This document shows, piece after piece, positions 1 to 32,000 of a stretch of DNA of 32,000 bases. How positions within the stretch are numbered: position 1 is the stretch's first letter; every line of letters starts with the position of its first letter. Both the position numbers and the translations under genes were made by a program. The stretch is from Mucisphaera calidilacus (GTDB lineage: Bacteria; Planctomycetota; Phycisphaerae; Phycisphaerales; Phycisphaeraceae), in NCBI RefSeq assembly GCF_007748075.1, contig NZ_CP036280.1, positions 150,001 to 182,000 on the forward strand, read 5' to 3'. The notes beneath the pieces were generated by a model. It ran no database searches. It was not told where the DNA came from and worked only from the letters and a program-made list of their open reading frames with translations.

Positions 1-176
1 GTCCGGAGCGTCACCGTCACCTCGGTGTCCGTGCCCACCAGCGTCAGCGTCGGCGGGCTGTCGTCCGCCGTCAGCTTGATGCAACGCAGCACCGGCTTGG
101 GCGTACGCGCCAACACAACGCCCGATACCGTGTTCAGGGCCTCTACCAGTGCGGCACGATCGCAGATGACTTTCAT
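1..176 (-). CDS. dnaN: DNA polymerase III beta sliding clamp, N-terminal fragment; gene runs off the left edge
   Basis: Not in the ORF track (under 60 aa). Reverse-strand ATG at 176-174 gives MKVICDRAALVEALNTVSGVVLARTPKPVLRCIKLTADDSPPTLTLVGTDTEVTVTLR, a typical DnaN N-terminus. The frame is open to position 1. Confidence 0.75.
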   Translation of the reverse strand, partial: MKVICDRAALVEALNTVSGVVLARTPKPVLRCIKLTADDSPPTLTLVGTDTEVTVTLR

Positions 177-356
177 CGCCAGTCCCTCATAATCTCGTTG
201 AATCAGGAAATTTAGCCGCAACAGCCCCAACCGGCAACAAGGTAAGTCACGCGGACCCAACGCTGATGACCTCCCCACGCCAACTCCGATGATAAATGCG
301 GGATGCGCCATCACCCCGCGCCCGATCCAAGGCAGGCCAGCGAGGAACACCCCCGC

Positions 357-1253
357 ATGAACATGGCGATCGTCAACAACATCTACTACTGCGAGATCGC
401 CAACGTCGGCGACCAGCTCAACCGATGGCTCTGGCACCGCGTCTACCCCTCCATGGACTGGCTGGGCGACCGGCTCTTCCTCGGCGTCGGAACCCTGCTC
501 AACAACCGCGTCCCCCTTGGCATCGGCAAGGTCGTCCTCGGCGCAGGCTGCGGTTATCGGCCCAGCCCCGACATCCACCGCGACCACTGGACCATCGCCG
601 CCGTCCGTGGACCCCTCACCGCTCAACAACTCGGCCTCGACCCCGACCACGCCGTCTCCGACGCCGCCATCCTCACCGCCGACCACTTCCCAACCCACAG
701 CATCCCCAAACAACACAAACGCTCCGTCATCTTCCAGCACCACAGCTACACCTACTGGGACTGGACCGACTTCCTCGAATCCCAAGGCATCCACGTCATC
801 GACCCCGCCTGGGACGTCGAACGCGTCCTCCACGACATCGCCGCCTCCGAGACCGTCGCCGCCGAGGCCATGCACGGCGCCATCCTCGCCGACACCCTCC
901 GCGTCCCCTGGGTCCCCTTCAAAATGTACCCCCAGGTCTACGACTTCAAGTGGCACGACTGGGCCGCCTCCCTCAACCTCACCTACCGGCCCATCGAGTT
1001 CAACCCCCTCTTCCGCGACACCATCGGACACCCCTACCAGGCCCTCAACCGACTCCACCGCATCCCCGGCACCGGTTCCATCCGCAACCACTTCCGCCGA
1101 CGCGCCCAAAAACAACTCCAGAACGCCTTCCTCGAAGGCCTCCGCAACGCTCCGTCCGTTCTGAGCCAGGACGCCGTCTTCGTCGACCGCCTCGGTACCA
1201 TGCGGGACCGGGCCGACCAACTCTCACGACCCTCGTGCCGCGCTGCCGCGTAA
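357..1253 (+). CDS. Polysaccharide pyruvyl (ketal) transferase, ExoV-like
   Basis: Track ORF 303..1253, with preferred start ATG 357 (MNMAIVNNIYYCEIANVGDQLNRWLWHRVYP). The N-terminal NxGDxLN block and overall length resemble ExoV-type PF04230 proteins. The start is uncertain (303, 357 or 363). Confidence 0.65.
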   Translation: MNMAIVNNIYYCEIANVGDQLNRWLWHRVYPSMDWLGDRLFLGVGTLLNNRVPLGIGKVVLGAGCGYRPSPDIHRDHWTIAAVRGPLTAQQLGLDPDHAVSDAAILTADHFPTHSIPKQHKRSVIFQHHSYTYWDWTDFLESQGIHVIDPAWDVERVLHDIAASETVAAEAMHGAILADTLRVPWVPFKMYPQVYDFKWHDWAASLNLTYRPIEFNPLFRDTIGHPYQALNRLHRIPGTGSIRNHFRRRAQKQLQNAFLEGLRNAPSVLSQDAVFVDRLGTMRDRADQLSRPSCRAAA

Positions 1254-1266
1254 GACCCGGAGCAGG

Positions 1267-2673
1267 ATGACCGACCAGCCCGCACAACCCGGCCTCGACG
1301 CCGCCGACCCCTCGTGGTCGCGCCGCTTCAAGGACCGCGTCACCGCGCTCCCCGGCCTCGACCACTTCAAAGGCGGCGGGCTCAAGGCCATGGCCCTCAA
1401 GGGCTCGGTCTGGACCATGGCCGGATTCGGCGCCAGCCAGATCATCCGACTCGCCTCCAATCTCATCCTCACAAGACTCCTCTTCCCCGAGGCCTTCGGC
1501 CTCATGGCACTCGTCACCGTCTTCATGACCGGCCTCCAGATGTTCTCCGACGTCGGCATCGCGCCCGCCATCATCCAGAACCCCCGAGGCGACGACCCCA
1601 AATTCCTCAACACCGCATGGACCATCCAGGTCATCCGCGGCTTCATCCTCTGGGCCTTCGCCTTCGCCATCGCCTACCCCGTCGCCTCCTTCTACGAACA
1701 ACCCCTCCTCGCCCAGATGATCCCCGCCGTCGGCATCACCGCCGCCATCAACGGCTTCCAGTCCACCGCCATCCACACCGCCAGCCGGCACCTCATGCTC
1801 GCACGCGTCACCCTCGTCCAGCTCATCAGCCAGGTCCTTGGCATCACCGTCATGGTCGCATGGGCATGGACCTACCCCACCGTCTGGGCACTCGTCGCCG
1901 GCGGCATCACCACCGCCGTCGCCAACACCGCACTCAGCTTCGCACTCCTGCCCGCGCACCCCCACCGCTTCGCCATCGAACGCGAGTCCCTCAAAGCACT
2001 CACCTCCTTCGGCAAGTGGATCTTCATCAGCACCCTCTTCGGATACTTCGTCAGCCACGGCGACAAGCTCATCCTCGGCATCTACCTCTCGACCGCCGAC
2101 CTGGGCGTCTACAGCATCGCGTCACAACTCGCCATCCTCGTCTGGATGGTCAACGCCAAAATCGTCGAACGCGTCCTCTACCCCGCCTACGCAAAACTCC
2201 AGCACGTCTCCATCGCCGAACTCCGCGAACGCGTCTACCGCATCCGCAAGAGCGTCGCGATGACCCTCTATCCCGTCGGCCTCCTCCTCATTATCTTCGC
2301 TCAGCCCATCATCACCTTCCTCTACGACGACCGCTACCAGCACGCCGGATGGATGCTCCAGATACTCGCCGTAGGACACACACTCACCACCAGCACCAAC
2401 GTCGGACCCTTCTACCTCGCGTGGGGCAAGTCACAGGTCTTCGCCGGACTCGTCATCGTCCGAGGTATCATGCTGCTCTCCGCCATGATGATCGGCGGAT
2501 ACGTCGCGGGCGGCGAAGGCGTGATCGTTGGCGTCGCCGCCGTGCCCCTCATCTACTACCCCGTCCAGGTCGCTATCTACGCACGATACGGACTCTGGAT
2601 CTGGCGCTTCGACCTCGTCATGATCCTCGGCATCACGCTCGCGCTCACACTCGGCTGGGTCCTCTTCCCATGA
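1267..2673 (+). CDS. Oligosaccharide flippase, Wzx / polysaccharide-transport (MOP superfamily) family
   Basis: 468 aa polytopic membrane protein. The N-terminal block GSVWTMAGFGASQIIRLASNLILTRLLFPEAFGLMALV is typical of PST/Wzx flippases. GGAG lies 4 nt upstream of the ATG. Confidence 0.8.
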   Translation: MTDQPAQPGLDAADPSWSRRFKDRVTALPGLDHFKGGGLKAMALKGSVWTMAGFGASQIIRLASNLILTRLLFPEAFGLMALVTVFMTGLQMFSDVGIAPAIIQNPRGDDPKFLNTAWTIQVIRGFILWAFAFAIAYPVASFYEQPLLAQMIPAVGITAAINGFQSTAIHTASRHLMLARVTLVQLISQVLGITVMVAWAWTYPTVWALVAGGITTAVANTALSFALLPAHPHRFAIERESLKALTSFGKWIFISTLFGYFVSHGDKLILGIYLSTADLGVYSIASQLAILVWMVNAKIVERVLYPAYAKLQHVSIAELRERVYRIRKSVAMTLYPVGLLLIIFAQPIITFLYDDRYQHAGWMLQILAVGHTLTTSTNVGPFYLAWGKSQVFAGLVIVRGIMLLSAMMIGGYVAGGEGVIVGVAAVPLIYYPVQVAIYARYGLWIWRFDLVMILGITLALTLGWVLFP

Positions 2674-3941
2674 CCAGGATCCTCATCGAGCAAAGCGGCT
2701 ACGGGCTTGGCAACGCCGGCGACGTCGCCATGCTCCTCTCACTGACCCAACGCATCCGCCGCAGCCGACCCGATATCCAACTCTCCGTCCTCACCGACAA
2801 CCCCGAACGACTCACACGCATCATCCCCAACACCACCCCCGTCGACCCGCAGCACAAAGGATTCCTCACCCAGGACTGGTGCCTCCTCGGCGCTCTCCAA
2901 CGAGTCCTGCCCGACGCGTGGAAGCCGCACCTGCTCCGGCTCGAACGAAAAACCTGCTCCTACGCACCACGCCGGGCCGCGGCATGTGTCGACGCAAGAC
3001 CCAAGAAACGCCCCCTCAACCCCACCGCCCGGCAGACCATCGACTGGCTCGACAGCTTCGACGGACTCATCGTCAGCGGCGGCGGATTCCTCACCGACGT
3101 CTTCAAGCGACACGGACAACTCGTGCTCCTGCTCGCCGCCGTCATGCACCGCCTCGGTAAACCCGTCGCCATGCTCGGACAGGGCATCGGACCCGCAGAC
3201 GACCCCCAACTCCGTAGCGACCTCCAACACACCCTCCCACGCGTCGATGTCCTCGGCCTGCGTGAGGGCGCTCACGGCCCCCGACTCCTCAACGAACTCC
3301 GCGTCCCTCAACACGCCGTCACCGTTACGGGCGACGAGGCCCTACCACTCGTCCGCGACAGCATCGACCCCAACGCCACCAGCCGCGGCGCCATCGGCAT
3401 CAACATCCGGGCCGCCAGCTACGCAGGACTCCACGAGTCACCCGTCCCGCAGCACGTCGCCGACGCAGCACAACAACTCGGCCGCGACCTCCAGCCCCTG
3501 CCGATCTCCTGGAACCACGACGACAACGACATCACGCCCCTGAAGCACCTCCTCCCACAGCACCTCTGCGACGAGATCCGAGAACCCCTGTCGCCCACGC
3601 AGATCGTCCGCCTCGCCGGCCGCTGCGACCTCACCGTCACCGGCAGCTACCACGCCGCACTCTTCTCGCTCGCGCAGGGCATACCCGTCATCGGCATCGC
3701 CGCCAATGCCTACTACCAGTACAAGTTCCAGGGACTCGCCGAACGCTTCGACCCCCGCAACGTCACCATCATCAACCCCAACGAAATACGCTCCGCCGAC
3801 GACATGCTCGCCCTCTGCCGCAGAGCACTCGACATCGACGACGACCGGCGTGCCGACCTGCGACAACGAGCAACCCTGCAGGCACAAGCCGTCTGCGACA
3901 CCGGCGAGAAAGCACTCGCCGCCTACCCCAAACCAGCATGA
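2670..3941 (+). CDS. Polysaccharide pyruvyl transferase family protein (WcaK/CsaB-like)
   Basis: In-frame ATG 2670 overlaps the flippase stop (ATGA). Conserved blocks are MTRILIEQSGYGLGNAGDVAML, LIVSGGGFLTD and TGSYHAALFSLAQGIPVIGI, as in PF04230. The upstream part of track ORF 1314..3941 is an out-of-frame artefact. Confidence 0.7.
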   Translation: MTRILIEQSGYGLGNAGDVAMLLSLTQRIRRSRPDIQLSVLTDNPERLTRIIPNTTPVDPQHKGFLTQDWCLLGALQRVLPDAWKPHLLRLERKTCSYAPRRAAACVDARPKKRPLNPTARQTIDWLDSFDGLIVSGGGFLTDVFKRHGQLVLLLAAVMHRLGKPVAMLGQGIGPADDPQLRSDLQHTLPRVDVLGLREGAHGPRLLNELRVPQHAVTVTGDEALPLVRDSIDPNATSRGAIGINIRAASYAGLHESPVPQHVADAAQQLGRDLQPLPISWNHDDNDITPLKHLLPQHLCDEIREPLSPTQIVRLAGRCDLTVTGSYHAALFSLAQGIPVIGIAANAYYQYKFQGLAERFDPRNVTIINPNEIRSADDMLALCRRALDIDDDRRADLRQRATLQAQAVCDTGEKALAAYPKPA

Positions 3942-4843
3942 ACATCACCGTCCTCCTGCCCGTGTACAACGCCCAACGCTACCTCGACGCAGCGGTCAGC
4001 AGCATCCGCGCGCAGACCCACCAGAGCTTCAACCTCATCGCACTCGACGACGGCTCCACCGACCACTCCCTCGACATCCTCAAACAACACGCCCGTGAAG
4101 ACGACCGCGTCACCGTCATTACACGCGAGAACCGCGGACTCATCGCAACTCTCAACGAGATGGTCGACCACGCCGACACCGAGTTCCTCGCACGCATGGA
4201 CGCCGACGACATCGCCACACCCGACCGCTTCGAGCAGCAACTCAACACCCTCCGCAACGACAACGGCCTCGTTGCACTCGGAACCGACATCCGCATTATC
4301 GACCCGCACGATCGAATCCTCACCCACTTCAAACTCCCACGCGACCACGACGCCATCGACAACGCCAACCTCCAAGGCGGCGGACTCAACATCTGCCACC
4401 CCGTCGTCATGATGCGCACCGACGCCGTCCGGCAGGTCGGCGGATACCACAACGACTACCCCCATGCCGAGGACACCGACATCTTCCTCCGACTCGCCGA
4501 GGCCGGGAAACTCGCCAACCTCGAACACGTCGGCCTCCACTACCGCGTCCACCCCCAGAGCGTCGGCTACACCCACCGCAAGCAACAACTCCAGTCCGCA
4601 CGCAAGGCCGCCATCGACGCCTGCACACGACGCAACATCCAGCCGCACCCCTCACTCACGAACCAGAACACACCCGACGAACAACCCGCCTCACCCGCCG
4701 ACATCTACCGGCGATGGGGGTGGTGGGCACTACGCGACCAGCACCTCAAAACCGCACGACACTACGCCCTCAAGGCCACACGCCACGACCCGCTCTCCCG
4801 CGAATCCTGGCGACTCCTCGCCTGCGCCCTCCGAGGACACTGA
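3938..4843 (+). CDS. Glycosyltransferase family 2
   Basis: MNITVLLPVYNAQRYLDAAVSSIRAQTHQSFNLIALDDGSTDHS followed by an RMDADD motif, the classic GT-A/GT2 N-terminus. The start overlaps the upstream stop (ATGA). Confidence 0.85.
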   Translation: MNITVLLPVYNAQRYLDAAVSSIRAQTHQSFNLIALDDGSTDHSLDILKQHAREDDRVTVITRENRGLIATLNEMVDHADTEFLARMDADDIATPDRFEQQLNTLRNDNGLVALGTDIRIIDPHDRILTHFKLPRDHDAIDNANLQGGGLNICHPVVMMRTDAVRQVGGYHNDYPHAEDTDIFLRLAEAGKLANLEHVGLHYRVHPQSVGYTHRKQQLQSARKAAIDACTRRNIQPHPSLTNQNTPDEQPASPADIYRRWGWWALRDQHLKTARHYALKATRHDPLSRESWRLLACALRGH

Positions 4844-4847
4844 CACC

Positions 4848-5924
4848 GTGAAGCCCCTACGCATCACCTTCCTCCTCCCCCACGCCGGACTCTCAGGCGG
4901 CATCCGCGTCGTCGCCATCTACGCCCAGCACCTCCAACAACGCGGGCATAGCGTCACCATCGTCTCCACGCCCCTGCCCACACCAACGCTCAAGCAACGC
5001 CTCGCCGCCGCCTGCCGCGGCCACTGGCTCCCCCGCAAAACACCCCACGGCCCCTCCCACCTCGATAACCTCGACCTCGACTGGCGCATCCTCGACACCC
5101 TCCGCCCCATCACCAACAAAGACGTCCCCGACGCCGACGTCGTCGTCGCCACCTGGTGGGAAACCGCCGATTGGATGATGAACCTCCACCCCGACAAGGG
5201 CACACCCGTCTACTTCTGCCAGGGATTCAAGGAAACCGACAGCCCCGGACTCGAAGCCACCTACCACCTGCCAATCCCCAAAATCACCGTCTCCCAGTGG
5301 GTCGCCGACAACCTCCGAAGCATCAACAACGATCACCCCATCACCATCATCCCCAACGCCGTCGATACCCAACGCTTCGCCCGCAACACCAGCACCCCAC
5401 GAAACCCCCTGCAACTCGGCATGGTCTACGCGCACGTCAGCATCAAGGGCTGCGACATCGCCCTCGACGCCTGCGAACGCGTCCGCCGGTCCGGACTGCC
5501 CGTCACGCTCACCACCTTCGGCAACGATCGCATCGATCCCGACACCATCCAACCCTGGCAAACACACACCACCCAGCCGCCGCAGCAGGACATCCCATCC
5601 CTCTACGCCGCCTCACACGCCTGGCTTTTCCCCTCCCGCGCCGAGGGCTTCGGCCTCCCCATACTCGAGGCCATGGCATGCAGAACCCCCGTCATCGGCA
5701 CACCCGCCGGGGCCGCGCCCGAACTCATCGGCCAAGGCGGCGGGATCCTCGTCCCCCACGAAGACCCCCAGGCTATGGCCGACGCCATCCTCAGAATCTG
5801 CAACATGCCCGACCACGAATGGCAGGCCATGGCCGACGCCGCCTACCAGACCGCCACCAGCTACACCTGGGACGACGCCACCGACCGATTCGAGCAGGCC
5901 CTCGCCACGGCCGCCCGCTCCTGA
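4848..5924 (+). CDS. Glycosyltransferase family 4 (GT-B, group 1)
   Basis: GTG 4848 lies 4 nt after the GT2 stop. The N-terminus VKPLRITFLLPHAGLSGGIRVVAIYAQHLQQRGHSVTIV and the C-terminal FPSRAEGFGLPILEAMACRTPVIGT (E-x7-E block) fit GT4. The upstream part of track ORF 4464..5924 overlaps GT2 out of frame. Confidence 0.85.
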   Translation: MKPLRITFLLPHAGLSGGIRVVAIYAQHLQQRGHSVTIVSTPLPTPTLKQRLAAACRGHWLPRKTPHGPSHLDNLDLDWRILDTLRPITNKDVPDADVVVATWWETADWMMNLHPDKGTPVYFCQGFKETDSPGLEATYHLPIPKITVSQWVADNLRSINNDHPITIIPNAVDTQRFARNTSTPRNPLQLGMVYAHVSIKGCDIALDACERVRRSGLPVTLTTFGNDRIDPDTIQPWQTHTTQPPQQDIPSLYAASHAWLFPSRAEGFGLPILEAMACRTPVIGTPAGAAPELIGQGGGILVPHEDPQAMADAILRICNMPDHEWQAMADAAYQTATSYTWDDATDRFEQALATAARS

Positions 5925-5929
5925 CCCCC

Positions 5930-5958
5930 TTGCATCGCCACGCAAACCCCGCTAAACT
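5930..5958 (+). promoter_or_regulatory. Candidate sigma70-type promoter for rpmI-rplT
   Basis: TTGCAT (5930-5935), a 17-nt spacer, then TAAACT (5953-5958), about 33 nt before the rpmI ATG. It overlaps a 7-bp inverted repeat, GCCACGC 5937-5943 / GCGTGGC 5959-5965. Confidence 0.3.
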
Positions 5959-5990
5959 GCGTGGCTCGCTACACAAGCAAGGGAACCGGT

Positions 5991-6266
5991 ATGCCCAAGC
6001 AGAAGACACACAAAGGCCTGCTCAAACGCGTCCGCGTCACCGCACGCGGCAAAGTGAAGTTCCGCAAGGTCGGCACCAGCCACCTCAACTCCGGACTCAC
6101 AGGCCAGAAGATGCGCGACCTCCGACAGCCCGCCTACGCCAAGAAAGGCGACGTCAAGAAGCTCTCACGCATGCTCATGACACGCATCCGGTCCACCGAG
6201 TACATCGCACGGCTCGACGCCGAACGCGAAAACGCCGAAACCGACAAGAACGGTCAGAGCAACTAA
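5991..6266 (+). CDS. rpmI: 50S ribosomal protein L35
   Basis: MPKQKTHKGLLKRVRVTARGKVKFRKVGTSHL is the canonical L35 N-terminus. It carries about 25 extra C-terminal residues (RIRSTEYIARLDAERENAETDKNGQSN). Confidence 0.9.
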   Translation: MPKQKTHKGLLKRVRVTARGKVKFRKVGTSHLNSGLTGQKMRDLRQPAYAKKGDVKKLSRMLMTRIRSTEYIARLDAERENAETDKNGQSN

Positions 6267-6313
6267 ATCACTGATATCGCGGCACTTGCCGCCTTTTCAC
6301 GACGGAGCTGAAC

Positions 6314-6691
6314 ATGCCACGCGCTGCCAAGGGTGCCGCCCGCCGACAGTCCAAAGTCCGCTGGTTCAAGAAAGCCAAGGGCAACCGCGGCGCACGCCGC
6401 ACGCAGTGGGGCCGCATCAAGGAGACCGTCTACCGCGCAGGCGTCTACGCCTACGAGCACCGGCGTCTGGTCAAACGCGACTACCGCAAACTCTGGATCC
6501 TCCGCGTCTCCGCGGCCTGCAAGATGCGTGGCATCAACTACTCACGCTTCATCCACGGCCTCAAACTCGCCAACATCATCATCAACCGCAAGATGCTCAG
6601 CGAGATCGCCATCGCCGACCCCCAGGGATTCGACCTCATCGTCGAACAGGCCAAGGCAGCAATCGAAGCCGACGCCAAACAGGCCGCCTGA
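6314..6691 (+). CDS. rplT: 50S ribosomal protein L20
   Basis: MPRAAKGAARRQSKVRWFKKAKGNRGARR...YAYEHRRLVKRDYRKLWILRVSAACKMRGINYSRFIHGLK is canonical L20. ACGGAG lies upstream of the ATG. Confidence 0.95.
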   Translation: MPRAAKGAARRQSKVRWFKKAKGNRGARRTQWGRIKETVYRAGVYAYEHRRLVKRDYRKLWILRVSAACKMRGINYSRFIHGLKLANIIINRKMLSEIAIADPQGFDLIVEQAKAAIEADAKQAA

Positions 6692-6789
6692 CCCCAACGG
6701 TTCCCGACGCCTCGAACAACCGCTTTCCGGGAACCCAACCGAATCGGTCGATAGTGCTCTGTCGACACGTCTGTTAGGAGGACGATCCC

Positions 6790-7512
6790 ATGAACAACAT
6801 CGACGCCCTCGAACGCGGATTCCACGCCGATACCTGGCGCATGTTCCGCATCATCTCCGAATTCGTCGACGGCTTCGAGGTCATGTCCGAGGTCGGACCC
6901 GCCGTCACCGTCTTCGGGTCCGCACGTACCCCCGAATCCGACCCCATGTACACCCGCGCCGTCGAGATCGGGCACAAAATCTGCGACCAGAAACTCGCCG
7001 TCATCACCGGAGGCGGGCCGGGCATCATGGAAGCCGCCAACCGCGGCGCCCACGAATCAGGCGGCGTCTCCGTCGGACTCAACATCGCACTCCCCCTCGA
7101 ACAGGCACCCAACCCCTACCAGACCCACGAGCTCAACTTCCGCTACTTCTTCGTCCGCAAAGTCATGTTCGTCAAGTACGCCTGCGGCATCGTCCTCTTC
7201 CCGGGCGGCTTCGGAACCATGGACGAGTTCTTCGAAACCCTCACCCTCGTTCAGACCGAAAAAATCCGACGCATCCCCATCGTCTGCTTCGGCACCGACT
7301 TCTGGTCCGGACTCATCGACTGGATGAAGCAGACCATGCTCGAACGATTCGAGACCATCAGCCCCGAAGACCTCGACCTCTTCCACCTCACCGACGACGT
7401 CGACGACGCCGTCCGACACGTCATGTCCAGCTACGACCGCGACGAGTGGATCGAGAAACACAAGGCCGGACTCCCCACCGACCTCACCACCGACCACCGA
7501 CGATTCCAGTAA
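6790..7512 (+). CDS. LOG family protein (TIGR00730-type, cytokinin riboside 5'-monophosphate phosphoribohydrolase-like)
   Basis: Signatures VFGSARTP, ITGGGPGIMEAANRGA and FPGGFGTMDEFFE (PGGxGTxxE). AGGAGGA lies 7 nt upstream of the ATG. Confidence 0.85.
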   Translation: MNNIDALERGFHADTWRMFRIISEFVDGFEVMSEVGPAVTVFGSARTPESDPMYTRAVEIGHKICDQKLAVITGGGPGIMEAANRGAHESGGVSVGLNIALPLEQAPNPYQTHELNFRYFFVRKVMFVKYACGIVLFPGGFGTMDEFFETLTLVQTEKIRRIPIVCFGTDFWSGLIDWMKQTMLERFETISPEDLDLFHLTDDVDDAVRHVMSSYDRDEWIEKHKAGLPTDLTTDHRRFQ

Positions 7513-7532
7513 GCTCCCGCCGGAGGACCACC

Positions 7533-8324
7533 ATGAGCACCACCGGCGAAGAACTCATCTCAACCAACCGACGACACGACGTCATCCTCTTCGACGTCGA
7601 CGGCTGCCTCGTCGCCGAACACACCGAAATCCTCAACATCCCCGCGCTCGCCAGAGTCGCCGAGTACAACAGAATCGCCATCGAGCAACGCGACCGACCC
7701 GAGATCACCCTCTGCACCGGACGACCCCAGCCCTTCGCCGAGTGCATGACCCGACTCCTCGGCAATCTCGACCTGCCCATCATCTGCGAGAACGGCGTCT
7801 ACCTCTTCCACCCGCGCGAACACCGCTACGACATGGACCCCGCCATCACCGACGACCACATCACCGCCATCGAAGATGCCAAGCACTGGGTCCTCCACAC
7901 CTTCGCCAAGGACGGACTCACCATCCAGCCCGGCAAAGAAGCCTCCTTCTCCCCCTACCACGCCCACCCGCCCGCACTCGACCCCATGATCCCACGCATC
8001 CGCGAGGAAGCCGAGAAACGCGGCTGGCCCATCCGCGTCTCGCGATCCTGGAACTACATCAACTGCGACCTCCAGCACATCTCCAAACGCACCGGCATCG
8101 CACGCTTCTTCGACGCCACCGGACTCCGACACGACCGCGCCGCAGGCGTAGGCGACACCCTGGGCGACACCGCCATCGCCGAGGCCGTCGACTGGTTCGC
8201 CTGCCCCAACAACGCCGACCCCAAACTCAAAGAACACGCCCACTTTGTCGCCCGACAGGACGAGATCCTCGGATCCCTTGAAATCCTCGAAGAACTCGAG
8301 CAACGCGAACCGCAAAGGCACTGA
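7533..8324 (+). CDS. HAD-superfamily hydrolase (subfamily IIB/Cof-like)
   Basis: In-frame ATG 7533 is preceded by GGAGGA (7522-7527). Motif I is DVILFDVDGCLV and the late motif is GVGDTLGDTAIAEAVDWFACPNNA. The upstream 400 codons of track ORF 6333..8324 are an artefact overlapping rplT and LOG. Confidence 0.7.
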   Translation: MSTTGEELISTNRRHDVILFDVDGCLVAEHTEILNIPALARVAEYNRIAIEQRDRPEITLCTGRPQPFAECMTRLLGNLDLPIICENGVYLFHPREHRYDMDPAITDDHITAIEDAKHWVLHTFAKDGLTIQPGKEASFSPYHAHPPALDPMIPRIREEAEKRGWPIRVSRSWNYINCDLQHISKRTGIARFFDATGLRHDRAAGVGDTLGDTAIAEAVDWFACPNNADPKLKEHAHFVARQDEILGSLEILEELEQREPQRH

Positions 8325-8326
8325 GC

Positions 8327-9352
8327 ATGACCAACCGATGGACCCCCGAGCAGGCACAGAACTGGGCCGATCAACACCCTTGGTACTGCGGCGCTAACTT
8401 CTACCCCTCCACCGCCATCAACCAACTTGAGATGTGGCGGGCCGAAACCTTCGACCCCGTGACCATCGACCGCGAACTCGGCTGGGCCGCCGAACTCGGC
8501 ATGAACCTCATGCGCGTCTACCTCCACGACCTGCTCCACCTCCACGACGCCGAGGGCCTCAAGCAACGCGTCGACGCCTACCTCGCCATCGCCCACAAGC
8601 ATGGCATCGACACCATGCTCACCCTCTTCGACGACTGCCATCGCAAAGACTTCGCCTGGGGCACCCAGCCCGAACCCGTCCCCTTCAAGCACAACTCCGG
8701 CTGGGCCCAGTCCCCCGGCCAGGCCGTCCTCGCCGACAACACCCAGTGGACCCGCCTCCAGGACTACGTCCTCGACGTCCTCGATCAATTCAAGGACGAC
8801 CCCCGCGTCGCCCTCTGGGACCTCTACAACGAACCGGGCAACAGCCCCTTCTTCCAGGATCAGGACAAGGCCTACTCCCTCGAACCCACCCTCGACCTGC
8901 TCCAGCGAACCTTCGCCTGGGCACGCTCGATCGAACTCACCCAGCCGATCACCGCCGGCGTCTTCACCTTCTCCGACGAGTTCAAAGCCCTCAACGACTG
9001 CCAGCTCGACAACTCCGACATCATCTCCTTCCACAGCTACGACCCGCCCGAACAGCTCCTCACCATGATCGAACGCCTCCAGGCCCACGGCCGGCCGCTC
9101 GTCTGCTCCGAGTACATGGCTCGGACCCGAGGCAGCACCTTCCAGCACTGCCTGCCCCTCCTCCGCCGGCACAACGTCGCCGCCATCAACTGGGGCCTGG
9201 TCGCCGGCAAGTCAGGCACCATCTACCCCTGGGGCTGGGACGCTTCCAAGGGCGAACCCTACCTCTGCTTCCACGACGTCTTCCGCCCCGACGGCTCCAT
9301 GCTCTACCCCGAAGAACGCCAGGCCATCACCAGCGTGACCCAGCCGGGATGA
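8327..9352 (+). CDS. Glycoside hydrolase, GH5-like TIM barrel (cellulase/xylanase-like)
   Basis: ALWDLYNEPGN (acid/base NEP motif) and LVCSEYMA (candidate nucleophile Glu). No signal peptide is visible. The start lies 2 nt after the HAD stop. Confidence 0.65.
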   Translation: MTNRWTPEQAQNWADQHPWYCGANFYPSTAINQLEMWRAETFDPVTIDRELGWAAELGMNLMRVYLHDLLHLHDAEGLKQRVDAYLAIAHKHGIDTMLTLFDDCHRKDFAWGTQPEPVPFKHNSGWAQSPGQAVLADNTQWTRLQDYVLDVLDQFKDDPRVALWDLYNEPGNSPFFQDQDKAYSLEPTLDLLQRTFAWARSIELTQPITAGVFTFSDEFKALNDCQLDNSDIISFHSYDPPEQLLTMIERLQAHGRPLVCSEYMARTRGSTFQHCLPLLRRHNVAAINWGLVAGKSGTIYPWGWDASKGEPYLCFHDVFRPDGSMLYPEERQAITSVTQPG

Positions 9353-9366
9353 TGAATCTCACTCTC

Positions 9367-9410
9367 GGGTGGCTGTGGACAGACCCGAGCCCGCGAGGGG
9401 CTGCCCACAG
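9367..9410. repeat. Left REP-like palindrome
   Basis: CTGTGGACAG (9373-9382) pairs 9/10 with CTGCCCACAG (9401-9410). The 12-mer GGCTGCCCACAG (9399-9410) recurs at 9993-10004. Confidence 0.6.
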
Positions 9411-9440
9411 AAGTATGGGACATTACGATATCATGCTTTT

Positions 9441-9977
9441 ATGAAATCATCATTCATTGAAGCACCTCACTGCATCCATATCCTGACATTCAGTTGTTAT
9501 CACGGGTACCAGTTTCTCAACGCCGAGCGAACACGTCATTGGCTTGCCAGAGCCACCGACTCTGCATGCCTTGAGTTCAATACCCGACTCATTGCTTACG
9601 TCTTTATGCCTGAGCATGTTCACATGATGATTCAGCCCAGACTGGCCTCGATGGTGACGGACCGTTTCCTCCGTCGTGTGAAAGCACCCGTTGCTCGGAA
9701 AGCAATTCAACACCTTGTCCAATCGAATCCCGCATGGCTCGCTCGTATTTCCCGTAAACGCGGCCATCGAACCGAGCGGGTCTTCTGGCAGTCAGGAGGA
9801 GGTTACGATCACTGCACCTATTCTGATACCGAAGCCAATCGCCTGATCGACTATATTCATACCAATCCTGTGAGGAAAGGGCTTGTAGTTCGGCCGCAGG
9901 ATTGGATCTGGTCGAGCGCAGCATGGTACGTGTCAGGGAAGCCCGGTCCTTGTGTCGTCCACGGCATCAGATCTTGA
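9441..9977 (+). CDS. REP-associated tyrosine transposase (RAYT), IS200/IS605 Y1 HUH family
   Basis: The HUH motif is in FMPEHVHMMIQP and the catalytic-Tyr helix is in LIDYIHTNPVRKGLVVRPQDWIWSS. ATG 9441 is preferred, because the GTG 9369 extension would run through the REP palindrome. Confidence 0.8.
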   Translation: MKSSFIEAPHCIHILTFSCYHGYQFLNAERTRHWLARATDSACLEFNTRLIAYVFMPEHVHMMIQPRLASMVTDRFLRRVKAPVARKAIQHLVQSNPAWLARISRKRGHRTERVFWQSGGGYDHCTYSDTEANRLIDYIHTNPVRKGLVVRPQDWIWSSAAWYVSGKPGPCVVHGIRS

Positions 9978-9992
9978 GACAGTCGTTATTTC

Positions 9993-10071
9993 GGCTGCCC
10001 ACAGGATCTTCGATCATCTGGCACCCACAACTCTGTGGGCAAGACCCTTTGGGCCTTGTCCACAGCCACCC
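9993..10071. repeat. Right REP-like palindrome cluster
   Basis: TGCCCACAG (9996-10004) pairs perfectly with CTGTGGGCA (10033-10041). An inner CCCACA (10024-10029) / TGTGGG (10034-10039) pair is also present. The terminal TTGTCCACAGCCACCC lies at 10056-10071. Confidence 0.6.
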
Positions 10072-10102
10072 GACCGGATCCGTCTCGAGATCCCCATCGC
10101 CC

Positions 10103-11542
10103 CTAGTACAGCGTCTCAATCTCCGCGCCCGGATAGAAGAAGGCGAGGATCTCCGCGTGGCCGTAACCGCGTGTCGCCATGTCCTGCGCCCCCCACTGCG
10201 AGAGCCCGACGCCGTGTCCGTAACCCCGCCCTTCGACGATCACGACGCGTTCGCCACGCACCTCGACCTGCACAAAACTGCTCTTGAGTCGTTCGTTGCG
10301 CTCCAGAGGCGTCAGCGTGGGCCGCGTGTAGTTCGCCGCCCAGCGGAACTGCTCGGAGTGCAGCACGAAGTCGTTGCCATCGAGGTCGATCAGCGTGAAT
10401 TCCACCGGCCGGCCCGCCTGGGTCTTCTTGGTGACCACGATCCGGATCAGCCCGTTCATCCGCGCGACCGCGTGCCGGTTGGCGACGCCCCACGCCTTGA
10501 CGCGGGCCACGAACGCGACCTTGCTCCGGTTGATCGGTCCCCACTTGGCGTGGGGGCTGGTTGCGCCGACGTCGTAGTGATTGCGGCTGCGTAGCGGCGC
10601 GATTTTCGCCACGTCGCCGAAGGCATCCCACGCGCTCTGGGCCGCGCCACCCGAGTCGGCCGAGTAGAACGCCGGCACGACCCTGCGGTCATAGACCAAG
10701 ACCTGGCCCTCGGTGTCGCGGACCGCGTCCAATGCCCGCTGGTGCGAGGTCGCGCCGGTGTAGACCTGGCTGGCCGTGGTCGATTCGAGGTCGAAGCCGC
10801 GGGCCTGTGTGGTTGAGGCCTCGAAGATCGCGTAGGTGCGGGCAGCGACCGCCTGCGTGCGGAAAGCCGCCGGCTCCCAATTGCCATAGAGCTCGCCGAT
10901 GAGCACGCCCGGCAGGTAGGTCTCGATCGGGACGTAATTCATGACGTCGAGGTCGGGGCTGTCGGTCTCGCTGCGGTAGCCGTGCTCGACGACCAGCTGG
11001 CCGGGGTACTTCTTGCCGTTGAGGCCGATCGGCTCGCCATCGACCGAGCGGAGGCCGACGCGCGGGCCGACGATGCCGTAGGTCTCGCCCTGCCCGTCGG
11101 TCACGCTCAGGCCGGTGATCGTCCGCCGGATGGTCACCGGAGCGGTCATGGTCGTGGGTGCGTCCAGCCGGTCTCCGATCCCGACCATGCCGACGTTGTA
11201 GCTGCTGTCGCCGCCGAACCGAAGGTTCTGGGCGTTCTTCATGATCCGCACGCGGAGGATCGGCTCGCCGGTGACGGACGCGGCGGGCGGCCCGTGGCGG
11301 AGGGTGGGAACGGCGAGGGCGCGGTTTGCGGAGACCCGCTCTTCCTTGGTGCGGAGGACCTGCGGCTGGAGTTCCTCGGGGTCGAGGGGCTCCCACTGCG
11401 ACTCGCAGGCCGTGACCGAGAGCACGAGCAGCAGGCCGATGAGGCTCAGGATGCCGAGGGTGAGGTTCGGGCGTTCCCGCCAGTCAAACCTTCGCCAGTC
11501 GTATTGTTGCCGGTTCAAGCGGATTCGGTGCATGAGATTCAT
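10103..11542 (-). CDS. SpoIID/LytB domain protein (cell-wall lytic transglycosylase / amidase enhancer family)
   Basis: N-terminal membrane anchor LTLGILSLIGLLLVLSVTAC. Conserved blocks are YLPGVLIGELYGNWEPAAFRTQAVAARTYA, VPAFYSADSGG and GRGYGHGVGLSQWGA. GAGAGGAG lies 6 nt upstream of the ATG. Confidence 0.85.
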   Translation of the reverse strand: MNLMHRIRLNRQQYDWRRFDWRERPNLTLGILSLIGLLLVLSVTACESQWEPLDPEELQPQVLRTKEERVSANRALAVPTLRHGPPAASVTGEPILRVRIMKNAQNLRFGGDSSYNVGMVGIGDRLDAPTTMTAPVTIRRTITGLSVTDGQGETYGIVGPRVGLRSVDGEPIGLNGKKYPGQLVVEHGYRSETDSPDLDVMNYVPIETYLPGVLIGELYGNWEPAAFRTQAVAARTYAIFEASTTQARGFDLESTTASQVYTGATSHQRALDAVRDTEGQVLVYDRRVVPAFYSADSGGAAQSAWDAFGDVAKIAPLRSRNHYDVGATSPHAKWGPINRSKVAFVARVKAWGVANRHAVARMNGLIRIVVTKKTQAGRPVEFTLIDLDGNDFVLHSEQFRWAANYTRPTLTPLERNERLKSSFVQVEVRGERVVIVEGRGYGHGVGLSQWGAQDMATRGYGHAEILAFFYPGAEIETLY

Positions 11543-11664
11543 CGCGGCTCCTCTCGTCCGTGAGATGCCGAGGCTGGGGCGTCTTCCTTGTGCCGAGTCA
11601 CATTATCGGCCCTAACCGCCCAGATTGCCAACTCCGGGTCCGGGTGATCGGGTAGGATCGGCAC

Positions 11665-13461
11665 ATGGCGATCGCGACGATGGACGCACGGAAGCGTTGG
11701 CGATTCCGGACGGAATCGCTCAATGGGGCTGAACAAGGCATGGATGCCCTGGTCCGGGACACGGGTCTGGACCCGATGATCCTCCGCCTTCTCGCCCGCA
11801 GGGGCCAGCACACCCCCGAGCAGATCGATCGGTTCCTCAATCCCCGGCTGACCGACCTGCACGACCCGGACCTGTTGCCCGGGGCGGTGGATGCGGCCCG
11901 CCGGCTCAGCAGCGCGATCCGGGACCGACGGCCGATCATCATCTATGGCGACTACGACGTCGATGGCGTCACGGCCAGCGCGATCCTCTGGCACACCCTC
12001 AAGGCTTTCGACGCCGACGTGCGGACCTACATCCCCCACCGGATCGACGAGGGGTATGGCATCAACACCGAGGCTCTGCTGGGGCTGATCGAGGGCTGCG
12101 ACCGGCCGCCGGTCATTATCTCGGTCGACTGCGGGATCACCGCGGTTGAGCCGGCGCAGGCGGCGGTCGAGGCGGGTGCGGAGCTAATCATCACGGACCA
12201 CCACGGGTTCGAGGGCGACGCGTTGCCTCAGGCCCACGTGCTTGTCCACCCTGGGCTGGAGCGGGAGGAGGGTGGGGCCTATCCCTGGCGTGATCTCTGC
12301 GGCGCGGGTGTGGCTTTCAAGGTCGCGTGGGCGTTGGCTCGGGAGCACACGGGCCAGCCGAGGCTGGATACGGAGCTGCGTGCCTTGTTGCTTGACCTTG
12401 TGAGTCTGGCGGCGCTGGGGACCGTGGCGGATGTCGTGCCGCTACTCGACGAGAACCGGGTGATCGCGTCGATCGGTCTGCGTCAGATCAAGCGGACGCG
12501 GTTTGTGGGTCTCAACGCGATGATCAAGGCCGCGAAGCTCGAGAGCGAACGCGTGAGTGCTCATCACGTCGGTTTTGTGCTCGGGCCGAGGCTCAACGCC
12601 TGCGGGCGCATGGGTCATGCGGGCGAGGCGTTGCGGTTGCTGACCGATGCGACCGAGGAGGAGGCGGAGGCCATCGCGGCGGAGCTGACGCGCGTGAATA
12701 ACGAGCGGCGCAGCACCGAGCGACGGATCGCCGACGCGGCCAAACAGCTAGTCGAGGAGGAGGGGTGGGACGCGCCGGACCGGCGGGCGCTCGTGGTGGT
12801 GGGCGAGGACTGGCACCCGGGCGTGCTCGGGATCGTGGCGAGTCGACTGGTTGACGCTTTCTCGCGTCCCTCGATCGTGCTGAGTCTCAACGGGGAGGGG
12901 ATCGCGAGCGGATCGGCGCGGAGTGTGGATGGCGTCTCGATTCTTGACGGGCTGACGTCGTGTTCAGATTGCTTCACGCGTTTTGGCGGCCACGCGATGG
13001 CGGCGGGCATGACCCTGCCGGGCGACCGTGTCGACGAGCTGCGTGAGCGTCTGGTGGCGTTCGTGAACGAGCGGCTGAGCCCCGATGAGCTGCGACCCGT
13101 GCTGAAGCTCGAGGAGAAGCTGGACCTGGGATCGTGCACGGAGGCGGTCTGCAAGCAGATCGAGCGTCTAGCGCCGTTTGGCCGGGGCAACCCCGCGCCA
13201 TGCTGGACGTTCGAGGGGTTGACGATCGAGGACGAGCCGCGGGTCATGGGGCGTGGCGGGGCGCACCTGGCGCTGCGTGTCGCGGACCGCGAGGCGGACC
13301 GACGGATCCGGATGGTGGGCTGGCGGCTGGGTTCGCTGGCCGAGCAACTGGCCACGGGTGTGCGTGTCGACGTGGCGGGTGTGCCGAGGCATTCGGTCTG
13401 GCAGGGGATGAGCCGGGTTGAGATCGAGATCAGCGACCTGCGGGTGTGCGAAGCGGTCTGA
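11665..13461 (+). CDS. recJ: Single-stranded-DNA-specific exonuclease RecJ
   Basis: DHH-family motifs IIIYGDYDVDGVTASAIL, ISVDCG and LIITDHHG, plus DHHA1 FGGHAMAAG. The start could instead be ATG 11680. Confidence 0.9.
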   Translation: MAIATMDARKRWRFRTESLNGAEQGMDALVRDTGLDPMILRLLARRGQHTPEQIDRFLNPRLTDLHDPDLLPGAVDAARRLSSAIRDRRPIIIYGDYDVDGVTASAILWHTLKAFDADVRTYIPHRIDEGYGINTEALLGLIEGCDRPPVIISVDCGITAVEPAQAAVEAGAELIITDHHGFEGDALPQAHVLVHPGLEREEGGAYPWRDLCGAGVAFKVAWALAREHTGQPRLDTELRALLLDLVSLAALGTVADVVPLLDENRVIASIGLRQIKRTRFVGLNAMIKAAKLESERVSAHHVGFVLGPRLNACGRMGHAGEALRLLTDATEEEAEAIAAELTRVNNERRSTERRIADAAKQLVEEEGWDAPDRRALVVVGEDWHPGVLGIVASRLVDAFSRPSIVLSLNGEGIASGSARSVDGVSILDGLTSCSDCFTRFGGHAMAAGMTLPGDRVDELRERLVAFVNERLSPDELRPVLKLEEKLDLGSCTEAVCKQIERLAPFGRGNPAPCWTFEGLTIEDEPRVMGRGGAHLALRVADREADRRIRMVGWRLGSLAEQLATGVRVDVAGVPRHSVWQGMSRVEIEISDLRVCEAV

Positions 13462-13470
13462 CGCGATTCA

Positions 13471-13503
13471 GAAAAAAGACAAGGCTCCGTTGGGAGCCTT
13501 GCC
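13471..13503 (-). terminator. Rho-independent terminator, best for the minus-strand PEP-CTERM gene; sits between convergent genes
   Basis: CAAGGCTCC (13480-13488), loop GTTG, GGAGCCTTG (13493-13501). On the minus strand the hairpin is followed by CTTTTTTC. Confidence 0.5.
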
Positions 13504-13530
13504 GTGTGTATGAGATTGATTCGGGTTTGA

Positions 13531-14220
13531 TCAGCGTCGTGCGCGACGTGCGGCCATCAGTCCGAGGAGGACGAGTCCGCCGGCCGCTGCGGCGGGTGAG
13601 GGTGCGGGGATGGGCGGGGGCGCGACCTGGTGCTGGGTGACGACACGCATGGTGTCGATGCGGGCGTTGCCGGGGACGTACCAGTTGAAGTCGGCGGTCG
13701 TGCCGGCGACGGTGGTGACGTCGTTGATCCCGCCGCCGCCTGCGCCGGCGCCGCGGTCACGCGCGTTGGTGGGGTAGAGGACATCGACGCCAAGCGTCGC
13801 GGGGACGTAGGTGGCCTCGTCCCAGAGCGAGGTGATGGCCTGCTCGAAGGTGTTGAGGGCGTTGTCGGCGCCGAAGTAGCCCAGGATGGTCGCTTCGAAA
13901 TCGAAGGACATGTCGAGGGTGCCGCCGGTGGCGTGGTCGGGGTCGTAGTGGACGTAGTGGACGTCGACGAGGGTGCCGCCCGCTGCGCTAACGGTCTCGA
14001 TGTAGTCGGAACCGATGAGGTCGGTGATGCTGCTGAGCGAGAGCCCGCTGAACTCCTCGAAGACCAGGATGCCGTTGTCGGGCGTCGTGGTCCCGGTGGC
14101 GTCGCGGTTGTCGCGGAGGTCCGCCGTGCCGGATGCGGGCAGGGTTGTGACAGAGCCGGCCATGGCGTGCGAAGCGGTCAGGGTCAGAGCACCGAGTGCG
14201 GCGAGCGTGGAAATCTTCAT
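13531..14220 (-). CDS. Secreted PEP-CTERM-anchored protein (cargo 1)
   Basis: Signal peptide MKISTLAALGALTLTASHAMA. C-terminal sorting signal PIPAPSPAAAAGGLVLLGLMAARRARR (PEP-like motif, hydrophobic helix, Arg cluster). Confidence 0.7.
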   Translation of the reverse strand: MKISTLAALGALTLTASHAMAGSVTTLPASGTADLRDNRDATGTTTPDNGILVFEEFSGLSLSSITDLIGSDYIETVSAAGGTLVDVHYVHYDPDHATGGTLDMSFDFEATILGYFGADNALNTFEQAITSLWDEATYVPATLGVDVLYPTNARDRGAGAGGGGINDVTTVAGTTADFNWYVPGNARIDTMRVVTQHQVAPPPIPAPSPAAAAGGLVLLGLMAARRARR

Positions 14221-14533
14221 GGGAAAAGCCTTTCTACTCCAAGGTGTGCAGAAGTCATTACCGTCACCACCACGATGATTGGTATTGAGTTGAGGACGCA
14301 GCCTCGCGGGAAGTATGTGATTCAGGGGAGAAACGGCCAGCGATCTTGTGGGGATATGGGGTCGGAAGCTTGCCGGGCGTCTGCGTGATCGGCGCAGGTC
14401 TCCCGGTTTGACAGGTTGTGGCCTTGATGCGTGGGTGAATCACGGGGTGGCGGTGTTCGCGCGTCGCCGTACTGCTGTGCGCAGGCCGCGTCTGCGGCCC
14501 GGTCCGTCAGGCGTCACCCGGGTTGTGTATCGA

Positions 14534-16183
14534 TCAGCCGGCGAGTCGGTGCTGTGTGGATGGCTTGTCGTCGAGTGGTGCGACGTAGCGTCCGGGGCTG
14601 ATGGTGTCGTTGGGGTCGAGGGTCTGCTTGATGCTGTTGACCACGTCCCAGAAGGGGTCGCCTTCGAGGCGGAGCTTGGCGTAGCCGGTGGGCCCGCTGC
14701 GGTAGGGGATGAAGCCGGACTCCATGAGGATCTTCATCAGTTCCTCGTAGCAATCCTGGGCGCGCTGGCACTCTTCGGGGATGCGTTTGTCGAAGGAGAT
14801 GTTGGTGATGCAGATCATGGCGCGTTCGGTGATCATGGTGAAGGTGACCAGCGAGTCGAAGCCGTGTTTCTGGTAGACGGGTTCCATCAGGTTCATGAGC
14901 TGTCGAGCGTCTTCGCCACGGTTCGGCACGACGGGCGACAGCCATGCGATGCCGGCGTGGACGTCGAGCGGGTCGGCGGGCAGCTCGGGCTCGGGGTCGC
15001 GGACGCGCCAGGCGGCGCCGCGGATGTGTTCGTTGGAGGGTTCACCCTTGAGCAGGCCGTAGACGGGCTTGAAGATGCCGAGCATCTCGCCGAGCCAGCC
15101 TCCCGCGCCGACCATGGCCAGACCCTTCTGGATGCGTTCGGCGAGGGCGAGTCGCTGGTCGTTGATGAAGCGGACGTTGTAGGGCTTGAGGACTCGGGCG
15201 AGTTCCTTGCGGACGGCCCTGACGGTGCCTTTTGTGCCGGAGACGGAGCCGCAGCCGTTCCACATGCCGATCATGCCCTGCTTGCGGATGTCGGCGCGGA
15301 CGTCTTCGGGCAGGGGGGTGATGCCCTGCGTCTGGTCGAACGGGTAGCGCATGCGTGCGGACATGATGCGCAGGTCGTTGCCGATGTGGATCGCGCTCTG
15401 GAGGAGTCCCTGCATGCGGAGGGGTGCGAGTCGGTTGACGATGTCTTCGAGGTCGTGGTCGTTGTGTCCCATGAAGACGAAGGAGCAGAAGTCCTCGGGT
15501 TTAGGCATGAGCCAGATATTGATGCGTGTGACGATGCCCATGTTGGACTGGACGAAGAGCCCGTCGAGCATGGGCCCGACGCCATAGGGGTAGACCTTGT
15601 CGCTTTTGGCGTTGGGGTAGTGGCCGTAGCCGGTGTGGATGACGCGGCCGTCGGGGAGGACGACTTCCATGCCGCAGCAGGAGAGGAAGTGGTCGCCATA
15701 GCGTGTGTGCCCGAACCCGTGGTCAAGGGTGTTGCCGACGAGGCTGGCGTCGACGCCTGCGCCGGTGGCATCGACCCAGAGGTCGGGTGCGTGTTCGGCG
15801 AGGTGCTGGCTGAGTTGGCCCTGGGAGACGCCTGGCTGGATGACGGCGTAGGCGAGTTCGCGGTTGAGTTCGAGGACCTGGTTCATGCGTGAGAGGTCGA
15901 GGATGACCTGTCCGCGTTCGACCGGTCCTGCGTCGCCGTAGCCCCAGTTCTTGCCGCGTGAGATGGCGTGGACGGCGGTGTTGGTGTCGTTGGCGGCCTT
16001 GACGATCCCGGCGACCTCGTCGGTGGTGACGGGGTAGAGGATGGCGTCGGGGACGCGGGGGTTGCCGAAGGTCGATCGGCCGTAGCGCTGGCGTGTGGTC
16101 TCGGTGGCGTCGATGCGGTCGTCGGGGAGGATCCGGGCGACACGTCCGAGAAACTTCTGGGTATCGGCGATCTGCGCGCACAT
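14534..16183 (-). CDS. FAD-linked oxidase, VAO/PCMH (vanillyl-alcohol oxidase / p-cresol methylhydroxylase-like) family
   Basis: Family-like blocks are AISRGKNWGYGDAGP, MNQVLELNRELAYAVIQPGVSQGQL, GNTLDHGFGHTRYGDHFLSCCGMEVVLPDGRVIHTG and GLFVQSNMGIVTRINIWLMPKPE. ATG 16183 is preferred (AGGAGA 8 nt upstream) over ATG 16234. Confidence 0.8.
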   Translation of the reverse strand: MCAQIADTQKFLGRVARILPDDRIDATETTRQRYGRSTFGNPRVPDAILYPVTTDEVAGIVKAANDTNTAVHAISRGKNWGYGDAGPVERGQVILDLSRMNQVLELNRELAYAVIQPGVSQGQLSQHLAEHAPDLWVDATGAGVDASLVGNTLDHGFGHTRYGDHFLSCCGMEVVLPDGRVIHTGYGHYPNAKSDKVYPYGVGPMLDGLFVQSNMGIVTRINIWLMPKPEDFCSFVFMGHNDHDLEDIVNRLAPLRMQGLLQSAIHIGNDLRIMSARMRYPFDQTQGITPLPEDVRADIRKQGMIGMWNGCGSVSGTKGTVRAVRKELARVLKPYNVRFINDQRLALAERIQKGLAMVGAGGWLGEMLGIFKPVYGLLKGEPSNEHIRGAAWRVRDPEPELPADPLDVHAGIAWLSPVVPNRGEDARQLMNLMEPVYQKHGFDSLVTFTMITERAMICITNISFDKRIPEECQRAQDCYEELMKILMESGFIPYRSGPTGYAKLRLEGDPFWDVVNSIKQTLDPNDTISPGRYVAPLDDKPSTQHRLAG

Positions 16184-16363
16184 AGGGAGGGTCTCCTGTT
16201 CTGTGGAGGGGTATCGACCGTTCGGCGGCGGCATGTGACTGTGAGGGGGGTAACGCGCGCGTGTTAAGAATGGCGGTTTAGCTTGTCTGGGTTTGAGTCG
16301 TGCGTGGCGGGTGCCGATGCAGATGGTGAGCCGGGAGTCCTCTTATCTTGGGAGTGCGTTCGG

Positions 16364-17116
16364 ATGTCAGAGCAGGAATCGTCCACGGGAGCGGAGTCGT
16401 TTGAGCCGTCGGCGAACGGGTCCGGGCTGACGTTTGACGTCGCTCGTGATCTCGCTGAGGTCGAGGAGTGCTGGTCGCTGGTTTATCGGTCGTACATCAA
16501 GGCGGGTCTGATCGAGCCGAACGCGGAGCGGGTGCACACGGTGCCGCAGACGATCTCGCCCGGGACGCTGGTGGCGTATGGCCGAATCCATGACGTGATC
16601 GTGAGCACGATGACGGTCTATCTCGACGGCCCTTTGGGTCTGCCTTTGGACATGGTTTACAAGGACGAGTTGGATCAGCTGCGTGGCGAGGGTCGGAAGC
16701 TGGTGGAGCTGGGGTTGTTCGCGGACCGCCGTCAGCACCTGTACCGGTCGATCGACGCGATCCTGGAGTTGATGCGTTATTGCACGCATTACTCGGTGAA
16801 CGAGGGGCATCTGGATGCGGTGGTGGGTGTGAACCCGCGGCACGTGCCGTTCTATGTGAAGCTGCTGGGGTTTGAGGCGATCGGTGAGACGAAGACCTAC
16901 GAGACGGTGAACGACTTCCCGGTGGTGCTGTTGCACCTGGACTGGCCGAAGAAGACTGCGATGAAGCGTCTGCCAAAGGGTCTGGCGCATCTTCACGAGC
17001 CGGCGATCAGCCCGGACTACTACGCGACGCGTTGTGTGCTGACGCCTGAGCGGATCGCGGGGACGCCTGTTGAGAAGGCGGTGGAGCGCAAGTCGGTGGC
17101 GTTGTCGGCGATGTGA
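16364..17116 (+). CDS. FeeM-like long-chain N-acyl amino acid synthase (GNAT-related; resembles the PEP-CTERM/exosortase-associated acyltransferase branch)
   Basis: EECWSLVYRSYIKAGLIEPN..., STMTVYLDGPLGLPLDMVYKDELDQLRGEGRKLVELGLFA and VVGVNPRHVPFYVKLLGFEAIGETKTYETVNDFPVVLLHLD follow the FeeM/NasY family pattern as I recall it. ATG 16364 has GGGAG upstream. Confidence 0.6.
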   Translation: MSEQESSTGAESFEPSANGSGLTFDVARDLAEVEECWSLVYRSYIKAGLIEPNAERVHTVPQTISPGTLVAYGRIHDVIVSTMTVYLDGPLGLPLDMVYKDELDQLRGEGRKLVELGLFADRRQHLYRSIDAILELMRYCTHYSVNEGHLDAVVGVNPRHVPFYVKLLGFEAIGETKTYETVNDFPVVLLHLDWPKKTAMKRLPKGLAHLHEPAISPDYYATRCVLTPERIAGTPVEKAVERKSVALSAM

Positions 17117-17136
17117 GGGTGATTCTGAGTGGGTGT

Positions 17137-17175
17137 AAAAAAAGAGCGTGAGCCGAAGCTCACGCTCTTTGTGTT
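17137..17175. terminator. Bidirectional rho-independent terminator between convergent genes
   Basis: AAAGAGCGTGAGC (17141-17153), loop CGAA, GCTCACGCTCTTT (17158-17170): a perfect 13-bp stem. An A-run lies 5' and a T-rich tract lies 3'. Confidence 0.75.
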
Positions 17176-17201
17176 ATTCAGATGTGGGTCCTGATGGTGT
17201 A

Positions 17202-17984
17202 TCAGGCGATGCGGCGACGGCGGGCAGCAGCCAGGCCGACGAGCATCAGGCCGCCGAGAGCAGCGGTCGGGGTGGGGAGCACGGTGGTGGTGACCACGAA
17301 CTGTGCCTGGTCTTCGAACTCGCCGGGCGTGGTGGTCGCGGTAACCGAACCGGTGCCGATCACGGGCGGAACGGTGATGAAGTCGGGGCTGGTCAGCAGC
17401 GGGCCGCCGGTGACGTCAAGAGCGGCCTGGATCGAGGACGACACGGGGCCGGCGATCAGCTGGTAGAAGCCGCCAGCGACGATGTCGAGTTCAGCGAAGA
17501 GGCTGCCGTCGGTGATGCCGGCGCCACCGCCCCAGGCGGTGCTGTTGTACGCGGCGGTGCCCGAAGCGACGAGCGAGGTGTCACGGATGCCGTCGGCACG
17601 GTCGTCTTCGAAGATCTCGAAGTCGGCGATCGACATGTTGGTCACGGGGCCGACCACGTCGAGGACGGTCAGGGTGAAGCGGCCGAAGACCTCAACGTCG
17701 GTGTCGGCGAGGGTGATCGAAGCGGCGGGCGGATCACCGATTTCGGCGACCTGGATCGACTCGATGGTGAAGACGCCTTCGATCGTGTCACCGGCGACGG
17801 GGACGGCGGCACCGAGGCTCGTCGAGAGGCTCAGGTCGTTGAAGGTGTACTCGGCGGGGACACCAGCGAGGTTAACGCTGTTGGCCAGATCGAGCATAAC
17901 GCTCTGCACGGAATCGGCCTGGGCCGTGGTGCTGCCAGCGAACGCTGCAGCGGCGATTGCGGATGCGGTCAAAATCTTTTTCAT
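17202..17984 (-). CDS. Secreted PEP-CTERM-anchored protein (cargo 2)
   Basis: ATG 17984 is preceded by GGAGAGG. Signal peptide MKKILTASAIAAAAFAGSTTAQA. C-terminus VLPTPTAALGGLMLVGLAAARRRRIA. Confidence 0.7.
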   Translation of the reverse strand: MKKILTASAIAAAAFAGSTTAQADSVQSVMLDLANSVNLAGVPAEYTFNDLSLSTSLGAAVPVAGDTIEGVFTIESIQVAEIGDPPAASITLADTDVEVFGRFTLTVLDVVGPVTNMSIADFEIFEDDRADGIRDTSLVASGTAAYNSTAWGGGAGITDGSLFAELDIVAGGFYQLIAGPVSSSIQAALDVTGGPLLTSPDFITVPPVIGTGSVTATTTPGEFEDQAQFVVTTTVLPTPTAALGGLMLVGLAAARRRRIA

Positions 17985-18166
17985 GATACCTCTCCTCATT
18001 GGGGTTCAAACGGTTGTTTACGAAGGCGGAACATCCCACCCATTGGTCAGCCCACCTCCATAGCAGGCAAAATACGTCTTTCCTCATCCAAACACATGTC
18101 GTCCAGACTTCCCTGCCCTTCCGACGTACGCAGATAATCCGCTTCCGCGGTCACTGCGACACCTAT

Positions 18167-18194
18167 AAAATACCCAATGGCGTGAGTGTGTCAA
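18167..18194 (-). promoter_or_regulatory. Candidate sigma70-type promoter for PEP-CTERM cargo 2
   Basis: On the minus strand: perfect TTGACA (18194-18189), a 16-nt spacer, then TATTTT (18172-18167). It implies a 5' UTR of about 175 nt. Confidence 0.35.
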
Positions 18195-18271
18195 CCATTT
18201 TCAGCTAGCAGAGCGGAATCTTTTTCGCGCCGATCTGGGGCCTGGAGCGGGATAAGGGTGATCCCTAGACC

Positions 18272-18312
18272 ATAAAAAACACCGTAAGCTGTTTCAGAGA
18301 AAAGCATTACGG
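18272..18312 (-). terminator. Candidate rho-independent terminator of ilvB
   Basis: On the minus strand: CCGTAA (18312-18307) pairs with TTACGG (18287-18282). The stem extends by 3 bp after a 1-nt bulge and is followed by TGTTTTTTAT. It lies about 110 nt after the ilvB stop. Confidence 0.45.
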
Positions 18313-18420
18313 CGGCATGGGTGAAATTGCGTAATCTGGAAACGTCTGGCGGGGTAGCTTGTGAGGATTATGCTAATCACGCCAGCGAATTAACATACCT
18401 TGTTGTCTTTTGATCGCCGC

Positions 18421-20226
18421 TCAGCTTTTCGGGCCGAGGACCATGTCATCGACTGTCTTGCCGGCGGGGACCATGGGGTAGACGTGCTCGTGTTTTTCGA
18501 CGAGGGCGTCGAGGACGGCGGGCCCGTCGTGGGCGAGGAACTCGGCCATCACACTGGGCAGGTCAGCGAGTTTGGTGACTCGGAAGCCCTTGCAGTTCAT
18601 GGCGTCGGTGAGTGCGACGAAGTCGGGGTTGTGCATCTCGGTGTGGGAGTAGCGTTCGTCGTAGAAGAGGTCCTGCCACTGCTTGACCATGCCCTGGAAG
18701 TCGTTGTTGAGGATGATGGTCTTGGCGTGGATGCCGTACTGGGCTGCGGTGACCATTTCCATGGCGGTCATGGAGAAGGAGCCGTCGCCATCGATGTTGA
18801 TGACGTGGCGAGGCGGTCGGTTTTCGTGCTGGGCGAGGATTTTTTCGCCGATCGCTGCGCCGACGGAGCTGGGGACGCCGAAGCCCATGGTCCCGAGCCC
18901 GCCTGAGGAGAGCCACTGGCGTGGGGTTCGGTATTGATAGAACTGCGCGGCCCACATCTGGTGCTGTCCGACGCCGGTGGTGATGATGGCGTTGCTGTCG
19001 GTCTGTTTGTTGAGTTCTTCGATCACGGCCTGTGGCTTGAGGTGGAATTCGCGTTCGTCGAGGTCGTAGCGGAAGGGCTGCTCGCGTTTCCAGGTCTGGC
19101 ACTGCTGGAGCCAGTCGGAGCGGTCGGCGTTCTCGAGGAGGGGCAGGAGTAGCTCGAGGTTTTTGCGTGCGTCGCCCTCGACGCCGATGGTGACGGGGAC
19201 GGCCTTATTGATCTGCTCGGGGGCGATGTCGAAGTGGATGATGCCGCCTCGGCCCTCGCGTTCGGCGGCCCGTGCCCCCGGCGCGAAGGAGGCGATCTTG
19301 CCGGTGACGCGGTCGTCGAAGCGTGCGCCGACGGAGATGATCAGGTCGGCGTCGCGCATGGCCCAGTTGGCGTAGGCGGCACCGTGCATGCCAAGCATGT
19401 GGAGGGAGAGGTCGTGGGTCTCGTCGAAGGCGCCGAGGCCCAGGAGCGAGGTGGTGACGGGGATGCCGGCCTTCTCAGCGCATTGTCGGAGGACGTCGGT
19501 GGCCCCGGAGAGGATGGCGCCCTGCCCGACGTAGAGGACGGGTTTGCGGGCGATGTTGATGAGTTTCGCGGCGCGTTCGATCTCGGAGGAGGTGCCCGCC
19601 TCGCGGATGTGGTATCCGGGGAGGAAGGGGTCGGGGTGGCAGGTTCCGTTGAGGATGGCGGCGGTGACGTCCTTGGGGAGGTCGACGAAGACGGGTCCGG
19701 GTCGTCCGGTGGTGGCGACGTGGAAGGCGGTGTTGATGGCGCGGGGGATGTCCTCGACGCGTTTGACGAGCGTGTTCCACTTGGTGCAGGGCCGTGTGAT
19801 GCCGGTCATGTCGGCTTCCTGGAAGGCGTCGGTGCCGATGGCGCCGGTGGCGACCTGTCCGGCGAAGACGACGAGGGGCGTGCCGTCCATGAGGGCGTCT
19901 TGCATGGGTGTGACGGTGTTGGTGGCACCGGGTCCGGAAGTCACGAGGACGACGCCTGGCTTGCCGGTGACGCGGGCGTAGCCCTCGGCCATGTGACCGG
20001 CGCCCTGCTCGTGGCGTGAGAGGATGAAGTTGAACTGTTCGGAGCCGTAGATGGCGTCGAAGACGGGGAGGATCGCTCCGCCGGGGTATCCGAAGATGGC
20101 TTCGACCTGATGTTCGACCATGAGATCGTGGAAGATCTGTGCACCGGTCTTGCCGGTGAATCGGTCGGTGGCGGGTCCGTGGGTGGGGATCTGGGTCGCT
20201 CTGAGTTGTGCGCGGCTGAGCGGCAT
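18421..20226 (-). CDS. ilvB: Acetolactate synthase, large (catalytic) subunit, ThDP-dependent
   Basis: FGYPGGAILPVFDAI, SRHEQGAGHMAEGYARVTGKPGVVLVTSGPGATN and a C-terminal ThDP-binding region GLGTMGFGVPSSVGA...INIDGDGSF. ATG 20226 (GGAG 9 nt upstream) is preferred over GTG 20253. No ilvN or ilvC gene is adjacent. Confidence 0.9.
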   Translation of the reverse strand: MPLSRAQLRATQIPTHGPATDRFTGKTGAQIFHDLMVEHQVEAIFGYPGGAILPVFDAIYGSEQFNFILSRHEQGAGHMAEGYARVTGKPGVVLVTSGPGATNTVTPMQDALMDGTPLVVFAGQVATGAIGTDAFQEADMTGITRPCTKWNTLVKRVEDIPRAINTAFHVATTGRPGPVFVDLPKDVTAAILNGTCHPDPFLPGYHIREAGTSSEIERAAKLINIARKPVLYVGQGAILSGATDVLRQCAEKAGIPVTTSLLGLGAFDETHDLSLHMLGMHGAAYANWAMRDADLIISVGARFDDRVTGKIASFAPGARAAEREGRGGIIHFDIAPEQINKAVPVTIGVEGDARKNLELLLPLLENADRSDWLQQCQTWKREQPFRYDLDEREFHLKPQAVIEELNKQTDSNAIITTGVGQHQMWAAQFYQYRTPRQWLSSGGLGTMGFGVPSSVGAAIGEKILAQHENRPPRHVINIDGDGSFSMTAMEMVTAAQYGIHAKTIILNNDFQGMVKQWQDLFYDERYSHTEMHNPDFVALTDAMNCKGFRVTKLADLPSVMAEFLAHDGPAVLDALVEKHEHVYPMVPAGKTVDDMVLGPKS

Positions 20227-20364
20227 GGCGAAATACTCCGGGTTGGGGATCACGGCAACGTCAACATGGTTGCGTGATCAGTATCGGTCCAGTGGGACTT
20301 AATTGGGGAACAGACAAGGGATAGGGTGCCAGCGTGTGTCGCGGGGCGTTTGCGGGTCGTCCGC

Positions 20365-20427
20365 TCAGCTAACGACGACGCTGAGGGCTGCGACGGGTGC
20401 GGGCACATTGGTCTGTCTGCGGGACAT
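20365..20427 (-). promoter_or_regulatory. Candidate ilvB leader peptide uORF (20 codons, Val-rich C-terminus)
   Basis: The minus strand reads ATG TCC CGC AGA CAG ACC AAT GTG CCC GCA CCC GTC GCA GCC CTC AGC GTC GTC GTT AGC TGA, giving MSRRQTNVPAPVAALSVVVS. Interleaved 6-bp helices, 20364-20369/20380-20385 and 20356-20361/20374-20379, overlap the Val codons and the stop. Confidence 0.3.
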
Positions 20428-20433
20428 ATAAGG

Positions 20434-20463
20434 AGTATACGCGCAGGAGCGGCGTATCTTCAA
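20434..20463 (-). promoter_or_regulatory. Candidate sigma70-type promoter for the ilvB leader
   Basis: On the minus strand: TTGAAG (20463-20458), an 18-nt spacer, then TATACT (20439-20434). The -10 ends 6 nt before the uORF ATG, so the uORF would be leaderless or nearly so. Confidence 0.3.
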
Positions 20464-20499
20464 GTGTTTTTTGCGTGAAGATTGAGGCGGAGCAGGGAT

Positions 20500-21456
20500 T
20501 TATCGAACGGGTTGCGGCCTGGCGGGGGCACAGGCGCTGAGGACGTCGACGGCGTTGCGTGTGGTGGCGGGGTCGTCGCCGACGAGGAAGTAGGAGAGGC
20601 CGTTGATGCGCCAGATGAAGACGGGCTTGCCCTCAGAGGTCTGTGCGGAGAAGAGGTGGTCCTGGGGCAGTGAGGAGGCGAGTGCGCCGGGTTTGGTGCT
20701 GATCCAGAGGCTGATGGCGGGGGCGTCGGGTGAGGTGGCCTGGGTATCGGGAGCGGGCTTGTAAAGGACATGGATGGCGCCGTCGGTGGGGAGGGTGCAC
20801 TTTCCTGCCTTGACGTAGTGGAATCCGAGGACGGCGAGGTCCATGGGCATGGTCTGGTCGAATGAGTCGCCGAAGTAGTCGCCCAGAGCGCCGGGGAGGG
20901 CCTGAATGTTGGTGGGGAGCTTGAGGCTGTCGTGCATGAGCGCAGTGTTGCGGGCGCACTCGCCGTGACGGCCGGCGAAGGCGTCGAACTCGGCGAGGGC
21001 GATCTGTGTGCCCGGTGCGTTCATCAGGGTGGTGTTTTGAGCGGTTCTTGTGCCGTTGGGGCCGTTCTGGATCTGCAGGAGGGTGTTGGTCCAGAAGGCG
21101 AGTCCGCTGAGGAGGAAGAGTGCCGCGACGCCTGAGGGGATCCAGGGTGTGATGCGTCCGGCTACGGGCTTGTGGTTTTCGATTCGGGTTGAGGCTTGAA
21201 AGTCGGGCTGAGGGTTGCCCTCCTGTTCCTGATCGAAGGCGGCCTTGATGCAGTCAGCGAGGCTGTCGGGGGTTTTGGTGGAAGCGGGGTCGTCGAGGCA
21301 GGATCGGCAGGCTTTGCGGAGCTGCTGTGCCTGGCGGATGCAGTCTTCGTCGTTTTTGCAGAGTCCGGCCTCGCCCAGGAGCTTGATGGTCTGCTCGACG
21401 TCGAGTTCGCCGTCTGCGTAGGCCATGAGGGTGATTTTGTGCTGGTTGTCCGCCAT
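20500..21456 (-). CDS. Anti-sigma factor, single-pass membrane protein
   Basis: The N-terminus ITLMAYADGELDVEQ is typical of anti-sigma N-terminal domains. It has one TM helix (WIPSGVAALFLLSGLAFW) and a C-terminal extracytoplasmic domain. It lies directly downstream of the ECF sigma gene. Confidence 0.6.
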   Translation of the reverse strand: MADNQHKITLMAYADGELDVEQTIKLLGEAGLCKNDEDCIRQAQQLRKACRSCLDDPASTKTPDSLADCIKAAFDQEQEGNPQPDFQASTRIENHKPVAGRITPWIPSGVAALFLLSGLAFWTNTLLQIQNGPNGTRTAQNTTLMNAPGTQIALAEFDAFAGRHGECARNTALMHDSLKLPTNIQALPGALGDYFGDSFDQTMPMDLAVLGFHYVKAGKCTLPTDGAIHVLYKPAPDTQATSPDAPAISLWISTKPGALASSLPQDHLFSAQTSEGKPVFIWRINGLSYFLVGDDPATTRNAVDVLSACAPARPQPVR

Positions 21457-21531
21457 GGTTTGAACTTATCTGCGGGTTGGTACGTAATTAGCTGTACAGG
21501 TTGAGGACCGGGGGTTGGTTTTGAGGCGGTT

Positions 21532-21564
21532 CCCGATCGCTCAGGGACACAACCAGCGATCGGG
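21532..21564. repeat. Perfect 10-bp inverted repeat in the sigma / anti-sigma spacer
   Basis: CCCGATCGCT (21532-21541), a 13-nt loop, AGCGATCGGG (21555-21564). No U-tract follows on either strand. Confidence 0.6.
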
Positions 21565-21629
21565 TAAAAAGCTTCCCGGGATGGAGTGAATCCCCGACAA
21601 TTTCATAAGGTCTGTAAGGGTTGGGTGGA

Positions 21630-22190
21630 TCATGAGTCTTCGTCCTCCGGCTGCCGGATGCCGTGCTCGGAGGCGAGTTCGCCGAGGGACTCGGAGAGGA
21701 TGCTTCTGGCGCGGTAGAGGCGGCTCATGATGGTTCCGAGGGGGACGTCGAGGACTTCGGCGATTTCGCGGTATTTGAGTCCTTCGACGGCCCAGAGCAG
21801 GAGGACTTCGCGGTAGTGATCGGGGAGGTCTTCGATGGCGTGTTTGAGTCGGTCGTCGACCTGTTCCCAGTCGAGGTGTTCGAGGTCCCAGGCGGGTGTT
21901 TCGCCCGAGCCGTTGTCGCCTGTCTGGTTGGGGATGAGGTCGTCGGCGATGGTGGGTTCGCGTTTCCGCTTGCCGACGCGGGTGTAGAAGTTGTTGTGGA
22001 GGATTTTGAAGAGCCAGGGGCGGATGCCCTGCTCGCGGAGTTCGAATCGGTCCTCGGCCTTGAGTGCCTTTAAGTAGGTTTCCTGGACAAGGTCGGAGGC
22101 CTCATCGGGGTGGCGTGTGAGGTGCATGGCCATCCGGTAGAGGGCGTCCATTTCGTCGAGGGCGAGTTGTCGGAAGCTGTCACGGTCCAC
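21630..22190 (-). CDS. RNA polymerase ECF (sigma-70 group 4) sigma factor
   Basis: Region 2 (DLVQETYLKALKAEDRF, RPWLFKILHNNFY) and region 4 HTH (EVLLLWAVEGLKYREIAEVLDVPLGTIMSRLYRAR). GTG start at 22190. Confidence 0.9.
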   Translation of the reverse strand: MDRDSFRQLALDEMDALYRMAMHLTRHPDEASDLVQETYLKALKAEDRFELREQGIRPWLFKILHNNFYTRVGKRKREPTIADDLIPNQTGDNGSGETPAWDLEHLDWEQVDDRLKHAIEDLPDHYREVLLLWAVEGLKYREIAEVLDVPLGTIMSRLYRARSILSESLGELASEHGIRQPEDEDS

Positions 22191-22275
22191 GCTGGGCTAT
22201 CCCGAATGATTGACTGTTGGGGCATCATACGGGGTTTGGGGTATCGCACACGGCGTGAGTCGGTAGGATCAGGGG

Positions 22276-23172
22276 ATGAGCGAAACCACGATGAAGCTGG
22301 CGGTGATTGGCGGTTCGGGGCTGGGCGATGCTTTGGGTGGGGAGAAGGGCGAGGTTCGGGAGGTGGAGACGCCTTTTGGTTCGCCGAGCGGCCCGATCGT
22401 CGAGACCGAGTGGTCGGGGACGCCTGTGTATCTGCTTCAGCGGCACGGCCCTGGGCATCTGTTGAACCCGTCGCAGGTGCCTTACCGCGCGAACATTTAC
22501 GCGCTCAAGTCACTTGGCGTGACGCACGTGGTGGCGAGCGGTGCGGTGGGTTCGCTGCGTGAGAGCGTTCGGCCGGGCGACCTGATGATTCCGGACCAGG
22601 TGATTGACAAGACGACGAAGCGTGCGAATACCTTTTATGACGCGGCGGCGGTGCACGTGGAGTTAGCGGAGCCGTTCTGTCCCGTGATGCGTCGCTGGTT
22701 GCTGGAGGCGTCGGAGCGGCTGGCCTCGACGCGCGTCGTGGGTTCGGGGACATATGTGTGTATGGAGGGTCCTGCGTTTTCGACGCGTGCGGAGTCGGAG
22801 CTGCATCGTTCGTGGGGAGCGGACCTGATCGGGATGACGGTGATGCCTGAGGCGAAGCTGGCGCGTGAGGCGGAGCTGGCTTACGCGTTGGTGGCGTTGC
22901 CGACGGATTTCGACTGCTGGCGGCCGGTGGACCCGGATCAGAGTCGTCAGGACTTGCTGGCGGAGATCATCGGCAATCTGCAGAAGGCGACGGCGGCGAG
23001 TCTGGCGTTGATTCGGGAGGCGTTATCGGACCTGGAGCTGCTGGCGGCGGAGCCGAGTCCGGCGCACCGGGCGTTGGCGTTGGGGATCTGGTCGGATAAG
23101 GCAAAGATTCCGCCGGAGGAGGTTGAGCGTCTGGGTGTTCTGTGGGGCCGTTATTTCAAGGGCGAGGGCTGA
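22276..23172 (+). CDS. mtnP: S-methyl-5'-thioadenosine phosphorylase
   Basis: MKLAVIGGSGL, QRHGPGHLLNPSQVPYRANIYALKSLGVTHVVASGAVGSL, CMEGPAFSTRAES and GMTVMPEAKLAREAELAYA. Confidence 0.85.
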   Translation: MSETTMKLAVIGGSGLGDALGGEKGEVREVETPFGSPSGPIVETEWSGTPVYLLQRHGPGHLLNPSQVPYRANIYALKSLGVTHVVASGAVGSLRESVRPGDLMIPDQVIDKTTKRANTFYDAAAVHVELAEPFCPVMRRWLLEASERLASTRVVGSGTYVCMEGPAFSTRAESELHRSWGADLIGMTVMPEAKLAREAELAYALVALPTDFDCWRPVDPDQSRQDLLAEIIGNLQKATAASLALIREALSDLELLAAEPSPAHRALALGIWSDKAKIPPEEVERLGVLWGRYFKGEG

Positions 23173-23184
23173 GTCGGTTCTGAG

Positions 23185-23397
23185 TCAGTCGTGGTCGTTG
23201 TTGGAGCGTTGTCGGGGGTCGTTGCCTCGGGCTTTCTGCTCGGCGAGTTCGCGTCGGTTGACCTGGGTGTCGCGTGGGAAGTCGAAGGCGAGGCGGACCT
23301 TGTCGCCATGGATATCGACGACTCGGATGACGCCCAAGGGGTTCTTGGGGTCACCGATGACGACCTCTTCTCCGGCGCGTCGGGTGAGTGCGAGCAT
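23185..23397 (-). CDS. csrA: Carbon storage regulator CsrA (RNA-binding translational regulator)
   Basis: MLALTRRAGEEVVIGD...VRLAFDFPRDTQVNRRELAEQ matches the CsrA fold signature (MLxLTRRxGExxxIGD...VRLGIxAPxxVxVxRxE). 70 aa from ATG 23397, with GGAG 10 nt upstream. Confidence 0.85.
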   Translation of the reverse strand: MLALTRRAGEEVVIGDPKNPLGVIRVVDIHGDKVRLAFDFPRDTQVNRRELAEQKARGNDPRQRSNNDHD

Positions 23398-23449
23398 ATG
23401 GCCGTGACTCCGTGTGTTGGCCTGAGGGCGGGCCGAGTGGTGGCCCGTT

Positions 23450-23464
23450 GGACATCCTGTGTCC
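23450..23464 (-). promoter_or_regulatory. GGA-in-loop hairpin in the csrA 5' UTR (candidate CsrA binding site)
   Basis: The minus strand reads GGACA-CAGGA-TGTCC, a 5-bp stem with AGGAUGU spanning the loop and 3' arm. It starts 53 nt upstream of the csrA ATG. A second GGA lies in the SD (ACGGAG). Confidence 0.3.
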
Positions 23465-23519
23465 CTCAACGTATCGGTTCGGGACGCCTGTGTGAAGCTT
23501 CTATTTTTGTTCCCGCGAC

Positions 23520-23768
23520 TTACGGGACCTGAGCGACGTGGGTGATTTCGGGGATTCGCTGCTTGAGATTGCGTTCGATGCCCATGCGAAGGGTCATGGA
23601 CCTTGAGGGGCAGGTGACGCAGGCGCCGTGGAGCCTGACGCGGACTTCTCCATCCTCGGAGACTTCGACGAGTTCGAGGTCGCCGCCATCGGACTGGATG
23701 GCGGGACGGATCAGGTTGATGATCTCGTCGACGCGTTCGTGGAGGCTTGTGTCGGTGGAGTCGGTCAC
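23520..23768 (-). CDS. NifU-like (Nfu-type) Fe-S cluster assembly/carrier domain protein
   Basis: IRPAIQSDGGDLELVEV...VRLHGACVTCPSRSMTLRMGIE, with the CxxC motif of the NifU C-terminal domain. GTG start. Confidence 0.8.
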   Translation of the reverse strand: MTDSTDTSLHERVDEIINLIRPAIQSDGGDLELVEVSEDGEVRVRLHGACVTCPSRSMTLRMGIERNLKQRIPEITHVAQVP

Positions 23769-23822
23769 GGCGGGGTCCAGTGGGTCGTGTTCGGGGTGTT
23801 GCGTTTCTATCTTAGGCGAAGA

Positions 23823-24611
23823 TCAGGATTTGTCCCGCTCGATCCGGCCCCGGCGCGGGAACAGGGCGACGGCGAGGAGGGTGAGGGCCGCGGTGGAGGG
23901 TTCGGGGTTTGTGTCGTGCGGGACGGGGTTGGATCGGCCGGGTGTGGGCGTGATGGTGCCGTTGGGCGTCTGGATGTGTGCCGAGATGTTGAAGGTCTGC
24001 CAGTCGTCGAGGGCGGTTCGGTCGGGGGTCCAGGTGCGGAGGGTGATCTGGCCCGGGGATGTGGCGAGGGTTGGGCTGTCGACGAGGGGCGTGAGGCTGG
24101 TGGTGGGTGCGGGGGCGAGGGTGATCGCGTCGAGGATTCGGGTGGCGTATTGGGGCAGGGCGAGCAGTTCGGGGGTAAGTTGGAGGTAGGGATTGAGGGG
24201 TGTGTCGGCGTCGAGCAGCAGGGCGGTGAAGGGGAGGTTGGTGTCGAGGCCGGGTGTCAGCAGGGGTTGTGCGAGAGGATTGAGGGAGGCGGAGCCGATT
24301 TTGAGGTTGCTGGCGGGCGTCTGGCTGATGAGCAGTGCGGTGGCGGCGTGGTCGGGCGTGATGGTGGTCTGGGCGAGGATGTAGCCGTGTCGGTCGCGTT
24401 CGGGGGAGGCGTCGAGGATGAGGACCTGATAGCCGTTGGCGTGCTGGAGGTTGTCGATCTCGAGCATGGCGGGCCAGCTGGCGGATCGGCTGTTGTGGGC
24501 GGGGATGTACTCGGAGAAGAAGGGGTTGGCGAGGGTTGCCGGGTGGATGAGGGCGAGGCACAGCAGGGTGAGGATGGGCAGCCGCCGGAAGTCAGAGGGT
24601 GTTCGCGTCAT
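23823..24611 (-). CDS. Secreted PEP-CTERM-anchored protein (cargo 3)
   Basis: Signal peptide MTRTPSDFRRLPILTLLCLALIHPATLA. Canonical C-terminal NPEPSTAALTLLAVALFPRRGR, followed by a short tail. Confidence 0.65.
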   Translation of the reverse strand: MTRTPSDFRRLPILTLLCLALIHPATLANPFFSEYIPAHNSRSASWPAMLEIDNLQHANGYQVLILDASPERDRHGYILAQTTITPDHAATALLISQTPASNLKIGSASLNPLAQPLLTPGLDTNLPFTALLLDADTPLNPYLQLTPELLALPQYATRILDAITLAPAPTTSLTPLVDSPTLATSPGQITLRTWTPDRTALDDWQTFNISAHIQTPNGTITPTPGRSNPVPHDTNPEPSTAALTLLAVALFPRRGRIERDKS

Positions 24612-24682
24612 ATTGGGATTTTATGGTAGAGGGCGACCCTGTGGGTGTGAGCTTTTCTTAAGGATGGGAAGGGGTGATCGTG

Positions 24683-24711
24683 TTGACGGGTTGGGTGGTG
24701 CTGGTTACATT
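24683..24711 (+). promoter_or_regulatory. Candidate sigma70-type promoter for tRNA-Thr / tuf
   Basis: TTGACG (24683-24688), a 17-nt spacer, TACATT (24706-24711). It lies about 160 nt upstream of tRNA-Thr. Confidence 0.3.
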
Positions 24712-24873
24712 TCTCGGTTCCGATGCCCGGCAGGGGTGTCGGTATCGGACGATTGTGCCGATCCGACGTGTCTGCGAGGCGGCCTCAGGCCGGGTTTTGG
24801 TCGAGTCGAGGATGACTCGGGCCGATGCCAAGAGCTCGGATCTGGCCGAACAGGCCGGGTTCGTTTGGCAGAC

Positions 24874-24946
24874 GCCACCCTAGCTCAGTTGGTAGAGCAC
24901 ACCCTTGGTAAGGGTGAGGTCGTGGGTTCGAGTCCCATGGGTGGCT
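24874..24946 (+). tRNA. tRNA-Thr (anticodon GGT)
   Basis: Hand-folded cloverleaf: acceptor GCCACCC/GGGTGGC, D arm GCTC..GAGC, anticodon stem CACCC/GGGTG with loop TTGGTAA, and T arm GTGGG-TTCGAGT-CCCAT. CCA is not encoded. Confidence 0.9.
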
Positions 24947-25146
24947 TCACCGGGAGAGGCGGCCTGGGCCGACTCCCCGGCACAAGCGGGCGGAATAACG
25001 CGTCTGCTGGACAATTTAGAGATACAAGCCGGCACCGTGCCGGTGGGCCCGGACCGATCCCGACGTTTTGGGCCCGTGAATGCAACTGTTGGAATCGGGA
25101 TAACTCAGGATCCCATGCCACCGAGTGTGGCGGAGGTTAAGCAGCG

Positions 25147-26352
<1,206 letters not shown>

Positions 26353-26452
26353 CCCCCCGGAAGCCCCGGCCCCGGAAGCCCGGGATGACGGGTGATGGAG
26401 TTCGGCGTATGCGACGGGCTCTGGCTCGAAGATCTTGAGATCAGACTGATGC

Positions 26453-26481
26453 GGGCGGCGGATGATCTCCGTCGCCCGTTT
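26453..26481 (+). terminator. Candidate stem-loop (weak terminator or processing site) between tuf and rpmG
   Basis: GGGCGGCGGA (26453-26462), loop TGATC, TCCGTCGCCC (26468-26477): 10 bp including one G-T pair. It is followed only by GTTT. Confidence 0.3.
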
Positions 26482-26524
26482 CCCATGAGAGGCCCGGAAG
26501 ATCGGGCCGGACAGGAGCGGCATC

Positions 26525-26707
26525 ATGGCCAAGAAATCGAAGGACGCGGTGGAGTATGTTTGGCTTCAGTGCACGGAGTGCAATGACCTGAACTACCGCA
26601 CGCCGATCAACGTGAAGGGCGGTCTTCCGGAGAAGCTCAAGGACGGGTTGAAGAAGTACTCGCCTCGGTTGCGGAAGCACACGATCCACAAGATCAAGCG
26701 CAAGTAA
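26525..26707 (+). CDS. rpmG: 50S ribosomal protein L33
   Basis: [32 protein letters not shown]...[22 protein letters not shown] lies 7 nt upstream of the ATG. Confidence 0.9.
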
Positions 26708-26716
26708 TCCGGTATT

Positions 26717-26789
<73 letters not shown>

Positions 26790-26819
26790 TTGGGTCTCAG
26801 TTTCTACGTGGAGTTGAGC

Positions 26820-27569
26820 ATGTCCATACGAAGGCGTCTGTCTGCTTCGGTTACACGAGAGCTGAAGTACTACGTTTACTTGTATGTACGGCCTGACACG
26901 GATGAGGTCTTTTATGTGGGCAAGGGCAAGGGGAACCGTGCCTTGTCGCATATCGACGGCAAAGGGGACACGCCTCACGATCAGATCATCCGGGAACTGC
27001 ACAAGAAGCGATTAGAGCCACGGGTCGAGATCCTGATCCACGGATTGGAGACGGAGCGAGAGGCATTGAATGTTGAGATGGCCGCTATCTCGCTGCTGGG
27101 TGTCGATCAGTTGGCCAACCGTGTTGAGGGGCATCGTCGGCATCGCAATGGCCGGATGTCACTGGACCAGGCGCGGGCTTTGTACAGCACGAAGCAGGTG
27201 GAGATTGTTGAGCCTTCGATCCTGATTCGTGTTGCGAGGGCTTATCAATATGGGATGCCTGCTGTGGCGTTGTATGACGCTACTCGCTCGGCATGGAAAA
27301 CGGGGCCAAGGCGTGATCGTGCCAAGTATGCGTTTTCCGTGTTCGAGGGCGTAGTTCGTGAGGTCTATCGGATCACGGCATGGCTGCCTTCGGGTACGAC
27401 CTTCAAAACGGGGCGACACCAAGGCGACCTACGGATTGATCGCTGGGAGTTTGTGGGTGTAGTGGCTGAAGATACTCTGCGAAAAAAGTATCTGGATCGC
27501 TCGGTCGCGCATTATTTCAAGAAGAGTAGTCAGAATCCAATTCTGTATGTCGGGTGTGAGCGTGGGTGA
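26820..27569 (+). CDS. GIY-YIG nuclease-domain protein with an uncharacterised C-terminal domain
   Basis: ATG 26820 lies 30 nt after tRNA-Trp, with GGAG 6 nt upstream. The GIY-YIG core is KYYVYLYVRPDTDEVFYVGKGKGNRALSH...E. I cannot place the C-terminal ~130 aa (LYDATRSAWKTGPRRDRAKYAFSVFEGVVREVYRI...). G+C is lower than in neighbouring genes. Confidence 0.65.
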   Translation: MSIRRRLSASVTRELKYYVYLYVRPDTDEVFYVGKGKGNRALSHIDGKGDTPHDQIIRELHKKRLEPRVEILIHGLETEREALNVEMAAISLLGVDQLANRVEGHRRHRNGRMSLDQARALYSTKQVEIVEPSILIRVARAYQYGMPAVALYDATRSAWKTGPRRDRAKYAFSVFEGVVREVYRITAWLPSGTTFKTGRHQGDLRIDRWEFVGVVAEDTLRKKYLDRSVAHYFKKSSQNPILYVGCERG

Positions 27570-27575
27570 GGGCGT

Positions 27576-27764
27576 TCACTTTTTGTCTGTTTTAAAGAAC
27601 TGCGGGTTGAGGTTGATGCGTGTGCCGTCGGGCAGGCTGGCGGTGACTTCGAGTTCGCCGTCGAGTGCTTCGATGATGCGGCGCAGGCTGTTGATGGTCA
27701 TATCGATTTTTGATTCCATTTTAGAGACGAATGCCTGCTGGACCTGAGTTTGCTGGCGGGTCAA
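27576..27764 (-). pseudogene. XRE-type HTH regulator/antitoxin-like fragment, probably 5'-truncated
   Basis: From TTG 27764 it reads TRQQTQVQQAFVSKMESKIDMTINSLRRIIEALDGELEVTASLPDG. This resembles helix 3 plus the C-terminal tail of XRE/HigA-like proteins. The frame stays open upstream to 27905, but with no ATG/GTG/TTG and no convincing helix 1. Confidence 0.3.
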
Positions 27765-27888
27765 TTCGGTTTCGACGCGACCGCTGTGTCGGAGGCCGGC
27801 GCGGCGTTGATGCTGCCGAGGTTGGTGTTGGTCGGCCGCCGGAGTCGTTGAGGGGTTGTGCGGGCGGGTGTCGTGGTAGGCTTGTGTC

Positions 27889-28524
27889 GTGGATGAAGCG
27901 GCCGTTCATTTCGGCACGGTGCTGATGGCTTTTTTCGCGATTATGAATCCGATCGCGAACACGCCTGTGTTTTTAGGTCTGGCCTCGGATCTGCCCGGTG
28001 GCGTGCGGGCGCGCATCGCGATGCGTGCGGTTTTTCTTGCGTTTGTGATCGTGAGTGTGTTCACGCTGACGGGGAACCTGATCTTCTCGCTCTTCGGGAT
28101 CACGCTGCCGGCGTTCCGGATCGCGGGCGGGGTGCTGGTGGCGTTGGTGGGTTATCACATGCTTCAGGGCGAGTCGTCGCGGGTGCATCATCCGAGTGAT
28201 GCGGACCGGGCGGCGAGTCAGTCGGACGTGATGGACATGGCGGTGTCGCCGCTGGCGATGCCGATCCTGGCGGGGCCGGGGACGATCGCGACGGCGATGA
28301 GTTTCGCTGCGGACGGCGGGACGAGCGCGGTGTTGCGTGTGATCGGCGCTTTCGCGGTGGTGTGTCTGGCGACGCTGGCGAGTTTCCTGGGCGGTCGCTG
28401 GCTGATCGGCGTGCTGGGCCAGAACGCGATCAAGGTGGTGACGCGTCTGATGGGTCTGATTCTTGCGGTGGTGGGTGTTCAGATGATGATCGAGGGTATC
28501 CGCGGCGCGGTAGCTGGGGGTTGA
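27889..28524 (+). CDS. MarC family (UPF0056) integral membrane protein
   Basis: FAIMNPIANTPVFLGL (NPxxxxPxF signature) and about 6 predicted TM segments. GTG 27889 is preferred; ATG 27925 is possible. Confidence 0.8.
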   Translation: MDEAAVHFGTVLMAFFAIMNPIANTPVFLGLASDLPGGVRARIAMRAVFLAFVIVSVFTLTGNLIFSLFGITLPAFRIAGGVLVALVGYHMLQGESSRVHHPSDADRAASQSDVMDMAVSPLAMPILAGPGTIATAMSFAADGGTSAVLRVIGAFAVVCLATLASFLGGRWLIGVLGQNAIKVVTRLMGLILAVVGVQMMIEGIRGAVAGG

Positions 28525-28538
28525 ATAGCAGCGTTGCC

Positions 28539-29462
28539 TTACCGCCGGGTGGCGAGGATTCCGAGGTTGAGGATGGCGATGGACGCGGGCTCGGGGATGG
28601 TTGAGGTGAATCCGAAGTTGGATGCGAGCGCTGAGAGATCGAGCAGGTCGACGGCGGGGTCGAGGGTGAAGTTCCCCTGCGCCCATCCGGCGGAGGTGTG
28701 GAAGTTGGCTGCGAGCGATGAGAGGTCGAGCAGGTCAACTTTTTGGTCGAGGTTGGCGTCGCCGACGGCGGTGTTGAGGATGTCGGTGATGAGGAAGTCG
28801 AGGTCGTCGGCGTCGACGGTCCCGGAGTCGTCGAGGTCGTAGCTGCCGGGGGCGGAGCCGTTGATGATCGCGTTGACAAGGAGGTCGATGTCCTCGGCGT
28901 CGATAGCGCCTGAGCAGTCGAGGTCGCCCGGGATGGCCTCGCCTGCGAGCAGTGAGTTCTCGAGGTTGCGGAACATGGTGTTGTTGGCGCTTTTGCCGCT
29001 CGTCTTGTTGGCAAGGGCGTAGCGGTTGCGGTCCCCGAGGAAGAGTCGGTCGACGAGGTGGTCTTTGGACCGGCTGGAGATCTGGATGGCGTACTGCGCG
29101 CCGGCGGCGAGGTTCCACGAGAGGGAGTGCGGGTCGTTGTCCTTGTTCGAAGCGTCGTGGATCCAGCCGTGGCGGTTGTTCATGTAGACCTTGTACCAGT
29201 AGGCACCGTTTTTGACGTTCTCGTTGGGGATAGGCGCGAGGGCGTTACCGTCGGCGTCAACGATTCGGACCCAGGTGTCGTTGTGCTCGGAGCTCTGGGT
29301 GCCGGCGCCGATGCGTGAGCTGAAGGCGAACTGGTAGCTGGCGCTGTTGGTGATTTCGAAGGCGTAGGTGAGCGTGCCGTGGCCGGGCGACCCTAAGGCG
29401 TCGCGTTGGGCGCGGAGGTAGCCGGTGCCTGAGAAGCCGGTGATGCGCGGCGCGTGTGACAC
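28539..29462 (-). CDS. CBM-like beta-sandwich / dockerin-repeat / PEP-CTERM protein (cargo 4), apparently lacking its signal peptide
   Basis: GFSGTGYL...YQFAFSSRIG...RSKDHLVDRLFL is CBM-like. The EF-hand/dockerin repeats are GDLDCSGAIDAEDIDLLVNAI, YDLDDSGTVDADDLDFLITDI, GDANLDQKVDLLDLSSLAANF and DPAVDLLDLSALASNFG. The C-terminus is IPEPASIAILNLGILATRR. The frame closes 10 codons upstream of GTG 29462, with no hydrophobic leader. Confidence 0.6.
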   Translation of the reverse strand: MSHAPRITGFSGTGYLRAQRDALGSPGHGTLTYAFEITNSASYQFAFSSRIGAGTQSSEHNDTWVRIVDADGNALAPIPNENVKNGAYWYKVYMNNRHGWIHDASNKDNDPHSLSWNLAAGAQYAIQISSRSKDHLVDRLFLGDRNRYALANKTSGKSANNTMFRNLENSLLAGEAIPGDLDCSGAIDAEDIDLLVNAIINGSAPGSYDLDDSGTVDADDLDFLITDILNTAVGDANLDQKVDLLDLSSLAANFHTSAGWAQGNFTLDPAVDLLDLSALASNFGFTSTIPEPASIAILNLGILATRR

Positions 29463-29702
29463 ACAGAGTGTCTGTGCAGATAATTTACCTCATGGCCCCA
29501 CGTTCACAAGTGTTCAGGGTCGGATAAGGGTGTAATTTAAGACTTCAACGGGGAAACAGGTGGTGTGATTGATGGCTTGGATCACTATAAAATGAATAAT
29601 AACAATGAAATACAATCTAAAAAACGAATCCTGATCCTTGCGTCCTGACGCACTGCCGATGGTCGGCAGTTACAGTGGTTGTGTGCTGTCTGGAGAGTCG
29701 TG

Positions 29703-30719
29703 ATGATCGATGTGCAGGACCTGGTGGGCTCGGCGTTAGGCGTGATGGATCGGTGCTCACTGGGGACGCCCGGGCGGTATCGGCGGTGGGGTGTGGCTTG
29801 TGCGGAGGCGGGGTGGGATGCGTTGAATCCCTACGGGGTGGCGGATGCGTTGAACCTGCTTTACACGCTGAGCGCGTGGCCCGTGCCCGAGGATCAGCGG
29901 CGGGGCTTTATCGAGACGCTTGGCGGCATGCAGGATCCGGCGACAGGGCTCTTTCATGAGGCGACGCATCACGCTTATCACACGACGGCGCACTGCATCG
30001 CGGCGCTACATCTGGTCGGATCGCGGCCGAGTCATGGGCTGGTGGCGATGGGGGAGGACGCGATGCCCGATGGCGTGGTGCGTCGGCTGGAGGGGCTGGA
30101 CTGGGTTGAGGGTCCGTGGGGGCAGTCGCATCAGGGGGCTGGGCTGTACGCAAGCGTCAAGCTGGCCATGGGGTTGGATCGTGAGGCGGAGCGAGTGTGG
30201 GAGGATGCTTATTTTGATTGGGTGCTGGCGGCGTTCGATCCGGAGTCGGGGCTGTTACGCCGGGGTTGTCTACCGGGCCAGCATGCCGGTTCGGCGGGGA
30301 TTCATGCGCACATGGCGGGCACGTTTCATTACCTGTTCTGCATGGAATCGGCTCGTGTGCCGCTGCCTTACCCCGAGCGGATGATCGACACGTGTCTGGC
30401 GATGAAGCCGGGTAATGCGTGTCCGGGTCTGGGGTGCAGCGTGGGCTTTATCACGGTCGATTGGGTTTATTGCCTGACGCGGGCGCTGCGTCAGTGCGGG
30501 CACCGTTTTGATGAGGTGCGTGCCGCGGTGCGCGAGGTGGTTACGGGATTGGTGACGTACCTGCGTGGTCTGGATCATGCGTCGGACGTCGGGTTCAACG
30601 ACCTGCACGCGTTGTTTGGTGTGTTCTGCGCTCTGGCCGAGGCGCAGGCGGCGTTGCCGGGTTTGTTGCGGACGGACCGTCCGTTGCGGCTGGTGCTGGA
30701 CGTTCGGCCGTTTATCTGA
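29703..30719 (+). CDS. Hypothetical protein
   Basis: ATG 29703 with GGAGAG 5 nt upstream. G-ending codon usage matches neighbouring + strand genes. The repeated DPxxGL(F/L) motifs (DPATGLF, DPESGLL) hint at an alpha/alpha-toroid fold, but I recognise no family. Confidence 0.5.
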   Translation: MIDVQDLVGSALGVMDRCSLGTPGRYRRWGVACAEAGWDALNPYGVADALNLLYTLSAWPVPEDQRRGFIETLGGMQDPATGLFHEATHHAYHTTAHCIAALHLVGSRPSHGLVAMGEDAMPDGVVRRLEGLDWVEGPWGQSHQGAGLYASVKLAMGLDREAERVWEDAYFDWVLAAFDPESGLLRRGCLPGQHAGSAGIHAHMAGTFHYLFCMESARVPLPYPERMIDTCLAMKPGNACPGLGCSVGFITVDWVYCLTRALRQCGHRFDEVRAAVREVVTGLVTYLRGLDHASDVGFNDLHALFGVFCALAEAQAALPGLLRTDRPLRLVLDVRPFI

Positions 30720-30724
30720 GGTAA

Positions 30725-32000
30725 TCAGGGTGCGGCGGCGGTTCCGCCGCGTCGGTGGTCGGCGACGCCGGTGCGTGTGCCGGTCTTGGGATCGATGCGG
30801 ATGGAGTGAGCGGCGCCTTGGGGACCGGTGCGGACGCGGACGGCGTGGCCGAGGCCGCGAAGGTCCTGGAGGGTGGATTCGGCGATGCCGGGTTCGACGA
30901 CGAGTTCGTCGGGGAACCAGCCGTGATGGATGCGGGGTTCGTCGATGGTCTGGGCGAGGGGCTGGTTGTAGTCGAGGGTGGAGACGAGGATGCCGAGGAC
31001 GGTGTTGATGATGGTGCGTCCGCCGGGAGAGCCGGTGACGAGGATGGCTTTGCCGTGTTGCCGGACGATCGTGGGCGACATGGAACTGAGCATGCGTTTG
31101 CCCGGCTCGATGATGTTGGCGGGCGTGCCGATGCGTCCTTTACGGTCGGTGTGGCCGGGCTTCCAGTTGAAGTCGCCCATCTCGTTGTTGTAGACGAAGC
31201 CGAGTCCGGGCGTGATGATGCGGCTGCCCCAGGCCTGTTCGAGGGTGGTGGTGTTGGCGACGGCCATGCCTTGCTCGTCGATGACGGAGAAGTGGGTGGT
31301 GCTGGGGCTTTCGTCGGCGAGTTGGATGGGTGGTGCGAGCTCTTCGCTGGGCGTAGTCTTGTCGGGGTTGATGGACTGGGCGAGGCTTCGGGCGTAAGCC
31401 TTGGTGGTGAGTTCGGCGAGGGGGACCTCGACGAAGTCGGTGTCGCCGAGGTGTTTGGCGCGTTCGCTGAAGGCGCGTTTCATGGCCTCGGTCATGAGGT
31501 GGAGGGTGCGGACGCTGTAGCGTTCGTCGGCGACGAGGTCGTAGCGTTCGAGCATGTTGAGCATGAGGGTGATGGTGACGCCGCCGGAGCTGGGCGGGGG
31601 TGCGCCGTAGACGTCGTGTCCCAGGTAGGTGGTGTGGATGGCCTTGCGTGTGCGTGCTTCGTAGCCGGCGAGGTCGGTGGTGGTGATGATGCCGCCTTGG
31701 GCTTTCATGTCGTCGGCGATGGCCTGCGCGACCTTGCCCTGGTAGAAGCCCTTGCTGCCCTGGTGCGCGATCGTTTCGAGGGTGTTGGCGAGGTCGGGGA
31801 GTTGGAGGCGGTCGCCTGCCTGCCAGTCGGTGCCGTCGGGTTTGCCGTAAACGCGTCGGAGTTCGGCGAGGTTGTCGGCGGTTTGGGTCTTTTCCTTCTT
31901 GAGGACACTGTTCAGTGAGCCCGCGAGGTGTTCGTCGACGGTGAAGCCGTTGCGGGCGAGTTCGACGGCGGGTGTGACAAGGTCGGCCCATTCGAGGGAG
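30725..32000 (-). CDS. ggt: Gamma-glutamyltransferase; 5' end lies beyond the right edge
   Basis: ESPSTTHFSVIDEQGMAVANTTTLE (autoprocessing Thr region), MLSSMSPTIV and GSPGGRTIINTV. I translated the frame by hand from 31709 to 32000 and found no stop (...LPDLANTLETIAHQGSKGFYQGKVAQAIADDMKAQGG). Track ORF 30725..31708 therefore starts at an internal Met. Confidence 0.9.
   Translation of the reverse strand, partial: SLEWADLVTPAVELARNGFTVDEHLAGSLNSVLKKEKTQTADNLAELRRVYGKPDGTDWQAGDRLQLPDLANTLETIAHQGSKGFYQGKVAQAIADDMKAQGGIITTTDLAGYEARTRKAIHTTYLGHDVYGAPPPSSGGVTITLMLNMLERYDLVADERYSVRTLHLMTEAMKRAFSERAKHLGDTDFVEVPLAELTTKAYARSLAQSINPDKTTPSEELAPPIQLADESPSTTHFSVIDEQGMAVANTTTLEQAWGSRIITPGLGFVYNNEMGDFNWKPGHTDRKGRIGTPANIIEPGKRMLSSMSPTIVRQHGKAILVTGSPGGRTIINTVLGILVSTLDYNQPLAQTIDEPRIHHGWFPDELVVEPGIAESTLQDLRGLGHAVRVRTGPQGAAHSIRIDPKTGTRTGVADHRRGGTAAAP

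What the first reader, a model, noticed from the sequence alone, without database searches (positions are those of the whole stretch)
9353..11664. Strand composition and synonymous codon choice flip here with origin-type polarity, about 9-10 kb from dnaN
Seen directly, from approximate hand counts per 60-nt line. Left of ~9.35 kb the + strand is strongly C over G (661-720: G 5 / C 31; 9001-9060: G 8 / C 28). Right of ~10.8 kb it is G over C (15961-16020: 25/15; 24001-24060: 30/13; 31201-31260: 27/14). The bias follows the DNA strand, not the coding strand. On the left, + strand genes (EPS genes, rpmI, rplT, LOG, HAD, GH5) use C/A-ending codons (ACC, GCC, CTC, CGC), while the - strand dnaN fragment uses G-ending codons (ACG, CTG, GTG). 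On the right, + strand genes (recJ, FeeM-like, mtnP, tuf, rpmG, MarC) use G/T-ending codons (ACG, GCG, CTG, CGT). The - strand genes there (VAO-like, ilvB, sigma, PEP-CTERM genes, ggt) use C-ending codons. Two ribosomal-protein loci in one window therefore use opposite synonymous codons. Inside the SpoIID gene (-), the 5' third (about 11000-11542) is C-ending and the last ~100 codons (about 10103-10400) are G-ending. This places the switch at roughly 10.3-10.8 kb. A change from C-rich to G-rich along a strand is the signature of a replication origin in standard skew analysis, and dnaN is nearby and co-oriented with a leftward fork. The alternative is one breakpoint of a large inversion. If it is an origin, rpmI-rplT and the EPS genes are transcribed head-on to replication.
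Basis: partly seen in the sequence, partly recalled or inferred. Interest (0 to 1): 0.72.

Follow-up and report, generated by a model that had tools for sequence, protein, structure and literature searches.

The report
Replication-origin-type strand switch in Mucisphaera
The two DNA strands of this Mucisphaera calidilacus chromosome segment swap their very strong G-versus-C bias, and with it their preferred synonymous codons, across a 3-kb zone, which is best read as the place where replication forks diverge, although no classical origin sequence is visible there and close relatives with the same gene order lack the switch.

Summary
The + strand GC skew is -0.30 up to 9345 and +0.24 from 12255 on. 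A 2.9-kb zone between them has a net skew of zero. Third-codon-position skew is about -0.6 on the left and +0.6 on the right. It follows the DNA strand, not the coding strand.

The window comes from Mucisphaera calidilacus Pan265. Gene order across the switch (HAD-SpoIID-recJ-VAO-FeeM) is intact in the relatives that cover those genes, so this is neither an inversion breakpoint nor a misassembly. Four relatives replicate the whole block in one direction. Only the closest relative also has an origin-type flip, about 3 kb away from this one. Forks therefore appear to diverge here in a derived arrangement, meaning the origin moved into a conserved block.

No canonical oriC is visible. The only DnaA-box-like cluster (TGYCCACA x5) consists of REP repeats flanking a RAYT transposase gene that the relatives lack. 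dnaA is not in the window. dnaN sits in the same neighbourhood in relatives L001 and L003/L004, which have no flip.

I could not run the whole-replicon test. My confidence that this is an origin is about 0.7. It is a real but fairly ordinary kind of feature, with some unusual details.

The parts
1..9345 (.). Left arm. The + strand is C- and A-rich (GC skew -0.30), which fits leftward-moving forks.
   Evidence: GC3 skew of the + strand genes is -0.41 to -0.71.
3..176 (-). Beginning (N-terminal coding end) of dnaN, the only left-arm gene co-oriented with a leftward fork. It is transcribed divergently from the polysaccharide-synthesis cluster, so dnaA is not directly upstream.
   Evidence: Pfam DNA_pol3_beta, E 4.6e-09. 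Coding-strand GC3 skew is +0.31.
303..8324 (+). Polysaccharide-synthesis genes (two pyruvyl transferases, a flippase, GT2, GT4), then rpmI, rplT, LOG and a HAD hydrolase. All would be head-on to a leftward fork.
   Evidence: Pfam. The order rpmI-rplT-LOG-HAD is the same in L001, L003 and L005. The polysaccharide-synthesis genes are only partly shared.
8327..9352 (+). GH5-like glycosidase gene with full left-arm skew (GC3 skew -0.57). It is absent at this position in the relatives.
   Evidence: Pfam Cellulase. tblastn found no match in L001. The gene tables of L003 and L005 lack it.
9346..12254 (.). Zone of zero net skew (-0.003) between the two arms. The fork-divergence point lies in it or at one of its edges.
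   Evidence: Two-change-point fit, support intervals 9301-9769 and 12036-12299.
9365..9410 (+). Left REP unit (GGGTGGCTGTGGACA...CTGCCCACAG). It holds two of the five DnaA-box-like TGYCCACA motifs.
   Evidence: Its invariant GTGGCTG core aligns with the REPs that flank homologous RAYT genes.
9441..9977 (+). REP-associated tyrosine transposase (RAYT) gene. Its GC3 is 0.54 against about 0.85 for the genome, so it is probably a recent arrival. The syntenic relatives lack it.
   Evidence: NCBIfam NF047646, 84.5 bits against a cut-off of 80. Pfam Y1_Tnp. A 100% match is named as RAYT in M. calidilacus.
9993..10073 (-). Right REP units, inverted relative to the left one. The outermost 17 nt form a perfect inverted repeat with 9365-9381. 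They hold three TGYCCACA motifs.
10103..11542 (-). SpoIID/LytB gene with weakened skew (+ strand GC3 skew +0.19).
11543..11664 (.). SpoIID-recJ divergent intergenic region (122 bp). It has no box cluster and no AT-rich stretch.
11665..13461 (+). recJ. GC3 skew is about -0.12 over the first 450 nt and about +0.24 over the rest, below the +0.55 plateau. The second change point lies inside it.
12255..32000 (.). Right arm. The + strand is G- and T-rich (GC skew +0.24), which fits rightward-moving forks. Its replication polarity is reversed relative to the orthologous genes that most relatives carry (recJ to ilvB).
   Evidence: Comparison with L001, L003 and L011.

Best explanation
Replication forks of the Mucisphaera calidilacus chromosome diverge from a point or short zone between about 9.35 and 12.25 kb of the window, so this is the origin region.

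The leading strand accumulates G and T. In this family that bias is unusually strong: the G-C excess is about 0.15-0.19 per base, against a typical value of about 0.025. It is strong enough that the synonymous codon a gene uses is set by the direction in which it is replicated, not by its own orientation.

The composition, the codon usage and the conserved gene order are shown directly. Fork divergence and origin function are inferred.

Most relatives replicate this same gene block in one direction, so the origin probably came to lie inside the conserved block in the lineage of M. calidilacus and its closest sampled relative. The weak skew of SpoIID and recJ is most simply explained by the divergence point having moved across these two genes recently, towards the 3' end of SpoIID. 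A broad or two-site initiation zone would fit equally well.

The DNA sequence that acts as the origin is not identified.
For: - **Polarity:** GC and AT skew flip together with origin polarity, and the flip is highly significant.
- **Strand-following bias:** GC3 skew follows the DNA strand in 25 or more genes.
- **Conserved gene order:** Across the flip the order and orientation (HAD-SpoIID-recJ-orf-VAO-FeeM, on to ilvB) match L001, L003/L004 and L005. The recJ-SpoIID and ilvB part also matches L011, Poriferisphaera corsica. This excludes an inversion breakpoint or a misassembly at the flip.
- **Full-strength skew:** Both arms have skew as strong as the relatives' plateaus. The flip is therefore not a decaying relic.
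- **Closest relative:** L002 (SpoIID 65% identical) also shows an origin-type flip in the same block. GC3 skew is -0.20 in orf241 and +0.50 in recJ.
- **Co-oriented genes:** tuf, rpmG and two tRNA genes on the right, and dnaN on the left, are co-oriented with the inferred forks.
Against: - There is no cluster of DnaA boxes. The density of sites within two mismatches of the consensus is at background level around the flip.
- The only TGYCCACA cluster is the REP repeats of a RAYT gene.
- There is no sizeable non-coding or AT-rich region, apart from the start of the RAYT gene.
- No parS site and no dnaA gene are in the window.
- L001, L003/L004, L005 and P. corsica show no flip in the same block.
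- All left-arm genes except dnaN would be head-on to replication.
- The global skew minimum of the replicon was not checked.
Confidence: 0.7

Rival explanations
1. The flip is one end of a large chromosomal inversion, or an assembly join in the wrong orientation. The skew would then have been carried along with the inverted DNA.
For: Inversions do create origin-type flips at one end. Among relatives the block shows both replication polarities (L003 against L005), so rearrangements affecting this neighbourhood have happened.
Against: Every gene adjacency from ilvB to the polysaccharide flippase gene next to dnaN that the window and L001 share is preserved across the flip, in the same relative orientation as in relatives without a flip. 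dnaN itself sits at the end of the same block. The only differences are inserted genes. A relic flip would not keep full-strength skew while SpoIID diverged to about 55% identity.
Confidence: 0.03
2. The flip is a fossil. An origin worked here for a long time, but the active origin has since moved elsewhere and the skew has not yet decayed.
For: No origin sequence features are visible. The flip position differs by about 3 kb between M. calidilacus and L002 and is absent in other relatives, so origins do move in this group. SpoIID and recJ are visibly out of equilibrium.
Against: Both arms are at full strength right up to the zone, and there is no sign of general decay.
Confidence: 0.1
3. The RAYT/REP-bearing intergenic region (9353-10102) is itself the working origin. 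Its TGYCCACA motifs would be bound by DnaA and the AT-rich stretch at 9422-9481 would be the unwinding site.
For: - Five of the seven TGYCCACA sites in the window lie here, one of them a perfect TTGTCCACA.
- It is the only AT-rich, largely non-native DNA next to the sharp left edge of the zone.
- It is an insertion relative to relatives that lack the flip.
Against: - The motifs are part of REP units that share an invariant GTGGCTG core with the REPs flanking homologous RAYT genes in unrelated planctomycete contigs. The box-like look comes from a one-base variant of GGCTGGGGAC.
- The RAYT gene has foreign composition (GC3 0.54), so it arrived more recently than the skew pattern formed.
- L002 has a flip without any RAYT or TGYCCACA cluster.
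Confidence: 0.07
4. One arm was imported by homologous replacement from a relative in which the same genes are replicated in the opposite direction. The donor's synonymous-site skew would have come in without changing gene order.
For: Relatives with opposite polarity for the same genes exist (L003 against L005).
Against: At least 20 kb on the right and 9 kb on the left are uniformly skewed, with no second boundary in the window. Replacement on that scale between lineages this divergent is improbable. L002 shows a similar flip at a different position.
Confidence: 0.04

Closest known systems
Bacterial chromosomal origin located by the cumulative GC-skew minimum (standard skew analysis, Ori-Finder/DoriC practice)
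   Same: There is a C-to-G (and A-to-T) switch along one strand. The bias is concentrated at third codon positions and is independent of gene orientation. dnaN lies within 10 kb.
   Different: There is no DnaA-box cluster, no clear unwinding element and no adjacent dnaA. The switch is a 2.9-kb zone of zero net skew rather than a step. Its position is not conserved in relatives with the same gene order. The skew is several times stronger than the typical ~2.5% excess (PMC8941118).
RAYT/REP systems (REP-associated tyrosine transposase flanked by inverted REP sequences)
   Same: The gene at 9441-9977 passes the NCBIfam RAYT model. It is flanked by inverted repeat units whose GTGGCTG core matches the REPs around homologous RAYT genes.
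   Different: The REP arms here happen to resemble high-GC-type DnaA boxes, and the element sits exactly at the sharp edge of the skew switch. No other REP copies occur in the other 31 kb of the window.
Bipartite origins such as Helicobacter pylori oriC1/oriC2 (PMC3479198, seen)
   Same: Two separated initiation-related sites could bracket a short region. That is one way to explain a zone of zero net skew.
   Different: No DnaA-box clusters are found at either edge of the zone here, and no dnaA lies between them. The comparison is a model only.
Skew discontinuities caused by inversions within one chromosome arm
   Same: Both produce a local origin-type flip of strand composition.
   Different: An inversion needs a break in gene order at the flip, and none is present here.

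Membership tests
Bacterial chromosomal replication origin region | Local cumulative GC-skew minimum with C-rich to G-rich polarity | tested here: met
   The minimum is at 10544, and skew goes from -0.30 to +0.24.
Bacterial chromosomal replication origin region | AT skew flips together with GC skew (leading strand rich in G and T) | tested here: met
   AT skew is mostly +0.1 to +0.3 on the left (near zero at 1.5-3 kb) and mostly -0.1 to -0.35 on the right.
Bacterial chromosomal replication origin region | The minimum is the global one for the whole replicon | not testable with these tools
   The source genome, CP036280.1, could not be retrieved.
Bacterial chromosomal replication origin region | Cluster of DnaA boxes in a non-coding region | tested here: not met
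   Sites within two mismatches of the consensus are at background density. The only TGYCCACA cluster is RAYT-flanking REPs.
Bacterial chromosomal replication origin region | AT-rich DNA unwinding element next to the boxes | tested here: inconclusive
   The only AT-rich stretch nearby is 9422-9481 (33% GC), which overlaps the RAYT start codon and probably its promoter.
Bacterial chromosomal replication origin region | Adjacent to dnaA or dnaN | tested here: inconclusive
   dnaN starts about 9.2 kb to the left, and dnaA is absent from the window. L001 and L003 keep dnaN in the same place without a flip.
Bacterial chromosomal replication origin region | Position conserved relative to flanking genes in related genomes | tested here: not met
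   L001, L003/L004, L005 and L011 have no flip. L002 has one about 3 kb away.
Bacterial chromosomal replication origin region | Peak of marker frequency in growing cells, or DnaA binding | not testable with these tools
   This needs experimental data.
Inversion breakpoint | Gene order or orientation broken at the flip relative to genomes without it | tested here: not met
   The order is the same across the flip in L001, L003/L004 and L005, apart from inserted genes.
Inversion breakpoint | A reciprocal flip at the other end of the inverted segment | tested here: inconclusive
   There is none within the 32-kb window. Sequence beyond the window is not available.
RAYT/REP system | Single Y1 (HUH) transposase gene that matches the RAYT model above its cut-off | tested here: met
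   NF047646 scores 84.5 bits against a cut-off of 80. It scores only 25.6 against the IS200 model, whose cut-off is 55.
RAYT/REP system | Gene flanked by REP units in inverted orientation | tested here: met
   There is a perfect 17-nt inverted repeat at 9365-9381 and 10057-10073. The units align with the REPs of L008-L010.
RAYT/REP system | REP copies dispersed through the genome | tested here: inconclusive
   No further copies occur in the window outside the RAYT flanks. The rest of the genome was not available.

The most novel reading that the evidence does not exclude
The replication origin of this lineage is not tied to a fixed, DnaA-box-defined locus. It has moved step by step through a gene block whose order stayed intact, leaving a trail of partly re-equilibrated skew (SpoIID-recJ here, VAO-recJ in the closest relative). 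Alternatively, initiation occurs over a zone of about 3 kb. Because the skew is extreme, the movement or width of the fork-divergence point can be read at sub-kilobase resolution from sequence alone.
Probability: 0.15. Interest if true: 0.7.

Novelty: new member of a known kind. Interest (0 to 1): 0.4.

Why it matters
If confirmed, this gives the likely replication origin of a cultured member of the Phycisphaerae. I found no origin description for this class in the literature searched.

It also shows a family in which replication direction, not gene orientation or expression, sets synonymous codon choice to an unusual degree. Such strong skew makes small shifts of the fork-divergence point visible. 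Here the point differs between relatives that share the same gene order. This offers a way to study how bacterial origins relocate and how fast strand composition re-equilibrates.

In practical terms, the case warns that DnaA-box scans can be fooled by REP repeats.

Tried and rejected
- **Retrieving the source contig.** Exact-protein look-ups to extend beyond the window found nothing, even for the 100% identical database entry. The whole-replicon skew test therefore could not be run.
- **DnaA boxes.** I scanned for TTATCCACA, TTGTCCACA and TGATCCACA with up to two mismatches. There is no enrichment near the flip in the window or in L002.
- **The TGYCCACA cluster.** I first took it as a candidate DnaA-box cluster. 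I rejected this after homologous RAYT loci showed the same flanking repeat architecture.
- **REP folding.** Folding the REP units as single-stranded DNA gave only modest z-scores, and only the right-hand unit reached -3.1. I rely on the alignment rather than on structure.
- **Repeated motifs.** A search for any repeated 7-8-mer cluster near the flips found nothing convincing.
- **parS and dnaA.** The parS scan gave no hits. A DnaA protein motif search of all held DNA gave no hits.
- **Position in the record.** I tried to infer the window's place in the GenBank record from protein accession numbers. The numbers run in gene order, but the start of the series is unknown, so nothing follows.
- **Literature.** Searches found no published origin analysis for this organism or class.
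- **Wrong reading frame.** My first ORF for the HAD gene (7742-8281) was in the wrong frame. The correct gene is 7548-8324.
Full report
**Source.** The SpoIID protein encoded at 10103-11542 (-) is 100% identical to a protein of Mucisphaera calidilacus whose contig is 3,486,541 bp long. The RAYT, recJ, tuf and rplT products are also exact matches to that species. The species description gives the genome as CP036280.1, 3,486,541 bp, 63.9% G+C, with no plasmids (PMC8882080). The window has 63.6% G+C. The genome itself could not be fetched.

**The observation.** In 1-kb windows the + strand GC skew is -0.23 to -0.37 from 1 to 9.5 kb, apart from one dip to -0.18 at 6-7 kb. It is near zero from 9.5 to 12 kb and mostly +0.2 to +0.4 from there to the end, and AT skew flips the other way. 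The cumulative G-C minimum is at 10544. A single change point falls at 10547 and improves lnL by 572 units.

Two change points fit significantly better (delta lnL 28.7). The segments are 1-9345 at -0.297, 9346-12254 at -0.003 and 12255-32000 at +0.242. The first boundary lies at the GH5 stop codon and the RAYT element (support 9301-9769). The second lies inside recJ (support 12036-12299).

The bias sits at third codon positions and follows the DNA strand:
- GC3 skew on the + strand is -0.41 to -0.71 for left-arm genes.
- It is +0.22 to +0.71 for right-arm genes on either strand.
- First- and second-position skew stays mostly small, with a few exceptions.

Codon counts show the same thing. Leu CTC/CTG is 229/25 in left + genes, 7/79 in right + genes and 241/49 in right - genes. 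tuf is the exception at +0.03, presumably because of selection on its codons. Two details need adjusting: the switch is a zone rather than a point, and the 3' end of SpoIID is balanced rather than G-ending.

**Genes.** Pfam and NCBIfam confirm the following:
- the beginning of dnaN (3 to ~176, -)
- a polysaccharide-synthesis cluster
- rpmI, rplT, LOG, HAD (7548-8324) and GH5 (8327-9352)
- a RAYT transposase (9441-9977)
- SpoIID (-) and recJ (+)
- a VAO-type oxidase (-), FeeM (+), ilvB (-) and an ECF sigma factor (-)
- mtnP (+), tuf, rpmG, MarC and ggt (-)

ARAGORN finds tRNA-Thr and tRNA-Trp on the + strand.

**Not an inversion or misassembly.** Related contigs carry the same block. All are shown here with SpoIID on the + strand, which is reversed relative to the window. 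The block runs ilvB ... FeeM-VAO-orf-recJ-SpoIID-HAD-LOG-rplT-rpmI-polysaccharide genes-dnaN. The contigs are:
- L001, a Mucisphaera sp. MAG
- L003/L004, a Phycisphaeraceae MAG
- L005, a JGI metagenome contig, which ends before dnaN
- L002, which carries the FeeM-to-SpoIID part
- L011, Poriferisphaera corsica, which keeps ilvB ... recJ-SpoIID

Relative to these, the window differs near the flip only by insertions, namely GH5 plus the RAYT/REP unit between HAD and SpoIID. A break in adjacency, which an inversion endpoint or a wrong assembly join would need, is absent.

**Polarity in relatives.** On the SpoIID coding strand:

| Locus | Skew over the block | Flip? |
|---|---|---|
| L003/L004 | +0.2 to +0.4 over 20 kb, including dnaN | no |
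| L001 | about +0.14 over 14.5 kb, then about -0.05 in a low-GC island and beyond | none at SpoIID/recJ |
| P. corsica (L011) | +0.3 to +0.5 | no |
| L005 | uniformly about -0.19 (opposite polarity) | no |
| L002 (closest relative, SpoIID 65% identical) | -0.14, then about 0 at 4376-7851, then +0.23 | yes |

In L002 the GC3 skew is -0.20 in orf241 and +0.50 in recJ.

Most relatives replicate the block in the direction ilvB to dnaN, so I take that polarity to be ancestral. The left arm of the window keeps it. The right arm (recJ onward, at least 20 kb) is reversed. Gene order is intact and both arms are at full skew strength. The simplest explanation is that forks have diverged here for a long time in this lineage. 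This means an origin came to lie inside the conserved block.

**The zone of zero skew.** GC3 skew on the + strand runs as follows:
- GH5 -0.57
- RAYT -0.19
- SpoIID +0.19
- first 450 nt of recJ about -0.12
- rest of recJ about +0.24
- next gene +0.58

In other genomes SpoIID and recJ are fully skewed according to local polarity, so nothing intrinsic to these genes explains the weak values. In L002 SpoIID and the 5' half of recJ still carry the ancestral polarity. The simplest reading is therefore that the divergence point crossed these two genes recently in M. calidilacus and now sits at the sharp left edge (9.35-10.1 kb). A broad or two-site initiation zone would give the same picture. I cannot separate these readings, and the matching 3.5-kb zone in L002 is unexplained.

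**No recognisable oriC.** TTATCCACA-like sites are at background density around the flip. There is no parS, no dnaA and no repeated k-mer cluster. Non-coding DNA near the flip is limited to 88, 125, 122 and 69 bp stretches.

Five of the seven TGYCCACA matches in the window cluster at 9374-10064 and look like high-GC DnaA boxes. They belong to inverted repeat units flanking the RAYT gene, including a perfect 17-nt inverted repeat. Homologous RAYT genes in three unrelated planctomycete contigs are flanked in the same way by units sharing an invariant GTGGCTG core. The box-like look arises from GGCTGTGGAC in place of the family's GGCTGGGGAC.

The RAYT gene has foreign composition (GC3 0.54). It is absent from the relatives, and it is not needed for the flip in L002. 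I therefore treat the cluster as REP repeats, not an origin, and keep the alternative at low probability.

**Strength of the skew.** The G-C excess is about 0.15-0.19 per base. SkewDB describes a typical value of about 0.025 and uses 0.046 as its worked example (PMC8941118). Relatives are equally extreme. This is a family property, not something special to this locus.

**Verdict.** This is a real origin-type strand switch. It is most likely the chromosomal origin region of M. calidilacus (confidence about 0.7), and it sits in a derived position within a conserved gene block. The kind of feature is well known. The unusual aspects are its strength, the 3-kb neutral zone, the lack of conservation among relatives with the same gene order, and the absence of visible origin motifs. 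The whole-replicon skew and marker-frequency tests remain to be done.

Noticed in passing
window 25147-26352: tuf escapes the replication-strand codon bias. Its GC3 skew is +0.03, while neighbouring genes are at +0.4 to +0.7. This is presumably translational selection on a highly expressed gene.
   Followed up: partly
L011 (P. corsica CP036425.1 749301-770590), L003, L005: Extreme GC skew (0.2-0.5 in 1-2 kb windows) is shared across Phycisphaeraceae relatives with very different G+C content (45-67%). It is therefore a family trait rather than a peculiarity of this genome.
   Followed up: partly
window 26716-27569: A lower-GC stretch (56-59%) directly after tRNA-Trp encodes a protein with a LEM-3-like GIY-YIG nuclease domain. 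secE-nusG would usually follow here, so this may be an insertion at the tRNA gene.
   Followed up: no
window 29565-29624: This is the most AT-rich 60 nt of the window (25% GC), lying upstream of the unannotated ORF 29679-30719.
   Followed up: no
L008 2660-2920 and 3640-4240: A homologous RAYT gene is preceded by a long (GGTGAGTG)n-like simple repeat. It is followed by seven tandem ~91-bp units, each containing a REP.
   Followed up: no
L001 14000-19500: In the Mucisphaera sp. MAG the polysaccharide-synthesis cluster between rpmI and dnaN is a 41-46% GC island in a roughly 62% GC genome. Skew drops to about zero there. The cluster was probably replaced by foreign DNA.
   Followed up: no
window 9441-9977: The RAYT gene has a RefSeq protein accession (WP_145444353) but no GenBank QDU accession. 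The numbering of its neighbours skips it, so the original annotation of CP036280 apparently missed it.
   Followed up: partly
window 7742-8281: An out-of-frame ORF inside the HAD gene (true frame 7548-8324) still gave a 53% identical tblastn match to L001. This is probably a side effect of conserved DNA with strongly biased codons. I did not check it as a possible overlapping gene.
   Followed up: no
L002 10315-10553: A 239-bp gap lies between the convergent 3' ends of SpoIID and an unrelated ORF. It carries four TGTGCGC-type repeats and A/T tracts. It occupies the position where M. calidilacus has the RAYT/REP insertion. Its function is unknown.
   Followed up: no

Follow-up and report, generated by a model that had tools for sequence, protein, structure and literature searches.

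Two divergently transcribed genes of the marine bacterium Mucisphaera calidilacus Pan265T probably form a minimal lipid-tailoring module of the FeeM/FeeG type. The window analysed here is a stretch of 32,000 nucleotides (contig NZ_CP036280.1, positions 150,001 to 182,000 of the forward strand), and all coordinates refer to it. An earlier note, made from the letters of this window, had proposed that two enzymes act together here, one making an N-acyl-Tyr-type lipid and the other then oxidising its phenol side chain, and this is supported by the adjacency of the two genes and by the subgroup to which the oxidase belongs. The four open reading frames described in the note were all found, and for both enzymes the public gene calls match the starts chosen there. 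The locus comprises the following features.

13478-13503, minus strand: intrinsic-terminator-like hairpin downstream of the 13531-14220 gene (11 pairs, 7 GC, then TTTTTT)
13531-14220, minus strand: gene for a secreted protein of 229 aa whose N-terminus is signal-peptide-like and whose C-terminal tail is IPAPSPAAAAGGLVLLGLMAARRARR, PEP-CTERM-like architecture
14534-16183, minus strand: gene for a VAO/PCMH flavoprotein (549 aa) of the 4-phenol-oxidising subgroup, FeeG-like (oxidative-decarboxylase-type) clade, assigned by domain, structure and tree
16184-16363: intergenic region of 180 bp separating the two divergent start codons (oxidase and FeeM), with GGAG-type ribosome-binding sites before both ATGs
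16364-17116, plus strand: gene for a FeeM-type N-acyl amino acid synthase (250 aa), assigned by Pfam PF21926 and conserved residues
17134-17180: bidirectional terminator-like hairpin in the gap where FeeM and the 17202-17999 gene converge (stem 17141-17170, 13 pairs)
17202-17999, minus strand: gene for a secreted protein of 265 aa, signal-peptide-like at its N-terminus and with the tail LPTPTAALGGLMLVGLAAARRRRIA, PEP-/PTPA-/MYXO-CTERM-like, below threshold
18167-18194, minus strand: sequence match to a sigma-70-like promoter (TTGACA-16-TATTTT), upstream of the 17202-17999 gene

The divergent control region has the length of about 180 bp expected from the note, and no sigma-70 consensus was found in it. 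A clean terminator had been placed at 17137-17175; the 13-bp stem lies within these limits and is flanked by A7 upstream and TTTGTGTT downstream. Judged by its sequence, this putative terminator can work in both directions and so serve FeeM as well as the convergent 17202-17999 gene. The hairpin at 13503-13478 (minus strand) had been rated the weaker candidate (near 13471-13503), which is too low because TTTTTT follows it. Upstream of the 17202-17999 gene one sigma-70-like match was found versus 0.6 expected, and the promoter match at 18167-18194 is therefore weak evidence. No ACP, acyl-activating or export genes accompany the synthase/oxidase pair, and the window holds neither a cytochrome c subunit gene nor aromatic-degradation genes.

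The FeeM model of Pfam (PF21926) matched the product of 16364-17116 with an E value of 2.6e-39 (135 bits, cutoff 27), confirming the FeeM-like synthase of the earlier note, and the FeeM crystal-structure sequence (2g0b) matched with an E value of 4.6e-13. Identity to FeeM is about 27%. Invariant Glu, Asp, Thr and Tyr columns are common to the window protein and authentic FeeM, and the invariant E115 is aligned with the Glu of the FeeM KLAE motif. Assignment to an exosortase-associated FeeM branch could not be upheld, as the corresponding model TIGR03694 did not match the synthase.

The oxidase contains a FAD_binding_4 domain (E 1.6e-28), and the motifs quoted for it previously (GKNWGYG, MNQVLELNRELAYAVIQPGV, GHTRYGDHF...GMEVVLPDG and GIVTRINIWLMPKP) are all present in the translation. 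Its best solved relatives are VAD (8S7P), nsVAO (9FFK), PCMH (1DII), EUGO (5FXD) and VAO (1VAO), with E values from 9e-81 to 1e-52; the value for D-lactate dehydrogenase (D-LDH) is 2e-20. The AlphaFold model (pLDDT 85.5) was compared with the PDB by Foldseek: the top 47 entries are all 4-phenol VAO/PCMH enzymes (TM 0.74–0.85), and D-LDH comes next (TM 0.68). The five solved enzymes share with the window oxidase the two-domain fold (TM 0.81–0.85) and the Tyr/Tyr/Arg phenolate site, of which Tyr494 and Arg495 are kept in 84 of 84 oxidase relatives and Tyr82 in all but one. The proposed membership in the 4-phenol subgroup, and not among the D-lactate/glycolate enzymes, is thus borne out.

A check of the active-site residues, also suggested before, gave a divided result: the phenol-binding Tyr/Tyr/Arg is present, the covalent-FAD His is absent, and Asp170 of VAO is replaced by Gly. 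A hydrophobic residue (Leu/Ile) occupies the covalent-His position, as in nsVAO, and the PCMH-type Tyr is absent too; FAD is predicted to be bound non-covalently. At the position of VAO Asp170-Leu171 the window oxidase has Gly-Ala (Gly141 corresponds to Asp170), unlike the N5 pairs Asp-Leu of VAO and EUGO, Asp-Pro of VAD, Ala-Pro of PCMH and Thr-Val of nsVAO (PMC7617285 Table 1).

A FeeG-like VAO/PCMH protein of 532 aa is encoded at locus L089, a fee-type cluster with ACP, PPTase, acyltransferase, ThiF, ABC exporter and a FeeM that shares 65% identity with the authentic enzyme. Aligned over the full length, the FeeG-like protein and the window oxidase are 31% identical (E 4e-77); the former carries a TGAG (Gly-Ala) N5 motif and a Leu at the covalent-His position. 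Furthermore, a cap-domain segment of the window oxidase (about residues 336-427 of the 566-aa ORF, about 319-410 of the 549-aa protein) could not be aligned to the five solved enzymes but does align to the FeeG-like protein. The latter nests in the window oxidase's superclade in an NJ tree rooted on VAD; orthology of oxidase and FeeG was judged from this FeeG-like proxy and from the tree with its single partial outgroup. In raw phmmer scores VAD (272 bits) and the FeeG-like protein (247 bits) are about equally close, and more than 150 clusters at 50% identity outscore every characterised enzyme against the window oxidase.

Conservation of the pair as neighbours, proposed as a check, was clearly observed. 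FeeM adjoins the oxidase in all 13 members of the window's oxidase clade (Planctomycetota, mostly Phycisphaerae), nearly always in divergent, head-to-head orientation. A FeeM gene lies within 10 kb of the oxidase at 18 of 83 loci, to which L084, syntenic with the window locus, adds one more. Two proteins, P0215 (822 aa, Planctomycetota MAG) and P0317 (788 aa), unite FeeM and oxidase in a single polypeptide. The pairing is functional, not accidental. In P0308 the oxidase is fused to an NRPS (C-A-PCP-TE), which mirrors the CndG context. For about 65 close oxidase relatives (Hydrogenedentota, loci labelled Nitrospirales) no FeeM was found within 10 kb, so the role of this oxidase family is not confined to products of FeeM.

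As its family membership suggests, the synthase would N-acylate L-tyrosine with a long fatty acyl chain, a specificity to which only the partner oxidase points. The acyl donor is presumably housekeeping acyl-ACP, because a dedicated ACP is not encoded nearby. Family, signature residues and precedent suggest that the Tyr82/Tyr494/Arg495 triad of the oxidase would then bind the phenolate of the N-acyl-tyrosine, and a hydride would pass from the benzylic carbon to the non-covalently bound FAD to give a p-quinone methide. Loss of CO2 would re-aromatise the ring and yield an N-acyl-4-hydroxystyrylamine (eneamide), the outcome reported for FeeG and CndG. O2 is the probable acceptor that re-oxidises the flavin, because the N5 site is small (Gly-Ala) and no cytochrome subunit gene lies nearby; the P151G variant of VAD, which becomes an oxidase (PMC7617285), supports O2 use with small N5-site residues. 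The eneamide is the most likely product and N-acyl-dehydrotyrosine the main alternative; the window sequence has no feature separating decarboxylation from simple α,β-desaturation or hydroxylation.

We regard it as rather unlikely that the quinone methide forms and CO2 is kept, giving a β-hydroxy/β-oxo N-acyl-tyrosine or an N-acyl-α,β-dehydrotyrosine, the type of the stieleriacines and thalassotalic acids. VAO-type enzymes do dehydrogenate or hydroxylate 4-alkylphenols via the same intermediate (PMC7617285 Scheme 1), N-acyl dehydrotyrosines are among the products of planctomycetes (Stieleria), their desaturation step being assigned only speculatively (PMC7293339 section 8; PMC7378531), and identity to the FeeG-like protein is only 31%. 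Because Gly141 replaces the water-activating Asp of VAO, hydroxylation is disfavoured but desaturation is not. Nevertheless, FeeG and CndG, the sole characterised subgroup enzymes acting on N-acyl-tyrosines, decarboxylate (PMC11350588; PMC8762209). In Stieleria and at other FeeM loci, FeeM is accompanied by a ThiF/TcdA-like and nitroreductase-like pair and not by a VAO-type enzyme, and for Stieleria the ThiF-like protein has been put forward as the catalyst of the dehydro step (PMC7293339).

It is quite improbable that the FeeM-like enzyme acylates an amine or an amino acid other than tyrosine, the oxidase working on a different phenolic partner or on peptide or protein tyrosine. FeeM-family specificities for Phe, Trp and Arg are known from eDNA work, as far as the references within PMC7293339 and PMC8762209 indicate, the specificity of the synthase cannot be read from its sequence, and identity to FeeM is only about 27%; but strict partnership and fusion with an enzyme of invariant para-substituted-phenolate site argue for a tyrosine-derived product. 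Hardly credible is a catabolic 4-cresol, 4-alkylphenol or vanillyl-alcohol dehydrogenase beside an unrelated acyltransferase, a reading in line with the source annotation '4-cresol dehydrogenase (hydroxylating)', which is also the JGI label on many relatives, with the vanillyl-alcohol dehydrogenase of Marinicaulis as top-scoring solved relative and with the many relatives lacking FeeM, but opposed by the 13/13 adjacency and the fusions, by the lack of cytochrome c subunit and aromatic-degradation genes in the window, by a flavin site (Gly-Ala, no covalent His/Tyr) unlike that of PCMH, EUGH, VAD, VAO and EUGO (PMC7617285 Table 1), and by the more than 150 clusters scoring above any characterised enzyme.

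The FeeM/FeeG-type module favoured here has several counterparts. The fee cluster of soil eDNA (FeeM synthase, FeeL ACP, FeeG oxidase) is said to go back to Brady, Chao and Clardy in 2002 and Van Wagoner and Clardy in 2006. Like the window pair, it combines a FeeM-family synthase with a 4-phenol-subgroup VAO/PCMH flavoprotein, tyrosine acylation being followed by quinone-methide oxidation, and the FeeG-like protein of L089 shares the N5 motif (Gly-Ala) and the replacement of the covalent His by Leu/Ile. In contrast to fee-type clusters, the window lacks ACP, PPTase, acyltransferase, ThiF, nitroreductase-like protein, GDSL lipases and MacB exporter, and its genes form a divergent pair instead of a long cluster. 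The window proteins are only distantly identical to FeeM (about 27%) and the FeeG-like protein (31%), the synthase is extended by about 25 residues at its N-terminus and about 50 at its C-terminus, and the host belongs to the Phycisphaerae (planctomycetes), whereas close relatives of FeeM stem from Patescibacteria MAGs. CndG is reportedly the oxidative decarboxylase of chondrochloren biosynthesis in Chondromyces crocatus, work attributed to Rachid et al. in 2010. Compared by description, it likewise is a VAO/PCMH enzyme of the 4-phenol subgroup and converts an N-acylated tyrosine to a styryl eneamide (PMC11350588), but its substrate comes from a PKS/NRPS line and not from a FeeM synthase.

The hye cluster (HyeB/HyeC; hyellamide, Hyella patelloides) also joins a decarboxylase homologous to FeeG to an acyltransferase that forms N-acyl-tyrosine and, as in the window, does so without an ACP of its own; its acyltransferase is of the SGNH/GDSL family, not FeeM (PMC11959600). 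A further difference from hye is that neither a glycosyltransferase nor an acetyltransferase occurs at the window locus. At L001, a relative of the window pair, a UDP-glycosyltransferase adjoins FeeM, which recalls hyellamide glycosylation. The stieleriacine cluster of Stieleria maiorica (Planctomycetia) is likewise planctomycetal, uses FeeM-type synthases in an N-acyl-tyrosine pathway and, similar to the window, includes a PEP-CTERM protein gene; the proposed pathway differs in its TcdA/ThiF-like dehydratase plus oxidoreductase, C-methyltransferase and desaturase, with no VAO-type enzyme described, and its products, dehydrotyrosines, retain the carboxylate (PMC7293339).

The two flanking genes of the window had been called PEP-CTERM genes. 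The tail architecture holds, since both proteins end in PxP, a hydrophobic stretch and an Arg cluster; the curated PEP-CTERM-type models gave sub-threshold matches only. The 13531-14220 gene lies on the oxidase strand, 313 bp downstream of the oxidase; its product has no Pfam or NCBIfam family above threshold, and L084 encodes a homologue with 48% identity in the syntenic place. For the 17202-17999 protein, homologues with 49% identity occur in L004 and, syntenically, in L084. A link of these genes to the synthase/oxidase pair is only suggestive.

FeeG and CndG are 4-phenol-subgroup VAO/PCMH oxidative decarboxylases of N-acyl-tyrosine (PMC11350588, section 5.2.1; PMC8762209; PMC11959600). The earlier note's view that a FeeM-VAO pairing was undescribed fails because FeeM together with FeeG is already in the literature (PMC11350588; PMC8762209; PMC11959600). 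One N-acyl amino acid cluster is already on record in the genome paper of M. calidilacus Pan265T. The pair in the window is a further example of the pairing known from soil-DNA fee clusters.

The four open reading frames that the earlier note had placed around the synthase and the oxidase were found at the same positions, and the public gene calls match its starts (oxidase 549 aa, synthase 250 aa). The locus contains the following features:

13503-13478, minus strand: hairpin with T6 directly after it
13531-14220, minus strand: flanking gene, 229 aa, secreted protein with a PEP-CTERM-like tail
14534-16183, minus strand: VAO/PCMH flavoprotein oxidase
16364-17116, plus strand: FeeM-like synthase
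17141-17170, between convergent genes: hairpin with A7 on one side and a T-rich tail on the other
17202-17999, minus strand: flanking gene, 265 aa, secreted protein with a PEP-CTERM-like tail

Oxidase and synthase are divided by a divergent spacer of 180 bp, in which no sigma-70 consensus was found, and neither Rfam families nor tRNAs were detected within 13.5-18 kb. The hairpin at 17141-17170 is predicted to be able to terminate both convergent genes. No ACP gene adjoining the synthase was seen in the gene content of the window. Among other relatives, the nearest come from a Mucisphaera sp. and from Phycisphaeraceae MAGs and are 71-81% identical.

The assignment of the synthase to the FeeM pattern was clearly supported. 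It matches PF21926 with an E value of 2.6e-39 and 135 bits (cutoff 27), covering positions 2-158 of the 158 in the profile, and it aligns to crystallised FeeM (2g0b) with E 4.6e-13. Eight columns are invariant in an alignment of 25 sequences comprising the synthase, the authentic FeeM (P0177) and 23 relatives. Among these columns is Glu115 of the synthase, the glutamate in KL(A/V)E, which is present in 25/25 sequences including P0177; the acidic residue of this motif was reportedly recognised as the catalytic base by Van Wagoner and Clardy in 2006. As a member of the FeeM family, the synthase presumably joins the acyl group of acyl-ACP to an amino acid, with an N-acyl amino acid as product. 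Membership in the exosortase-associated branch TIGR03694, which the earlier note had connected with this family, was rejected, as the synthase has zero TIGR03694 matches in NCBIfam at E ≤ 0.1. Its sole match there at this threshold is a partial one to PRK14852. This model may represent a fusion of FeeM with a ThiF/nitroreductase protein, because its N-terminus matches FeeM and its 989 aa are close to the combined length.

The oxidase is a member of the 4-phenol-oxidising VAO/PCMH subgroup and not of the D-lactate/glycolate type. FAD_binding_4 (PF01565) is found with E 1.6e-28, while the FAD-oxidase_C match is weak. Among proteins of known structure, the sequence ranks VAD from Marinicaulis first (9e-81), followed by nsVAO (8e-78), PCMH (3.5e-76), EUGO (about 1e-59) and VAO (about 1e-52), compared with 2e-20 for D-lactate dehydrogenase. 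An AlphaFold model (pLDDT 85.5, pTM 0.85) gave the same picture in Foldseek: the best 47 hits all belong to the 4-phenol subgroup (TM 0.74-0.85, with 0.81-0.85 for solved enzymes of the VAO/PCMH/EUGO type), and D-lactate dehydrogenase comes next at 0.68.

The phenolate-binding residues are in place. Tyr82, Tyr494 and Arg495 (549-aa numbering) correspond to VAO Tyr108, Tyr503 and Arg504; Tyr494 and Arg495 are kept in all 84 oxidase relatives, Tyr82 in 83 of the 84. The flavin site, read with Table 1 of PMC7617285 as key, departs from the characterised enzymes in three features. The check for a covalent FAD histidine turned out negative, since the position of VAO H422 and VAD H387 is occupied by Ile412; nearly all of the 84 relatives have Leu or Ile there and a few Val, Phe or Met. 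A PCMH-type covalent Tyr is likewise missing: PCMH Tyr384 corresponds to Pro405, and the surrounding region of the oxidase contains no Tyr. A covalent FAD link is usual in this subgroup but not universal, as nsVAO lacks one (PMC7617285 Table 1). The acidic residue at flavin N5 (VAO Asp170), a typical trait of oxidase clades, is absent, with Gly141-Ala142 replacing Asp170-Leu171 and Gly or Ala at the Asp170 position throughout the family. Ile412, Pro405 and Gly141-Ala142 together lead us to predict that the window oxidase binds FAD non-covalently, as nsVAO does, and has no Asp base. A cap segment at about 336-427 (566-aa ORF numbering) did not align to any solved enzyme.

A genome scan with one genome per species yielded 80 loci with oxidase relatives. 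By local phmmer a FeeM gene was detected within 10 kb of the oxidase in 18 of 83 loci, and L084, a syntenic Phycisphaeraceae genome, adds one more. It retains the gene order of the window, with SpoIID and RecJ followed by a homologue of 13531-14220, the oxidase, FeeM and a homologue of 17202-17999. In a neighbour-joining tree the window oxidase falls into a clade of 13 Planctomycetota sequences, mainly from Phycisphaerae. The two genes are conserved as neighbours across this clade: FeeM adjoins the oxidase in all 13 members, nearly always in divergent head-to-head orientation, and clustering of neighbouring ORFs revealed nothing besides FeeM and the oxidase that is conserved with the pair. Furthermore, single-chain FeeM-oxidase fusions occur among the representatives listed (P0215, 822 aa, from a Planctomycetota MAG; P0317, 788 aa), as does a fusion of an NRPS C-A-PCP-TE module with the oxidase (P0308). 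The oxidases are genetically coupled, by adjacency as well as by fusion, to enzymes that presumably make N-acylated tyrosine. Conserved adjacency and fusion make it very likely that synthase and oxidase are functionally coupled. In Phycisphaerales bacterium AB-hyl4 (L001, 5374-7570) a UDP-glycosyltransferase directly adjoins the FeeM gene of a FeeM-oxidase pair, which recalls hyellamide, a glycosylated eneamide (PMC11959600).

The earlier note knew of no described FeeM-VAO pairing; this did not hold, as such pairs are known from the FeeG/CndG type (PMC11350588, PMC8762209, PMC11959600). FeeG and CndG oxidatively decarboxylate an N-substituted tyrosine via a p-quinone methide (PMC11350588 section 5.2.1, PMC8762209, PMC11959600). 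An oxidative decarboxylase ('OxD') clade is present in the published VAO/PCMH phylogeny (PMC7617285 Fig. 1), and the supplement of that paper names none of its members. The comparison was made with a FeeG-like proxy from the fee-type cluster L089 in place of authentic FeeG or CndG. To reach it, FeeM residues 52-186 were rebuilt from the PDB alignment and used as a query, and the fee-type clusters found in this way were walked. The near homologues of crystallised FeeM (56-72% identity) come from Patescibacteria/CPR MAGs (Kaiserbacteria, Paceibacterota), in clusters that contain GDSL lipases, a MacB exporter, a nitroreductase-like protein, ThiF, an acyltransferase, a PPTase, an ACP and FeeM. The position of the closest relatives of FeeM in such fee-like clusters of CPR genomes points to a CPR bacterium as the source of the original soil-eDNA fee cluster. 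A VAO-type gene is present in the fee-type clusters L089 and L090 and was not found in L087, L088 and L091.

The FeeG-like protein of L089/L090 (532 aa, FAD_binding_4) is itself a 4-phenol VAO/PCMH member. The proxy aligns to the window oxidase from end to end, cap included (31% identity, E 4e-77), and shares with the window oxidase family the TGAG (Gly-Ala) motif and a Leu at the covalent-His position. It nests in the superclade of the window oxidase in a neighbour-joining tree of 138 sequences that was rooted on a single partial VAD outgroup. Its best scores to relatives of the window oxidase are 391-431 bits, compared with 186 bits to VAD; the window oxidase itself reaches similar scores against VAD (272 bits) and the proxy (247 bits). 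Membership of the window oxidase in the oxidative-decarboxylase clade is treated as likely.

The suggestion that the two enzymes make and then oxidise a lipid of the N-acyl-tyrosine type is sound. The synthase would transfer the acyl group from acyl-ACP to the amino group of tyrosine, tyrosine being the probable acceptor. The oxidase would then move a hydride from the benzylic carbon of N-acyl-tyrosine to FAD, and collapse of the quinone methide, probably with loss of CO2, would give N-acyl-4-hydroxystyrylamine. By analogy to FeeG/CndG we infer that the oxidase decarboxylates N-acyl-tyrosine to the eneamide. O2 would serve as electron acceptor of the flavin, because the N5 residues are small, the VAD P151G variant turns into an oxidase (PMC7617285) and no cytochrome gene was found in the window. 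The main rival to this scheme is an α,β-desaturation without decarboxylation, which would lead to dehydrotyrosines like the stieleriacines. In Stieleria and at several further loci, FeeM is instead accompanied by a ThiF/TcdA-like and nitroreductase-like pair, which argues for two distinct tailoring routes. Acylation followed by oxidative decarboxylation is the best-supported reading for the pair, in which the domain identities and the coupling are established.

FeeM also recurs together with ThiF and a nitroreductase-like protein (L086, L087-L091), as a second combination for tailoring; in L086 (8001-10954) FeeM is followed by a 697-aa ThiF/nitroreductase protein. This combination has a counterpart in the TcdA-like step put forward for the stieleriacines. 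Mal15_37310 of the Stieleria cluster appears only as 'hypothetical protein' in the matched rows of Supplementary Table 3.

A HMMER search with the window oxidase retrieved 1333 representative clusters at E ≤ 1e-30. The best 150 of these score 290-621 bits, all above VAD (272 bits). The family is large, with more than 150 clusters at 50% identity that outscore every characterised enzyme. A large clade from Hydrogenedentota and from loci labelled Nitrospirales (L002, L003, L020-L047 and others) has no nearby FeeM. It is a sister clade with 45-52% identity, in which a conserved CbiX-like gene (about 160 aa) lies directly upstream at 23 loci; downstream, 20 loci share an uncharacterised gene of about 360-390 aa. 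In the relatives P0216, P0224, P0257 and P0340 the oxidase is joined to SAM methyltransferase domains, and some of these proteins carry in addition an N-terminal 7TM (HisKA_7TM) region or an ABC1 kinase-like domain; such fusions add to the tailoring architectures in which this oxidase takes part.

The description of the flanking genes as PEP-CTERM cargo stood for their architecture and failed at the level of curated models. Both proteins have a signal-peptide-like N-terminus (MKISTLAALGALTLTASHAMA and MRRGIMKKILTASAIAAAAFAGSTTAQA) and a tail of the PxP-hydrophobic-Arg type (IPAPSP...RRARR and LPTPTA...RRRRIA). All matches of the tails to sorting-domain models are sub-threshold (MYXO-CTERM 14-18 bits, cutoff 20; PTPA-CTERM 12 bits, cutoff 29; THxN/PepA PEP-CTERM subfamilies), and no exosortase gene was found within the 32-kb window. 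Conservation of the flanking proteins extends no further than L084 and L004, the nearest relatives. The two proteins were rejected as paralogues of each other, their only likeness being an 11-residue match in the tail.

PEP-CTERM-like tails within 10 kb of the pair or the oxidase were counted by a regular expression. They are present at 9/19 FeeM-oxidase loci versus 1/66 oxidase loci without FeeM (Fisher p = 2e-6, confounded by phylogeny); within Planctomycetota alone the figures are 7/16 and 1/12 (p = 0.09). The tail-bearing loci span three phyla, represented by Planctomycetota, a Desulfovibrionales-labelled locus and Desulfomicrobium. Canonical PEP tails were seen in the Phycisphaeraceae loci L007, L066 and L070, in the Desulfovibrionales-labelled L065 and in Desulfomicrobium (L080). 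A long-standing, unexplained tie of N-acyl amino acid synthases to the PEP-CTERM/exosortase system is mentioned in passages of PMC7293339 and PMC12078418 that refer to Craig et al. 2011. The tail proximity fits this published link and provides an extra data point on it, without establishing a role. We consider a functional tie of the FeeM-oxidase module to the adjacent PEP-CTERM-type proteins and the extracellular matrix improbable. If there were one, the oxidised N-acyl-tyrosine lipid might be a signal for expression or sorting of PEP-CTERM-type proteins, or a partner or acceptor of proteins processed by exosortase.

M. calidilacus Pan265T is a cultured strain with a dense extracellular matrix (PMC8882080). 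A polysaccharide-biosynthesis block on the plus strand (270-5924; pyruvyl transferase, Wzx-like Polysacc_synt_3 flippase and GT4 glycosyltransferase) is possibly relevant to this matrix. These genes lie at 0.3-5.9 kb, with ribosomal-protein and housekeeping genes between the block and the pair. The plus-strand GC skew changes from about -0.3 (1-9.3 kb) to +0.15 to +0.48 (11.6-32 kb), switching within 9353-11600 and independently of gene orientation. The switch is strand-wide, of replication type and of unusually large amplitude, and its change of sign from minus to plus is origin-like; DnaA boxes at this site amount to two one-mismatch matches versus 2.07 expected. The intergenic region 9353-10102 (750 bp) has a reduced GC content (about 0.58). 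The most extreme strand skew of the window (plus-strand GC skew 0.48) is found in ORF 23823-24611 on the minus strand, encoding 262 aa without a Pfam match.

The genome paper of Pan265T already reports one antiSMASH 'N-acyl amino acids' cluster (PMC8882080); the pair is a FeeM/FeeG-type example in a genome whose synthase had been flagged before. It is of modest interest for its minimal two-gene form, for the class of its host and for a sequence signature that can be used on a large, mis-annotated clade of oxidases. The five planctomycetal compound classes described to date all come from Planctomycetia, and no natural product is known from Phycisphaerae (PMC12078418). The pair offers a compact, easily expressed two-gene candidate pathway from a cultured strain of this class. 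The oxidative-decarboxylase class of VAO/PCMH enzymes has no crystal structure (PMC11350588). The combination of Gly-Ala at N5, no covalent flavin and a distinct cap segment may aid in annotating the large number of proteins mislabelled as '4-cresol dehydrogenase'.
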